A stretch of DNA of 36,033 nt. Origin: a virus. Where the stretch lies: IMG/VR virus record IMGVR_UViG_3300045988_125363, positions 1 to 36,033 of that record; one strand, given 5' to 3'. This document shows positions 1-36,033 of the stretch, one piece after another. The first letter of the stretch is position 1; the number at the start of each line of letters is the position of its first letter. The position numbers and the translations under genes were made by a program. Under the pieces are notes generated by a model that was not told the origin of the DNA, did not search any database, and saw only the letters and a list, made by a program, of their open reading frames with translations.

Positions 1-119
1 TCCACCGATTTTTGGGTCACACTCTGCATGATGTACAGCGATTACTGCGCCGTGGCCAAAGAGTACGGGGCCGACACCCCCGCCTTTTATGCTGATATGG
101 CAGCAGCCTTCCTGCACGA
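1..119. repeat. Terminal direct repeat copy 1 (119 bp), identical to 35915..36033
   Basis: Base-by-base comparison of the window start (tccaccgatttttgggtcac...ccttcctgcacga) with the window end. Confidence 0.95.
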
Positions 120-177
120 CAAAGACGCTGTAGACAACAAGCTCGTGGAGTACTGGGAACACATTCCTAAATCCTGA
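1..177 (+). CDS. 3' part of the junction-spanning hypothetical gene (same gene as 35609..36033; 160 aa once the overlap is collapsed)
   Basis: Frame 1 is open from nt 1 to TGA at 175..177 (...DFWVTLCMMYSDYCAVAKEYGADTPAFYADMAAAFLHDKDAVDNKLVEYWEHIPKS). It continues the frame of the ORF starting at ATG 35609. Confidence 0.7.
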   Translation, partial: STDFWVTLCMMYSDYCAVAKEYGADTPAFYADMAAAFLHDKDAVDNKLVEYWEHIPKS

Positions 178-197
178 CGACTTTTTGCAGACTTCGG
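175..197 (+). repeat. Direct repeat DR1 TGACGACTTTTTGCAGAC-T-TCGG (22/23 identical to 372..394); candidate integrase arm-type site
   Basis: Seen directly. Both copies contain TTTGCAG, which also occurs at 229..235, with TTTGCAA at 239..245. Confidence 0.85.
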
Positions 198-263
198 GAA
201 AGCGATTATGTGCTGGTATCCGCATTTATTTGCAGGTATTTGCAAATCGCAAAGAAACAGAAA

Positions 264-308
264 GCCCGCATGAATGCTGGAAAATCCAGTTTTCATGCGG
301 GTTTTGTT
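264..308. terminator. Strong intrinsic terminator-like hairpin (bidirectional appearance)
   Basis: 10-bp arms cccgcatgaa (265..274) / ttcatgcggg (292..301) with a nested ctgga-aaa-tccag hairpin, followed by TTTTGTT. An A/T-rich run on the other side gives minus-strand function too. Confidence 0.75.
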
Positions 309-312
309 AAAG

Positions 313-337
313 TGCGAGGGAGGGGATTTGAACCCCC
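313..337 (-). other. tRNA 3'-end-like fragment (T-arm plus 3' acceptor strand and discriminator); candidate attP core
   Basis: The minus strand reads GGGGG-TTCAAAT-CCCCT (T-stem / canonical T-loop / T-stem), then CCCTCGC-A. No matching 5' acceptor strand GCGAGGG or anticodon arm lies upstream, so it is not a full tRNA. It sits 25 nt beyond the integrase stop. Confidence 0.5.
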
Positions 338-362
338 TCAAGAGAGCAACTACACGTTGTTT

Positions 363-1547
363 TCAGTCTTTTGACGACTTTTTGCAGACCTCGGTGTCTG
401 CTCTGTCTGCTCTTTTGCTCACATACTCATCCAACTGGGCAAAGTACCTTTCATCCTCCGACTCGCGCAGCTGCTGATACACCCGGCGGGTCGTTGTGAT
501 ATCCGCATGGCCCATGAGCTTCTGCGCGACCATATCCGGCACGCCTGCATAGAAAAGGTTAGAGGCGTAGAGGTGCCGGAACTGGTGGGCGGTGACAACT
601 GCCTTCCATTTGTAGTAGGTTCGCACCTGGTCTGGATGGCCTTTGACCTTGGCGTTGATCTCCAGCGGCGTGCACAGGCCCAAAGGACGGCAGTACATGG
701 CCCACTCCCAATCGTAACGCGACTGTGACAGCGGCTCTGCCTTGCCGGAGAGCACATACTCCCATGGCTTGTGGAGCCTTTTCCTTTGGCCCAGTGCGGG
801 CCGCAGAGGCGTCAAGATCGGCACATCTCGGTACGCCTTTTCTGACTTTAGCGTTTCCAGATAAGGGCGGTTGTGCTCCCACGGCATCGCCCGGCGCACG
901 TGGATCAGTCCGGCTTCGAGGTCTACGTCTTCCCAGCGGAGCCCGTTTGCTTCGCCTATGCGGAGGCCTGTATACTCAAAAAGCTGGGCCCAGAACCCGC
1001 ACCCGTCCGGGTGGGCGTTGATGATGTCACACTGCTCCTTGGTGGGCTCTTCCCGCTTGCCGCGCTTCATCCCGGCGGGCACCTCGGACAAAAGCACCGG
1101 GTTGCCTGTGCCGTGGAAGTTGGAGCACCAGTAGCGGAAAACGCACGACATCACACTGCGCGCGTTCGTGATGGTATGTAAGCTTTTACCGTCTACCTTC
1201 ATCTTTTCCCAGTAGCTGCTGATGCTCTGCGCGTCGATATCGGCCATGCGCAGATCACCAAAGCTTTCCAAAAACTGAGGAAGGTATTTGCGGTAGGAGC
1301 TTATTGTACCACGTTTGACGGGCTTTGTCGAGCCCGTAATGTAATTTTCGTAGGCCTCGGCCACCTCTCGGAACGTCGGCCCGGCGGCTTCCTGCTCATC
1401 CTGCCGGAGCATCTCATCCCGGGCGGCTTCATATTTTGCCGTTGCCTCTGTCACCGTGTACCCGAAAAAGTGCTTGGTGCTGCCGTCCGGCATCTTTCGC
1501 TTTATCTCATAGCGGCCATCTTCACGTTTTGTCTTTTTTCGTGGCAT
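363..1547 (-). CDS. int: Tyrosine recombinase / phage integrase (394 aa)
   Basis: ORF-track 363..1802 trimmed to ATG 1547 (MPRKKTKREDGRYEIK...) behind a GGGAGGGAG RBS. It has an arm-binding-type N-terminus and the motifs TGLRIGEANGLRWEDVD, AHQFRHLYAS and MGHADITTTRRVYQQL (R...HxxR...Y). Confidence 0.95.
   Translation of the reverse strand: MPRKKTKREDGRYEIKRKMPDGSTKHFFGYTVTEATAKYEAARDEMLRQDEQEAAGPTFREVAEAYENYITGSTKPVKRGTISSYRKYLPQFLESFGDLRMADIDAQSISSYWEKMKVDGKSLHTITNARSVMSCVFRYWCSNFHGTGNPVLLSEVPAGMKRGKREEPTKEQCDIINAHPDGCGFWAQLFEYTGLRIGEANGLRWEDVDLEAGLIHVRRAMPWEHNRPYLETLKSEKAYRDVPILTPLRPALGQRKRLHKPWEYVLSGKAEPLSQSRYDWEWAMYCRPLGLCTPLEINAKVKGHPDQVRTYYKWKAVVTAHQFRHLYASNLFYAGVPDMVAQKLMGHADITTTRRVYQQLRESEDERYFAQLDEYVSKRADRADTEVCKKSSKD
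372..394 (+). repeat. Direct repeat DR2 TGACGACTTTTTGCAGAC-C-TCGG (inside the 3' end of int)
   Basis: Seen directly; partner of 175..197, 197 bp away. The pair flanks the terminator and the tRNA-like fragment. Confidence 0.85.
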
Positions 1548-2148
1548 CGTCTGCTCCCTCCCTTGTGACTGAGTACGCTGTCTTGTCGGCCATAGCGGCG
1601 GCCTTGCCGCAGTTGTAAGCCTGCCGCAGGAGCGCCATGATGGGCTGCGGGGTAGCGTTGGGGTCTGAGTCGGCGCCCTTGGCCTGAGCCATCTCGTAGT
1701 CGTCGATGATGGCACCGCAGTGCGACACGCGAGCCGCCAGCGGGCAATGGAGGTTGGCCAGCATCTCGGTGAGAACAGCAAGGTGATCTGAGCCATGGTC
1801 ACCGTAGCGGAGATAGATCAGGGCATTGATCTCATACATACTCGCCTCATCCAGCGCCTCGTGGAGGATTTTCCGCTTTTCCGCGTCGCCCAGGTCGTCC
1901 TCCAGGTGCTCCAGCAGGCCGGGGTGGATACAGGCATCCACATACCGTGTAGCAGACACCCCGCAGCACATAAACCACTTTAGGATCATGGGGCTTGGCG
2001 GCATCTTTGCGCCCCTCTCCCACGCCGCAATGGTGGGGCGGCTCAAGCCCATCCGGCTGGCCAGCTTGTCCTGGCTTATCCCGGCATGAGCCCGTGCGCT
2101 TATCAACGCTTTTGATACTCGTATCGCGTATTCATCCGCCTTATTCAC
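1522..2148 (-). CDS. XRE-family HTH regulator with a ~140-aa C-terminal domain; candidate lysogeny repressor
   Basis: GTG start at 2148 with a GAGGTGA RBS. HTH segment GISQDKLASRMGLSRPTIAAWERG. Overlaps the int start by 26 nt and is divergent from the small rightward ORFs at 2268. Confidence 0.8.
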   Translation of the reverse strand: MNKADEYAIRVSKALISARAHAGISQDKLASRMGLSRPTIAAWERGAKMPPSPMILKWFMCCGVSATRYVDACIHPGLLEHLEDDLGDAEKRKILHEALDEASMYEINALIYLRYGDHGSDHLAVLTEMLANLHCPLAARVSHCGAIIDDYEMAQAKGADSDPNATPQPIMALLRQAYNCGKAAAMADKTAYSVTREGADDATKKDKT

Positions 2149-2267
2149 AGTTGTTCACCTCACAAGTTCAAATTTTTACGAAATTTAACTTAAATTGGTA
2201 CTTTTGTTTTTACGTTGAGTTATGTTATAACAATTATGTAAAAAATAGCCACGATGGAGGTATAAAG

Positions 2268-2384
2268 ATGCTGTACTGTATTTTGTCCGCACCCGCTGTC
2301 GTCCCCGACGATATGGAGATCATTGACGGTATGCCCGCCAGCCGCCCCCAGGTGGAGCGGACGCGGGCCCCGTGGGAGGGTTGA
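2268..2384 (+). CDS. Small hypothetical protein (38 aa)
   Basis: ATG 2268 follows a GGAGG RBS (gatggaggtataaagATG). It is the last part of ORF-track 1995..2384 and is the first gene divergent from the HTH. Confidence 0.4.
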   Translation: MLYCILSAPAVVPDDMEIIDGMPASRPQVERTRAPWEG

Positions 2385-2387
2385 GCT

Positions 2388-2606
2388 ATGGCGTGTGACC
2401 ACAACACCATCATCCAGCTGCTGGCCCCGTTTACCCATCAAGCTGCGCTGCGCATCGTCTACCACCTCGCCCGTGCCGGGGCCCCGGTGGAGCTGTACGA
2501 GGACGCGGCCCGCATCCTGACCCGGGCCGCTGAGGACAAAGCCGCAGGCCGCAACCCCGGCGATCGGGTGCGGTTCATCAACAACACAACGCTGGAGGAA
2601 GTCTGA
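2388..2606 (+). CDS. Hypothetical protein (72 aa)
   Basis: ORF-track entry. GGGAGGG RBS 5 nt upstream. No recognisable motif. Confidence 0.55.
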   Translation: MACDHNTIIQLLAPFTHQAALRIVYHLARAGAPVELYEDAARILTRAAEDKAAGRNPGDRVRFINNTTLEEV

Positions 2607-2647
2607 CCCAAGCCCTCGCCACCCTTCCCGGCGGCGGGGGTCATTTT

Positions 2648-2668
2648 GTGTCCACTGTGGACACTTTT
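2648..2668 (-). repeat. 21-nt element AAAAGTGTCCACAGTGGACAC, copy 1 (17-bp perfect palindrome GTGTCCAC-N-GTGGACAC); terminator-like on the plus strand
   Basis: The plus strand reads gtgtccactgtggacacTTTT. The identical 21-mer occurs at 14245..14265 and 30459..30479. Confidence 0.9.
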
Positions 2669-3302
2669 ACATGTGGATGCTGTCATAAGTCAGCGTGTGC
2701 CCGTCCCAAATAAAATTCTCACCATTTCCCAGATACACCGGGAACTTCGTAAAGAAAACCGTTCCTTCCGAAAATTGCAGCGGGAGATTTGCAATCCTTG
2801 CATAATGCAGATTATAGAGCCTACCGTTTTGTGCTATCTGGCAGTATACAACCTCAGTGCATCTTATCTCCCCATAGTTGGGGTCATCCCACGCTGGTTG
2901 TTTAGGGACTTCGTTTGACACAGAAACATACTTTCCATCTATTTTGCGCACAGGCGAGTATTTCAGCGTATAGCCATCCCAGACATAATCCGTCCCGCTG
3001 GTTTTATCATCCGGGAACGAATCAAAGTAGACGTAGGTATTATCTGGATTGGCTGGCTTTTCAGGCCCGGCGGGTTTAATGCCTTTTTTCTCCACAAAAC
3101 TGTTGTCCTCAAATCGTCCGTCGTGGACGGTTCCATCCTCGGCAATTATGCAAACGTACTTTTTGCCCGGCACCGTGATGGAAGCATTTGGGCTTTGTAC
3201 TGAGGCCCCGCCGCCAGAGCAGCCCGTGAGTGAAACGGCCACCGCAAGCACCATAATGCACAAACCAGCAATCGCAATTTTTCCAGTTTTTACAAATTTC
3301 AT
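2667..3302 (-). CDS. Prophage lipoprotein, candidate superinfection-exclusion protein (211 aa)
   Basis: Signal peptide plus lipobox (MKFVKTGKIAIAGLCIMVLAVAVSLTGC). AGAGGA RBS. Two internal repeats end in DYVWDGYTLKY and NFIWDGHTLTY. Confidence 0.85.
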   Translation of the reverse strand: MKFVKTGKIAIAGLCIMVLAVAVSLTGCSGGGASVQSPNASITVPGKKYVCIIAEDGTVHDGRFEDNSFVEKKGIKPAGPEKPANPDNTYVYFDSFPDDKTSGTDYVWDGYTLKYSPVRKIDGKYVSVSNEVPKQPAWDDPNYGEIRCTEVVYCQIAQNGRLYNLHYARIANLPLQFSEGTVFFTKFPVYLGNGENFIWDGHTLTYDSIHM

Positions 3303-3511
3303 GTTTTTTCCTCTGAATGCTTGATTTTTCTCTATAATTGTTGTAATATCGAACCAGCAAATACAACCTAAAGGGGTGTTTTGAAATGACCGACAACGAA
3401 TTTTTGGAATACTTAAAATCTCACCCCGAACTGTGGGATGTTGTTATGAAAATTCTTCGGCCTTAGAGGCCCGCACTAAATCCGCCCGCCACGACAGACG
3501 GGCTCTTTTAT

Positions 3512-4804
3512 TTACACTTTGCTCCTTATCTGCTCTTTTAGCTTCAGCGATTCACGATACTGTTCCGCTGGAGCAAGCTCCACAAACTCCACCGAGCGAT
3601 CATAGTTTTCCTTCACGACTTTCTTTATTTCGTCCAGCGTGACGTTGAAGAACTCCCGACGCTGGTTAACAAAGTTCAGCTTACGGTCGGCGAAAGCGTT
3701 ATGCAATGCTGCTTCCAACCGAGGTGCATCATCCGAGAAGATCATAGCATGGACATCAAAGTTGAACGGAACGGACGCATCTCCAAGCTCATCCACGCGA
3801 TCCTGCGGGTCAAGGCGGCGAGTCATGCCGATTTTATACACGTTTTCGCCAAAAGCGCCAATATTGGAGATAACATAAACGTACCCTGCCCGCTGATTTG
3901 CTTCTCGATAGTCAACATCTTTGAACTCTTTGTCGATTCTATCCAGCTGTGCCTCAAGCTCTGCTTTCTTTTCCTCAATTGCCGTGCGATCGGTTTCAGA
4001 AGCAGTTTCAAGCTGGGCGATAATACGCTGTAATGCATTCTGATAATGCTGCTGCTCTTTTTCCAACTTTTTACGTTCTTCCTCAATCTCTTTAGCCAGT
4101 TTTGCTTCTTCCCGCATTCTAGCACGGGCTTCTTTCTGCTCCTCTTTTTCTTGCTGTTTTTTCTGAGCATATTCAAATGCAAGGTGCAGCTCTTCGATTT
4201 TGAGCTGATAATACTGCGGCACAATCCCGACACTCATGATTGCTCCAAGCTTTGAGATAGCATCGCGAGAAGAAGTAATCCGCTTTTCGCTGGCCGCAAT
4301 ATTATTATATTTGACGTGTTCTATTACATCATCGCATTCGGAGTTGAACGCCCGGAGAAGTAGTTTCTGCATATCCGCAACCATCTTGTTTCCTTTGGCC
4401 GCATTACCATTTACAGTCCAGCTGGAACTTCCAGTAACAGCGGTTTTGTTTTTTACCATATTCTTTTGCTTTGCACGAATCTCCAGCAGGTGGGCCTTAT
4501 ATTCGTCGGAGTTCATAAATGAATATCGCGGCGTATAGATTCCAAAACTCTGCATGAGGACGGTTTCTTCCGTTTCAACTATTTCGCTCTTGGTCTTCTG
4601 CAAGTCTGCAATAGCGTTGTTTAATTCGTCTTGCCGTTGCTTCAAATGTGTTTCAACCAACGATAATTCCGCTTTGCTCTCCTCGATTTCTTGATTGATT
4701 TTCTCTAATGTCCGGCTCTCCGAGGGCATAGAATCCCTTAACCGCTGCAATTCTTCATTCAGACGATCGATTTCTTCTTTTTCTTTTTTACCAAACAATG
4801 ACAT
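3512..4804 (-). CDS. DUF4041-like + T5orf172/Mug113 (GIY-YIG-like) domain protein, candidate anti-phage nuclease (430 aa)
   Basis: Coiled-coil N-terminus. Central FGIYTPRYSF...KLLLRAFNSECD...YYQLKIEELHLAFEY block. Charged coil. C-terminal GYVYVISN...VYKIGMTRRLDPQDRVDEL...LHNAFADRKLN...REFF. GGGAGGAA RBS. 35-40% GC in two hand-counted lines. Confidence 0.8.
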   Translation of the reverse strand: MSLFGKKEKEEIDRLNEELQRLRDSMPSESRTLEKINQEIEESKAELSLVETHLKQRQDELNNAIADLQKTKSEIVETEETVLMQSFGIYTPRYSFMNSDEYKAHLLEIRAKQKNMVKNKTAVTGSSSWTVNGNAAKGNKMVADMQKLLLRAFNSECDDVIEHVKYNNIAASEKRITSSRDAISKLGAIMSVGIVPQYYQLKIEELHLAFEYAQKKQQEKEEQKEARARMREEAKLAKEIEEERKKLEKEQQHYQNALQRIIAQLETASETDRTAIEEKKAELEAQLDRIDKEFKDVDYREANQRAGYVYVISNIGAFGENVYKIGMTRRLDPQDRVDELGDASVPFNFDVHAMIFSDDAPRLEAALHNAFADRKLNFVNQRREFFNVTLDEIKKVVKENYDRSVEFVELAPAEQYRESLKLKEQIRSKV

Positions 4805-4869
4805 ATTGCGATTCCTCCCGATTTTTTACATATTACATTGAATTTCTGAGCATTTGCCCTGTGTTGCTT

Positions 4870-5217
4870 CTACTTTTTTCCGTTCTCTAGTACAGCCAAA
4901 GCTGCCGCTCTAGCTGCGGCTCTGGCTTCTGGCGACGCTTCTCTATATGCATTCTCTACATCCGGCCACTCGTAACCGAGCTCACTTTTCAAAGTGGGCT
5001 CTTTTTTTGTGCCCATGAGCTCCTCAACGGGGATCCCGAGCACTTCTGAAATTTTTGCCCACCGGCGACGTGTGGGACTGGCTCTTCCTTTTAGCCAATC
5101 ACTCACATTACCGGTAGACGCACCGATTTTGTCCGCAAATTCTTTTTGAGACATGTCAAGCTTATCAAGCGTCTCAAAAAGCTTAGGACAACGGCATTCT
5201 TCTGGAATATTTGCCAT
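4870..5217 (-). CDS. XRE/Cro-C1-type HTH regulator (115 aa)
   Basis: MSQKEFADKIGASTGNVSDWLKGRASP HTH. AAGGTAAGGTGA RBS. Divergent from the 5218..5603 regulatory region. Confidence 0.85.
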   Translation of the reverse strand: MANIPEECRCPKLFETLDKLDMSQKEFADKIGASTGNVSDWLKGRASPTRRRWAKISEVLGIPVEELMGTKKEPTLKSELGYEWPDVENAYREASPEARAAARAAALAVLENGKK

Positions 5218-5274
5218 TTTTTCACCTTACCTTTTGTTCAAAATAACGGTTTTAGAGTTTTTCGTGTTTACTTA

Positions 5275-5303
5275 TTGAGTTTTCGAGATTTTCGAGTTAT
5301 AAT
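5275..5303 (+). promoter_or_regulatory. Sigma-70-type promoter candidate TTGAGT-17 nt-TATAAT with tandem TTTTCGAG repeats in the spacer
   Basis: TTGAGT at 5275..5280, TATAAT at 5298..5303. The spacer reads tTTTCGAGaTTTTCGAGt. A related TTTTCGTG lies upstream at 5259..5266. Confidence 0.5.
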
Positions 5304-5346
5304 AAAGTCGTGCTCAGGAAACCAGATGGCGAGTCTGGCCCGGGGT

Positions 5347-5368
5347 GCAAACTCAGGGTTTGCTTTTT
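5347..5368 (+). terminator. Weak terminator-like hairpin about 45 nt downstream of the 5275 promoter
   Basis: gcaaac-tcagg-gtttgc followed by TTTTT. It is preceded by a ccaga-N7-tctgg hairpin (5322..5338). Confidence 0.3.
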
Positions 5369-5488
5369 GTTAGTAACCTCCGCAAGTACTTCCAAAGTTC
5401 CCTGTTCAGAAAAACGGCCCACACCGCAGCAGGAGCTTGGGCCGGGCCTGTGGCAGTTCAGTTCCTTTCTTCTTCCACAGACCAAACG

Positions 5489-5564
5489 CATTGCCAAGTC
5501 TGACACGTTGTATTTTGATTTATCCACAATTTCATTTTACACCTGTTTCAACCGCTTGGCAATG
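5489..5564. repeat. 10-bp perfect inverted repeat CATTGCCAAG ... CTTGGCAATG with a 56-nt AT-rich spacer
   Basis: Arms at 5489..5498 and 5555..5564. The right arm contains TTGGCA upstream of the Cro-like gene. Confidence 0.8.
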
Positions 5565-5603
5565 TTTTTAACCCCTTAAAATGAAACATCTTGTAAAAAT
5601 GAG

Positions 5604-5804
5604 GTGATGAAAATGGCTGCTACGACTTGGACGCCGGAATGGAAGGCCGAGGTCGTCAAGCAAAAGACGCTGCGCAACTGGAATTACGCCCAGCTGGCCC
5701 GCGCGGCTGGCCTTGGCGTCGGCCAGGTGCAGAAGTATGTTGCAGGGAAATACACCTGCGACAACCCGAAAGAGCCCATCGAGCGGGCGCTGGGGATGAG
5801 GTGA
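5604..5804 (+). CDS. Cro-like small HTH protein
   Basis: WNYAQLARAAGLGVGQVQKYVAGK HTH. Given the GAGGTGA RBS at 5601..5607, the most likely start is ATG 5613 (MAATTWTPEWK...). Confidence 0.7.
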   Translation: MMKMAATTWTPEWKAEVVKQKTLRNWNYAQLARAAGLGVGQVQKYVAGKYTCDNPKEPIERALGMR

Positions 5805-5808
5805 GGAC

Positions 5809-5988
5809 ATGGCGGCTGGAAAGTTTATCTTGATCTGCATCATGTGCTTTGTCTCCGGCGGGTGCCTGTCCGTGCTCATCACGGTGTGCGCCTCCCGGCC
5901 CAGCCGCAAGATGCTGGCGGGCTGGTTCGCGTACTTTGCCATCTGCCTGAGCTTGGCATACATCATCGGAAAGGCGGTTTTGTTATGA
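5809..5988 (+). CDS. Small membrane protein (59 aa; below the ORF-track cutoff)
   Basis: GAGGTGAGGA RBS. MAAGKFILICIMCFVSGGCLSVLITVCA...FAYFAICLSLAYIIG gives two hydrophobic helices. ATGA overlap with the next gene. Confidence 0.55.
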   Translation: MAAGKFILICIMCFVSGGCLSVLITVCASRPSRKMLAGWFAYFAICLSLAYIIGKAVLL

Positions 5989-6203
5989 GCGGTACTGCAT
6001 TTATCATTGCCGACATTATGGTCTGGACGGGCACCGACCCGTGGCAGGCCCACTGCATCGAGACGATGCTGCTGGCATTCCTCCTCGCGCCGATCGTCGT
6101 GGGCGCTCCGATGCTGCTGGCAAAGTACGACGCCTGGAAGCGGGACGACAACGCCCGCATCCGCGCCGCAAAGCATCGGCGCATGGAAAGGACGGCGCGG
6201 TGA
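5985..6203 (+). CDS. Small membrane protein (72 aa)
   Basis: ORF-track 5844..6203 trimmed to ATG 5985 (MSGTAFIIADIMVWTG...LLAFLLAPIVVGAPMLL). Start overlaps the upstream stop. Confidence 0.55.
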   Translation: MSGTAFIIADIMVWTGTDPWQAHCIETMLLAFLLAPIVVGAPMLLAKYDAWKRDDNARIRAAKHRRMERTAR

Positions 6204-6499
6204 TGGGGCCAAGCTATTATCGCGATAAGCTTTGCGAGCGCTGCGGGGCGCAGATGGTCCATGTTTTCCACACCGCCCGCTACTGCCCGAACTGCCGGAA
6301 AGCGGTAGACCGGGAGAATAACCGCAGGAAGCACCGCGAGGCCAGACTGCGCAAGGAAAAAGAAAAGCCTATGCCCACGGGCGACAGCCTCCACGACGTA
6401 GTGGCCCGGGCCAAAGCGGCGGGCCGCTCGTATGGGTGGCAGGTCTGGTTTGAGTTATGGCAAAAGGAGTTGGTGAGACGTGGCAAGAAAATTGCGTAA
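6203..6499 (+). CDS. Zinc-ribbon protein (98 aa)
   Basis: ORF-track 6041..6499 trimmed to ATG 6203 (overlaps stop TGA 6201..6203). CERCG...CPNC pair and a basic tail. Confidence 0.6.
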   Translation: MGPSYYRDKLCERCGAQMVHVFHTARYCPNCRKAVDRENNRRKHREARLRKEKEKPMPTGDSLHDVVARAKAAGRSYGWQVWFELWQKELVRRGKKIA

Positions 6500-6722
6500 T
6501 GATATTTGGTTTGCATCCTACAACGTGATGGCCGAGAAGTACGGCACGCTGGCCCCCGATGTGGAGACGGCGGCGAAGATCACGGGCGTTTCCACCCGCA
6601 ACGTCTGCGATCAGTTCCCGGACGGTTGGAGCGGGAACGGGCGCGGCAAGACCATCAATTTGGGTTTGCTGCTGGATCAGTATTTTGTGAGCTTGGGAAA
6701 CCCGATTTTCCCGGAAAAGTGA
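6480..6722 (+). CDS. Hypothetical protein (80 aa)
   Basis: ORF-track entry with a GTG start. ATG 6528 is an alternative start. Function unknown. Confidence 0.45.
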   Translation: MARKLRNDIWFASYNVMAEKYGTLAPDVETAAKITGVSTRNVCDQFPDGWSGNGRGKTINLGLLLDQYFVSLGNPIFPEK

Positions 6723-6734
6723 GAGGTGGAAGAG

Positions 6735-7016
6735 ATGAACACTTTACAGCTGGTAGCCATCACCTACACCTCCCACGCGGGCCGGGGCTGGACATCCGGC
6801 AAGGGGACAGTGCGTACCACTGGCATCGTCATCGACAACCCGGCGGCGCTGGCCGCGCTGCTGAAGTTGGCCGACGCCGTCCCCTTCACTCGGGACGAAG
6901 CTCTTTACATGAGCCCCACGGCCAATGCGCTGGCCCGTCTGATCTGTGCCCTCGAAGAGCTGCATGGGCGGCACATTCTCGGCAGCGATCAGATTTTGGA
7001 GATTGCGAGGGCATAA
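6735..7016 (+). CDS. Hypothetical protein (93 aa)
   Basis: ATG 6735 behind GAGAGGTGGA. The C-terminus HILGSDQILEIARA is shared with the next gene. Confidence 0.55.
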   Translation: MNTLQLVAITYTSHAGRGWTSGKGTVRTTGIVIDNPAALAALLKLADAVPFTRDEALYMSPTANALARLICALEELHGRHILGSDQILEIARA

Positions 7017-7018
7017 AA

Positions 7019-7270
7019 ATGAAAATTCAAGTTTTCTATACGTTTCACCGCACACATAAAGCAGAATCCAAGCATGAGACAAGTTTCACTTTTGAAGCAG
7101 AAACCGACGTAGCGGACGAACTGCTGGAAGTGGCCACGCCATTTTACTTTGATGATATTCGGAATACTCGGCGACAGCTCCATTTGTCAAAACTCACATA
7201 CTGGCACGCCGCCATGCACTATCGATACATCATGCACAGCGATCAAATTTTGAAGGTCGAGCGTGCCTGA
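7019..7270 (+). CDS. Hypothetical protein (83 aa), low-GC insert
   Basis: ATG 7019 inside ORF-track 6506..7270. Line 7021..7080 has 23/60 GC. C-terminus IMHSDQILKVERA. Confidence 0.55.
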   Translation: MKIQVFYTFHRTHKAESKHETSFTFEAETDVADELLEVATPFYFDDIRNTRRQLHLSKLTYWHAAMHYRYIMHSDQILKVERA

Positions 7271-7350
7271 GCCCTCCACTGGCGGCAGGAGGATAAAGAA
7301 AAGCCGCTGCCAGCGCGTAAGCGTAACTTAACAAAAGAGAGGATGATAAC

Positions 7351-7968
7351 ATGGCTACTGCAAAAGCGCCCAGCGGGCGGCGCGGGTCATCCAAGAGCGC
7401 ACAGCCGCCCTGTGGAGCCCAGAATGCACCCGCCATTACATTTCCCATGAACGGGCCTAAAGCCCCACAAATCAAGCCGGAGGAGTGCGTGGTAAGGTGC
7501 ATTGAGGCGTCTTCCGACGGCATCCGCGTGATGGTGCTGCCCCGCGTGGTAGATGTGCGCCGGATGCTCAACGAGACCTACGGCAATTTGGGATGGGGGG
7601 ATACCTACTACCGCTCCGGCAGCTGGTGGCGGTGCCAGATCGAGGTGCTGTCCCTGGCACCGGGGCTTTACGTCCGCAAAGACGCCGGGCCGCTGGACAT
7701 TCCCACGACCAGCCCCGAGCGGATGCAGGAAAACACCAGCTTTCTGGCCGCTGCGGCCATGCTGGGCTTTGCGGAGGACGTGATGGAGCTCCCTGCCATC
7801 TTCCTCAAGGCTGACAGAGTGCCCGTGATGCAGGATAAAAGCGGCAAATACCGCCCTGCTACCAAGCTGACGGTGGACCGCTTTGCCCGGGACGAGGCAG
7901 GTGCCATCACCATGGTGCAGTTTGCCCTGAGCGACGGCAAGAAAGTCCTATGGCCCGAGAAAGCATAA
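7351..7968 (+). CDS. Possible Rad52/Sak-type single-strand annealing protein (205 aa)
   Basis: AGAGAGGA RBS. The segment RVVDVRRMLNETYGNLGWGDTYY resembles the Rad52/Sak hallmark (RLdevFG..GW..e). It neighbours NinB-like and SSB genes. Confidence 0.45.
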   Translation: MATAKAPSGRRGSSKSAQPPCGAQNAPAITFPMNGPKAPQIKPEECVVRCIEASSDGIRVMVLPRVVDVRRMLNETYGNLGWGDTYYRSGSWWRCQIEVLSLAPGLYVRKDAGPLDIPTTSPERMQENTSFLAAAAMLGFAEDVMELPAIFLKADRVPVMQDKSGKYRPATKLTVDRFARDEAGAITMVQFALSDGKKVLWPEKA

Positions 7969-8507
7969 TCGGGCGGCTGCCCATCACCTACGACCCCACC
8001 CGGCGGGAGTGCATGGTGGAAAAGTCGGCGGAATTTGTGAAAACTCAGCTCCGCCAGAGGCTGGATGAGCTGGCACACGGCCAGCCCCTGCGGCTCACCG
8101 TCACGGTGGAGCGGGAGCGCAAGGCCCGCACTCTCAACCAAAACCGCATGATGTGGGCGCTGCTGACCGTGATGGCCGACACCTACAACGCGGGCCGGGC
8201 GGGCGGCGTGAGCCCCGAGGACTGCTACCAGCAGATGCTGGAGGAGTACGGGCTGGAGTACGATTTTTTGGAGCTGCCTGTGGCGGCGGTGCCCATCCTG
8301 CGCAAAGCGTACCGCCTTGTGCACGTTGTGGAGCTGCTGGACAATAACCGCTGCACCGTCAAGGCGTCCATGGGCTCCAGCAGCTTTACCACTGCCCAGA
8401 TGACCGCCTTTATCGACGGCATTTTTGACCGTCTGGCCGAGATGGGGGTCAATGACCCCAACGTCACGGCTTATTATCAGCAATGGCAGGAGGTGCCGAG
8501 AAAATGA
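7950..8507 (+). CDS. NinB/Orf-family recombination mediator-like protein
   Basis: LRLTVTVERERKARTLNQNRMMWALL and SMGSSSFTTAQMTAFIDGIFDRLAEMGV parallel lambda Orf IVVTIQERNRSLDQNRKLWACL and GQSTSRMRVGEFAELLELIQAFG (recalled from memory). The start is uncertain (7950 or ATG 8013). Confidence 0.6.
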   Translation: MARESIIGRLPITYDPTRRECMVEKSAEFVKTQLRQRLDELAHGQPLRLTVTVERERKARTLNQNRMMWALLTVMADTYNAGRAGGVSPEDCYQQMLEEYGLEYDFLELPVAAVPILRKAYRLVHVVELLDNNRCTVKASMGSSSFTTAQMTAFIDGIFDRLAEMGVNDPNVTAYYQQWQEVPRK

Positions 8508-8812
8508 GCTTGAGCATCATGCAGGGGCGCAAGGTGTGCTACATCTGCCGGACAAAGTATCTTGTCTGGACAGAGACAAACCTGGAAGAGCACCACGTCC
8601 TCAACGGGCCGCTGCGGGACTTTTCCGAGCGGTACGGCCTCAAGGTCTGGCTGTGCCACCGCCACCACAATGAGCCGCCCGAGGGCGTGCATTTCAATGC
8701 AGAGACATCGGATTGGCTCAAGGGCGAGGCCCAAAAGACTTTTGAGTGGCTTTACGGCCACGACCGCTGGATGAAAGAAGTCGGAAAGGATTATTTATCA
8801 TGCTCAACGTAG
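8504..8812 (+). CDS. HNH-type zinc-binding nuclease-like protein (Ref / RecA-dependent-nuclease-like), 102 aa
   Basis: AGGAGGTG RBS and an ATGA overlap. CYIC...LEEHHVLNGPLRDFSERYGLKVWLCHRHHNEPPEGVH motif pattern. Confidence 0.5.
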   Translation: MSLSIMQGRKVCYICRTKYLVWTETNLEEHHVLNGPLRDFSERYGLKVWLCHRHHNEPPEGVHFNAETSDWLKGEAQKTFEWLYGHDRWMKEVGKDYLSCST

Positions 8813-9252
8813 TAGCGATCATGGGACGGCTGGTGGCCGACCCGGAGCTGCACACCACACAAAACGGCACCAAAGTCACCACCTTTCGCATCGCCTGCGA
8901 CCGCAGTTTTGCGAAGCAGGGCGAAGAGCGGCAGGCCGATTTTGTGGACGTCGTGGCGTGGCAGCAGTCGGCAGAGTTCGTCTGCAAGTACTTCCAGAAG
9001 GGCGGTCTTATCGCCGTGGATGGCAGCTTGCAGAGCCGGAACTATCAGGACCGAAACGGAAACAGCCGCACGGCGGTGGAAGTCGTGGCCCAGCATATCA
9101 GCTTTGCCGGGGCCAGCAAGCGCAAGGATCAGCCCGTGGATGACGGCGGCGAAGATCCCCCGGCGGGCTGCCGAGAGCCTGCCCCGGCCTACGCGCAGGG
9201 CAGCGCCGACGACTTCGCCATTATCGACGACAGCGACGATCTGCCGTTTTAA
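8800..9252 (+). CDS. ssb: Single-stranded DNA-binding protein (150 aa)
   Basis: MLNVVAIMGRLVADPELHTTQNGTKVTTFRIA OB-fold N-terminus and an acidic C-terminal tip DDSDDLPF. Confidence 0.9.
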   Translation: MLNVVAIMGRLVADPELHTTQNGTKVTTFRIACDRSFAKQGEERQADFVDVVAWQQSAEFVCKYFQKGGLIAVDGSLQSRNYQDRNGNSRTAVEVVAQHISFAGASKRKDQPVDDGGEDPPAGCREPAPAYAQGSADDFAIIDDSDDLPF

Positions 9253-9264
9253 GGGGGCGATGAG

Positions 9265-10200
9265 ATGGCGGAAAAGAAAAAACGATGTCAATACCTTGTC
9301 GTCTTCGATTGGATGTATGATAATTTTGGCTTTAACGTGTCTGAGGCAAACGCGCTGGCTGTTGTCTATGGCTTTTGTCAGGATGGAAAGAGCTGGTATC
9401 AAGGCGGCTCCACCTACCTTGCCGAGCGGCTTCACATCTCTCAGAAATCAGCCAAAAATTACCTTGCAAATTTTGTCAAAATTGGCATTCTCAAAAAGGG
9501 CACGCGAATGGTCGGCAAGGTGGCCTACAACATCTACCAGACCGTGCCGGATATCGAAAATCTGGTGCTGACAGACGAAGAAGACCCGGGAAAAATTTTC
9601 CCTAGTGAAAAAATTTCCCCGGTGAAAAATTTTCCCTCAGACCCGGAAAAAATTTTCCCTCAGACCCGGGTAAATTTTTCCCACAAGAAAGAAATAGAGA
9701 AAGAAATAGAGAAATCTATCTATCAGCGCAAAGCGCCGAAACAGGATGGATGGATGGAATCTAACCCGGACAGGAACGAGGTCGAAGAGACCTTCCGGGA
9801 GCAGTTGCAACTCGACGATCTGGCCGGGCGGTATGACCCGGCGGCGCTGGAAGAACTGCTTGCCATCATTGTCGGGATGTACTGCTGCCAGGACAAAATC
9901 CAGTACATCGGCAAGACGCCTCAGACCACAGCAAGCATCTGCAAGCTGCTGGACAAGCTGACCGGGCGGCACGTTGAATACATCATGGACAACCTGGCCC
10001 AGACCACAACGCCCATCAAAAACATCCGGGCCTATCTGCAAACCACGATCCTGCGGGCGGCCACGACGCTGGAATTTTACGAGATGACCAAGACCTCGGG
10101 GCTCTGTGCCCAGCAATCCCAGCGCGAGGCTCTCCCCAGCATTGAAATTGGCGCTGCGGCAATGTCCCGGCGGCTGCGGAAAGGGGGTGGCAGCACGTGA
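9265..10200 (+). CDS. Replication initiator / replisome-organiser-like protein with an N-terminal wHTH
   Basis: AAGGGGG RBS. N-terminal LAERLHISQKSAKNYLANFVKIGIL. The gene contains the iteron cluster at 9588..9712. Confidence 0.6.
   Translation: MAEKKKRCQYLVVFDWMYDNFGFNVSEANALAVVYGFCQDGKSWYQGGSTYLAERLHISQKSAKNYLANFVKIGILKKGTRMVGKVAYNIYQTVPDIENLVLTDEEDPGKIFPSEKISPVKNFPSDPEKIFPQTRVNFSHKKEIEKEIEKSIYQRKAPKQDGWMESNPDRNEVEETFREQLQLDDLAGRYDPAALEELLAIIVGMYCCQDKIQYIGKTPQTTASICKLLDKLTGRHVEYIMDNLAQTTTPIKNIRAYLQTTILRAATTLEFYEMTKTSGLCAQQSQREALPSIEIGAAAMSRRLRKGGGST
9588..9712 (+). repeat. Iteron cluster plus AT-rich 12-bp tandem repeat; candidate replication origin inside the initiator gene
   Basis: Five copies of G(G/T)GAAAAATTTTCCC-like units start at 9588, 9605, 9621, 9644 and 9668, two of them extended to ...TTTTCCCTCAGACCCGG. 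Then gaaagaaataga x2.3 at 9687..9718. Confidence 0.8.
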
Positions 10201-10367
10201 GAGGTCCGCAAAAGCTGGATGATCGTTATCTCCTGCCGGACAGCCCCTGCCGCTGTTGCAGCAAGGTCCCCTGCTATGCCAAGTGTATCCTGTGGAAAGC
10301 CTGGTTTACAAAGCGCTGGCAGAGCATCCAGATTTCTGCCGAGCGGTTCATCCGCCGGAAAAAATAA
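10197..10367 (+). CDS. Small Cys-rich hypothetical protein (56 aa; below the ORF-track cutoff)
   Basis: GTG 10197 overlaps stop TGA 10198..10200. AAGGGGGTGG RBS. ...DSPCRCCSKVPCYAKCILWKAWFTKRW... Confidence 0.4.
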   Translation: MRGPQKLDDRYLLPDSPCRCCSKVPCYAKCILWKAWFTKRWQSIQISAERFIRRKK

Positions 10368-10393
10368 CGCCCGAGAAGAAAGGAAAAATCGTT

Positions 10394-11188
10394 ATGACCA
10401 TGCAAAGAATCGCCATCATCAACCTCAAGGGCGGCGTCGGCAAGTCCGTCACCGCCTGCAACTTGGCCTGCATCCTGGGCCAGATGCACAAGCGCCGCGT
10501 GCTTGTGATGGATCTGGACAAGCAGGCGAACACCTCCAAGTTTTTCCGCCGCTTTGACCCCGGTATGACCACCATGGCCCAGGTGCTGACCATGGAGAAC
10601 ATCCTGGCCGACGCCATCGTAAACACCCGCTTTGACCATGTGGATATCGCGCCGTGCTCCATGGAGATGCTCAAGGCCAACAAGCAGGTGATGCTGGACG
10701 TCACTCACCCGCAGCACAACCGCATCCGGCGGGCCTTGCACGACCAAGACGGCTTGTACGACTACTGCATCATGGATTGCCCGCCCGATATCGATATGGC
10801 CACCATCAACGCCCTCGTGGCTGCGGATTGGGTCATCATCCCGGCGGACTGTGACGAATGGGCCTTTGACGGCCTGAAGGAGATCATGGAGCAGGTGAGC
10901 GAGGTCAAGGAGGAGCTCAACCCGCACATCAAGGTGATGGGCGTGCTGGCCACCAAGTACACCCGGGGCGGCTATTCCCAGCGGGCGCTGGATCAGCTGG
11001 ACAAGAGCAAGCTTCCTGTTTTCCGTGACCCGGACGGAAAGGTGCTGCGCATCGACTACAGCGTCAAGGTCAAGGAGGCCAAGACCCTGCACCAGCCGAT
11101 TTATACCTACCGCGTCCCGGCAAACGTGCAGTATCGCCAGCTGGCCGATATCGTGGAAAAGATGGTGGGAGGACAGGAAAATGGATGA
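10394..11188 (+). CDS. parA: ParA/Soj-family partition ATPase (264 aa)
   Basis: ORF-track 10256..11188 trimmed to ATG 10394. Deviant Walker A IINLKGGVGKSVTACNLA, then DLDKQAN and IMDCPPD. Confidence 0.9.
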   Translation: MTMQRIAIINLKGGVGKSVTACNLACILGQMHKRRVLVMDLDKQANTSKFFRRFDPGMTTMAQVLTMENILADAIVNTRFDHVDIAPCSMEMLKANKQVMLDVTHPQHNRIRRALHDQDGLYDYCIMDCPPDIDMATINALVAADWVIIPADCDEWAFDGLKEIMEQVSEVKEELNPHIKVMGVLATKYTRGGYSQRALDQLDKSKLPVFRDPDGKVLRIDYSVKVKEAKTLHQPIYTYRVPANVQYRQLADIVEKMVGGQENG

Positions 11189-11588
11189 GGTTAGACTTTT
11201 ACCCGCTGCTGCCATAGCATCTGGATTTCGACAGGCTGCCGAAAAAGAGAGAAAAGACTCGGAAAATTTCAAAGCTATGGGAGGCTATGAAAATTATCTC
11301 AAGTATCTCATGAAAGACGGAGCCGCGGATATGCTTTTGGGAATGGCAGACGATATCATGAAAATGGAGCCTGTCGATGTGGATGTTTTGCGCGCTGTGC
11401 TGATTCAGAAGATCGAGTCTAAAAACAAAGGCAAGCCTGTTTTGTACTGGAGAGATGCAGGGGCTGACCAAGTTTGCCCGGTCTGTGGCTATGTGTGCGA
11501 TGACAGCTACTACATCGAGAATTTCTGCACAAAATGCGGAACGCGGCTAATTGACCCGTGGGCGGAGAAAGAGAGGATGAAAGAATGA
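11181..11588 (+). CDS. Zinc-ribbon hypothetical protein (135 aa) inserted between parA and parB
   Basis: ATG 11181 behind GGGAGGACAGGAAA. C-terminal CPVCGYVC...CTKCG. Lines 11221 and 11281 each have 26/60 GC, against 37/60 in parA line 10801. Confidence 0.6.
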   Translation: MDEVRLLPAAAIASGFRQAAEKERKDSENFKAMGGYENYLKYLMKDGAADMLLGMADDIMKMEPVDVDVLRAVLIQKIESKNKGKPVLYWRDAGADQVCPVCGYVCDDSYYIENFCTKCGTRLIDPWAEKERMKE

Positions 11589-12949
11589 GCGCAGGATTAT
11601 TAAGCAGCCTGCTGAACGCCCAGAGCCAGACTCCCACCCCGGCGGGGCAGAAGATGCAGGTGGTGATGGTGCCGCGCGAGCTCATCATGGCAAACCCGGA
11701 CAACAAGAAAATCTACATCGTGGGCGATGTGTCCGGCCTGAAGGATGACATCCGGGAAAACGGCGTCCGTCAGCCGCTGGAGGTCATCCGCTGGGCCAAT
11801 AGCTACAAGCTCATCGGCGGCGAGCGGCGGCTTACAGCCTGTAAGCAGCTGGCCGATGAGGGCGACAAGCGTTTTGAGTCTCTCCCCTGCCTGATTCTGG
11901 ACAGCAAGGGCCCAGAAGACGATAAAATCGCCCTCATCACGGCCAACGCTACGGCCCGCGACCTGACCGACGGCGAGCGTGTGGCACAGTACGAGGCCCT
12001 GAAGGACGCTCTGACCCTGAAAAAAAAGCGGGGCGAGCTGAAGGGCAAAGTCCGGGATGAGTGCTGCCGCATCCTTGGCCTGAGCGCAGGCGCAGCGGCC
12101 CGTCTGAATGTCATTGCGACCTGCGAAAACGAGACCATCAAGCTGCGGCTTATGGCTGGGGAAATCGGTCTGATGGAGGCTTACCGCTACGCACAAGATT
12201 ATGCGCAGTATACCAAGCAAAAAGAGACCCCGGAAGAGCCGGAGAAAGAACCGAAAGCAGCGTCGGCGGAAACGTTACCGAAAGAATCCGATAAATTCCC
12301 GCTTTGGGTGTTGGTTGTAGCTGACGATGTGTGCAAAAAAAGTTGGGTGGAAAATTTACCTGAATTTTCGGCAAAGTGTTTAGAATCCTGCTGGCACGTA
12401 AAGCACGGCATTGCCGAAAACCTGAGAAGCGGGAGCATAAGGTGCAGTCCAGAAGGAATACATCTCGGGAATAACAGCGGCGGCGAAGAAATTTTCCTGA
12501 CATGGGAAAGATTTGTGAGCTTTTGCATGGATGAGGGCATCGCCCCGGAAAAGCATGCTGCAAAATCTGCTGCAAAACCCGTGGAACCCGCAAAGCCTGC
12601 TGCGGATTTGGCAGCACAGGCCAGAGCAAAGCCTTTCCCCAGGGATATCAGCAACGGTGGGCTTAACACACTCATCAAGCTGGCAAGAAAGACTCTGGAC
12701 GACAAGGAAGCGTGGACGCTGTACCTGTGCGAGCCGGAATTTAGAGTCGAGTATTATAAGCAGTCCCTGCCCGGCGGGGCCACGCTCTGGATGCGGCTGG
12801 ACGAAATCGCAAAAGAGCGTTTAAGCACTGCTGGTTATGCAGATTATGCCATCATCCTGCAAGACAAAAGCTTTTATACCGACGGCTGGATCGGCATGGG
12901 CTGTATAGTGGACGATTTGGTAAAGTGGTTTAATTTGAACGATGATTGA
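11585..12949 (+). CDS. parB: ParB/Srx-domain protein with a long C-terminal extension (454 aa)
   Basis: ATGA overlap with the upstream gene. NGVRQPLEVI...YKLIGGERRLTACKQL ParB-box motifs. Confidence 0.8.
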   Translation: MSAGLLSSLLNAQSQTPTPAGQKMQVVMVPRELIMANPDNKKIYIVGDVSGLKDDIRENGVRQPLEVIRWANSYKLIGGERRLTACKQLADEGDKRFESLPCLILDSKGPEDDKIALITANATARDLTDGERVAQYEALKDALTLKKKRGELKGKVRDECCRILGLSAGAAARLNVIATCENETIKLRLMAGEIGLMEAYRYAQDYAQYTKQKETPEEPEKEPKAASAETLPKESDKFPLWVLVVADDVCKKSWVENLPEFSAKCLESCWHVKHGIAENLRSGSIRCSPEGIHLGNNSGGEEIFLTWERFVSFCMDEGIAPEKHAAKSAAKPVEPAKPAADLAAQARAKPFPRDISNGGLNTLIKLARKTLDDKEAWTLYLCEPEFRVEYYKQSLPGGATLWMRLDEIAKERLSTAGYADYAIILQDKSFYTDGWIGMGCIVDDLVKWFNLNDD

Positions 12950-12968
12950 TTTTTGAGGAGGCCCTTGG

Positions 12969-13412
12969 ATGAAACCGCGAGAGTTCAGGCAGCTGTACGC
13001 AATCCCGTATGATATCGAATCCCGCAAGAAGAGAATCAAGCGGCTGGAAGCCATGCAGGCCGACGGCCCGCAGCCTGCCTCGGACGTGGTGAAATCTTCC
13101 CGTGGGGAGGGCAACGCCTGCATTCTGGGACACGCTACCGTGTCCGGCACAGACGCTGCCTTCACCCGGCGGGAAGAGGAAATCAAGCGGCTCAGGAAAA
13201 TCAACTCTGAAAAAGAGCGCCTGTACATGGAGGGCCAGCGCATCATCGAGACCTGTGACGACGCCATGCTGCGCTGGATGATCTCCGACGTGTGCCTGAA
13301 TGGCCGCAAGCCCCAAGAGGTGGCTGTGGAGCTCATGGAACAGGGCTATGATTTTAACGCCGACGCCATCCGTCGCCGGGTGGATCGGTGGGTGGAACAG
13401 AATGTGAGGTGA
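12969..13412 (+). CDS. Sigma-region-4-like / DUF1492-like putative late transcription regulator (147 aa)
   Basis: GAGGAGG RBS. Architecture EFRQLY..I...I......RL..., a coil, then AMLRWMISDVCLNGRKPQEVAVEL. Lies just upstream of the packaging module. Confidence 0.5.
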   Translation: MKPREFRQLYAIPYDIESRKKRIKRLEAMQADGPQPASDVVKSSRGEGNACILGHATVSGTDAAFTRREEEIKRLRKINSEKERLYMEGQRIIETCDDAMLRWMISDVCLNGRKPQEVAVELMEQGYDFNADAIRRRVDRWVEQNVR

Positions 13413-13430
13413 ATGGTTGGAGTGGAGAGA

Positions 13431-13718
13431 ATGAGCTGTAAATTTTGCGAGGAATTCGAGTGGGCCAGACAACTCCGCCGCAAATACCCCGGCGGGCCAG
13501 ACGTCTACACGACTTATCATGCCTGCTTTTGTGAAAAGACCCACCGAAAGGGGGGTGGGGTGATTGGAGTGTATACCCACCGTGCTCGTCCGCTGAAATA
13601 CTGCCCGGAATGCGGGCGGAAGCTGAACGGCAGAAAGAAGAAAGAGAAGCCAACGATTGACTCCCAAGACGTCCTGCATGAGTGCGAGGACTACAACGAG
13701 AGAGGAGAAGAAGAATGA
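13431..13718 (+). CDS. Zinc-finger hypothetical protein (95 aa)
   Basis: ORF-track 13413..13718. ATG 13431 has better GGAG spacing. CKFC...CPECG. Confidence 0.5.
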   Translation: MSCKFCEEFEWARQLRRKYPGGPDVYTTYHACFCEKTHRKGGGVIGVYTHRARPLKYCPECGRKLNGRKKKEKPTIDSQDVLHECEDYNERGEEE

Positions 13719-13924
13719 AAACAAAGCGCTTAAAGAAGCTAATGATGGCACGCGGCCTGTCTCGCAATCAGGTCAACCGAATTTTGCACAATCGAAAGCT
13801 CCGACCCATACCAAGAGTAAGCAACCGCATCTTCTGGCTCGTTTTCCGCCGAGAGTTTGACCGCTTTGTAGATGCCTGCGGCCCAAGTGCGATACCGTGG
13901 TTTTGGGATTTCAGAATAGAGTAA
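13715..13924 (+). CDS. Basic hypothetical protein (69 aa)
   Basis: ATG 13715 behind GAGAGGAGAAGAAGA, with an ATGA overlap. MKTKRLKKLMMARGLSRNQ... Confidence 0.5.
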   Translation: MKTKRLKKLMMARGLSRNQVNRILHNRKLRPIPRVSNRIFWLVFRREFDRFVDACGPSAIPWFWDFRIE

Positions 13925-13936
13925 GTACTTTTGAGC

Positions 13937-13966
13937 GGCTGGCCCGGCGGGGCTGGCCGTTTTTGC
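13937..13966 (+). terminator. Intrinsic terminator (plus-strand specific because of G-U pairs)
   Basis: GGCUGGCCC-GGCG-GGGCUGGCC, 9 bp including two G-U wobbles, followed by GUUUUUGCUUUG. Confidence 0.6.
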
Positions 13967-14060
13967 TTTGTCCGAAATGTCCGATTTGTCCGAAAATGTA
14001 CGTTTTGTCCGATTTGTCCAGATTGTCCGGGAATGGTCGTTTTGTCCTGATTGTCCGAAA
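13967..14060 (+). repeat. Tandem array of about 10 units of a 9-bp repeat (core TGTCCGA)
   Basis: TGTCC cores at 13969, 13978, 13987, 14006, 14015, 14024, 14043 and 14052. Degenerate units at 13997 (tgtac) and 14034 (tggtc). One inverted copy TCGGACA at 14089..14095. Confidence 0.9.
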
Positions 14061-14078
14061 AAGATGTGCTATTATCAT
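14051..14078 (+). promoter_or_regulatory. Possible late promoter TTGTCC-16 nt-TATCAT overlapping the last repeat unit
   Basis: TTGTCC at 14051..14056 and TATCAT at 14073..14078. The match to consensus is weak. Confidence 0.3.
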
Positions 14079-14244
14079 ACTGCGGGCATCGGACAGAGGC
14101 CCACAGCTCTTGCGTACATAACGATTTACCCGGCGGGAAGCATAGCGCGGCTCTGAGAGTTCCTCCTCAGCAATCCGGCGCGCTCAATGGGAAAACATCC
14201 TGCGCCGTCCGCTCCAAACCCCAGCGGCGCACAATATGATTTGC

Positions 14245-14275
14245 AAAAGTGTCCACAGTGGACACTTTTTCTTTT
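14245..14275. terminator. 21-nt element copy 2 in a terminator context (AAAA-GTGTCCACAGTGGACAC-TTTTTCTTTTT)
   Basis: 17-bp palindrome at 14249..14265 flanked by an A4 run and a T-run. The realistic hairpin is GTGTCC-ACAGT-GGACAC, extended by A:T pairs. Confidence 0.6.
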
Positions 14276-14280
14276 TGCAT

Positions 14281-14316
14281 ACCCGGGGGTGCTTTTGTTG
14301 CCCCCGGGTTGTTTTA
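14281..14316 (+). terminator. Second hairpin, ACCCGGGGG-N11-CCCCCGGGT followed by TGTTTTAT
   Basis: 9-bp perfect arms at 14281..14289 and 14301..14309. Confidence 0.5.
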
Positions 14317-14428
14317 TACCCCTCCCCCTCTCTTAGATAGGCCTCCCCTGGGAAACACCCGGCGGGGTCTTCCAGATGCGGGGGATAGCACAGAAACAAA
14401 AGGACACGATCGGAGGCGAACGCGCGGT

Positions 14429-14779
14429 ATGACAAACCCCAGAAGCGCAAACGGTGCGCTGCGCCGAAAGAATCGGGCGCGGCTGAAGGCAATGGGCGGC
14501 GAATGCGGCATCTGTCACGGTCGGCTCGGGCCAATCCACTATGACGAACCTTCGGATGCAGCGCATCCGCTTTCGTTTGTCGTAGATGAGATCAAGCCTA
14601 TTTCCCGCTGGAAACAGTTCGGCTATCCATCGGCCCGCGCGGCGGCAGAAGACTGGAACAACCTCCAGCCTGCGCACTATTTCTGCAACGCCCAAAAGGG
14701 AAACAAAGTTGCACAAAATCGAGAGAAAAATCCGCCAAGAATCAGAAAAACGCCAAAAATCAGCGATGGGAAATGGTAG
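14429..14779 (+). CDS. Phage HNH endonuclease (packaging-associated type), 116 aa
   Basis: ORF-track 14249..14779 trimmed to ATG 14429. CGICHGRL...VVDEIKPIS...NLQPAHYFCNAQKGNK. Immediately upstream of terS/terL. Confidence 0.85.
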   Translation: MTNPRSANGALRRKNRARLKAMGGECGICHGRLGPIHYDEPSDAAHPLSFVVDEIKPISRWKQFGYPSARAAAEDWNNLQPAHYFCNAQKGNKVAQNREKNPPRIRKTPKISDGKW

Positions 14780-14803
14780 TGGGGAGGGTACCCCCCTCCC
14801 CAC
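14779..14803. repeat. Perfect 10-bp GC-rich inverted repeat GTGGGGAGGG-taccc-CCCTCCCCAC between HNH and terS
   Basis: Seen directly. It begins at the last base of the HNH stop codon and has no T-run after it. Confidence 0.85.
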
Positions 14804-14867
14804 CCCAGGAACCTCCTGCTGTCCAGCGCCGATTTACACACAGGGAAATTTTGAAAGGGGCTAGAGC

Positions 14868-15140
14868 ATGGCAAAAATGAAGACAGTCACTGCAAACGGC
14901 TCCCGGCTGGAACAGCTGCAAAGCCTTGCCAGCGTCCTTGCTGCCAGCATCGACTCCTGCAAGGATTGCCGGGCGCTGCCAGCACTTACGAAGCAGTACC
15001 GCGAGACCATACGCGAAATTGAAGAGATCGAGGGGGCGAAAGACGATGGCGACGAGATCAGCAAAATCCTCACGGAAAGAGAAAGTAGTGGGAAGCCAGG
15101 AGCCGTCCGAAAGAATCGCCCCGTCATATCAGTCGTCTGA
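14868..15140 (+). CDS. terS: Terminase small subunit candidate (90 aa)
   Basis: GAAAGGGG RBS. Positioned directly before terL. LAKQYRETIxEIEEIEG-like segment (ALTKQYRETIREIEEIEG). Confidence 0.6.
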   Translation: MAKMKTVTANGSRLEQLQSLASVLAASIDSCKDCRALPALTKQYRETIREIEEIEGAKDDGDEISKILTERESSGKPGAVRKNRPVISVV

Positions 15141-15144
15141 CGGT

Positions 15145-16485
15145 ATGGACGCCGTCCGCATTCTTCGTGCGGGCGGCATTGTTCTGGATCCTTGGCAAAG
15201 CGACGTCTTGGATGACTGGATGGGGCGCAGCGCCTCCGGCAAGTGGGCGGCTCCATCCTGCGGCGGGTCTGTGCCCCGGCAGAACGGAAAAAGCCTGCTG
15301 GTGCAGGGCCGTGCCGGGGCCGGGATGCTCATGCTCAATGAGACGGTCATCTACACCGCCCACTTGCAAAAAACAGCCACCGAGACCTTTGAGGAAATGC
15401 GGGATTTTTTTGAGAGTCCGAAACTCCGCAAACACGTTGCCGAGATCAAGACCGCCCTGGGCCGTGAGCAAATCATCCTCAAGACCGGGGCACGCATCAA
15501 GTTCTTGGCCCGGACCCGGAACGGCGGACGCGGTCAGCACGGCGACCTTCTCATTTTTGATGAGGCGCAGGAGCTGGATGAAGCGGCGCAGGGCTCTTTT
15601 CTGCCAGCTATTTCGGCCAGCCTTAACCCTCAGACCGTCTATGTGGGCACACCTCCCGGGCCGGACGCTGTGGGGACGGTGTTCCGCAGCCTGCGCCAGC
15701 GGGCACTTGACGGCAAGACCCAAAAGGCGGCGTGGTTCGAGTTTTCGGTGCCGGAGATCGGCGATGTGAAAGACCCAAAACGCTGGGCTGCTACCAACCC
15801 GGCATTGGGCCGCCGCATTCAGCTTTCCACCATCGAGGGCGAAGCCGAACAGATGGACCCGGACACCTTTGCACGGGAACGTCTGGGCTGGTGGAGCCCG
15901 GTAGCATCGGAAAGCCTCGACTATGCCATCGACCGCAAGGCGTGGGCCAAATGCGCCAGCGATGAGCTGAAGCCGGAGGGAAAAACCGCTTACGGCGTCA
16001 AATTTGCGCCGGACGGCAGCAGCGTTTGCCTATGCGGTGCGGTCATCCCGAAAGAGGGCCCTGCCCGTGTGTCTCTAATTGAGATGAGGCCATCCGGGCA
16101 CGGCCTGACCTGGCTGGCCGATTGGCTGAATGAGCGATACAGGAAAGCAGGCTGTGTGGTCATTGATGGCCGGAACGGCGTAGACGTCCTGATCGACCGC
16201 ATCAAAGGCACCTGGAAAGCAAAACCGTCCATCGTCCGCCCCTCTTCCCGCGAGGTCATCGCAGCGGCCAGTGTATTCACAAACAGCATCGCCGAGGGCG
16301 GGCTGACCTGGTACCGTCCTCAGACGGTCCTGAACGAAAGCGCCATCACGGCTACCAAGCGGCCCATCGGAGGCGGCTTTGGTCTGGGCGGCGAAAACAG
16401 CCTGCCCATTGAGGCCTGTGCGCTGGCACTTTGGGGAGCAAAAACCTGCAAACGCGACCCGACGCGCGAAATGCGCATCGGCTGA
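15145..16485 (+). CDS. terL: Terminase large subunit (446 aa)
   Basis: ORF-track 14926..16485 trimmed to ATG 15145. Walker A-like VPRQNGKS and Walker B LLIFDEAQ. C-terminal nuclease-size domain. Confidence 0.9.
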   Translation: MDAVRILRAGGIVLDPWQSDVLDDWMGRSASGKWAAPSCGGSVPRQNGKSLLVQGRAGAGMLMLNETVIYTAHLQKTATETFEEMRDFFESPKLRKHVAEIKTALGREQIILKTGARIKFLARTRNGGRGQHGDLLIFDEAQELDEAAQGSFLPAISASLNPQTVYVGTPPGPDAVGTVFRSLRQRALDGKTQKAAWFEFSVPEIGDVKDPKRWAATNPALGRRIQLSTIEGEAEQMDPDTFARERLGWWSPVASESLDYAIDRKAWAKCASDELKPEGKTAYGVKFAPDGSSVCLCGAVIPKEGPARVSLIEMRPSGHGLTWLADWLNERYRKAGCVVIDGRNGVDVLIDRIKGTWKAKPSIVRPSSREVIAAASVFTNSIAEGGLTWYRPQTVLNESAITATKRPIGGGFGLGGENSLPIEACALALWGAKTCKRDPTREMRIG

Positions 16486-16496
16486 AAGGAAAAAAC

Positions 16497-17906
16497 ATGA
16501 TAAATTTGCAATTCGGCCATGTGAACGGCCTAACGGCCACTGAACAGGCAAACCTTCTTGCGCTGGCCAATGCTCTTGACTATCACCAGAGCCGGAATGC
16601 GACGAAAGATAAGTACTACGAAGGGCATATCACTCTGAACGATGTCAATCTTGGCATCGCACTGCCCAATGACCTGAAGAAGCTGGATGCTGGGTGCAAC
16701 TGGGGACAAAAGGCCGTTGATGTTCTGGCGGCGCGCAGTATGTTCGACGGTTTCGTCGGCAGCGGCGGGAACATCGACGGGCTTTCCCGAATTGTTGAAA
16801 ACAACCGCCTTGTGGCCGAGTACGCAAAAGCTTGCCGGGATGAGCTTAAGTATGGCTGTGTTTTCGCCACCTTGTCTGCGGACGACGCCATGGGGTGCAA
16901 AATTCGTTTCCACTCTCCCGGCTTTGCCTCGGCACTTTGGAACGGGAAAAAAGGACGCATCGACTGCGGCATGGCCATCATGGACACGGTAAAGGACGAA
17001 TCCAACAAGGACAAATGGATCCCGTCCATTGTAAATTTGTACACAGACACAGACATTATTGTGCTGACTCGCACGGGAAGCCAGTGGAGTGCAAAGCGGC
17101 ACACGCACAAGATGGGCCGCCCGTTGATGGAGCCGATGATCTGGAACGCCACCAGCGACAAGCCTTTCGGGCGCAGCCGCCTTAAAAAAGCCATTCGCGC
17201 CCTGATTGACGACTATGTGCGTACCGTGGCAAACGCTACCATTGCGCTGGAGTTTGATACTACGCCCCAAAAATATATCCTCGGCGTGACAGACGCACAG
17301 TTTGACGCCATCACATCGGACAAATTCAAGCAGTACATGGGCTCTATCCTTGCTGCCACGACCAACCCCGACACGGGTGAAAATCCCGTTTTTGGGCAGT
17401 TGGCACAGGGCAGCCTGACCCCTCATGTGGAAAAGATGAGGATGACGGCCACACAGTTTGCGGCAGCCACAGGCCTAACCATCACCGACGTGGGCGTGAT
17501 AAACGACGCAAACCCCACCAGCAGCGACGCCATTCTGGCCCAGAGCCAGACTCTGGTGCTGATGGCACAGCAGCTGAACACCAGCAACGGCGACGCTCTG
17601 CGGACCATCGCCTGCATGGCGCAGGCTATTGCCCGAAATGTGACGCTGGAAGAGCTGACCGATGAAGAGCGCAGCATCATGGCCCACTTCAAAAATCCGG
17701 CCATGCCCAGCGTGGCCGTCACGGCAGATGCAGCCATTAAAATCGCCTCTGCGCGGCAGGAGTTTGCCAGCACAGACGTTTTTTTGGAAATGCTGGGCTT
17801 TGACCAGGCCGATATCCGGCGCATCAAAGCGCAGGAGCAGCGGGTGCGCGGCCAGCGGGTACTGATGGAGGAAGAAAATGAAACTGTCGGCGAAAGCGTG
17901 GAATGA
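16497..17906 (+). CDS. Portal protein (SPP1 gp6-like), 469 aa
   Basis: ORF-track 16431..17906 trimmed to ATG 16497 (GAAAGGAAAAAAC RBS). Size and position follow terL. KDKYYEGH motif. Confidence 0.85.
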   Translation: MINLQFGHVNGLTATEQANLLALANALDYHQSRNATKDKYYEGHITLNDVNLGIALPNDLKKLDAGCNWGQKAVDVLAARSMFDGFVGSGGNIDGLSRIVENNRLVAEYAKACRDELKYGCVFATLSADDAMGCKIRFHSPGFASALWNGKKGRIDCGMAIMDTVKDESNKDKWIPSIVNLYTDTDIIVLTRTGSQWSAKRHTHKMGRPLMEPMIWNATSDKPFGRSRLKKAIRALIDDYVRTVANATIALEFDTTPQKYILGVTDAQFDAITSDKFKQYMGSILAATTNPDTGENPVFGQLAQGSLTPHVEKMRMTATQFAAATGLTITDVGVINDANPTSSDAILAQSQTLVLMAQQLNTSNGDALRTIACMAQAIARNVTLEELTDEERSIMAHFKNPAMPSVAVTADAAIKIASARQEFASTDVFLEMLGFDQADIRRIKAQEQRVRGQRVLMEEENETVGESVE

Positions 17907-18594
17907 TTACGTTGTCCGGCTTTCCCGGCTGAACCGAAAGGCCGGACAGCTGATGAAAGATTACATCGACCGCCACGGTATGGAGGACGCGGACGCGCTC
18001 ATCGCATACGCCAATGCGCTGGTTACGAAATACGGCGAAGGCAGCGCCGAGCTTGCCGCCCAGATGTACGACGCCATGGCCGCTGCGGAGGGCGTCACTG
18101 TTCCGGCAGCAGTCCCTGCCGCCACCGCCAGCTACGACGAAGTAGCTCAGATGGTATATGGGACCCAAAACAGCCCGCCGCTGATGCAGGGCGGCGTAAG
18201 CCGCCTTGTGAAGCAGGCCGGAGCCGACACCACGCTCCAAAACGCCCGGCGGGATGGAGCCGAATGGGCATGGATCCCCAATGGCGACACCTGCGCCTTT
18301 TGCATCACACTGGCCTCCCGCGGCTGGCAGAAAGCTTCCTCCAAGGCCCTGAAAGGAGGCCACGCCCAGCACATCCACGCCCATTGCAATTGCGAGTATG
18401 CCATCCGATTCAGCCACAACACCACCGTAGCCGGATATGATCCAGACAAATACCTCAAGCAGTACCGGGATGCTGGCGGCAACATCAACGCCATGCGCCG
18501 GGCCAACTATGCAGAAAACAAGGACGCCATCAACGCCCAGAAACGAGCCGCGTATGCGGCGAGAGTCCAAAACGATACCAAAGAGCAGAGCTGA
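17878..18594 (+). CDS. Minor head / head-morphogenesis protein (SPP1 gp7 / Mu F-like)
   Basis: GGAGGAAG RBS. WIPNGDTCAFCITLASRGW motif. Follows the portal gene. Confidence 0.75.
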   Translation: MKLSAKAWNDYVVRLSRLNRKAGQLMKDYIDRHGMEDADALIAYANALVTKYGEGSAELAAQMYDAMAAAEGVTVPAAVPAATASYDEVAQMVYGTQNSPPLMQGGVSRLVKQAGADTTLQNARRDGAEWAWIPNGDTCAFCITLASRGWQKASSKALKGGHAQHIHAHCNCEYAIRFSHNTTVAGYDPDKYLKQYRDAGGNINAMRRANYAENKDAINAQKRAAYAARVQNDTKEQS

Positions 18595-18614
18595 TTTTCG
18601 GCTCTGCCTTTTTC
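18585..18614 (+). terminator. Terminator-like hairpin overlapping the stop of the minor head gene
   Basis: gcagagc-N9-gctctgc followed by CTTTTTC. Confidence 0.5.
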
Positions 18615-18769
18615 ATGCCCATTTTGCCCGCATGAGGACGGAATGGGCTCCATAGCGGTGGGCGGCGCGTACCCCGCCTGAAAAATTGCCTGACCATTGC
18701 GGAGTGAGAACCGCGTGACCAAACTGGAGCTTCAGGCTGCAATTTCACAATTTGAAAGGAGTTTCCATC

Positions 18770-19318
18770 ATGAAACGTGAAGACGTGAAGAACAAGATCC
18801 CCGGCATTACTGAGGAGCAGCTGAACTGGCTGATGAGCGAGAACGGCAACGACATCAACCGCGAAAAGACCGCTGCTGCCCAGTACAAGACACAGCTGGA
18901 AAACGCTCAGGCTCAGCTGAAGACCGCTCAGGACGGCCTTGCCAAGTTTGACGGCAAAAAGACCCCGGAAGAGTACGAAGCCGAGATGACTAAGCTCCAG
19001 AACGATATGAAGGCGCAGGCCGATGGCTTTGAGTTTGATACCGCTCTGAACACTGCAATTTTCGGCAAGAAGGGCCGCAGCGTGAAAGCTGTCCGTGCCC
19101 TGCTGGACCTGGATGCACTCAAAGGCTCCAAGGACCGCTCCACCGATATTGCCAAAGCTCTGGATGAGGCCGTAAAAGCAAATCCGTGGGCCTTTGGCGA
19201 CGCTCAGGGTGCCGGGTATCCCAATGTGGACGATGGCGGAGACCCCTCTCACAAGGTAACTGGTTCCACCAGTGAGCAATTCGTTGACTGGTTCAACCAG
19301 GTCACTCACAACAACTAA
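18770..19318 (+). CDS. Scaffolding protein (GP20-like), 182 aa
   Basis: AAAGGAG RBS. Coiled, acidic. MKREDVKNKIPGITEEQLNWLMSENGNDINREK. Directly upstream of the capsid gene. Confidence 0.7.
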   Translation: MKREDVKNKIPGITEEQLNWLMSENGNDINREKTAAAQYKTQLENAQAQLKTAQDGLAKFDGKKTPEEYEAEMTKLQNDMKAQADGFEFDTALNTAIFGKKGRSVKAVRALLDLDALKGSKDRSTDIAKALDEAVKANPWAFGDAQGAGYPNVDDGGDPSHKVTGSTSEQFVDWFNQVTHNN

Positions 19319-19332
19319 AGGAGATTTTTATT

Positions 19333-20208
19333 ATGGCTGTTGACATCAACCGCACCACGTCCATTTCCCTGCCCGGCAAAGTTTCCAGCGAAATTCTTCA
19401 GAAGACGCAGGAAAGCTCGGCCATCATGATGCTGGCCCGCCAGATCAAGCTGCCGGGTCTCGGCGTTACCATCCCCGTCATCACGGGCGACCCCGAGGCC
19501 GCATGGGTGAATGAGACCGACAAGAAGCCCGTCAAGCGTGGCACCATGACCACGAAGCAGATGACCCCGTACACCCTGGCGGTCATCGTGCCTTTCTCCA
19601 ACCAGTTCAAGCGCGACATCCCCAGCCTGTACGAAGAGCTGAAGAAGCGCCTGCCTCTGGCACTGGCCAAAAAGTTTGACGCCACCGTTTTTGGCGCCGT
19701 GGATGCTCCCGGCTCCAATTTTGACACCCTGAAGGACTGCACGGCACAGGAGATCGGCACCAACACCTACAACGGTCTGGTGGCTGCGGACGCCGACATT
19801 GCAGATCATGACGGCATCCTGAACGGCTTTGTTATTTCCCCCAAAGGCAAATCCATCCTGCTGAGCGCCGTGGACGGCAACAAGCGGCCCCTGTTCATCA
19901 ACAGCGTCGCCGAGGGCGCGGTGCCCATGATCCTGGGCGCACGCACTTACCAGAGCAAAGCTGCTTACATTGCGGACGCAACTGCTGCCAAGAAAAACGT
20001 CGTCGGTTTTGCGGGTGACTGGACGCAGGCCATGTACGGCACCGTGGAAGGCGTGCAGATTTCCATTTCGGATCAGGCCACCCTGACCGATGGCAGCAAT
20101 ACCATCAACCTGTTCCAGCAGAATATGTTTGCCGTCCGCGCCGAGATCGAGGTGGGCTTCCGCTGCGACACCAGCGTTTTCAACAAACTGACCAAGACCG
20201 ACGCCTAA
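19333..20208 (+). CDS. Major capsid protein (HK97-fold type), 291 aa
   Basis: AAAGGAG RBS. Position after the scaffold gene, and appropriate size and composition. Confidence 0.85.
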   Translation: MAVDINRTTSISLPGKVSSEILQKTQESSAIMMLARQIKLPGLGVTIPVITGDPEAAWVNETDKKPVKRGTMTTKQMTPYTLAVIVPFSNQFKRDIPSLYEELKKRLPLALAKKFDATVFGAVDAPGSNFDTLKDCTAQEIGTNTYNGLVAADADIADHDGILNGFVISPKGKSILLSAVDGNKRPLFINSVAEGAVPMILGARTYQSKAAYIADATAAKKNVVGFAGDWTQAMYGTVEGVQISISDQATLTDGSNTINLFQQNMFAVRAEIEVGFRCDTSVFNKLTKTDA

Positions 20209-20226
20209 CAGACCGGGGGTGACACC

Positions 20227-20604
20227 ATGAGCTACGCAACCGTGGAGGACGTGGAGGCGGGCTTCCGCACACTCTCCGAGGATGAGAAGCCCAAATGCAG
20301 CGCCCTGCTGGATGAAGCAGCCCTCATCATCGACTCCTACAACAAGGACGCCCAGGAAGACGCCAAGAAAGTGGTCTCCTGCCGGATGGTGCGCCGCCAG
20401 CTGTACGACGGCGATGCAGGCGGCGTCACCTACCCCATGGGGGCCACGCAGGGCACCGCGTCGGCGCTGGGGTATTCCCAGTCCTGGACGATGGGCGGCG
20501 GCTCCTCCGGCGAGCTGTATCTTTCCAAACTCGAAAAGAAGCTGCTGGGAGTCGGTGACAAAATCGGCTCTCGCAGCCCTCTGGAGGGTCTGTGCAATGC
20601 TTAA
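20227..20604 (+). CDS. Head-tail connector (gp6-like)
   Basis: MSYATVEDVEAGFRTLSEDEKPKCSALLDEAALIIDSY matches the typical connector N-terminus pattern. Confidence 0.6.
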   Translation: MSYATVEDVEAGFRTLSEDEKPKCSALLDEAALIIDSYNKDAQEDAKKVVSCRMVRRQLYDGDAGGVTYPMGATQGTASALGYSQSWTMGGGSSGELYLSKLEKKLLGVGDKIGSRSPLEGLCNA

Positions 20605-20929
20605 AGGCATCGACGTCATTCTTTACGTCAAAACCAAAACGGGCGAAAATGAGGCCCGAGAGCCGCTCTACAGCGAAACGGCGGAAACCGTCCACAACGT
20701 GCTCGTTGGCGAGCCCTCCACGGAGGACGTAGTTTCGGAGCTGCAACTCAACGGCCATCATCTGGCCTATGTGCTGGCCCTGCCCAAAGGCGACACCCAC
20801 GACTGGGACGACGTCCGGGTCTCGTTCTTCGGGCAGGATTTCCGCACTTACGGCGCGCCCACTCAGGGCATCGACCATCTCATCCCCATGCGATGGAACA
20901 AGAAAGTGAAGGTGGAGCGGTATGGGTAA
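20597..20929 (+). CDS. Head-closure / head-tail adaptor candidate (110 aa)
   Basis: ORF-track 20282..20929 trimmed to ATG 20597, overlapping the previous gene end. Assigned by position. Confidence 0.5.
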   Translation: MLKGIDVILYVKTKTGENEAREPLYSETAETVHNVLVGEPSTEDVVSELQLNGHHLAYVLALPKGDTHDWDDVRVSFFGQDFRTYGAPTQGIDHLIPMRWNKKVKVERYG

Positions 20930-21158
20930 CGTCAAGATCAAGCTGAACAGCTCCGGCGTGCGCAAGCTGCTGCGGAGCGAGGAAATGAAAAACGGGCTGA
21001 ACAAGATCGCTTTCTCAGCCCAGAGCCGTCTCGGCGAAGGATACGAGGCCACCTACTACACCGAAAAGACTCGCGCTGTGGCAAAGGTGACGGCTGTGTC
21101 GCCGAAAGCCATCAAAGAAAACAGCGAAACCAACTCCATTTTGAAGGCACTGAAATGA
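20922..21158 (+). CDS. Neck/tail-completion protein candidate (78 aa)
   Basis: Overlapping start/stop chain within the head-tail joining block. Confidence 0.4.
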   Translation: MGNVKIKLNSSGVRKLLRSEEMKNGLNKIAFSAQSRLGEGYEATYYTEKTRAVAKVTAVSPKAIKENSETNSILKALK

Positions 21159-21493
21159 TCGAACGAATTTTGCAGGACTACCTGACCGAAAACGCATTTC
21201 CCTGCTACCTGTCCATGCCGGAGCGCCCCTCCGGCAATTTTTGTATCCTCCAGAAGACAGGCTCGGATCTGAACGACGGCCTTTTTTCCGCCACGATGGC
21301 GGTGCAGTCTTACGGCAAAACCAAGTTTGCATCGGCGCAGATGAACCACCAAGTCGTGCAGGTGATGCTGGACGCGGCCGCTCTGCCCCAGATTTCTGCC
21401 TGTGACCTTGTGACGGACTACGATTTCCCGGACGTCACCCGAAAGCTGCCCCGCTATCAAGCGATTTTTAACGTGACCTATTACGACGATTAG
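21155..21493 (+). CDS. Tail terminator / completion protein candidate (112 aa)
   Basis: Position immediately before the major tail protein. Confidence 0.4.
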   Translation: MIERILQDYLTENAFPCYLSMPERPSGNFCILQKTGSDLNDGLFSATMAVQSYGKTKFASAQMNHQVVQVMLDAAALPQISACDLVTDYDFPDVTRKLPRYQAIFNVTYYDD

Positions 21494-21506
21494 AGAGGAG
21501 ATTATT

Positions 21507-22175
21507 ATGGCAAACGCAAAAAATGTTACCGCTGCAAAGCCCAAAGTGGGCGGTGCAGTTTTCCGCGCCCCTCTTGGCACCCAGCTGCCCACGGACTCTA
21601 CCACGGCGCTGAATGAGGCTTTCAAGTCTTTGGGCTACATTTCCAAGGATGGCCTTACCAACTCCAACAGCCCCTCCAACACCAGCGAATCCGCATGGGG
21701 CGGCGACACCGTGCTGAACACCCAGGGCGAAAAGGCCGACACCTTCAAATTTACCCTCATCGAGGCCACCAACGTGGAGGTCCTCAAAACAGTGTATGGT
21801 GACGAAAATGTCAAGGGCGATCTGACCACAGGCATTTCCGTCCAGTCCAACGCGGAGGAAAACGTCCCGTGCAGCTGGGTGGTGGAAATGCTGCTGAAGA
21901 ACAACACCAAAAAGCGCGTCGTCATCCCCAATGCAGCCGTGACGGAGGTGGGCGATATCACCTACGCCGACAACAGCGCTGTGGGCTATGAGACCACCGT
22001 TTCCGCTGTGCCGGATGATAAGGGCCAGACCCACTACGAGTACATCATGGCTGCTGCCGCAGCCAAGGAACTGAGCCAGCCTGAAAACGAACAGGCTGCC
22101 GCTGCCAAGGAACTGAGCCAGTCTGAAAACGAACAGACTGCCGCTGTCACTGAGAGCAAAGGAGATAAGGCATGA
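21507..22175 (+). CDS. Major tail protein (222 aa) with a duplicated C-terminal 14-aa unit
   Basis: AGAGAGGAG RBS. Position before the chaperone pair. N-terminal AKPKVGGAVFRAPLGT pattern. Confidence 0.75.
   Translation: MANAKNVTAAKPKVGGAVFRAPLGTQLPTDSTTALNEAFKSLGYISKDGLTNSNSPSNTSESAWGGDTVLNTQGEKADTFKFTLIEATNVEVLKTVYGDENVKGDLTTGISVQSNAEENVPCSWVVEMLLKNNTKKRVVIPNAAVTEVGDITYADNSAVGYETTVSAVPDDKGQTHYEYIMAAAAAKELSQPENEQAAAAKELSQSENEQTAAVTESKGDKA
22053..22136 (+). repeat. 42-bp tandem duplication (x2) encoding AAAAKELSQ(P/S)ENEQ
   Basis: Units at 22053..22094 and 22095..22136, compared codon by codon. Confidence 0.9.
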
Positions 22176-22450
22176 TCGCAAAGATGAATGATGGTTTTGA
22201 GCTGGATCTGGATGAGACCGCTCTGGACGATATGGAACTTCTGGAGGACTTTGCCGCCATGGACGGCGGCAACGCCTACGCCATGCCTTCGGCTGTGAAG
22301 CGGCTGCTGGGCGAGGAAAACAAGAAAAAGCTGTATGACCACCTGCGGAACGAGAAGGGCCGCGTCTCCACCACGGCGGTGGGCGCTGCACTCTCTGAGC
22401 TGATGCAGTCCATGAAGGCCGGAAAAAACTCCTCTGCCTCGCCGACCTGA
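22172..22450 (+). CDS. Tail assembly chaperone (gpG-like), 92 aa
   Basis: Acidic small protein between the major tail protein and the tape measure. ATGA overlap with the upstream gene. Confidence 0.7.
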   Translation: MIAKMNDGFELDLDETALDDMELLEDFAAMDGGNAYAMPSAVKRLLGEENKKKLYDHLRNEKGRVSTTAVGAALSELMQSMKAGKNSSASPT

Positions 22451-22818
22451 TCGCATCGGATGAGGACGCACTGATTTGCGATTTTGCCCAGTACTACCAT
22501 GTACTGGACTGGCGCAGCATCCCGGTGCGCCTTGCGGCCACGCTGGCCGCAGGGCTGCCGCCGGAAAGCCGCAGCCGGATGCGCTTTGCCGGACAAGAGG
22601 TCCCGATGGAGACCCAAATGCAGGCGGCCATGGTGGACAGCCTGCGGCATATCAGCTGGGAAATGAGCGGACGCCCGGGAGAGCACCCCGCCTCTCTGCT
22701 GGCGGCCATGGTGGGCGAGGATGCAGAGGCCGACGGCGGCCTGGTACAGAGCTTTGACAGCCCGGAAGAGTACGAGGCTGCCATGCGTGCGGCGGAAGGA
22801 GGTGTAAGCTGTGGCTGA
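22172..22818 (+). CDS. Tail assembly chaperone -1 frameshift fusion (gpGT-like)
   Basis: The -1 frame is open from 22399 to 22818 and reads ...KKLLCLADLIASDEDALICDFAQYYHVLDWRSIP...; it has no start codon/RBS near its 5' end (first ATG at 22525). Confidence 0.65.
22423..22429 (+). promoter_or_regulatory. Slippery heptamer A_AAA_AAC for a -1 programmed frameshift
   Basis: The zero frame reads GGA AAA AAC. The heptamer lies 21 nt before the gpG stop. Confidence 0.65.
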
Positions 22819-25696
22819 TAAAATTGAGCTTGCAAAAGCTTATGTGCAGATCATCCCCTCGGCTGAGGGTATCAAAGGCAAGATCACCGAGGAGATGGGC
22901 GGTGATATCTCCAGCGCTGGCGTCGAACTCGGAAAAGCTTTTGGCGGAAAGATCGCAAGCACCCTGAAAACCGTGCTGAGCGCAGCGGCTATTGGCAAGA
23001 CCATCGCCGCGTCCGTCAATGCGGGCGGAGCGCTGGAGCAGAGCCTGGGCGGCATCGAAACGCTGTTTAAGGACAGCGCAGGCATCGTAAAGCAGAACGC
23101 GGCGCAGGCCTATAAAACGGCGGGTCTGAGCGCCAACGACTACATGGAGCAGACTACCAGCTTTGCGGCCAGCCTGCTGTCCAGTCTGGGCAACAACACC
23201 AAGGCAGCGGCCATCGTGGCCGATATGGCGATGACCGATATGGCCGACAACGCCAACAAAATGGGCACCGATATGGCGGCCATCCAGAACGCCTACCAGG
23301 GCTTTGCCAAGCAGAACTATACCATGCTGGACAACCTCAAGCTGGGCTATGGCGGCACACAAGCCGAGATGCAGCGCCTGCTGGAGGACGCTTCCAAGTT
23401 GTCCGGCCAGAAGTATGAGCTGGGCAACCTGGCCGATATGTACAACGCCATCCACGTCATTCAGGGTGAGCTGGACATCACGGGCACCACAGCCAAGGAA
23501 GCTGCCACGACCCTGTCGGGCTCGTTCTCGGCCATGAGCGCCTCGTTCCAGAACGTGCTCGGCACTCTGGCCACGGGCGGAGATCTGACCTCTTCCCTTC
23601 AGGCGCTGACGGACACGGCCCGCACCTACCTGCTGGACAACCTTCTCCCCGCTGTCGGAAACGTGGTGGCGGGTATCCCGGAGGTCATCGCCACGCTGGC
23701 CCCCAATATTTTGCAAAGCGGCACGGAGCTGATGCAGTCTCTGGCCTCCGGCTTTACCGAGGGCGTGCCCGCCTTCTTGGCCTCTGCCCTGCCCCAGCTG
23801 TTGCAGTTTACGGAGGAGCTGCGGGCCAATTTCGGGCAGTTCGTCTCTGCCGGCATCGACCTCATCCTCAGCCTCGCAAACGGCATCGTGGAGGGTCTGC
23901 CCCAGCTCTTTGCCTACATCCCGGATATCGTCATCAACATTGCCGGGCTCATCAACGACAACGCCCCTAAGCTGCTGGAAGGCGGCTTCAAGCTTGTTGT
24001 CGAGTTGGGCAAAGGCATCCTCCAAGCTGCCACAATGATTCCACAATATTTTGGGGAAATCATGGAAGCCACTTTGGCGGTGCTTTCGGCAATCAATTGG
24101 GTAAACATCGGAGCAGGTTTGATAAAAGGTCTGGCCGATGGCATTAAAAGCATGGCAAACCTTGTCACGGATGCTTTCAAAAAGGCAGTTGCTGGCGGGC
24201 TAAACTGGCTCAAAACTTTGCCGTCTCAGTTGGGCAACATTGCCATAAACATGTATCACAGCTTTATAAACGGCTTGACTGGAAAAGCGATGGTCACTGC
24301 AACTGCAAAATCTGGCCTAACACTTTTTAACCCTGGTTCCGGGAACTCCAAGGTTCCCCATATCACGGCGGAGGATGAGGGCATTGCAGACAAATCAGAG
24401 CACAACTCCATGATCATGGACAACCTCACCGCCGCCAGCAACGCCAAAGCTCTGGCCGAGGCGGCCAAGTCGTCCGGCACAGCGGCAAAGGTGGCGTCTT
24501 CTGCGGCCAAAAAGACCGCTGAGGATACCAAAAAGCTCACCAGCTCCCTCAAGGACACCACGACGGAGATCGTGCAGGGGTCCGGCAACATTGTGGGCAG
24601 CATCAAGCGCGTGACGGAAACGGCCAACAGCCTTTACGACGTGTACGACGGCACCACCAAAAAGCTGAAGGGCACAGCCAACGAGACCACAAAGACCATC
24701 ACCGACACATGGACTGAGATCATCAACGGCACCGAAAAGACCGTGAAGCAGGTCACGACCATTGCGGCAGATGGCTCCAAGAAGGTGGAGAAGAGCGTCG
24801 AAAATGTGCTGCTTTCCGTCACCGAAACGCAAAGCCGCATCGACGCGGCTTTGAACCAGGCGAAAAGCGAATGGTCCAGCGGCGTCTTTGGCCTGTTCCG
24901 CAGCGTCGTCTCTGATATCAAGAGCAAGGACTGGAGCGGTCTGGCTTTGGACTTTGCAAAGCTGATCTGGGGGCAGGTGGATCAGAACCAGCGCCAGATC
25001 ATCGCCAAATGGGCCGCCGATGCTCTCAGCGCCGTCAACCAGGCATACGCGGGCGGCGGTCTGGGCTCTGCGGCGTCTTCCATCAAAGCCATTTTCTCTG
25101 ATGGCCTTGCGGCGGGCGTTACGGACGCCGGGACGGCGGTACAAAGCTTCTCTGCCATCCTGGACGGTCTGGGCAAGTCCGGCGGCGTCGGCAGCGCCCT
25201 TTCCGGCATTGCTTCCAGCTTCTCCGGCATGGCTGCCAGCATCATGTCCAGCCTGTCCGGCATCGTCTCGCTGGTGATGGCGCACCCCATCCTGGCGGCC
25301 ATCCTGGGCGTGACGGCGCTGGCTGGCGGCATCGCTTTGGGCTCTGCCCTCAAAAAGAAGAGCTCCTCTGCGGCCTCTGCCGTCACCAGCAGCACCCTGA
25401 GCTATAAAGACATCCAGGACGCCTACTGGTACGGCAACCAGCGGGCCTATGCGGGCTATGATCTGCTTTCGGACCCTTACGGATTCAATCCCCGAGGCTC
25501 CGGCTCCCAGCTCAACGCCTACCAGCAGAAAATGCAGCAGTCCGTGGACGCGCTGTACAACGTGGTGCAGCAGTACCTTCCCCAGACGGCAAACACCGTC
25601 ATCAAGCTGGACGACGGCACGCTGGTGGGTGCTCTGGCACCGTCCATCGACGCGCAGCTGGGCCAGCTGGCCACACTGGCAGAAAGGGGCAACTAA
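22811..25696 (+). CDS. Tape measure protein (961 aa)
   Basis: GTG start behind GGAAGGAGGTG. Long Ala/Gly/Leu-rich helical protein after the chaperone pair. Confidence 0.9.
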   Translation: MADKIELAKAYVQIIPSAEGIKGKITEEMGGDISSAGVELGKAFGGKIASTLKTVLSAAAIGKTIAASVNAGGALEQSLGGIETLFKDSAGIVKQNAAQAYKTAGLSANDYMEQTTSFAASLLSSLGNNTKAAAIVADMAMTDMADNANKMGTDMAAIQNAYQGFAKQNYTMLDNLKLGYGGTQAEMQRLLEDASKLSGQKYELGNLADMYNAIHVIQGELDITGTTAKEAATTLSGSFSAMSASFQNVLGTLATGGDLTSSLQALTDTARTYLLDNLLPAVGNVVAGIPEVIATLAPNILQSGTELMQSLASGFTEGVPAFLASALPQLLQFTEELRANFGQFVSAGIDLILSLANGIVEGLPQLFAYIPDIVINIAGLINDNAPKLLEGGFKLVVELGKGILQAATMIPQYFGEIMEATLAVLSAINWVNIGAGLIKGLADGIKSMANLVTDAFKKAVAGGLNWLKTLPSQLGNIAINMYHSFINGLTGKAMVTATAKSGLTLFNPGSGNSKVPHITAEDEGIADKSEHNSMIMDNLTAASNAKALAEAAKSSGTAAKVASSAAKKTAEDTKKLTSSLKDTTTEIVQGSGNIVGSIKRVTETANSLYDVYDGTTKKLKGTANETTKTITDTWTEIINGTEKTVKQVTTIAADGSKKVEKSVENVLLSVTETQSRIDAALNQAKSEWSSGVFGLFRSVVSDIKSKDWSGLALDFAKLIWGQVDQNQRQIIAKWAADALSAVNQAYAGGGLGSAASSIKAIFSDGLAAGVTDAGTAVQSFSAILDGLGKSGGVGSALSGIASSFSGMAASIMSSLSGIVSLVMAHPILAAILGVTALAGGIALGSALKKKSSSAASAVTSSTLSYKDIQDAYWYGNQRAYAGYDLLSDPYGFNPRGSGSQLNAYQQKMQQSVDALYNVVQQYLPQTANTVIKLDDGTLVGALAPSIDAQLGQLATLAERGN

Positions 25697-25699
25697 ACC

Positions 25700-27823
25700 A
25701 TGTATCGTATCTATGCGTATCCCTTTGGCAACCCCGAGGACAAGCGGTTGCTGCATCCTCGGCCCAAAGGACGCGGGGATGCGGAAAGCTTGGCAACGTT
25801 TGTGCTGTCGCCCAAACTCACCCGTGAGGTGAGCAAGGGCGGCAGCCTTACTTTTACCATGGCCCGCACACACCCGCAGTACAACAATCTGCAAAAAATG
25901 TCCACCTGCATCACGGTGGAGCAAAGCGACTTTGACGCAAACGGCAACGAAAGCACCCCCAAAGAGATTTGGCGCGGGCGCGTTCTGAGCCATGAAGCCG
26001 ACTGGTACAACCGCAGGGCGGTGTACTGCGAAGGAGCCCTCTCCTACTTCAACGATTCGGCCATCACGCCCTTCAACTACGAGGGGAAGTTGGCGCAGTT
26101 TTTGCAGCACCTCATCAGCGCCCACAACCAGCAGTGCGGCGAGATGCGCATGAAGCGCTTTGAGCTGGGCACCGTGACCGCCGCGCTGGGTGATCTGGTG
26201 GTGCACTACGGCGATATGGACGCCTACGGCGTGGGCGAGGACTACGGCAGCACCTGGGACATCATCGACAAGATGGTGCTCAAGGTATACGGCGGCTATG
26301 CCTACTGCACCTACAACCCCACAACGGGCAACAACGTCTTAAATTATTGCGACCAGGCTTTCGAGGCCGACAGGCTGGTAAACCAAACCATCGAGTACGG
26401 CGTGAATTTGCTGGATTTCACCGAGAAGACGGACACCAACTCGATGTTTACCCGGGTCTACCCCACGGGCAACAAGCACACCGTGACCCGCACAGAGTGG
26501 ATTTGGAAATTTTTGTGGTGGGGCAAAACCCAAGAGGTGGCCGACCACGAAGAGCGGTGGAGTATCAAAGAAACCTCTGCTGAGGCCATCAAAAAGTACA
26601 AACCGGAAGGCTACTCTTATCGTCTGTATCAGGCTGACGGAGACTGCAACTGGATCCAGAACGACGCGGCGGTGGCAAAATTCGGCGTCATCTCCAAAGT
26701 GGCCGACTACGACGCCGACGACCCAGACACCCTCTTCGGCGCCGCTGTGCAGGACTTACAGAAAAACTCGTTCATGACCATGAGCTACACCGTGAAGGCG
26801 GTGGACCTTGTGGACGCGGGCAACATTGGCTTTGACAAAGACCGCCTGACCTTTGCCAGCTATGCCCATATTATCAGCAAGCCCCACAGCATCGACGTGG
26901 TGATGCTCTGCACAAAGCTGGTGGAGCCCTTGGACGACCCCAGCAAGAAGGAATTTACCTTCGGCATGACGCGCCAGACCCTGACCGACCGACAGGTGGC
27001 GAACCTCGGCAAAACCAACCTCTTGGAGGAACAGACCTCCACGTCGGAGAAGTATTCCGGCAACATTTACAAGCTCGTGGACAAGTACCAGAAGGAGAAC
27101 AAGGCAGGCATTGAGGAAGCGGCCAAAACGGCCACCAACTACCTCGCGTTTGACAAAAACACGGGCCTGAAAGTGGGGCATGAGTCCCTCGCCGGAAAGT
27201 ACGTCCAAATTTCCAACGATGGCATTTTGGTCACCGACGGCAGCAGCCGGGTCAACGTCAAGTCCGGCTCCATCTCCATCACCGACGGCAACGGCAGCTG
27301 CACCATTGATTCCGGCAAAATCACGTTTTACGGCATCCGAAACATGGATATCACTCCATCCGGCCTTAAATTTGGTTCCTACATCAATATTCCGAGCAAT
27401 CCGGGATATCTCGCAATTCCGTTCGATTCCAAAAACTGCAATTACGTTTGGTTGATGTTTGAGAGCAGCGGCACTTACTACAAAGAGCATTTCTGGAAGC
27501 CCACAGAGTCCTATACACAGCGCGTCGGCACGGCCTATGCCGTCATCCCGGTAACGGGCCAGCCTGTGACGCTCTCATTCCCATGGAACACCCTCCAGCG
27601 CCGTGACGTTGCCGTTTTTGACAACGAGATTCGCATTTATCAGGGCTATCGCCGCTATTTGCAGTATACCCTGAACGACTATTTCCCGGCAAGCTCCAAT
27701 GGCCTCACGGTCACATTCAAACTGCAAATGGACAGTCTGTCTTCTCAGACCACAAACATCTCGGATTCTTGGGAGGTTGACGACTCTGTTTGTATCCCGA
27801 CCAAAGTTTTCGGCTTCATGTAA
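25700..27823 (+). CDS. Tail-tip / baseplate hub protein (Tal-like, prophage-tail N-terminal region), 707 aa
   Basis: N-terminal pattern LSPKLTREVSKGGSLTFTM..THPQYNNLQKMSTCITVEQ...IEYGVNLLDF...VYPTG. Follows the tape measure gene. Confidence 0.6.
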   Translation: MYRIYAYPFGNPEDKRLLHPRPKGRGDAESLATFVLSPKLTREVSKGGSLTFTMARTHPQYNNLQKMSTCITVEQSDFDANGNESTPKEIWRGRVLSHEADWYNRRAVYCEGALSYFNDSAITPFNYEGKLAQFLQHLISAHNQQCGEMRMKRFELGTVTAALGDLVVHYGDMDAYGVGEDYGSTWDIIDKMVLKVYGGYAYCTYNPTTGNNVLNYCDQAFEADRLVNQTIEYGVNLLDFTEKTDTNSMFTRVYPTGNKHTVTRTEWIWKFLWWGKTQEVADHEERWSIKETSAEAIKKYKPEGYSYRLYQADGDCNWIQNDAAVAKFGVISKVADYDADDPDTLFGAAVQDLQKNSFMTMSYTVKAVDLVDAGNIGFDKDRLTFASYAHIISKPHSIDVVMLCTKLVEPLDDPSKKEFTFGMTRQTLTDRQVANLGKTNLLEEQTSTSEKYSGNIYKLVDKYQKENKAGIEEAAKTATNYLAFDKNTGLKVGHESLAGKYVQISNDGILVTDGSSRVNVKSGSISITDGNGSCTIDSGKITFYGIRNMDITPSGLKFGSYINIPSNPGYLAIPFDSKNCNYVWLMFESSGTYYKEHFWKPTESYTQRVGTAYAVIPVTGQPVTLSFPWNTLQRRDVAVFDNEIRIYQGYRRYLQYTLNDYFPASSNGLTVTFKLQMDSLSSQTTNISDSWEVDDSVCIPTKVFGFM

Positions 27824-27835
27824 GGGGTGAGATTT

Positions 27836-28126
27836 ATGCTTATTGATGGGCAAAACTGCAAGTTCGTTGCAAAAGTAGCATCGGACGGGAGGATTTACAA
27901 CGGTGTATGGCTCGCAACCGACCACGACGCCGATTTCTTCCCGCCCGGCACTGTCATCTTCGACACTTTTCCCACCGACGAGACAGCCAAAGACGGCGGC
28001 AGCGATTACAAGTGGGACGGCGAGCATCTGATTTATGATCCTGTGTCCGATGAGGAGCGGGAACGCCGACGGCAAGAAAGCCTTGCAGAGTACGCCGCCA
28101 AATACGGCTCCGGGGGTGATGCTTGA
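27836..28126 (+). CDS. Small tail-module protein (96 aa), tail-fibre-assembly / XkdW-like by pattern
   Basis: ORF-track 27827 (GTG) trimmed to ATG 27836 behind AAGGGGTGA. DGRIYNG...PPGTVIFDTFPTDETAKDGGSDYKWDGEHLIYDPVSDEE. Confidence 0.5.
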   Translation: MLIDGQNCKFVAKVASDGRIYNGVWLATDHDADFFPPGTVIFDTFPTDETAKDGGSDYKWDGEHLIYDPVSDEERERRRQESLAEYAAKYGSGGDA

Positions 28127-28623
28127 TGCTGCAAGGCGCACAGATCGGCAGTATCCACACCCTGAAGGACCTGGGGCTGTACATGAAAGTGGGCAGCCCC
28201 ACCATTTCCGGCGCAGAGCCTGAGACGATGCTTGTCAACGTCCCGGGCTCCGATTTTATGCTGGATCTGTCCCGGGCGCTGGACGGCGAGGTGCACTACA
28301 AGCAGCGCACCATCAAGATGGAGCTGCTGTGCAAGGCCAAAAAGAGCCAGTGGAGCACCATCCAGAGCGCCCTCGAAAACGCGTTGCAGGGCCAGTGGCT
28401 GCGCTGCATCTTTGATGAGGACAGCACATGGTACTGGCTGGGCCTGTGGCGGGTGGACGTGGTGGAGCGCGGGCGCACGGAGATCACCTTCAGCATCGAG
28501 GGCACCTGCAACCCCTACAAGCGCAACATCACCGCCGATGCGGGCGCGGACTGGTTGTGGGATACCTTTGATTTTGAGACCGATACCATCTACGACACAC
28601 CGACAGGAGTGATAAGCTTATGA
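28126..28623 (+). CDS. Distal-tail-protein-like (Dit N-terminal-domain pattern), 165 aa
   Basis: IGSIHTLKDLGLYMKVGSPTISGAEPETMLVNVPGSDFMLDLSRALDGEVHYKQRTI resembles the siphovirus tail component N-terminal domain. Confidence 0.45.
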   Translation: MLQGAQIGSIHTLKDLGLYMKVGSPTISGAEPETMLVNVPGSDFMLDLSRALDGEVHYKQRTIKMELLCKAKKSQWSTIQSALENALQGQWLRCIFDEDSTWYWLGLWRVDVVERGRTEITFSIEGTCNPYKRNITADAGADWLWDTFDFETDTIYDTPTGVISL

Positions 28624-29834
28624 CCAAGACCTTTGAAGAGGTCATCTCAGGCATCCGCAAGGCCAAAAAGGGCGTGGAGGTCCGGGAAGACCTCGCACAG
28701 ATGGGCGAGTACTGCCAGCAGTTCACCCAAGAAGCCGGCACCCGGGCCGACGCGGCCAAGGCCGCCGCTGAGACTGCTGCCACCAACGCCAAGGCCAGCG
28801 AGAAGAAAGCCACGGACGCTGTGGCAGGCATCGAGCAGACTAAAACCGACGCGGTGCAGGCGGTGCAGAACGCCCAGACCACGGCCACCACCGCCGTACA
28901 GCAGGCACAGACCGCTGCCACCGACGCGGTGACGGCCAAGCAGACCGAGGCCGTCCAGGCCGTGGACGATGAGCGCGACGCCGCTTTGCAGCAGGTGGCC
29001 GACTCCACCCAAGCCGCCCAGACCGCCGCTGCCAACGCGGCTGCATCCGAACAGACGGCACAGGCCAGCAAAGAGGCTGCTGCCACCTCTGCCGGGGACG
29101 CTGCAAGCTCCGCCACCGCCGCCTCCGGCAGCGCCAGCGCGGCGGCCACCTCGGAGAGCAACGCCGCATCCAGCGCCCAGAGCGCCAATACCGACGCCGA
29201 CCGGGCCGAGGCCGCTGCGTTGCTGGCTGGCACCCGGGCGAACACGGACAAAACCCTCAAGACCGAAAACGCCCCCGCCGACGCTGCTGCCGTGGGTACA
29301 GCGCTTGACGAAAAGGCGAACAAGGACGTCATCTACGACAGCGACGGCAACATTATTTTTTACAGCAAAGCCGCTGTGGATGAGCTGCTGGCGGGAAAAC
29401 TTGGTCTGCACGATACCGCAGACAATTCCAACAAATTGGGCGGCTATAACCTTCGGCTTTCTGACCATCCGCTTTCTATAAGCGTTCTTGTTCAAACTGT
29501 CGATAAAGACGGCAGTATGCACATTGATTTCAGGAGTGATGCCAGCATCGGATTAACAGCCATTGTCGCCTACGGCCCCGGCTACATCCGTTTTGGCGAC
29601 GGGACACAGATTTGCTATGGAGCGGCTTTTAACGGCCAAATTCCAGAAGTCGTCACCTACCCTGTTGCATTTGTTGCTACACCGTTCACTACGGTTTCTA
29701 GGCACTGGGGTGGGGCATCTGGCGCGACTAATACCGAATTCGTGTGGATTTATGATACCAGTAGCACTGGTTTCAAAATCGGCTCCAATAGTGGTATTTA
29801 TGCGCACTGGATTTCCGCTGGCCGCTGGAAGTAA
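28620..29834 (+). CDS. Tail fibre / receptor-binding protein (404 aa)
   Basis: AGGAG RBS. Long Ala/Thr/Gln-rich coiled stalk and a globular C-terminal domain ending ...GFKIGSNSGIYAHWISAGRWK. Confidence 0.7.
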   Translation: MTKTFEEVISGIRKAKKGVEVREDLAQMGEYCQQFTQEAGTRADAAKAAAETAATNAKASEKKATDAVAGIEQTKTDAVQAVQNAQTTATTAVQQAQTAATDAVTAKQTEAVQAVDDERDAALQQVADSTQAAQTAAANAAASEQTAQASKEAAATSAGDAASSATAASGSASAAATSESNAASSAQSANTDADRAEAAALLAGTRANTDKTLKTENAPADAAAVGTALDEKANKDVIYDSDGNIIFYSKAAVDELLAGKLGLHDTADNSNKLGGYNLRLSDHPLSISVLVQTVDKDGSMHIDFRSDASIGLTAIVAYGPGYIRFGDGTQICYGAAFNGQIPEVVTYPVAFVATPFTTVSRHWGGASGATNTEFVWIYDTSSTGFKIGSNSGIYAHWISAGRWK

Positions 29835-29849
29835 GGAGGAGGTACACAC

Positions 29850-30200
29850 ATGAACACTATCACTTTGGGCTACACCCTCGCAAAGCCTGTGGTGACACAG
29901 GAAGAGTGCACCGCTTACGCCGCGATGGCGCTGGCCGTGAACAAGCACAATGCCGCCTGTGGGGACGGAGACACCCGGTGGATGATTGAGGACGGCAAGA
30001 GCGGTTACGCGGTGGCCGCTGTGCCGCCCCCGACCGCTGAGGAGCTGGCCACGCAGGAAAAGGCAAAGGAAGCCGCTGCCGCCGAAGCAAAGAAAAAGGC
30101 AGAGCTGGAAGCAGTGCCGGGGCGCATGGACGCTCTGGAAGCGGCAAACAACGACCTTGTGCTCATGATGGCTGATTTGATTGGAGGAAGCAACGAATGA
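29850..30200 (+). CDS. Hypothetical tail-associated protein (116 aa)
   Basis: Strong AAGGAGGAGG RBS. Function unknown. Confidence 0.5.
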   Translation: MNTITLGYTLAKPVVTQEECTAYAAMALAVNKHNAACGDGDTRWMIEDGKSGYAVAAVPPPTAEELATQEKAKEAAAAEAKKKAELEAVPGRMDALEAANNDLVLMMADLIGGSNE

Positions 30201-30352
30201 AAACTTTGAACAGCAACCTGAAACTCCGCATCATGGTGCGGGCGTTCCGCATCCAGCTGGCCGCTGGTGAGACCTTTGAAGACATTGCGGCAGATTACCC
30301 GGCCCTGACCACCGACGACCTGGAAGCCATCAAAGAAGCCCTTGGGCAGTAA
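30197..30352 (+). CDS. Small hypothetical protein (51 aa; below the ORF-track cutoff), XkdX-like position
   Basis: GGAGGAAG RBS and an ATGA overlap. MKTLNSNLKLRIMVRAFRIQLAAGETFEDIAADYPALTTDDLEAIKEALGQ. Confidence 0.45.
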   Translation: MKTLNSNLKLRIMVRAFRIQLAAGETFEDIAADYPALTTDDLEAIKEALGQ

Positions 30353-30363
30353 GGCGGCGCAAG

Positions 30364-31167
30364 ATGAATGCATTTTTCGAGTTTATCTCCAAGCTGCTGG
30401 CGGCCCTCTCCCACGCTGCCGGAGACAAGGCAGAGGAGCCGGACGCCCCCGCTCCTGAAAAAGTGTCCACAGTGGACACCGTGCCCGGCTGGACGGGTGA
30501 GCCTCCCTACCGCTATCTCGACGTGAGCCGCTATCAGGGCAAAATCACCCTCGACGGCTGGCGCAAGGTCAAAGCGGCTGGCTACAAGGGGGCCATGCTC
30601 AAGACGGTATCCACCAACCGCAAGCTTTCCAAGCGGGCAGACGGCCTGTACATCGACCCCACCTTTGAGACCAACTACCGCAACGCCCAGGCTGCCGGGC
30701 TGGACGTGGGCGTCTATTACTACACCTACGCCACCAGCGAGGCTATGGCCGATGCAGAGCTTGCCCTTGTGCGGAAAGCGGTACGCGGAAAAGAGCTCAC
30801 CATGCCCCTCGCGGTGGACGTGGAGGAAAACAGCATTAAGCAGCTGTCCACCCTCGACCTCACAAACCTTACCGCCTACGCGCTGGAACAGGTGGAGAAA
30901 ATGGGCTTTTACGCCCAGCTGTACACCTACACCCACTACTCCAACACGGAGCTGGACATGGGCCGCCTTGCAAACCGCTGGGACGTCTGGCTTGCTGACT
31001 ACACGGGCAAAACTCCCGCCGTCGGCTACCACTACAACGCCCACCAGCACACCAGCAAGGGCCGCGTGCCTGGCATCTCCGGCAACGTTGACCTCAACGT
31101 GACCACCGTCAACTACCCGAAAATCATCCGCAAGAAGGGTCTGACCCGTCTTCGGGAGGGCAAATGA
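30364..31167 (+). CDS. Endolysin, GH25 muramidase with a ~45-aa N-terminal extension
   Basis: YLDVSRYQGKI...KAAGYKGAMLK...DPTFETNYRNAQAAGLDVGVYYYTYA...AVDVEE GH25 motifs. Confidence 0.9.
   Translation: MNAFFEFISKLLAALSHAAGDKAEEPDAPAPEKVSTVDTVPGWTGEPPYRYLDVSRYQGKITLDGWRKVKAAGYKGAMLKTVSTNRKLSKRADGLYIDPTFETNYRNAQAAGLDVGVYYYTYATSEAMADAELALVRKAVRGKELTMPLAVDVEENSIKQLSTLDLTNLTAYALEQVEKMGFYAQLYTYTHYSNTELDMGRLANRWDVWLADYTGKTPAVGYHYNAHQHTSKGRVPGISGNVDLNVTTVNYPKIIRKKGLTRLREGK
30459..30479 (+). repeat. 21-nt element AAAAGTGTCCACAGTGGACAC, copy 3 (inside the endolysin N-terminal extension)
   Basis: Seen directly. Encodes ...EKVSTVDT... Confidence 0.9.
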
Positions 31168-31553
31168 CCGAAAAAGAAGCTTTGCTGTGGGTGGTTGGCA
31201 TCCTGGGCAGCCTGTGCGCTGCGGCCATCACCATCGACAAGGTGCTGGAAATCATCCACAAGTACATCAAGAAGGCGCAGGAGCCGGACAACGTGCAGAA
31301 CAAGCGGCTGGATGAGCTGGACAAGCGCATCGGCACCTTAGAGCAAGGGCAGCTCCAACACACACAGGCCCTTGCCCGCGACCTGCGCCGCTTTGACGAA
31401 ATCGACGAGGTGAGTCGTCTTACCCTCAACGGGGTACGCAACCTTTTGGACGCGCAGCTGTCCGGCAACAATCGCGAGGGGATGCAAAAGAGCCGCACCG
31501 ACATCGACAACTATCTTTTGAAAGGAGTCACCAATCATGGAAGCAATCAGTAA
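31164..31553 (+). CDS. Membrane-anchored coiled-coil protein, holin-associated / XhlA-like candidate (129 aa)
   Basis: GGGAGGG RBS. One N-terminal TM (LLWVVGILGSLCAAAITI), then a coiled coil. Confidence 0.5.
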   Translation: MTEKEALLWVVGILGSLCAAAITIDKVLEIIHKYIKKAQEPDNVQNKRLDELDKRIGTLEQGQLQHTQALARDLRRFDEIDEVSRLTLNGVRNLLDAQLSGNNREGMQKSRTDIDNYLLKGVTNHGSNQ

Positions 31554-31875
31554 CCTTTTGACCGCACTTCCTGCCCCTGTGGCCCTCGTGCTCATGCTGG
31601 GCGGCTTTATCTTTTATGCTCTGGGCTGCATCCGGCTGGGCTATGGTGCCGCTGTCAAGGGCACCGTCCTTGACCTGATCGAGCAGGCAGAGCATGAGAT
31701 TCAAGGCACCAAGAGAGGCGCAGAGCGCAAGGCGTGGGTGGCGCAAATGCTCCGCATGGCCCTCAACGCCAGCAAGTGGGGCAGATTCATTTCGTGGGCC
31801 ATCACCGATGAGACCATCGGCACCATTATCCAGTTTTTCTTTGACCGCATGAAAGCGGCGCTGGAAAAGAAGTAA
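31537..31875 (+). CDS. Holin candidate (LL-H-like pattern), 112 aa
   Basis: AAAGGAG RBS. N-terminal TM (LPAPVALVLMLGGFIFYALGCI) and a charged C-terminal region. Confidence 0.55.
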   Translation: MEAISNLLTALPAPVALVLMLGGFIFYALGCIRLGYGAAVKGTVLDLIEQAEHEIQGTKRGAERKAWVAQMLRMALNASKWGRFISWAITDETIGTIIQFFFDRMKAALEKK

Positions 31876-31885
31876 GGAGGATATC

Positions 31886-32122
31886 ATGGCAAGCACTACA
31901 TACGAGCATTTTGCTAACGTCAACAAAATGTACGCCGCACAAAGACGTTTTCGTGACTTTACGAAAACATTCTGCGATTTTGTTAAGGTCAACAAAATCG
32001 ACCATCTCGGTAACGTCACCGTAATGGTGCGCAACGCCGGACAGCTGCCGCAGCCTTTCTGGCTCGGTGCTACCTGTGGCGGCGGCTCGCGTAGTGCTAC
32101 CCGCTGCGCTGCAAGGACTTGA
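31886..32122 (+). CDS. Hypothetical protein (78 aa)
   Basis: Strong AAGGAGGA RBS. Its 3' end overlaps the next ORF by 56 nt. Confidence 0.4.
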   Translation: MASTTYEHFANVNKMYAAQRRFRDFTKTFCDFVKVNKIDHLGNVTVMVRNAGQLPQPFWLGATCGGGSRSATRCAART

Positions 32123-32297
32123 CCGACAGCAGATGACAGCCGCTATCAAAAGCGCACCGCTTGGGAGGGTAGACCGTAAGATAGCCTTACTGCGGTACGT
32201 TGAGCGGCTCCCGCTGCCGGACATTGCAGCACAGGTCAACTACTGCCGTCAGTCGGTTTCGGCCCGGCTGGACGGCATCGACAAATTTTTTGAGTAA
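32067..32297 (+). CDS. Small sigma-region-4-like HTH protein
   Basis: RKIALLRYVERLPLPDIAAQVNYCRQSVSARLDGI. The start is uncertain: GTG 32067, or ATG 32133 ten nt after the upstream stop. Confidence 0.5.
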   Translation: MLPVAAARVVLPAALQGLDRQQMTAAIKSAPLGRVDRKIALLRYVERLPLPDIAAQVNYCRQSVSARLDGIDKFFE

Positions 32298-32300
32298 AGT

Positions 32301-32346
32301 AAACCCCCGGTGTTCCGTTTGGAGCATCGGGGGTTTTGCTTTTTAT
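32301..32346 (+). terminator. Intrinsic terminator ending the rightward late/lysis transcription
   Basis: aaacccccg (32301..32309) / cgggggttt (32328..32336), then TGCTTTTTAT. Confidence 0.7.
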
Positions 32347-32364
32347 GTGGATTTGTGGTATACT
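32336..32364 (+). promoter_or_regulatory. Promoter candidate TTGCTT-17 nt-TATACT (TGg extended -10)
   Basis: TTGCTT at 32336..32341 and TATACT at 32359..32364. Confidence 0.45.
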
Positions 32365-32394
32365 ATCCATGCACCTCCAAGAGGTGTCTTTCAC

Positions 32395-32445
32395 AAAAAA
32401 TCCCCCGGGCGATGTTCGCGCATCACCTGGGGGATTTTTTGTTTT
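32395..32445. terminator. Bidirectional terminator AAAAAATCCCCC-N22-GGGGGATTTTTT
   Basis: 12-bp arms at 32395..32406 and 32429..32440. It sits just beyond the stop (32449) of the minus-strand 58-aa gene and about 60 nt after the plus-strand promoter. Confidence 0.7.
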
Positions 32446-32448
32446 ATC

Positions 32449-32625
32449 TTAGATTTCCACGCCAAGCTTCTTGGATGCTGCATACACGACGGATTCAAAG
32501 CTTTCCCCGTCTGCTGCGTCCCACTCGGCGGTCATATCAGCGGCCTCGCACAGCTCTGCGCACAAGTCGTTGTCCCACTCATTGGAGTTGCGGATATCGG
32601 CAGCGATTTCATAAGCGTTTCTCAT
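32449..32625 (-). CDS. Small strongly acidic protein (58 aa)
   Basis: ORF-track 32449..32640 trimmed to ATG 32625 behind GGAGGT. 14 D/E against 4 K/R. MRNAYEIAADIRNSNEWDNDLCAELCEAADMTAEWDAADGESFESVVYAASKKLGVEI. Confidence 0.6.
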   Translation of the reverse strand: MRNAYEIAADIRNSNEWDNDLCAELCEAADMTAEWDAADGESFESVVYAASKKLGVEI

Positions 32626-32649
32626 AATGGTTACCTCCATGTGTTTGTA

Positions 32650-32729
32650 TGGTGTCTTTCACTGTCTCTATTATACGCTCATTGAGCGTATAAGTCAAGG
32701 ATTTTACAAAAATTTTATGCTCAATGAAC
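32650..32729 (-). promoter_or_regulatory. Promoter/operator module A: TTGACT-17 nt-TATAAT with palindrome GCTCA-T-TGAGC in the spacer and a second half-degenerate copy 42 bp upstream
   Basis: Plus-strand coordinates: -10 at 32670..32675, -35 at 32693..32698, O1 at 32677..32687, O2 at 32719..32729, 5'UTR motif GTGAAAGACACC at 32651..32662. 69/80 positions are identical to module B. Confidence 0.75.
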
Positions 32730-32737
32730 AACTTTTT

Positions 32738-33061
32738 TCACAGCAGTTTATAATGCTCGGCCAGCAAAAAGCGGACATACACAGGGCATTCTCTTGTACA
32801 GCCACACCAGCCTTGGAGTGTGCGGTAAGGAACCCCGGCCCGTTTGGCAAAAGCGGTCTTGGACAGGCCAGAGCGGGCCACTAAATCCCGCATAGGCAGG
32901 TGAGCCACATCCCAAATGGCGGACAGTCTTTCCTTCTCGGCGTCCAGATCGGCGCACCCGTCAGCATCGTCCGGGACACTGAGGTTGACATTGTTGAGGA
33001 AAGCCTCACGAGAGATTGCAGGGTTGGTTGCCATAACAAAAAGCTCAGCAGTAGTATACAT
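32738..33061 (-). CDS. HTH (XRE-like, C-terminal) regulator, Aca-like/antitoxin-like candidate (107 aa)
   Basis: ORF-track 32738..33085 trimmed to ATG 33061 behind AAAGGAG. MRDLVARSGLSKTAFAKRAGVPYRTLQGWCGCTRECPVYVRFLL. Confidence 0.7.
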   Translation of the reverse strand: MYTTAELFVMATNPAISREAFLNNVNLSVPDDADGCADLDAEKERLSAIWDVAHLPMRDLVARSGLSKTAFAKRAGVPYRTLQGWCGCTRECPVYVRFLLAEHYKLL

Positions 33062-33081
33062 TTTTCTTCTCCTTTCAAGCG

Positions 33082-33435
33082 TCAAACACGGTCTTTTGCA
33101 GAGAGCGTCACTTTGTGGATGAATCCATCTGGGAATCTCTCACCACTCCAGAGAGAGCCAAGAACGCCGTCGCCGCCGTTGTCGATGGGGTACTCATAAA
33201 AGGCAGTCATACCAAAGCGGTCATTAGAGCGGCGCAGCTTCACGATACGGTCTGGAGCAAGCGCGATCTCGCGGGTGAGTTTGCCGTTTTTGTCCAGTGC
33301 GTCCTCGCACACCCACTGGAGCGCCGAGACAAACTCATCCATGGTGATGGTAGAGTGAGCGGCCCAGTCCTTAAAAATGCAACTGTCGCCTGCAAGAACG
33401 ATCTTCTTTTTGATTTCAAAGCTGTTCATCGTCAT
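33082..33435 (-). CDS. Hypothetical protein (117 aa), first gene of the module-B operon
   Basis: ORF-track 33082..33468 trimmed to ATG 33435 behind GGAGGAAA. No motif recognised. Confidence 0.6.
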   Translation of the reverse strand: MTMNSFEIKKKIVLAGDSCIFKDWAAHSTITMDEFVSALQWVCEDALDKNGKLTREIALAPDRIVKLRRSNDRFGMTAFYEYPIDNGGDGVLGSLWSGERFPDGFIHKVTLSAKDRV

Positions 33436-33455
33436 TTTCGTTTCCTCCATTTGCG

Positions 33456-33535
33456 TGGTGTCTTTCACTGTCTATATTATACGCTCATTGAGCATAAAAG
33501 TCAAGACTTTTTGCAAAATTTTGTGTTCAATGAGC
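33456..33535 (-). promoter_or_regulatory. Promoter/operator module B (same architecture as module A)
   Basis: -10 at 33476..33481, -35 at 33499..33504 (TTGACT-17-TATAAT on the minus strand), O1 GCTCATTGAGC at 33483..33493, O2 GTTCAATGAGC at 33525..33535. Confidence 0.75.
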
Positions 33536-33548
33536 GTAAAAAGAAAAA

Positions 33549-33590
33549 GTGCTCATGCGGCTTTGTGCCGTGTGGGCGCTTTTTCTTTTT
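33549..33590 (+). terminator. Plus-strand-specific terminator-like hairpin
   Basis: GUGCUCAUGCGG-N7-CCGUGUGGGCGC, 12 bp including 4 G-U pairs, flanked by AAAAA and TTTTTCTTTTT. An 11-bp tandem repeat CGTTCGTTTGA x2 follows at 33593..33614. Confidence 0.4.
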
Positions 33591-33664
33591 GGCGTTCGTT
33601 TGACGTTCGTTTGACGCACGGATTCTGGAAAGCTGGTAAGATGGAGCCGCAAGGAGGGATTTAT

Positions 33665-34120
33665 ATGCCGTATTTGTATGATCCTTACACAGGCAAGCCT
33701 TTACCGCCACCGCCCCGGGAATTTGGCTGGATGCAATCCGCCGCTGCTGCACCAACGGCGGCGCAGGCCCAGCCGGAACAAAAAGACCCGTGGATCATGG
33801 TGCCCACCATCGCCGACGTGGACAAAGTGAGCGTGGACCGGGGCGAAACAAAATGGATCATGGTGCAGTCCGACCAGATTTTCGCCGTTAAGACCGCAAA
33901 CGCCATGGGCTACGCTCCGGCGGAGTATTACCGCTTTGAACAAATCGACCCGGCCATGCTGAGCCCCGCTGCATCTGTCCCCGGCGGGCAGCAGCTCACA
34001 CGGGCAGACGTGGAACAAATCGTGGACGCCAAAGCCCAGGAGCTGATAGGCCAGTATCTGGCCATGAAGCCCACAGCCGCACAGCCGACCCCCAAGACGA
34101 AGAAGGAGGCCACACAATGA
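33665..34120 (+). CDS. Hypothetical protein (151 aa)
   Basis: ORF-track 33377..34120 trimmed to ATG 33665 behind AAGGAGGG. Pro-rich N-terminus. Confidence 0.6.
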   Translation: MPYLYDPYTGKPLPPPPREFGWMQSAAAAPTAAQAQPEQKDPWIMVPTIADVDKVSVDRGETKWIMVQSDQIFAVKTANAMGYAPAEYYRFEQIDPAMLSPAASVPGGQQLTRADVEQIVDAKAQELIGQYLAMKPTAAQPTPKTKKEATQ

Positions 34121-34452
34121 GCAATCCTCTTGCAAACAGAATCGGCCCTCAGAGAGCCCCGCAGGCGTCTCAGGGCACGCTCATGAGCCAGCTGCCCGGC
34201 ATCATGAAGCAGGCCCGGCAGGTTATCGCCGTCATCAACGCGGCGCAGAACCCGCAGAAGGCCCTTATGGACTACTGCGACAAGTCCGGCGTTTTTGAGG
34301 GATACACGGGCAGCCGTGACCCCGAAAGCATGGCCAGGTGGCTGGCCGAAAAGAACGGCGTCCCTCTGGACGACGTCATCACGATGCTCCACGGCCCCGG
34401 TGCACAGGGGCTTGGAAATAAGCTTACAAAATTTTTGAAAGGTGGTTTTTGA
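34117..34452 (+). CDS. Hypothetical protein (111 aa)
   Basis: GAAGGAGG RBS and an ATGA overlap. Confidence 0.6.
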   Translation: MSNPLANRIGPQRAPQASQGTLMSQLPGIMKQARQVIAVINAAQNPQKALMDYCDKSGVFEGYTGSRDPESMARWLAEKNGVPLDDVITMLHGPGAQGLGNKLTKFLKGGF

Positions 34453-34454
34453 CA

Positions 34455-35072
34455 ATGACCGATGAGACTACGAGCGGCATGGGCGCTGGTTTCTGGATCT
34501 TCGCGCTGGTTGTCCTGGTGCTGATCGTCGTGATGTGTATGCGCGGCGGTCTGGGCTTTGGCAGCGGCATGAGCGTGCCTCCTAACGTGGCTACTGCTGG
34601 CGACGTGCAGCGCTCCACGGACTTTGCCGCGCTGGAGCGGCAGAACAACGAGGGCGTGGCCGCGACCCGGCAGGGCGTCTATGACGTCGCTGCCGCCGTG
34701 AAGGACGGCAATTATGACATCCTCGGCGAGCTGCGCGACCTGGAAAGTGCCTCCAACGCTGGCTTTGCACAGCAGCAGATCTGCTGCTGTGAGACCAACC
34801 GCAATATCGACTCTGTCCGCTATGACATGAGCAACTTTGCGGCGGCGATCAAGGAGAACCAGACGGCAGGCATCCAGAAGGTGCTGGAGCAGCTGGCAGC
34901 CAATCGCTACGGCGATCTGGAGCGGGCATATACTCAGCAGTATATGCAGAACGCCATCCAGCAGGCTGTTTGCGGCATCCCTAAGGCATCGCCCTTTGCC
35001 TACCAGCTGGCCCCCGCATGGGGCCCGGCTCCTAACCCCGGCTGCGGTGCCTATTGGGGCAACGCGGCTTAA
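34455..35072 (+). CDS. Single-pass membrane protein with a Cys cluster (205 aa)
   Basis: TM GAGFWIFALVVLVLIVVMCM. QQICCCETNRNIDSVRYDMSNF. The ORF-track TTG 34449 was replaced by ATG 34455. Confidence 0.6.
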   Translation: MTDETTSGMGAGFWIFALVVLVLIVVMCMRGGLGFGSGMSVPPNVATAGDVQRSTDFAALERQNNEGVAATRQGVYDVAAAVKDGNYDILGELRDLESASNAGFAQQQICCCETNRNIDSVRYDMSNFAAAIKENQTAGIQKVLEQLAANRYGDLERAYTQQYMQNAIQQAVCGIPKASPFAYQLAPAWGPAPNPGCGAYWGNAA

Positions 35073-35104
35073 ATCCCCCACATCTTCGCTTTAACAGCGC
35101 ACGA

Positions 35105-35140
35105 CCCCCACGGCAAGCGCTGTGGGGGCATTTATTTTAA
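35105..35140 (+). terminator. Terminator-like hairpin cccccac-N10-gtggggg followed by CATTTATTTTA
   Basis: Arms at 35105..35111 and 35122..35128. Confidence 0.5.
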
Positions 35141-35155
35141 GGAGATGATTCTTTT

Positions 35156-35605
35156 ATGACTTCCTGCATGAAAAATCCGCACTATAAGAGTGCCGTCGAG
35201 TCTTACAACACCGCCACGCAGGCGCTGACCACTACCCCGGCCCCTCTGGGCCTGACTGGCACCGTCCTCACCAATACGGGCGTCTCCCTCAGTCCTGAAC
35301 AGGCAGCAGTAAAAATCAACAACGCCGGGCTCTATCAGGCTTGGGCAAACGTCCAGGCTCTGGCGACCGCTGCGGGCGATATCGTCATCGGCCTGTATCT
35401 GGACGGTGTGCTGCTGCCCGAAACTCGGCGAACCGTGACCGCTGCTGCCAATGCTACCGTGTCCATCACCACCGATATGCTGCGCAGCATCCCCTGCGAT
35501 TGCAACTCCCACACCCTCCAGCTTTATGGGTGGGTCGTCGGCGCCGCTGCCGCAAGCGTGACCTTTGCTCAGATGGCCACTGTGAAGCAGGCGGGGAGGG
35601 CGTAA
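35156..35605 (+). CDS. Possible C1q/TNF-like (BclA C-terminal-domain-like) beta-sandwich protein (149 aa)
   Basis: The pattern INNAGLYQAWANVQALATAAGDIVIGLYLDGVLLPETRRTV...HTLQLYG resembles BclA-CTD-type jelly rolls (from memory). Confidence 0.35.
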   Translation: MTSCMKNPHYKSAVESYNTATQALTTTPAPLGLTGTVLTNTGVSLSPEQAAVKINNAGLYQAWANVQALATAAGDIVIGLYLDGVLLPETRRTVTAAANATVSITTDMLRSIPCDCNSHTLQLYGWVVGAAAASVTFAQMATVKQAGRA

Positions 35606-35608
35606 GCC

Positions 35609-36033
35609 ATGCGCGAATTTGAGAATCTGCGCCAGCAGATGCTGGAGGAGCTCAAAAAAATCGGAGCGAAAGGTGAGCTCTGCCACCGCGATCTGCGCGA
35701 TGCACTCGACCTCATCAACAGCCTGAACGGCTTAAAGAAACTCAACCCGCACGGCGAAGAGCCGGAACAAGCAGGCGCCGGATCTGAGCATCTGACCATG
35801 GACCAGGCTAAAAAGTGGGTAGGCGCAATGCAAAACGCCGACGGTACCACCGGGCCGCACTGGAGCTATGAGACTGCTTTTCAGCTCATGAGCTCCCGCA
35901 AGATCACCTGCCACTCCACCGATTTTTGGGTCACACTCTGCATGATGTACAGCGATTACTGCGCCGTGGCCAAAGAGTACGGGGCCGACACCCCCGCCTT
36001 TTATGCTGATATGGCAGCAGCCTTCCTGCACGA
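35609..36033 (+). CDS. 5' part of the junction-spanning hypothetical gene (continues at 1..177)
   Basis: ATG 35609 lies 4 nt after the previous stop. It is not in the ORF track because it has no stop inside the window. MREFENLRQQMLEELKK...HLTMDQAKKWVGAMQNADGTTGPHWSYETAFQLM... Confidence 0.7.
   Translation, partial: MREFENLRQQMLEELKKIGAKGELCHRDLRDALDLINSLNGLKKLNPHGEEPEQAGAGSEHLTMDQAKKWVGAMQNADGTTGPHWSYETAFQLMSSRKITCHSTDFWVTLCMMYSDYCAVAKEYGADTPAFYADMAAAFLH
35915..36033. repeat. Terminal direct repeat copy 2 (119 bp)
   Basis: Identical to 1..119. Confidence 0.95.

Follow-up and report, generated by a model that had tools for sequence, protein, structure and literature searches.

A SNIPE-family nuclease gene that lacks a transmembrane helix forms a swappable cassette beside the probable immunity repressor gene of a human gut temperate phage

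The window analysed here, a stretch of 36,033 nucleotides (IMG/VR record IMGVR_UViG_3300045988_125363), holds the genome of a temperate human gut phage, assembled as a circle of about 35.9 kb. A tape-measure-sized ORF of 933 aa, the sole basis for this assignment, suggests a siphovirus-like, long-tailed gene set. Only one related prophage was found, within a Clostridiales MAG; no attachment-site tRNA was called in the window or in its relatives, and no Rfam family was found in the window, where two sub-threshold matches look like chance. A sequence-only reading had singled out three minus-strand genes in the lysogeny module, and all three ORFs are present. The features of the region are as follows.

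1522..2148, minus strand: HTH208, an HTH protein of 208 aa whose gene overlaps the integrase start by 26 nt
2648..2664, no strand assigned: perfect 17-nt palindrome flanked by T runs
2667..3302, minus strand: lipoprotein of 211 aa with a signal peptide, an LTGC lipobox and two beta-rich modules
3303..3438, minus strand: region upstream of the lipoprotein gene, kept in relatives whatever the upstream cassette
3439..4871, minus strand: swappable single-gene cassette (SNIPE gene, RBS and 3' hairpin), bounded by blastn breakpoints
3512..4804, minus strand: gene for a SNIPE / PD-lambda-1 family nuclease of 430 aa without a TM helix (PADLOC, PHROG and Pfam)
3608..3886, minus strand: GIY-YIG (T5orf172/MUG113) nuclease domain, aa 307-399 (Pfam)
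4199..4366, minus strand: DUF4041 core, aa 147-202 (Pfam)
4535..4804, minus strand: N-terminal region, aa 1-90 (alignment A2, sequences and AF2 helices)
4870..5217, minus strand: HTH115, an XRE-type HTH protein of 115 aa
5218..5603, no strand assigned: divergent switch region between HTH115 and a Cro-like gene, with promoter-like sites on both strands
5604..5804, plus strand: Cro-like HTH protein of 66 aa, first gene of the rightward early operon

The 430-aa protein belongs to the SNIPE family, SNIPE being the current name of PD-lambda-1 of E. coli (Vassallo et al. 2022, PMC9519451). It is matched by the PADLOC PD-Lambda-1 model PDLC03976 (E 6.9e-163, aa 9-427 against profile positions 60-477 of 491), by a second PADLOC model, PDLC03977 (E 5e-152), and by phrog_1847 (E 6.5e-157). 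Pfam recognises DUF4041 (PF13250, now itself named SNIPE) over its full length of 1-56/56 (E 5.5e-23, 81 bits against a cut-off of 27), and the nuclease domain as both MUG113 (3.4e-20) and T5orf172 (4e-19). The HMM checks proposed in the sequence-only reading, once run with PADLOC and Pfam, uphold DUF4041, T5orf172 and MUG113 alike, and the connection of such proteins with anti-phage defence acting on incoming DNA, which it had put forward, is correct. The GIY-YIG motifs comprise G307-Y-V-Y, Y323-K-I-G, R329/R330, E364 (codon 3713-3715) and N387. GYVY, YKIG, RR and E364 are invariant in 15 homologues (alignment A2), N387 is present in at least 90% of the sequences, and the motifs are also kept in an E. 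coli homologue of 42% identity. Judged from the profile offset only, E364 (profile position about 414) appears to match the catalytic E414 of SNIPE. Homologues already carry the precomputed Pfam label 'SNIPE', and a confident functional label can now be given to a gene that appears in public sources as 'helicase', 'Zn-ribbon protein' or 'hypothetical'. The AF2 model, with long helices at aa 3-86 and 196-305, is of moderate confidence overall (pLDDT 72.6) and of low confidence in the nuclease domain (40-70), and Foldseek and PDB sequence searches were uninformative as structural confirmation.

A TM helix is absent from this copy: over 19 residues its Kyte-Doolittle hydropathy peaks at 0.83, where the TM helix of the E. 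coli homologue reaches 2.99, and the AF2 helices are soluble. A helix gained by extending the ORF upstream is excluded by an in-frame upstream stop and a strong GGGAGG RBS before the ATG. Residues 1-90 stand where E. coli SNIPE has its TM/adaptor region and consist of an invariant MSLFG[KR]KEKEE followed by a variable coiled coil (AF2 helices 3-25 and 29-86); Pfam gave generic coiled-coil matches here and no DivIVA-, PH- or T3SS-ATPase-like domain. Because 34% of SNIPE homologues have no predicted TM helix (PMC13190303), the N-terminal helix defines the E. coli prototype and not the family. In E. coli, SNIPE is a GIY-YIG nuclease that cleaves phage DNA during injection (Saxton et al. 2026, Nature, PMC13190303). 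It requires E414 and DUF4041, the latter binding DNA and probably the tape measure protein; an induced prophage is unharmed, and an engineered TM-less version is toxic, with cutting of host DNA (PMC13190303). The window copy has the same domain layout as the E. coli protein (coiled coil, DUF4041, a second coiled coil, and GIY-YIG at the C-terminus), retains the catalytic Glu and the other motifs, and is likewise a single-gene system of a kind often borne by prophages. It differs in lacking the N-terminal periplasmic tail and TM helix, the profile match beginning at position 60, and in its host, of the Gram-positive-type gut Clostridiales, so that the ManYZ partner is not relevant. A PD-Lambda-1 system of a Firmicute, PD-Lambda-1(EU01) of the Gram-positive S. 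thermophilus, protects against streptococcal phages of the genera Brussowvirus, Vansinderenvirus and Piorkowskivirus by more than 3 logs (PMC12322248); its gene is chromosomal, whereas that of the window lies in a probable prophage repressor operon. Since two S. thermophilus PD-Lambda-1 alleles that are 98.5% identical have completely different activity (PMC12322248), homology alone cannot establish activity.

The three genes had been taken for a single accessory island, but close relatives swap the SNIPE gene (3439-4871) only, and the HTH115 and lipoprotein genes stay. Breakpoints in blastn comparisons fall at 3438/4872 against L009, which carries a HIRAN cassette, and at 3402 against L006, which carries a DEDDh-BRCT cassette, and the 3' end of the window's cassette is a hairpin at 3440-3515 (dG -24.9, z -2.4). 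Phages whose flanks are 87-88% identical in nucleotide sequence have in this slot either a DEDDh-BRCT exonuclease, corresponding to the PADLOC candidate PDC-S48 (E 3.5e-35), or a 2-TM HIRAN protein, and in 30 relatives the space from the HTH115 gene to the palindrome is filled by other cargo. The cargo gene starts at +65 nt relative to HTH115 in the window, at +14 nt in L009 and at -14 nt in L006, and a site scan found no minus-strand terminator-like site between the HTH115 and SNIPE genes. The far end of the slot is the palindrome (GTGTCCACTGTGGACAC), of which the window has three copies against 0.01 expected by chance. It starts at 2648, as had been said of the island, overlaps the stop codon of the lipoprotein gene and is found unchanged and in the same place in 42 of 52 loci compared, relatives with unrelated cargo included; it marks the slot's fixed end. 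A terminator-like match in the site scan and a hairpin fold make it look like the terminator of the plus-strand orf38-orf72 operon. The relatives therefore support a palindrome-bounded cargo slot within the lysogeny module, and its conserved flanks and unrelated defence-like cargo are those of a prophage defence hotspot.

Base composition had been offered as a sign that the central gene is foreign, with hand counts of 21, 24 and 41 GC out of 60 that are exact on recount. The SNIPE gene is indeed low in GC (0.448, against 0.573 in the remaining genome) and contains the lowest-GC stretch of 1293 nt genome-wide, but the low-GC tract spans all of 2667-5603, with 0.475 in the lipoprotein gene, 0.489 in HTH115 and 0.422 in the switch intergenic region. 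GC3 is 0.43-0.51 in the lipoprotein, SNIPE and HTH115 genes and 0.64-0.82 in backbone genes.

The same association recurs elsewhere. Three other prophage lineages carry SNIPE homologues 83-85% identical to the window copy. These lie 18 nt or one gene downstream of CI-like HTH_3+Peptidase_S24 repressors and have neither a lipoprotein nor a TM protein encoded beside them, and in an E. coli P2-like prophage the gene order is CI, DUF4041 protein, int. The TM-less clade is abundant in human-gut prophages, usually downstream of the immunity repressor, and since it occurs without a lipoprotein nearby the trio is not an obligate system. Defence cargo among lysogeny genes is known from lambda cI-rexA-rexB and from the P2 hotspots (old, tin, fun) between repressor and integrase. 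The window is like these in having variable defence genes amid conserved lysogeny genes, probably co-transcribed with the repressor and exchanged between similar phages, and unlike them in belonging to a gut Clostridiales lineage and in having its slot bounded by an invariant 17-nt palindrome.

HTH115 (HTH_3 7.6e-12, with matches to PHROG repressor families) is probably the CI-like immunity repressor and the first gene of a leftward lysogeny operon, whose probable start lies in the switch region 5218-5603. As is typical of CI, it is the divergent HTH gene facing a Cro-like gene that heads the early operon; the latter (weak HTH_3 match, 0.0049) is conserved with o59 and the early genes in at least 30 relatives. 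Within the switch region, alleles of which vary between close relatives, operator-like 20-nt repeats (GTTTTMGAGWTTTTCGWGTT) at 5249 and 5279, a weak assignment, overlap a promoter-like site at 5275-5303. HTH115 alleles spread from 32% to 71% identity among relatives in which int holds steady at 59-67% (78% at one partial locus), a wide spread as expected of an immunity gene. No Peptidase_S24 autocleavage domain was matched in its 115 aa; many Gram-positive phage repressors have no S24 domain, and the role is not precluded. The HTH gene had been counted among those not needed for the phage life cycle, but as the most likely immunity repressor it would be needed for lysogeny. Both divergent HTH regions described in the sequence-only reading, 2149-2268 and 5218-5603, do exist, and of the two regulators between which it hesitated HTH115 is the probable immunity repressor.

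The lipoprotein begins with a signal peptide (MKFVKTGKIAIAGLCIMVLAVAVSLTG, followed by C) and the lipobox L25-T26-G27-C28 (Cys28 codon 3219-3221), so that the LTGC lipobox claimed earlier is present; it is invariant in six of six family members. The two beta-rich modules end in F..FP...G.DY.WDG..L.Y, and members of the family bear 2-3 tandem beta modules on a Ser-rich stalk. AF2 predicts a beta-rich fold (pLDDT 74.9). The whole protein has no match in Pfam (E 0.1), PADLOC, PHROG or NCBIfam, and its mature part no Pfam family at E <= 10; a Foldseek search of the PDB gave no match (best E 0.4), and one of BFVD gave uncharacterised phage proteins only (best E 8.8e-4). The family amounts to 5 clusters in 5.8e9 proteins and, by profile search, 11 representatives in 1.84e9; the full-length members inspected (P0001-P0005, P0126-P0130) are all lipoproteins, and none was found in IMG/VR and GTDB genomes. 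It is thus a tiny, uncharacterised family restricted to phage-derived sequences. Lysogeny modules are the classical location of exclusion genes such as those for Ltp of S. thermophilus phage TP-J34 and Sie2009 of lactococcal P335 phages. Like these two, the window protein is a lipid-anchored or membrane protein of a temperate phage of Gram-positive hosts, and its gene belongs to the lysogeny module. An Ltp-like identity was rejected, with no Ltp Pfam match, no PDB match and predicted beta-rich tandem modules in place of the helical repeats of Ltp. The earlier name of 'Sie-type lipoprotein' had position as its sole basis, and the protein is a candidate superinfection-exclusion or surface protein, position being what points to exclusion. 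Upstream of its gene, homology extends to 3438 in L009 and to 3402 in L006, and region 3303-3438, in which no promoter rose above the scan thresholds, probably holds the lipoprotein's own promoter.

The best explanation of the locus, to which we would give a probability of about 0.72, is that the SNIPE gene is cargo in the repressor operon whose product would cut incoming phage DNA, and that the lipoprotein is separate. A lysogen would co-produce nuclease and repressor, and the nuclease would be recruited to the injection site of a superinfecting long-tailed phage. There DUF4041 may contact DNA and the tape measure protein, and the GIY-YIG domain, with its predicted catalytic E364, would cut the DNA during entry, with the resident prophage and the chromosome escaping. 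Either DUF4041 alone, or the conserved N-terminus together with the coiled coil, might bring the TM-less protein to the membrane or injection site. The lipoprotein, backbone-encoded and probably with a promoter of its own, would act independently of SNIPE and, of the two proteins, would be the likelier one to exclude phages in the classical way, on the outside of the membrane. Several observations count against this explanation, namely the toxicity of engineered TM-less SNIPE, the lack of S24 in HTH115, the weak operators, the second regulator HTH208 and the low pLDDT of the nuclease domain. The locus is a well-supported but ordinary prophage copy of the already characterised SNIPE, and current understanding is extended by it, not changed. 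It can be used to ask how an anchorless SNIPE spares the host chromosome, a question left by the E. coli work, and new exclusion or defence functions of gut Clostridia could be sought at little cost among the neighbouring cassettes and in the lipoprotein family.

It is hardly credible that the 430-aa gene is instead a selfish element of the GIY-YIG homing-endonuclease type, or a copy that has decayed and lost its activity. Low GC, mobility as a single gene and a GIY-YIG domain, a fold also found in homing endonucleases, would suit the former, and the missing TM helix could be read as functional loss. However, the protein matches a defence family over its full length, DUF4041 included, and we know of no homing endonuclease with DUF4041. 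All catalytic motifs are kept, the clade, which is abundant in gut metagenomes, shows strong conservation of the N-terminus, and the gene interrupts no conserved target gene and sits in a slot that otherwise has unrelated cargo. Another possibility concerns the regulators: HTH208 (HTH_3 1.8e-09) could be the true immunity repressor, and HTH115 a local cargo regulator or an antitoxin-like controller of the nuclease. HTH208 is the larger protein, with a C-terminal domain, and faces the divergent AT-rich region 2149-2268 (GC 0.275), and HTH115 has weak matches to defence-associated HTH models and HigA-type antitoxins. We nevertheless consider this unlikely, as the HTH208 gene runs into the start of the integrase gene and its divergence follows that of int (50-57% identity for an int identity of 59-67%), which suggests a second regulator that is probably part of the integration module, whereas HTH115 faces the Cro-like and replication genes, is present with any cargo, nuclease-free relatives included, and has a bona fide HTH+S24 CI in its position in other lineages. 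A broader proposal would make the space between repressor and palindrome, in this gut Clostridiales phage lineage, a dedicated 'DNA-entry defence' slot for stalked lipoproteins and interchangeable membrane-acting DNA enzymes, those seen there being a TM-less SNIPE, a 3-TM or soluble DEDDh-BRCT exonuclease and a 2-TM HIRAN protein. This seems to us quite improbable; if it were true, the DEDDh-BRCT and HIRAN proteins would join SNIPE as new effectors of its kind acting at the injection site, MSLFG[KR]KEKEE would represent a novel means of directing TM-less SNIPE there, the palindrome could be a functional boundary (a protein-binding or exchange site) and not a plain terminator, and the stalked surface lipoproteins would form a previously undescribed family.

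The remaining alternatives concern the lipoprotein. The sequence-only reading had suggested that it and the nuclease form a layered entry block, and in a two-component version of this idea the lipoprotein, at the outer face, would detect or bind the incoming tail and would bring in or switch on the TM-less nuclease. In the window and in L001-L005 the two genes lie side by side in one orientation, more distant relatives pair secreted proteins or lipoproteins with a nuclease in the same slot (c6/c8 with c3), and the nuclease has no membrane anchor of its own. Yet we saw no sign of joint function, and each gene is found without the other: the lipoprotein is retained (78-93% identity) beside two unrelated cassettes, the close SNIPE homologues of the three other lineages have no such neighbour, and many relatives have surface proteins without any nuclease. 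A gap of 209 nt, with the hairpin and the conserved upstream region, separates the two genes, and the mature lipoprotein has no cytoplasmic part, so that direct contact with a cytoplasmic protein is impossible. A joint entry block is therefore very unlikely. A lipid-anchored extracytoplasmic protein cannot tether a cytoplasmic nuclease, and the lipoprotein as SNIPE anchor or partner was rejected on co-occurrence and membrane topology. A role in lysogenic conversion, for instance in adhesion, nutrient binding or gut immune interaction, and unrelated to exclusion, is a serious though less favoured possibility. The lipoprotein is unlike Ltp or any defence model, its Ser-rich stalk and tandem beta modules resemble surface adhesins, and varied secreted proteins occupy the same slot in relatives. 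On the other hand, the family is limited to its tiny set of phage-derived sequences, its position is the classical one for exclusion genes, and its C-terminal module falls to 60-80% identity in phages that are otherwise nearly the same, a rapid change that fits an arms race.

The three minus-strand genes that a sequence-only reading of the window had placed between the integrase and the early genes are all present, exactly as it described them:

2667-3302, minus strand, lipoprotein gene (211 aa; signal peptide ending in the lipobox LTG/C)
3512-4804, minus strand, central gene (430 aa; Pfam DUF4041, E = 5.5e-23; MUG113, 3.4e-20; T5orf172, 4e-19)
4870-5217, minus strand, gene of the XRE-type protein HTH115 (115 aa; Pfam HTH_3, 7.6e-12)

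The foreign composition claimed for the central gene is real, and the GC figures counted by hand in its support proved exact on recount, but the oddity is wider and covers the two neighboring genes and the 5218-5603 intergenic region as well. GC content is 0.475 in the lipoprotein gene, 0.448 in the central gene, 0.489 in the HTH gene and 0.422 in 5218-5603, against 0.573 in the rest of the genome, and GC3 is 0.43-0.51 in all three genes versus 0.64-0.82 in backbone genes. The two 119-nt ends of the window (1-119 and 35915-36033) are identical, and the assembly is therefore circularly closed (or terminally redundant), with a length of ~35.9 kb (about 35,914 bp).

As judged from its sequence, the central gene encodes a prophage-borne SNIPE lacking a transmembrane (TM) helix, carried within the probable repressor operon, and thus belongs to a nuclease family that is already known. 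The protein aligns with the PADLOC PD-Lambda-1 profile over nearly its full length (aa 9-427 against positions 60-477 of 491; E = 6.9e-163), and also matches phrog_1847 (6.5e-157). The HMM and PADLOC searches proposed earlier returned DUF4041, T5orf172, MUG113 and PD-Lambda-1 alike. PD-lambda-1 was discovered by functional selection in E. coli (PMC9519451), and has since been renamed SNIPE and characterized: its GIY-YIG domain, in which E414 is catalytic, cleaves phage DNA while it is being injected, its DUF4041 domain binds DNA and probably also the tape measure protein, and a resident prophage that has been induced is left undisturbed (PMC13190303). In the Gram-positive S. thermophilus, PD-Lambda-1 protects against streptococcal phages of the genera Brussowvirus, Vansinderenvirus and Piorkowskivirus (PMC12322248). 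The suggestion that DUF4041 plus T5orf172 proteins act in defense on incoming DNA was therefore correct and is documented (PMC13190303, PMC12322248). The GIY-YIG motifs are intact in the window protein (G307-YVY, Y323-KIG, R329/R330, E364 and N387) and invariant over 15 homologues, except for N387, which is kept in at least 90%; an E. coli homologue with a TM helix (42% identity over aa 148-425) has them too. By profile offset, E364 would correspond to E414 of SNIPE. The family is large, with more than 8000 clusters at E <= 1e-30.

No hydrophobic segment was found in the window SNIPE: hydropathy over 19 residues peaks at 0.83, against 2.99 in the E. coli homologue's TM helix. A longer ORF is not possible, as the ATG is preceded by a GGGAGG ribosome binding site (RBS) at 8 nt and, further upstream, by an in-frame stop codon. 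Among SNIPE homologues, 59% have one TM helix, 7% two and 34% none, and a SNIPE construct from which the helix was removed is toxic because it attacks the chromosome (PMC13190303). In the AF2 model (pLDDT 72.6), two helices near the N-terminus (aa 3-25 and 29-86) are followed by a DUF4041 core that is itself helical, by a very long helical region (aa 196-305) and by an alpha/beta domain (aa 308-409). Within the TM-less clade the first 11 residues, MSLFG[KR]KEKEE (window 4772-4804), are invariant, whereas the protein varies most in the coiled coil behind them. This start may be a targeting or interaction motif; neither a DivIVA-like nor any other specific domain was detected at the N-terminus. 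We take it to be loosely reminiscent of the M-G-[IL]-F of PspA/Vipp1 amphipathic helices.

Comparison of close relatives defines what is exchanged. Eight contigs from human-gut metagenomes encode the identical SNIPE protein among unchanged neighbors. Other members of the lipoprotein family are encoded in the same backbone, but there the slot, that is, the cargo stretch between the HTH115 gene and a palindrome, holds other genes:

L006-L008 (L006 6921-7841), 306-aa soluble RNase_T (DEDDh) plus BRCT protein (PADLOC candidate PDC-S48, 3.5e-35)
L009 (5626-6384), 252-aa HIRAN-domain protein with two TM helices

The DNA alignments break at 3438 and 4872 against L009 and at 3402 against L006, and therefore the exchangeable unit is the SNIPE gene together with its RBS and 3′ hairpin. 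HTH115, the lipoprotein and a 136-nt stretch upstream of the lipoprotein gene are retained across cassettes. The idea of a cargo slot in the lysogeny module is thus borne out, with unrelated cassettes between the same flanks, but the trio is not one accessory island, as the SNIPE gene is swapped while HTH115 and the lipoprotein stay.

Gut metagenomes abound in TM-less SNIPE forms of 429-435 aa with 83-85% identity. Three other prophage lineages have such a homologue 18 nt, or one gene, after a CI-like repressor (HTH_3 plus Peptidase_S24), followed by variable cargo (RhuM, DUF8426 or a TA-like pair) and then the integrase; there is no lipoprotein or membrane protein among the SNIPE neighbors in these lineages. 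Only the coding sequence and 27 nt upstream are shared with the window (74.6% nucleotide identity), and in these lineages too the GC content of the SNIPE gene is below that of its flanks. The P2-like prophage of E. coli MS 57-2, with a 558-aa TM-bearing DUF4041 protein (NZ_CP146660.1, 3063405-3065081), has the order CI, DUF4041 protein, integrase, so that repressor precedes SNIPE as in the gut phages. SNIPE and the lipoprotein are each found without the other, since the lipoprotein is kept with other cassettes and SNIPE occurs elsewhere without lipoprotein or membrane neighbors. The layered, cooperating system that the sequence-only reading had envisaged is not upheld, given this independence and a membrane topology that forbids tethering: a lipid-anchored extracytoplasmic protein cannot hold a cytoplasmic enzyme.

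The lipoprotein belongs to a very small family, with 5 clusters in 5.8 billion proteins and 11 proteins in a profile search of 1.84 billion representatives. Every full-length member inspected is a lipoprotein with two or three modules, typically with a Ser-rich stalk. The AF2 model (pLDDT 74.9; 80-95 in the folded part) has two beta-rich modules, with no counterpart in the PDB and only uncharacterized phage proteins as matches in BFVD. The label 'Sie-type' had position as its sole basis, from which a superinfection-exclusion role is a reasonable guess; membership of the Ltp family was rejected, there being no match in any family library (Pfam, PADLOC, PHROG, NCBIfam).

The backbone of integrase, HTH208 (a 208-aa HTH protein), orf72, slot, HTH115 and Cro-like gene is common to about 35 IMG/VR contigs and one Clostridiales MAG, whose integrase is about 65% identical to that of the window. 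None of these carries SNIPE in the slot, where other cargo is found instead:

small C-terminally anchored protein
assorted secreted proteins and lipoproteins, one with the G.(D/E)Y.WDG motif of the window lipoprotein
in ten loci (e.g. L030 5423-6808), 408-461-aa DEDDh exonuclease (cluster c3), C-terminus BRCT-like by eye only

The 461-aa c3 representative inspected has three predicted TM helices, and membrane-anchored DNA-acting proteins in the SNIPE slot are candidates for new entry-site defenses. A 106-120-aa protein (cluster c0, L012-L045), lacking in the window, directly follows the HTH115 homologue in 25 relatives; its 120-aa representative has one C-terminal TM helix, and it may be another exclusion-type factor.

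At its far end the slot is bounded by the palindrome GTGTCCACTGTGGACAC, which begins at 2648, overlapping the lipoprotein stop codon. Three copies of the 17-nt form GTGTCCACWGTGGACAC are present in the window, versus 0.01 expected:

2648-2664, at the slot end
14249-14265, intergenic
30463-30479, inside the GH25 lysin (endolysin) ORF (30364-31167)

An exact copy stands at the slot end, by the 3′ end of orf72, in 42/52 loci compared, and the cargo differs right up to it. The central base flips between A and T and the rest is perfectly conserved despite diverged flanks. With T runs on the plus strand, the slot-end copy looks like the terminator of an orf38-orf72 operon. The palindrome may be more than a terminator, because the third copy lies within the endolysin ORF; being perfectly conserved where the flanks have diverged, it could also bind a protein or mark an exchange boundary.

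Which HTH protein is the immunity repressor can be argued from the same comparisons. We regard HTH115 as the probable repressor (probability about 0.7) on several grounds. Its gene faces the Cro-like and early genes. Among relatives its alleles vary from 32% to 71% identity, against a steady 59-67% for the integrase (78% in one partial locus), and in close relatives other sequence replaces its 5′ part and the switch region next to it. Cargo genes are closely linked to its 3′ end, a true CI takes the corresponding place in other lineages, and two operator-like repeats overlap a rightward promoter-like site. The HTH208 gene overlaps the start of the integrase gene, with which it co-varies.

Between the two lysogeny sub-modules, at 2269-2606 on the plus strand, lie two small high-GC genes of 38 and 72 aa, which are kept with the integrase module in all relatives, have no family matches and may include the excisionase. 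Adjoining the 3′ end of the integrase gene, the minus strand of GGGAGGGGATTTGAACCCCCTCA (about 300-345) resembles the T-arm and acceptor 3′ end of a tRNA, which suggests an attP overlapping a tRNA gene; neither ARAGORN nor Rfam called a tRNA there, consistent with a mere tRNA fragment. The low-GC right end of the genome holds an 84-nt direct repeat (32644-32727 and 33450-33533; 86% identity, 806 nt apart). At 9582-9683, inside the start of a 311-aa ORF (9265-10200), the 22-nt unit AGACCCGGGAAAAATTTTCCCT occurs four times at a spacing of 23-34 nt; these repeats look like iterons or a centromere-like site, and in the related locus L001 the 311-aa gene in this position is annotated as DUF6017 and lies upstream of ParA/ParB-like genes.

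What the first reader, a model, noticed from the sequence alone, without database searches (positions are those of the whole stretch)
2667..3302. The lipoprotein is built from two copies of a domain that the phage also encodes in its own tail module
The mature lipoprotein contains two repeats. Both align by eye with the 96-aa protein encoded at 27836..28126, which lies between the Tal-like and Dit-like genes.
- Tail protein: DGRIYNG...PPGTVIFDTFPTDETAKDGGSDYKWDGEHLIYDP
- Lipoprotein repeat 2: NGRLYNL...SEGTVFFTKFPVYLGNGENFIWDGHTLTYDS
- Lipoprotein repeat 1: DGTVHDG...NTYVYFDSFPDDKTSGTDYVWDGYTLKYSP

The pattern is a surface-tethered tandem duplication of a tail-fibre-associated/assembly-type domain. 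That suggests a decoy or competitor mechanism for superinfection exclusion, for instance binding the receptor, the incoming tail tip or the fibre. This differs from the HTH-repeat Ltp paradigm. The nucleotide sequences are diverged, so it is not a recent intragenomic copy.
Basis: seen in the sequence. Interest (0 to 1): 0.65.

Follow-up and report, generated by a model that had tools for sequence, protein, structure and literature searches.

The report
Prophage lipoprotein built from tail-chaperone-like domains
A gut-bacterial prophage carries a surface lipoprotein made of two diverged copies of a small domain that the same phage also uses, as a single copy, in a protein paired with the tip of its tail; this probably helps block infection by related phages, but that has not been tested.

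Summary
The 211-aa lipoprotein (2667..3302, minus strand) has two ~70-residue beta domains, and both are homologous to the 96-aa protein at 27836..28126. This holds for BLASTP (E about 1e-7), shuffle tests (z about 12), profile-profile comparison (99.3% and 98.8% over the whole domain) and predicted folds.

The domain is an undescribed family with no Pfam, PHROG, NCBIfam, PADLOC or PDB sequence match. It occurs in two architectures in Faecalibacterium-type gut phages:
- Single-domain proteins of 66-126 aa, always encoded 2-11 nt after the tail-tip (Tal) gene. They are present only when Tal carries one particular C-terminal domain (50/50 against 0/29 loci).
- Rare lipoproteins with 2-3 tandem copies, always in the lysogeny module. 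In the window this lies next to a PD-Lambda-1 defence gene.

The small protein has the layout of a tail-fibre assembly chaperone: a beta-sandwich followed by a C-terminal helix. Its best PDB match is Pam3 gp25, but the match is weak.

Best reading, at about 40% confidence: a membrane-tethered decoy that binds the Tal tip of incoming related phages, which is superinfection exclusion by a route other than Ltp. Function is inferred only. I rate it a new variant of a known kind.

The parts
2667..3302 (-). Lipoprotein gene (211 aa), made of a signal peptide, a lipobox, a short linker and two beta domains
   Evidence: ORF. Family alignment with invariant Cys28. dN/dS below 1 in every region against L001 and L201. 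Model pLDDT above 90 for residues 41-210.
3219..3302 (-). Signal peptide and lipobox (residues 1-28, LTG|C)
   Evidence: Read from the sequence. Conserved in all 10 lipoproteins of the family. There are only weak sub-threshold matches to lipoprotein leader models.
2937..3185 (-). Repeat 1 (residues 40-122), carrying a 13-residue insertion (KGIKPAGPEKPAN) between strands 2 and 3
   Evidence: HMM envelope. BLASTP E 8e-8 to the small protein. hhalign 99.3%.
2670..2876 (-). Repeat 2 (residues 143-211); its N-terminal half is the most variable part among alleles
   Evidence: HMM envelope. BLASTP E 6e-8. hhalign 98.8%. pN 0.35 in residues 143-185 against 0.02 in repeat 1, window vs L001.
3303..3511 (-). 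Intergenic region upstream of the lipoprotein gene, with the RBS AGAGGA and a possible promoter (TTGCTG-N18-TATAGA)
   Evidence: Read by eye from the sequence. The consensus scan found no strong minus-strand promoter here, so independent transcription is not shown.
27836..28126 (+). Small single-domain protein (96 aa): beta domain at residues 1-70, then a C-terminal helix at 72-90
   Evidence: RBS and ATG. Homologues start at the same Met. Model pLDDT 87.6. Best PDB match is Pam3 gp25, a fibre chaperone, with E 0.23.
25700..27823 (+). Tal-like tail-tip protein (707 aa)
   Evidence: PF06605 Prophage_tail and phrog_3558. TIGR01665.
27077..27823 (+). Tal C-terminal domain (residues ~460-707), the likely partner of the small protein
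   Evidence: It is the only part of Tal conserved in distant phages that carry the small gene, and it always sits at the very C-terminus. The small gene is present in 50/50 loci with this domain and 0/29 without it. Pairwise divergence of the small protein tracks this domain: r 0.91, partial r 0.86.
28126..28623 (+). Dit-like 166-aa protein, translationally coupled to the small gene (TGATG overlap)
   Evidence: phrog_33 Dit, E 2e-7. The overlap is read from the sequence. It lies downstream of the small gene in 37 of 60 unique loci.
3512..4804 (-). Neighbouring defence gene (PD-Lambda-1 type, DUF4041 + T5orf172)
   Evidence: PADLOC PD-Lambda-1, E 7e-163. Pfam. The slot is variable in relatives.
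4870..5217 (-). cI-like HTH repressor, same strand as the lipoprotein gene
   Evidence: HTH_3 and repressor PHROGs.
363..2148 (-). Integrase gene and second HTH gene of the lysogeny module
   Evidence: Phage_integrase and HTH_3. The same order is seen in all relatives.

Best explanation
**What the domain family is (shown).** The phage family has a ~70-residue beta-sandwich domain that occurs in two forms.

**The single-copy form (linkage shown, role inferred).**
- The domain is followed by a C-terminal helix.
- It is encoded immediately after the tail-tip protein Tal.
- It is tied to one particular Tal C-terminal domain.
- It most likely binds that domain, either as a minimal Tfa-type assembly chaperone or as a tip accessory protein.

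**The lipoprotein form (architecture shown).**
- It is encoded in the lysogeny module.
- It carries two of these domains (three in some relatives), without the helix.
- The domains sit behind a lipid anchor and a linker, so they are displayed on the outer face of the cytoplasmic membrane of the lysogen.

**Proposed mechanism (inferred, not shown).** The tethered domains bind the Tal C-terminal tip of an incoming phage of the same group. This would cap the tip or hold it in a non-productive state at the membrane, so that DNA entry fails. It would be superinfection exclusion by mimicking the phage's own tail-tip partner.

Neither binding to Tal nor exclusion of phages has been shown.
For: **Homology of the repeats to the small protein:**

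**Lipoprotein signal:** conserved in all 10 members.

**The gene is under purifying selection:**

**Position of the lipoprotein gene.**
- In all 8 independent contexts the order is cI-like repressor, variable cargo slot, lipoprotein, HTH, integrase, all on the repressor/integrase strand.
- This is the position of ltp in TP-J34. That gene is transcribed from the prophage and blocks DNA injection (PMC3952083).
- The neighbouring slot holds PD-Lambda-1 in the window (E 7e-163) and other defence-like genes in relatives.
- In a phage with 98-99% identical flanks, the lipoprotein gene is swapped for a different membrane protein.

**Position of the small gene.**
- It lies 2-11 nt after Tal in 57 of 57 evaluable unique cases.
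- Only the Tal C-terminal ~200 residues are shared across distant carriers.
- The small gene is present in 50/50 loci with that domain and absent from 29/29 loci that have a related Tal N-terminal part but lack that C-terminal domain. In those loci Dit follows Tal directly.
- Its divergence tracks the Tal C-terminal domain (partial r 0.86), not the upstream part of Tal (partial r 0.16).

**Chaperone-like layout of the small protein.**
- It has five strands, a short helix and a C-terminal helix.
- Its top PDB match is Pam3 gp25. In gp25 the N-terminal beta-sandwich grips the distal fibre and covers its receptor-binding loops, and the C-terminal helices form the trimer (PMC9608196).
- Weaker BFVD matches include tail fibre assembly and tail assembly chaperone proteins and DUF4376.
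- Some members have long coiled-coil-like C-terminal tails. The lipoprotein repeats lack the helix.

**Direct co-occurrence in two distantly related phages.**
- In the window itself.
- In IMG/VR contig 3300045988_187152. Its lipoprotein (L010) is only 28% identical to the window's, and its small gene follows Tal in L230.
Against: - No experiment or interaction model supports binding.
- The structural link to Tfa-type chaperones is weak: Foldseek E 0.23 and TM 0.43 for gp25, and E 0.02-0.7 for the BFVD hits. No sequence model of Tfa, Caudo_TAP or DUF4376 matches.
- Lipoprotein repeats are no closer to their own phage's small protein than to others (rank 15-38 of 85). There is therefore no sign of self-specific mimicry.
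- Two of two direct co-occurrences is not significant when about 63% of related loci carry the small gene.
- The co-divergence of the small gene with the Tal C-terminal domain could reflect physical adjacency of the DNA alone.
- No clear promoter was found for the lipoprotein gene.
- The lipoprotein is rare: 1 IMG/VR contig against 100 or more with the small gene. A strongly beneficial exclusion function would be expected to be more widespread.
Confidence: 0.4

Rival explanations
1. **Receptor masking.** The small protein stays on the virion tip and helps bind the host receptor, as reported for Mu Tfa. The lipoprotein's copies of the same domain bind that receptor on the lysogen and hide it. 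This would protect the lysogen, or stop progeny from being lost on cell debris, as T5 Llp and Cor do for FhuA.
For: - Some Tfa-type chaperones remain in mature virions and contribute to receptor recognition (introduction of PMC9608196).
- The conserved aromatic and acidic motif (DY.WDG..L.Y.P) is shared by both forms. It would suit a common small ligand such as a glycan.
- Several relatives have long Ser-rich linkers of 40-110 residues that could reach into the wall.
- Receptor-blocking lipoproteins are an established kind (10.64898/2026.03.26.714494).
Against: - The small gene is tied to one Tal domain rather than to a host lineage. This points first to a protein partner.
- The window's own linker is short, about 18 residues, which keeps the domains at the membrane surface.
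- No carbohydrate-binding family matches.
- Nothing shows that the small protein is present in virions.
Confidence: 0.2
2. **Shared fold, unrelated job.** The lipoprotein is a lysogenic-conversion gene that serves the host, for example in adhesion, wall or nutrient binding, or protection from something other than phage. It reuses a compact beta domain of phage origin and has no functional link to the tail.
For: - The repeats are old and strongly diverged: 11-30% identity to each other and 34-41% to small proteins.
- There is no preferential similarity to the resident small protein.
- The lipoprotein is rare and sporadic.
- Morons with host-directed functions are common at this genome position (general knowledge; PMC3594210 appears in the results but was not read).
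Against: - All 8 known contexts are phages of one group. Of the 4 whose tail type could be assessed, 2 carry the small gene directly and 2 by inference.
- The neighbouring genes are anti-phage genes.
- Each repeat stays closer to the small-protein consensus than to its sister repeats. This is what continued constraint toward the same binding function would produce, although slow evolution of the small proteins would look the same.
Confidence: 0.2
3. **Chance or artefact.** The similarity is a short motif match or a compositional effect, or the ORF is not a real gene.
For: BLASTP between the two repeats aligns only the last 29 residues.
Against: - Full-domain profile-profile matches at 98-99% probability.
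- Shuffle z-scores of about 12.
- Confident and concordant structure models.
- dN/dS below 1.
- The family is conserved across several contigs and samples.
Confidence: 0.02

Closest known systems
Ltp-type superinfection-exclusion lipoproteins (Streptococcus thermophilus phage TP-J34)
   Same: - Encoded in the lysogeny module, between the integrase and the repressor.
- Lipid-anchored on the outer face of the cytoplasmic membrane of a monoderm host.
- The active part consists of two tandem repeat domains.
- Ltp targets a component of the incoming tail, the tape measure protein, and blocks DNA injection (PMC3952083).
   Different: - Ltp repeats are helix-turn-helix-like domains. Here the repeats are five-stranded beta domains with no Pfam Ltp match.
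- Ltp has no homologue among the phage's own virion or assembly genes, whereas this protein does.
- The presumed target here is the Tal C-terminal domain, not the tape measure protein.
- No activity has been measured here.
Tfa-type tail fibre assembly chaperones (Pam3 gp25, Mu Tfa, lambda Tfa; Pfam Caudo_TAP and DUF4376)
   Same: For the small protein:
- The gene sits directly downstream of the gene whose C-terminal tip it would serve.
- It has an N-terminal beta-sandwich plus C-terminal helix or helices.
- The N-terminal domain is variable and matched to the client.
- gp25 is its best PDB fold match.
   Different: - No sequence-level membership.
- The fold match is weak (E 0.23).
- At 96 aa it is much smaller, with a single helix.
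- The client would be a siphophage Tal extension rather than a myophage fibre.
- Known Tfa proteins are cytoplasmic or virion proteins. None is known as a tandem array on a secreted lipoprotein.
Receptor-blocking lipoproteins Llp (T5) and Cor (phi80/N15)
   Same: Small phage-encoded lipoproteins that protect the infected or lysogenic cell and the phage progeny by acting at the cell surface (10.64898/2026.03.26.714494).
   Different: - They sit in the outer membrane of diderms and bind FhuA.
- They show no sequence or domain relationship. The only Cor PHROG hit covers the signal peptide, at E 0.097.
- They do not share a domain with a tail-module protein.
Prophage-encoded mimics of surface-machine components (phage FimU-like pilins in Pseudomonas)
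   Same: A prophage expresses a homologue of a structural or assembly component in order to interfere with phage entry (PMC12952977, abstract seen).
   Different: There the mimicked component is a host pilus subunit. Here it would be the phage's own tail-tip partner protein.

Membership tests
Ltp-type Sie lipoproteins | Signal peptide with a lipobox, giving a lipoprotein on the outer face of the membrane | tested here: met
   The LTG|C lipobox follows a basic and hydrophobic leader. The cysteine is invariant in all 10 homologues. This is based on sequence only. No dedicated predictor was available.
Ltp-type Sie lipoproteins | Gene in the lysogeny module, on the integrase/repressor strand | tested here: met
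   Seen in the window and in 7 further contexts.
Ltp-type Sie lipoproteins | Two HTH-like repeat domains (Ltp family sequence signature) | tested here: not met
   No Pfam family matches at E up to 1. The model is all-beta in the repeats.
Ltp-type Sie lipoproteins | Blocks DNA injection by binding the tape measure protein | not testable with these tools
   This needs infection and binding assays.
Tfa-type tail fibre assembly chaperones | Encoded immediately downstream of the fibre or tip gene it serves, and inherited with that gene's C-terminal domain | tested here: met
   57/57 small genes lie 2-11 nt after Tal. The small gene is present in 50/50 loci with the Tal C-terminal domain and 0/29 without it. 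Partial r with that domain is 0.86.
Tfa-type tail fibre assembly chaperones | N-terminal client-binding beta-sandwich plus a C-terminal helical oligomerisation part | tested here: met
   In the model, five strands and a short helix are followed by a helix at 72-90, with pLDDT 87.6. The layout of gp25 is taken from PMC9608196. Oligomerisation was not tested.
Tfa-type tail fibre assembly chaperones | Sequence match to Caudo_TAP, DUF4376 or the tail-fibre-assembly PHROGs | tested here: not met
   No hit for the window proteins or for 39 domain copies. No PDB sequence hit.
Tfa-type tail fibre assembly chaperones | Fold similarity to a solved Tfa-type chaperone | tested here: inconclusive
   7ypx chain a (gp25) is the top PDB match, but at E 0.23, probability 0.77 and TM 0.43. 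BFVD hits to Tfa, tail assembly chaperone and DUF4376 have E 0.02-0.7.
Tfa-type tail fibre assembly chaperones | Binds its client and is needed for the client's folding | not testable with these tools
   This needs co-expression or pull-down experiments.
Llp/Cor receptor-blocking lipoproteins | Sequence membership | tested here: not met
   The only hit is a signal-peptide match to phrog_1119 Cor, at E 0.097.
Known anti-phage defence proteins (PADLOC-DB) | Match to any defence-system model | tested here: not met
   No families match the lipoprotein or the small protein. The neighbouring gene matches PD-Lambda-1.

The most novel reading that the evidence does not exclude
A temperate phage has turned the client-binding domain of its own tail-tip chaperone into a tandem, membrane-tethered decoy. 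The decoy caps the receptor-binding tip (the Tal C-terminal domain) of incoming related phages. This would be a class of superinfection exclusion in which specificity is borrowed from a virion-assembly interface. It would therefore follow tail-tip cassettes as they are exchanged between phages.
Probability: 0.3. Interest if true: 0.8.

Novelty: new variant of a known kind. Interest (0 to 1): 0.62.

Why it matters
- Surface lipoproteins that exclude superinfecting phages are known, but only a few families have a known target. None is reported to derive from the phage's own tail-assembly machinery. My literature searches found nothing of this kind.
- If the decoy reading is right, exclusion specificity could be predicted from sequence: a lipoprotein repeat would match a Tal C-terminal domain type.
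- It would also show how assembly interfaces can be reused as defence.
- It would give a testable handle on phage-phage competition in Faecalibacterium-type gut bacteria, for which almost no phage biology has been tested.
- Two results stand whatever the lipoprotein does:
  - a new domain family has been defined, together with a clean two-gene cassette (Tal C-terminal domain plus small protein) in more than 100 gut phage contigs;
  - a variable defence-cargo slot has been identified in the lysogeny module.

Tried and rejected
- **Word-indexed homology searches.** These found few relatives: 5 for the lipoprotein, 4 for the small protein and 7 for the domain alignment. The exhaustive profile search was needed.
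- **Twelve of its 37 hits were spurious.** They are long repeat proteins that match only the first hairpin, several times and weakly. Five of the six I checked hold unrelated Pfam families (SBBP propeller, Big_9/cadherin, galaxin, M23; a sub-threshold PapC_C match for P0044) and P0031 has none, so I set all twelve aside.
- **Family and structure libraries.** Pfam, PHROGs, NCBIfam, PADLOC and PDB sequence searches gave nothing for the domain. The Tal C-terminal domain also has no PHROG or PDB sequence match.
- **GenBank phages.** No homologue of the small protein, and only 23-28% identical Tal relatives. One DNA search failed because the query was too long.
- **The search for related loci.** Narrower alignments worked.
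- **Degenerate motif scan of 185,579 species genomes.** It gave 23 hits, of which only 2 were real: a Faecalibacterium MAG and a Clostridiales bin, both small genes. No lipoprotein was found there.
- **Reaching the tail module of contig 187152.** Walking along the contig by exact-pattern search gained only 5.5 kb. A Tal N-terminal query then reached it.
- **Walking the ENA contig of L085.** The presence of the small gene in L085 and L001 is therefore only inferred from DNA similarity to carriers.
- **Positive selection on the variable half of repeat 2.** Rejected, because synonymous divergence jumps there too. This indicates recombination, and omega is below 1.
- **Self-specific mimicry**, meaning a repeat that is closest to its own phage's small protein. 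Not found.
Full report
**1. What is in the window**

The window is a ~36 kb temperate siphophage genome with about 57% G+C.

The minus strand at the left end carries the lysogeny module:
- integrase (363..1802; the listed ORF is probably over-extended);
- an HTH protein (1522..2148);
- the lipoprotein gene (2667..3302);
- a 430-aa DUF4041/T5orf172 protein (3512..4804), which matches the PADLOC model PD-Lambda-1 at E 7e-163;
- a cI-like repressor (4870..5217).

The plus strand carries the tail module:
- tape measure (22811..25696);
- a Tal-like protein with Prophage_tail PF06605 (25700..27823);
- the small gene (27836..28126);
- a 166-aa Dit-like protein (28126..28623);
- a fibre (28620..29834);
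- a GH25 endolysin (30364..31167).

The two ends of the window are adjacent in related contigs, so the window is a circularly permuted whole genome. The only genome-collection relatives are a Faecalibacterium MAG and a Clostridiales bin. GenBank phages hold no close relative.

**2.

- **Sequence.** BLASTP aligns each half of the mature lipoprotein separately to the small protein, at E 8e-8 and 6e-8.
- **Shuffles.** Smith-Waterman scores are 10-12 standard deviations above 2000 shuffles. Across all six-frame ORFs of the window, the two proteins are each other's only cross-hit.
- **Profiles.**
  - Repeat-1-type profile vs small-protein profile: probability 99.3%, E 1e-20.
  - Repeat-2-type profile vs small-protein profile: 98.8%, E 5e-17.
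  - Both extend over 64 columns, which is the entire beta domain.
  - The two repeat types match each other less well: 97.8%, E 7e-13.
- **Structure.**
  - The AlphaFold models are confident, with pLDDT 87.6 for the small protein and above 90 for lipoprotein residues 41-210.
  - They share the same five-strand order.
  - The lipoprotein model's two best BFVD matches are members of the small-protein family, including one 98% identical in sequence to the window's small protein.
- **DNA.** No nucleotide similarity remains between the two genes.

**3. The domain family**

An exhaustive profile search of 1.84 billion representative proteins found 37 hits, of which about 25 are genuine. They fall into two architectures.

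- **Lipoproteins** (P0001-P0005, P0010-P0013).
  - Each has a lipoprotein leader.
  - The linker is often long and Ser-rich.
  - They carry two or three tandem domains.
  - The repeats are positionally orthologous between proteins. The window's repeats 1 and 2 correspond to repeats 2 and 3 of the three-repeat forms.
- **Single-domain proteins** of 66-126 aa, with the domain at the N-terminus and an acidic or helical tail.

No Pfam, PHROG, NCBIfam, PADLOC or PDB sequence model matches either class.

Each lipoprotein repeat is 34-41% identical to small proteins, but only 11-30% identical to the sister repeats in its own protein.

**4. What the small protein is tied to**

- In 57 of 57 evaluable unique cases, the small gene starts 2-11 nt after a Tal-type gene.
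- In distant carriers, including one with a 1741-aa Tal, the only part of Tal shared with the window is the last ~200 residues. That part always sits at the very C-terminus.
- I ran the converse test with 80 loci chosen by the Tal N-terminal part.
  - 50 of 50 with this C-terminal domain have the small gene.
  - 29 of 29 without it do not, counting one locus with only a marginal 22% match to the domain. In those loci the Dit-like gene follows Tal directly.
  - One further locus ends at the stop codon of Tal and could not be scored.
  - Caveat: the 29 are nearly identical to one another, so they count as one or a few lineages.
- Pairwise divergence of the small protein tracks the Tal C-terminal domain (r 0.91; partial r 0.86). 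It does not track the preceding Tal segment (partial r 0.16). Tight physical linkage could contribute to this result.
- The small gene is translationally coupled to the Dit-like gene through a TGATG overlap. The conserved C-terminal 'GGDA' of the small proteins is that gene's ribosome-binding site.

**5. What the small protein resembles**

Its model has a five-stranded beta-sandwich with a short helix, followed by a C-terminal helix.

The top match among 350,000 PDB chains is 7ypx chain a (E 0.23, probability 0.77, TM 0.43). This chain is Pam3 gp25, a 162-residue tail-fibre chaperone. According to PMC9608196:
- its N-terminal beta-sandwich (sheets of 2 and 3 strands plus a short helix) grips the distal fibre and covers the receptor-binding loops;
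- its C-terminal helices form the trimer.

Weaker BFVD matches include proteins named tail fiber assembly protein, tail assembly chaperone and DUF4376.

I therefore say the small protein works like a minimal Tfa-type chaperone or tip partner. I do not file it as a member of that family, because sequence membership was tested and not met.

**6. Where the lipoprotein sits**

All eight contexts recovered share one order: cI-like repressor, variable cargo slot, lipoprotein, two small opposite-strand ORFs, HTH, integrase. The eight are the window, L001, L085/L086, L088, L201, L202, L203 and L010.

The cargo slot holds:
- PD-Lambda-1 in the window;
- a DEDDh/BRCT protein (PDC-S48-like) in L001;
- HIRAN proteins in L201 and L202.

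In L059 the flanks are 98-99% identical to L010, but the lipoprotein gene is replaced by a Zn-ribbon/transmembrane/SHOCT-like protein.

The gene is under purifying selection, and there is a recombination breakpoint between the two repeats.

The lipoprotein is rare. The IMG/VR scans found one contig with it, against more than 100 with the small gene.

**7. Co-occurrence**

Both genes are seen directly in the window and in IMG/VR contig 3300045988_187152. There the three-repeat lipoprotein is in L010 and the small gene after Tal is in L230.

L001 and L085 belong to the same phage group by DNA similarity to carriers, but their tail modules could not be fetched.

About 63% of related loci carry the small gene in any case, so this co-occurrence fits a functional link but does not prove one.

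**8. Mechanism**

*Shown:*
- the shared domain;
- the lipoprotein architecture;
- the position of the lipoprotein gene in the lysogeny and defence neighbourhood;
- the cassette of Tal C-terminal domain plus small gene.

*Inferred:*
- the small protein binds the Tal C-terminal domain;
- the lipoprotein's helix-less copies, displayed at the membrane surface, bind the same domain on incoming phages and stop entry.

The parallel with Ltp is close in logic. Ltp is a lysogeny-module lipoprotein with two repeats that targets a tail component (PMC3952083). The fold and the origin differ.

The main rival is receptor masking, which applies if the small protein is a tip adhesin retained in the virion. 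A host-directed function with no link to the tail cannot be excluded.

**9. Verdict**

- This is a new protein family, and probably a new variant of lipoprotein-mediated superinfection exclusion.
- Function is untested.

Noticed in passing
window 1-305 and 35608-36033: The two ends of the window are adjacent in related contigs (L001, L085, L086). The window is therefore a circularly permuted, probably complete, ~36 kb phage genome rather than a prophage with host flanks.
   Followed up: partly
window 3512-4804 (minus strand): The gene next to the lipoprotein gene matches the PADLOC model PD-Lambda-1 (E 7e-163; DUF4041 + T5orf172). The same slot holds a DEDDh/BRCT protein (PDC-S48-like) in L001 and HIRAN proteins in L201 and L202, and is empty in L085. 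It is a variable defence-cargo slot between the repressor and the lipoprotein gene.
   Followed up: partly
L059 11604-12356, compared with L010 9623-10657: In a phage with 98-99% identical flanks, the lipoprotein gene is replaced by a 250-aa protein. By eye this protein has an N-terminal Zn-ribbon, a Gly-rich transmembrane segment and a SHOCT-like C-terminus. It may be an alternative surface or exclusion cassette.
   Followed up: no
window 22811-28623: The tail gene order is unusual: the tape measure gene is followed directly by Tal, and the small Dit-like gene (166 aa) comes after Tal and the small gene. One relative (L037) has the Dit-like gene in the usual place, before Tal.
   Followed up: partly
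window 28110-28128: The stop codon of the small gene overlaps the start of the Dit-like gene (TGATG). The conserved C-terminal 'GGDA' of many small proteins coincides with the ribosome-binding site of the next gene.
   Followed up: yes
window 29850-30200: The 116-aa ORF directly after the fibre gene has a faint match to a tail-fibre-assembly PHROG (phrog_188, E 0.06). The fibre may therefore have its own downstream chaperone, parallel to the Tal/small pair.
   Followed up: no
L085 19657-20694; also L030 and L034 around 14.1-15.8 kb: Relatives carry a reverse-transcriptase gene (RVT_1) next to the XkdX and lysin genes. This may be a diversity-generating retroelement acting on a tail gene. No such ORF was seen in the window.
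   Followed up: no
window 2667-3302 compared with L001 10001-10636: Synonymous divergence is 0.14 in repeat 1 and rises to 0.56-0.74 from residue ~123 onward. The alleles are therefore mosaics, recombined between the two repeats.
   Followed up: yes
window 363-1802 and 1522-2148: The listed 479-aa integrase ORF overlaps the HTH gene by about 280 nt. Relatives have integrases of 380-403 aa, so the true start is probably near 1540.
   Followed up: no
window 2388-2606 (plus strand): A 72-aa ORF lies on the strand opposite to the lysogeny genes, between the lipoprotein and HTH genes. Called genes of 67-78 aa, each with a ~37-aa neighbour, lie at the same position in every relative, but I did not compare their sequences. 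It has no family match.
   Followed up: no

Follow-up and report, generated by a model that had tools for sequence, protein, structure and literature searches.

Two Adjacent Operons of a Faecalibacterium Prophage with a Putative Aca10-Like Repressor and Exchangeable Small Cargo Genes

Introduction

By the usual definition, an Aca protein has to be encoded together with a validated Acr, and small, exchanged genes behind a strong, self-limiting promoter have been a successful signature for the discovery of Acrs and other anti-defence genes. In Listeria prophages, AcrIIA1 is reportedly the HTH autorepressor of an acr locus, which is located downstream of the lysin gene. Aca10 of Pseudomonas citronellolis controls AcrIC6/7, and its minimal binding site, 5'-ATACGCTCATTGAGCGTAT-3', was defined by EMSA (PMC9410881). 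A single Aca that regulates neighbouring operons has precedents in other Aca families (PMC13551039), and aca-like genes are common even without known acr genes (PMC9410906).

Here, a stretch of viral DNA of 36,033 nt, referred to as the window, was analysed, in which two similar promoter modules precede two small genes and the gene of an HTH protein. The host is Faecalibacterium, a member of the Clostridia and a key human gut commensal, and the locus resides in a prophage. A literature search on Faecalibacterium yielded no work that deals with anti-CRISPR or anti-defence proteins. The locus is best explained as two adjacent operons that share one Aca10-like repressor and whose cargo is most likely anti-defence, a reading to which a probability of about 0.68 is assigned.

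Organization of the Locus

The cluster is encoded on the strand opposite to the late genes and lies downstream of the lysis genes, as described in the initial annotation; attP, which had been placed at its other border, is not directly adjacent. At least four further plus-strand ORFs are found beyond the cluster (33668-35605), and the integrase is encoded about 4.8 kb past the HTH gene in two relatives. Synteny with a gene encoding a sigma-region-4-like protein is conserved in 70 loci. The three ORFs of the cluster, encoding proteins of 117, 107 and 58 amino acids, are present as first described, including the gap of 20 nt between the former two. A search of GenBank phages gave only three matches, all of which are unannotated human-faecal contigs. 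Rfam models detected nothing over positions 31500-33750 beyond sub-threshold, terminator-like chance matches, and a search for tRNA genes found none.

Modules A and B share 84 nt at 86% identity according to a repeat finder (32644-32727 and 33450-33533), and a recount of the two 80-base segments compared earlier reproduced the identity of 69/80 positions. Both carry the proposed minus-strand TTGACT-17 nt-TATAAT promoter (11/12 consensus matches), and five promoter-like sites occur in the region versus 1.7 expected from shuffles. In both promoters, the spacer between the -35 and -10 hexamers is occupied by a palindrome of 17-23 bp, which places an inverted-repeat operator within the core promoter (Table 1). 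The palindrome had been reported with a length of 11 bp; it is indeed present in the spacer, but the real repeat is longer and comprises a perfect 11+1+11 nt in module A (TTATACGCTCA-T-TGAGCGTATAA, 32671-32693), while the palindrome of module B contains one mismatch. The second, half-degenerate copy noted upstream is located at a distance of exactly 42 bp in both modules, and the palindrome found at the position of O2(B) in relatives is perfect and belongs to the cognate class. The motif GCTCAWTGAGC, with up to one mismatch, was found six times in the window versus 0.87 expected, and four of the six are the module operators.

Table 1. Features of the two operons and their borders (positions in the window).
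Feature	Position	Strand	Remarks
Distal operator O2 of module B, TACGCTCATTGAACACA	33522..33538	-	half-degenerate; centre 33530; 42 bp from O1(B)
-35 hexamer TTGACT, promoter PB	33499..33504	-	11/12 consensus, 17-nt spacer
Proximal operator O1 of module B, TATGCTCA-A-TGAGCGTA	33480..33496	-	in -35/-10 gap, overlaps first -10 bases; centre 33488
-10 hexamer TATAAT, promoter PB	33476..33481	-	
Leader box GTGAAAGACACC, copy 1	33457..33468	-	at start of unstructured leader with terminal GGAGG
Cargo gene B1, 117 aa	33082..33435	-	orphan fold; dN/dS 0.07
Regulator gene, 107 aa	32738..33061	-	~50-aa N-terminal extension and C-terminal XRE/Aca10-like HTH
Distal operator O2 of module A	32716..32732	-	half-degenerate; centre 32724
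-35 hexamer TTGACT, promoter PA	32693..32698	-	
Proximal operator O1 of module A, ATACGCTCATTGAGCGTAT	32673..32691		perfect palindrome, identical to minimal Aca10 binding site; centre 32682
-10 hexamer TATAAT, promoter PA	32670..32675	-	
Leader box GTGAAAGACACC, copy 2	32651..32662	-	
Cargo gene A58, 58 aa	32449..32625	-	pI about 4; predicted four-helix protein; dN/dS 0.09-0.10
Bidirectional intrinsic terminator closing A58 transcript	32393..32442	both	arms of 22 nt with 91% complementarity; T/A tracts on either side
Orphan third leader box GTGAAAGACACC (32383-32394) and small hairpin CACCTC-TTG-GAGGTG	32372..32394	-	without promoter
Terminator of convergent sigma-region-4-like gene (32067-32297, +)	32301..32336	+	cluster boundary

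A GGAGG ribosome site is found in both modules, as is the shared 5' UTR motif GTGAAAGACACC; instead of the two copies of the motif described initially, however, there are three, versus 0.10 expected. The third copy sits just past the A58 terminator, and this orphan box and its hairpin are homologous to an element that about 50 relatives have between an internal terminator and the regulator gene. RNA folding detected no structure in the two promoter-proximal leaders (z between -0.5 and +0.75; the module-B leader has an MFE of -1.7 kcal/mol, z=+0.75), and an Aca2-style 5' UTR hairpin is therefore unsupported for these leaders. The post-terminator hairpins of the relatives were judged by single folds and not by pair counts, as the ungapped alignment is out of structural register. 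The GTGAAAGAC box and a compensatorily varying hairpin after the internal terminator may constitute a second, RNA-level control of the cargo-to-repressor ratio.

The Regulator and Its Relationship to Aca10

The recognition helix of the regulator consists of R80-T-L-Q83-G84-W85 and is followed by R90. For the C-terminal XRE-type HTH of the initial annotation, Pfam (HTH_3 / HTH_31) gives only a weak match to the window protein (HTH_3, E=0.094), which scores 13.2 bits at a gathering cut-off of 23, whereas more distant family members reach the cut-off (24.5 bits for P0294 and 23.0 bits for P0283). Homologs are encoded in 84 related prophage or viral loci, and the distance from the promoter module to the downstream homolog is 85-940 bp in every case. 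At 90% identity, the family falls into 468 clusters; at 50% identity, 995 related clusters were found, many of which have the conserved N-terminal extension in common. A dN/dS ratio of 0.10-0.16 indicates purifying selection on the regulator. The cysteines C36, C86 and C92 and the histidine H103 are invariant. A PDB search with the single HTH sequence returned only spurious protein-A repeats, which were dismissed.

The proximal operator of module A is identical to the minimal Aca10 site at 19/19 positions, and module B differs from it by one mismatch. The last three bases of O1(A) coincide with the start of the -10 hexamer, and the same register is seen in the Aca10 promoter. The 19-mer occurs at the equivalent promoter position between -35 and -10 in 25 viral contigs, and the GC content of the newly found ones ranges from 0.38 to 0.70. 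A downstream HTH protein with an R/K-T-x-Q-x-W helix is encoded in 8 of the 12 examined contigs with the 19-mer, and one such contig (L126) encodes Aca10 itself (7XI5, E=8.5e-40). Furthermore, a chain of similarity leads from the window regulator via the homologs of L134 (4e-8) and L129 (7e-4) to Aca10 (about 0.02). In a profile search of the PDB, 7XI5 (Aca10) was the top prokaryotic match, with E-values that are not significant alone (0.92 for the full length and 0.12 for the HTH domain). The resulting alignment pairs Q22, R34, Q37, Q38 and R44, with which Aca10 reads the DNA, with positions 68, R80, Q83, 84 and R90 of the regulator. R80, Q83 and R90 are invariant in the family, and position 68 is a nearly invariant glutamine, but a lysine in the window protein. 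The link between the gut-phage family and Aca10 is drawn because an identical operator is shared across distant bacterial phyla. The window regulator is regarded as a probable, distant Aca10-like repressor.

Operator Classes and the Recognition Helix

In 79 loci, which encode 55 distinct regulator proteins, residue 84 pairs perfectly with the class of the operator: glycine is found with GCTCA, aspartate with CGCA and asparagine with ACTCA operators. Among the 79 loci, the mutual information of this column, and of no other, is as high as the entropy of the operator classes. The operator class switches at least seven times on a protein tree for which residues 77-93 were masked. The operator is located 5' of the regulator gene and residue 84 is encoded near its 3' end, with the variable cargo and the N-terminal domain lying between the two. 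Since operator and regulator are physically linked, the covariation could partly be due to shared ancestry. In loci with twin promoters, both promoters match the class of the resident regulator in 5/5 cases. Glycine, aspartate or asparagine at residue 84 is therefore put forward as a candidate one-residue code of operator specificity, which is directly testable. The three operator/helix classes in the mosaic Faecalibacterium phages may further represent orthogonal 'immunity groups' that are kept diverse by selection; if this were true, a resident prophage could not use its Aca-like repressor to switch off the anti-defence burst of a phage that enters the cell. Taken jointly, this reading and that of the RNA-level control described above are put forward only tentatively.

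Cargo Genes

All three ORFs of the window are under purifying selection (dN/dS 0.07-0.16). Homologs of B1 form 101 clusters, none of which is annotated, and its sole match in PHROGs is the unannotated phrog_35298 (E=6.9e-06). No match to B1 was found in Pfam, NCBIfam or PADLOC, a library of defence proteins; the NCBIfam and PADLOC scans covered the three proteins of the window. The AF2 model of B1 has a pLDDT of 91, and a Foldseek search of PDB and BFVD gave nothing better than E=0.24. The acidic character described for A58 was borne out by the count of 14 D/E and 4 K/R residues. In 28 relatives, the promoter is followed first by A58, which occurs under all three operator classes. Its AF2 model has a pLDDT of 93 and found no match better than E=0.24 in PDB with Foldseek, and scans of Pfam, PHROGs, NCBIfam and PADLOC gave nothing informative.

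The first gene after the promoter belongs to more than ten unrelated, mostly small families, four of which are found under two or three operator classes. Several cargo families, including the commonest first genes, are small and acidic. Larger or recognizable cargo also occurs: F3, a large Zn-ribbon/AP2-like protein encoded after the regulator in 41 loci, matches at its C-terminus the AP2-like part of 'HNH endonuclease' PHROGs, F8 shows a weak match to Phage_Gp111, and F33 is a DNA methylase according to the Pfam/PHROGs scan. When the window cargo and ten cargo families were compared with Pfam and PHROGs, no match to known Acr, anti-restriction or other anti-defence families was found. The anti-defence identity proposed initially for the small proteins could thus not be traced to a known Acr or anti-restriction family; as the sequences of the cargo proteins resemble none of the known Acrs, toxins or defence proteins, an anti-defence function is inferred. 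The cargo families, including A58 and B1, are good candidates for new anti-defence genes.

Proposed Function and Alternative Explanations

As soon as transcription of the phage DNA is possible, the sigma-A RNA polymerase of the host would fire the near-consensus promoters PB and PA, and the short unstructured leaders with their strong ribosome sites would lead to a burst of three products, namely the 117-aa protein, the 107-aa HTH protein and the acidic 58-aa protein. The regulator, presumably as a dimer, would bind the spacer palindrome of 17-19 bp at both promoters, probably assisted by the weaker operator four helical turns upstream, and would occlude RNA polymerase, thereby bringing both operons down to a low level. 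The small proteins would represent interchangeable cargo that most likely inhibits host defence. Binding of the operators by the regulator, repression of the promoters, the timing of expression and an action of the cargo against host defence are predictions of this model. The acr/aca-like architecture suggested by the initial annotation is largely supported by the identity with the Aca10 operator, the helix covariation and the combination of a constant HTH with shuffled cargo. As is typical of acr-aca loci, the HTH gene closely follows B1, small genes lie alongside and the locus is part of a mobile element; no co-encoded Acr, either validated or homologous, was detected with Pfam, PHROGs, NCBIfam and PDB folds. 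Judged by its sequence, the locus appears to be an Aca-controlled operon in a variant found in Faecalibacterium phages.

An alternative accepts the Aca10-like autorepressed circuit, but regards the cargo as ordinary moron or lysogenic-conversion genes rather than host-defence inhibitors. Examples of such cargo would be superinfection exclusion proteins, modifiers of host physiology or factors for inter-phage competition. The frequent occurrence of aca-like genes in the absence of known acr genes (PMC9410906) is consistent with this view, as are the classical moron slot downstream of lysis, the large F3 protein after the regulator and the fact that zero cargo families match a known anti-defence protein. 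However, operator and helix match the regulator of AcrIC6/7, and a DNA methylase is found among the cargo in L108. In addition, small, often acidic and fast-swapped genes behind a very strong self-limiting promoter are a proven search signature for Acrs and anti-defence genes, and moron cargo is considered rather unlikely. A further alternative regards the duplicated module as a passive recombination scar with only one or neither promoter active or regulated. The orphan leader box shows that cassette pieces have been moved and left behind, and the distal sites of the window are degenerate; both promoters have nevertheless retained 11/12 consensus positions and an intact proximal palindrome, and four other loci have a twin arrangement with matching classes. 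Moreover, leader and gene of A58 resemble those of the CGCA-class loci L014, L048 and L061, yet the operator is of the resident GCTCA class. A mere scar is accordingly given very little credence.

The toxin/HTH-antitoxin pair offered as an alternative in the initial annotation, with the 117-aa protein as toxin in HigB/HigA order and the 107-aa protein as antitoxin and autorepressor, is improbable as well. A small protein encoded upstream of an XRE HTH does resemble the HigBA gene order, one source calls a homolog YiaG, and HigA2 is among the structural neighbours of Aca10, but the upstream partner of the HTH varies: B1 is present in only 5 of 84 loci and is replaced by more than ten unrelated families elsewhere, it is truncated in L001 while the HTH is intact, and the HTH gene directly follows the promoter in L108. 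Furthermore, neither the confidently modelled structure of B1 in PDB and BFVD nor its sequence matches a toxin, and a lone acidic protein of 58 aa behind the second promoter does not fit such a pair. An R-M controller (C) protein or its remnant, in which the HTH protein times R-M genes via paired operators reminiscent of C-boxes, is likewise hardly probable. This reading draws on the orphan N6/N4 DNA methylase gene after the HTH gene in L108 and on the nr annotation of homologs as 'Regulatory protein-modification, helix-turn-helix', a name presumably copied from the title of a PDB entry. The window itself contains neither a methylase nor an endonuclease gene, a methylase was found in one of about 90 loci, and none has a recognizable restriction enzyme.

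If the reading of an Aca10-like repressor with anti-defence cargo is correct, an abundant, unannotated family of gut-phage regulators would be tied to a characterised anti-CRISPR regulator, and more than ten unrelated families of small proteins would be flagged as candidate anti-defence genes. The promoter-operator module would also represent a compact, portable and self-limiting expression switch.

Comparison with Known Systems

XRE antitoxins of the HigA/MqsA type and R-M C proteins resemble the window regulator in their XRE HTH, a W-x-G-x-R-x-P tail and autorepression via palindromes, the last of which is predicted for the window regulator; in contrast, they have a conserved toxin or R-M partner, which the window family lacks, its neighbours being freely exchanged. 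The AcrIIA1 locus is likewise found in Firmicutes prophages downstream of lysis genes, and its HTH protein represses a strong acr promoter via a promoter palindrome, as would be expected of the window regulator. The two proteins have no sequence relationship, and AcrIIA1 has an N-terminal HTH and a C-terminal Acr domain, whereas the HTH of the window regulator is C-terminal. With Aca1, Aca2, Aca4 and Aca11-14 (PMC13551039, PMC12282945), the locus has in common that there is one regulator gene, that the operator is repeated at a neighbouring operon and that the 5' UTR and intergenic positions contain copies of a conserved motif. The RNA motif of Aca1 and Aca2, however, is a structured hairpin bound by the regulator, while the two promoter-proximal leaders of the window are unstructured.

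The closest parallel is the acrIC7-acrIC6-aca10 operon with Aca10 (WP_074980464.1; PDB 7XI5; PMC9410881). Aca10 is a single-domain protein of 65 aa from a proteobacterium, whereas the window regulator has 107 aa including its N-terminal extension and stems from a phage of a Clostridia gut commensal. AcrIC6/7 are part of the Aca10 operon, but neither these nor other known Acrs are encoded at the window locus. Unlike Aca10, the family of the window regulator has three operator specificities, which are proposed to be set by one residue, and most relatives, though not the window, differ from the Aca10 operon by an intrinsic terminator and a conserved box between the first cargo gene and the regulator gene. 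Both systems share the identical 19-bp operator in the same -10 register, the R-T-x-Q-x-W...R recognition segment of the HTH, more than one inverted repeat at the promoter, and a regulator gene located downstream of small genes in the operon that it represses or, in the window, putatively represses.

Promoter modules, genes and surroundings

The two promoter-operator modules on the minus strand of the window, module A ahead of the 58-aa gene (A58) and module B ahead of the 117-aa gene (B1), had been described as 80-bp segments identical at 69 of 80 positions. This count was confirmed, and a repeat finder extends the similarity to 84 nt with 86% identity. Each module consists of a weak distal palindrome, the promoter TTGACT-17-TATAAT (11 of 12 consensus matches) with a second palindrome in its 17-nt spacer, the leader box GTGAAAGACACC, GGAGG and ATG; both promoters and ribosome binding sites had been recognized in the initial annotation. 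In the region, five promoter-like sites were found versus 1.7 expected. The spacer palindrome is present as proposed, but its length of 11 bp was too short, as module A contains a perfect repeat of 11+1+11 nt; the weaker copy indeed lies 42 bp from it, centre to centre, in each module. The shared 5' UTR motif occurs in both modules, but the window holds three copies rather than two (0.10 expected). The inverted repeat upstream of module B resembles a bidirectional terminator or an insulator that would shield the cluster from antisense read-through.

Features of the window
Feature	Position	Strand	Remarks
Integrase	363-1802		
PD-Lambda-1 defence gene	3512-4804	-	430 aa, DUF4041 + T5orf172; PADLOC model, E=6.9e-163
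CI-like repressor	4870-5217		
GH25 endolysin	30364-31167		after early and late genes
Small sigma-region-4-like gene	32067-32297	+	convergent with cluster
Leader box, third copy	32383-32394		after terminator of 58-aa gene; without promoter
Module repeat, A copy	32644-32727	-	
Spacer palindrome of module A (I20)	32671-32693		
Module repeat, B copy	33450-33533	-	
Inverted repeat (I4)	33538-33590		24-nt arms, T/A tracts at either flank; right ahead of module B, before divergent + strand gene at 33668
Four ORFs (150, 111, 207, 149 aa)	33668-35605	+	between cluster and window end

The three ORFs of 117, 107 and 58 aa are present as annotated, and dN/dS values of 0.07-0.16 at dS of 0.8-1.8 versus relatives indicate that all of them are real genes. 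The window is a prophage, whose sole cellular genome match is a Faecalibacterium MAG and whose G+C content of 56% is compatible with this genus. The PD-Lambda-1 gene sits between the integrase and CI-like repressor genes; the prophage therefore holds a defence gene besides the putative anti-defence cluster. Early and then late plus-strand genes follow the repressor. The location of the cluster between lysis genes and attP is only roughly right, since at least four more plus-strand ORFs come after it and the integrase lies about 4.8 kb past the HTH gene in two relatives. These four ORFs have no informative family match; the 207-aa ORF, with an apparent N-terminal hydrophobic segment, matches the unannotated phrog_16490, and the first three have homologs in a few relatives. 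The sigma-region-4-like gene travels with the cluster (tblastn matches in 70 related loci). The stretch 31886-32300 (+), upstream of and overlapping this ORF, contains two overlapping frames shared with the related locus L001 and a 15-nt direct repeat (GTGCTACCTGTGGCG / GTGCTACCCGCTGCG), and has no match in Rfam; the ORF may involve a frameshift or be part of a longer gene.

Operator classes and the regulator

Three operator classes were found, GCTCA-A-TGAGC, CGCA-A-TGCG and ACTCA-T-TGGG, and residue 84 in the recognition helix of the 107-aa regulator follows them as G, D and N, in this order, without exception in 79 loci encoding 55 distinct proteins. No other column of the alignment reaches a mutual information equal to the class entropy. 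On a tree with residues 77-93 masked, the class switches at least seven times, and the nearest neighbour of the window regulator belongs to a different class. Variable cargo and the N-terminal domain separate the operator, 5' of the gene, from the codon of residue 84, close to the 3' end; simple linkage is therefore a poor explanation of this covariation, which assigns the operator to the HTH as its predicted binding site. The distal site is of the same class as the proximal one, and both promoters match the class of the resident regulator in 5/5 twin-promoter loci. In the window, the A58 leader and gene resemble those of CGCA-class relatives, but the operator ahead of them is of the GCTCA class.

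The best prokaryotic match of the family profile in the PDB is 7XI5, Aca10 of Pseudomonas citronellolis, although the match is weak (E=0.92 for the full length, 0.12 for the HTH domain). EMSA defined the minimal site of Aca10 as 5'-ATACGCTCATTGAGCGTAT-3', which overlaps the acrIC7-acrIC6-aca10 promoter (PMC9410881). Window positions 32673-32691 equal this 19-mer exactly, and its register relative to the -10 box is also that of the Aca10 operon. The DNA-reading residues Q22, R34, Q37, Q38 and R44 of Aca10 lie opposite position 68, R80, Q83, position 84 and R90 of the regulator family; the covarying residue 84 thus stands at a known base-reading position. Position 68 is a nearly invariant Q in the family and K in the window protein.

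Scanning viral contigs for the 19-mer yielded 25 stretches, 21 of which are new loci with a GC content of 0.38-0.70. In 12 loci outside the gut-phage module type, the site is flanked by a -35-like TTG element and the -10 box, and 8/12 encode an HTH with an R/K-T-x-Q-x-W helix downstream. One locus (L126) codes for Aca10 itself (E=8.5e-40 to 7XI5), L134 for a 54-aa minimal form of the window HTH, and L132 and L138 for full-length relatives including the N-terminal extension. The window protein and Aca10 are linked by a chain of similarity, with L134 (4e-8 to the window protein) and the locus L129 (7e-4 to L134, ~0.02 to Aca10) as intermediates. At 50% identity, 995 clusters make up the wider family (E<=1e-3). 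Many members have about 115 aa and the two-domain layout of the window regulator; Pfam HTH_3 is reached by only some. The regulator is classed as Aca10-like. C36, C86, C92 and H103 are invariant in the Faecalibacterium-phage clade and partly absent from more distant relatives; the critical R90 stands between C86 and C92. These residues may form a metal or redox site.

Distribution of the module and exchange of cargo

The -10 and leader pattern TATAATANAGACAGTGAAAG matched at least 119 IMG/VR contigs, about 90 of which carry the same promoter/operator module. Among the loci listed, tblastn detected homologs of the HTH in 84, every time on the promoter strand and 85-940 bp downstream, of A58 in 28 and of B1 in only 5. 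Walking the operons gene by gene revealed more than 10 mutually unrelated first-gene families, mostly small and several acidic, including the commonest; in one locus, the cargo includes an N6/N4 DNA methylase. The HTH is followed by a Zn-ribbon/AP2-like protein in 41 loci, and four cargo families are each shared by two or three of the operator classes. In L001 (MT839879, 3709-3850, minus strand), the B1 homolog is internally deleted, with about the first 17 and last 28 codons recognizable, and the adjacent HTH gene is intact, which shows cargo decay beside a kept regulator. The HTH is the anchor of the module.

Leader box and terminator element

RNA folding predicts both promoter-proximal leaders to be unstructured, as would suit efficient translation. 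A count by eye over the interval from the -10 box to the ATG gives differences at about 3/50 positions between the A58 leader and its counterpart in the related locus L014; the neighbouring coding sequence has a dS of about 0.8. In about 50 relatives, an intrinsic terminator separates the first cargo gene from the regulator gene, and right behind it lies the leader box followed by a 5-7 bp hairpin. GGAGG forms part of this hairpin, whose arms vary in a compensatory manner (GTACC/GGTAC, CGCACC/GGTGCG, ACACCTC/GAGGTGT). A terminator in this place would raise the yield of cargo relative to repressor. The third box of the window resembles this element, but is located at the operon end; we infer that it is a regulator-gene leader carried over when the A58 cassette came downstream of the resident regulator. 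Other Aca operons, too, are reported to carry motifs that recur both within the 5' UTR and at intergenic positions (PMC13551039).

The same -10 and leader (TATAATATAGACAGTGAAAGGG) are also found inverted at both termini of viral contigs of about 13-14 kb, within long inverted terminal repeats (L007, L011, L019, L024, L026, L044, L055, L072, L080, L088, L095, L098, L107, L111, L117), which look like small linear phages with the same promoter/leader core and no Aca-type operator. Further loci (L043, L078, L023/L041/L054/L104, L028/L083/L109/L110) combine the -10 and AGACAGTGAAAG leader with quite different upstream elements, among them TTCATAA motifs in several copies and other palindromes, e.g., TATTAGTACTAATA. 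As it seems, many gut-phage promoters share the leader core as a portable unit.

Proposed function and comparison with known systems

In the favoured model, to which we assign a probability of roughly 0.68, the two strong promoters would produce a burst of cargo and regulator, until the regulator binds the spacer palindromes and shuts down both promoters, probably assisted by the sites 42 bp upstream; the cargo proteins are regarded as candidates for an anti-defence role. Structure prediction yielded confident models of B1 (pLDDT 91; three helices and a beta-sheet) and A58 (pLDDT 93; four helices). Since searches for structural neighbours in the PDB were negative for both models, as was that of BFVD for B1 (best E=0.24), and family libraries gave no informative match for either protein, it is architecture and analogy that point to this role. 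An equal circuit whose cargo consists of morons without anti-defence role is considerably less probable, but is the most serious alternative. It is very unlikely that the cluster encodes a toxin-antitoxin pair, because the partner of the regulator is not conserved and a toxin fold is missing. Slightly less credit still is given to the control circuit of a restriction-modification system, and just as little to a passive scar of duplication as the origin of the paired modules.

Aca-controlled operons are already known as a kind of system, as is the control of several operons by one Aca. New are the connection between the large gut-phage HTH family and Aca10, made by an identical operator across phyla, the two-domain regulator, the three specificity classes with one residue tracking them, the terminator-plus-box element and a collection of uncharacterised families of cargo protein found in Faecalibacterium phages.
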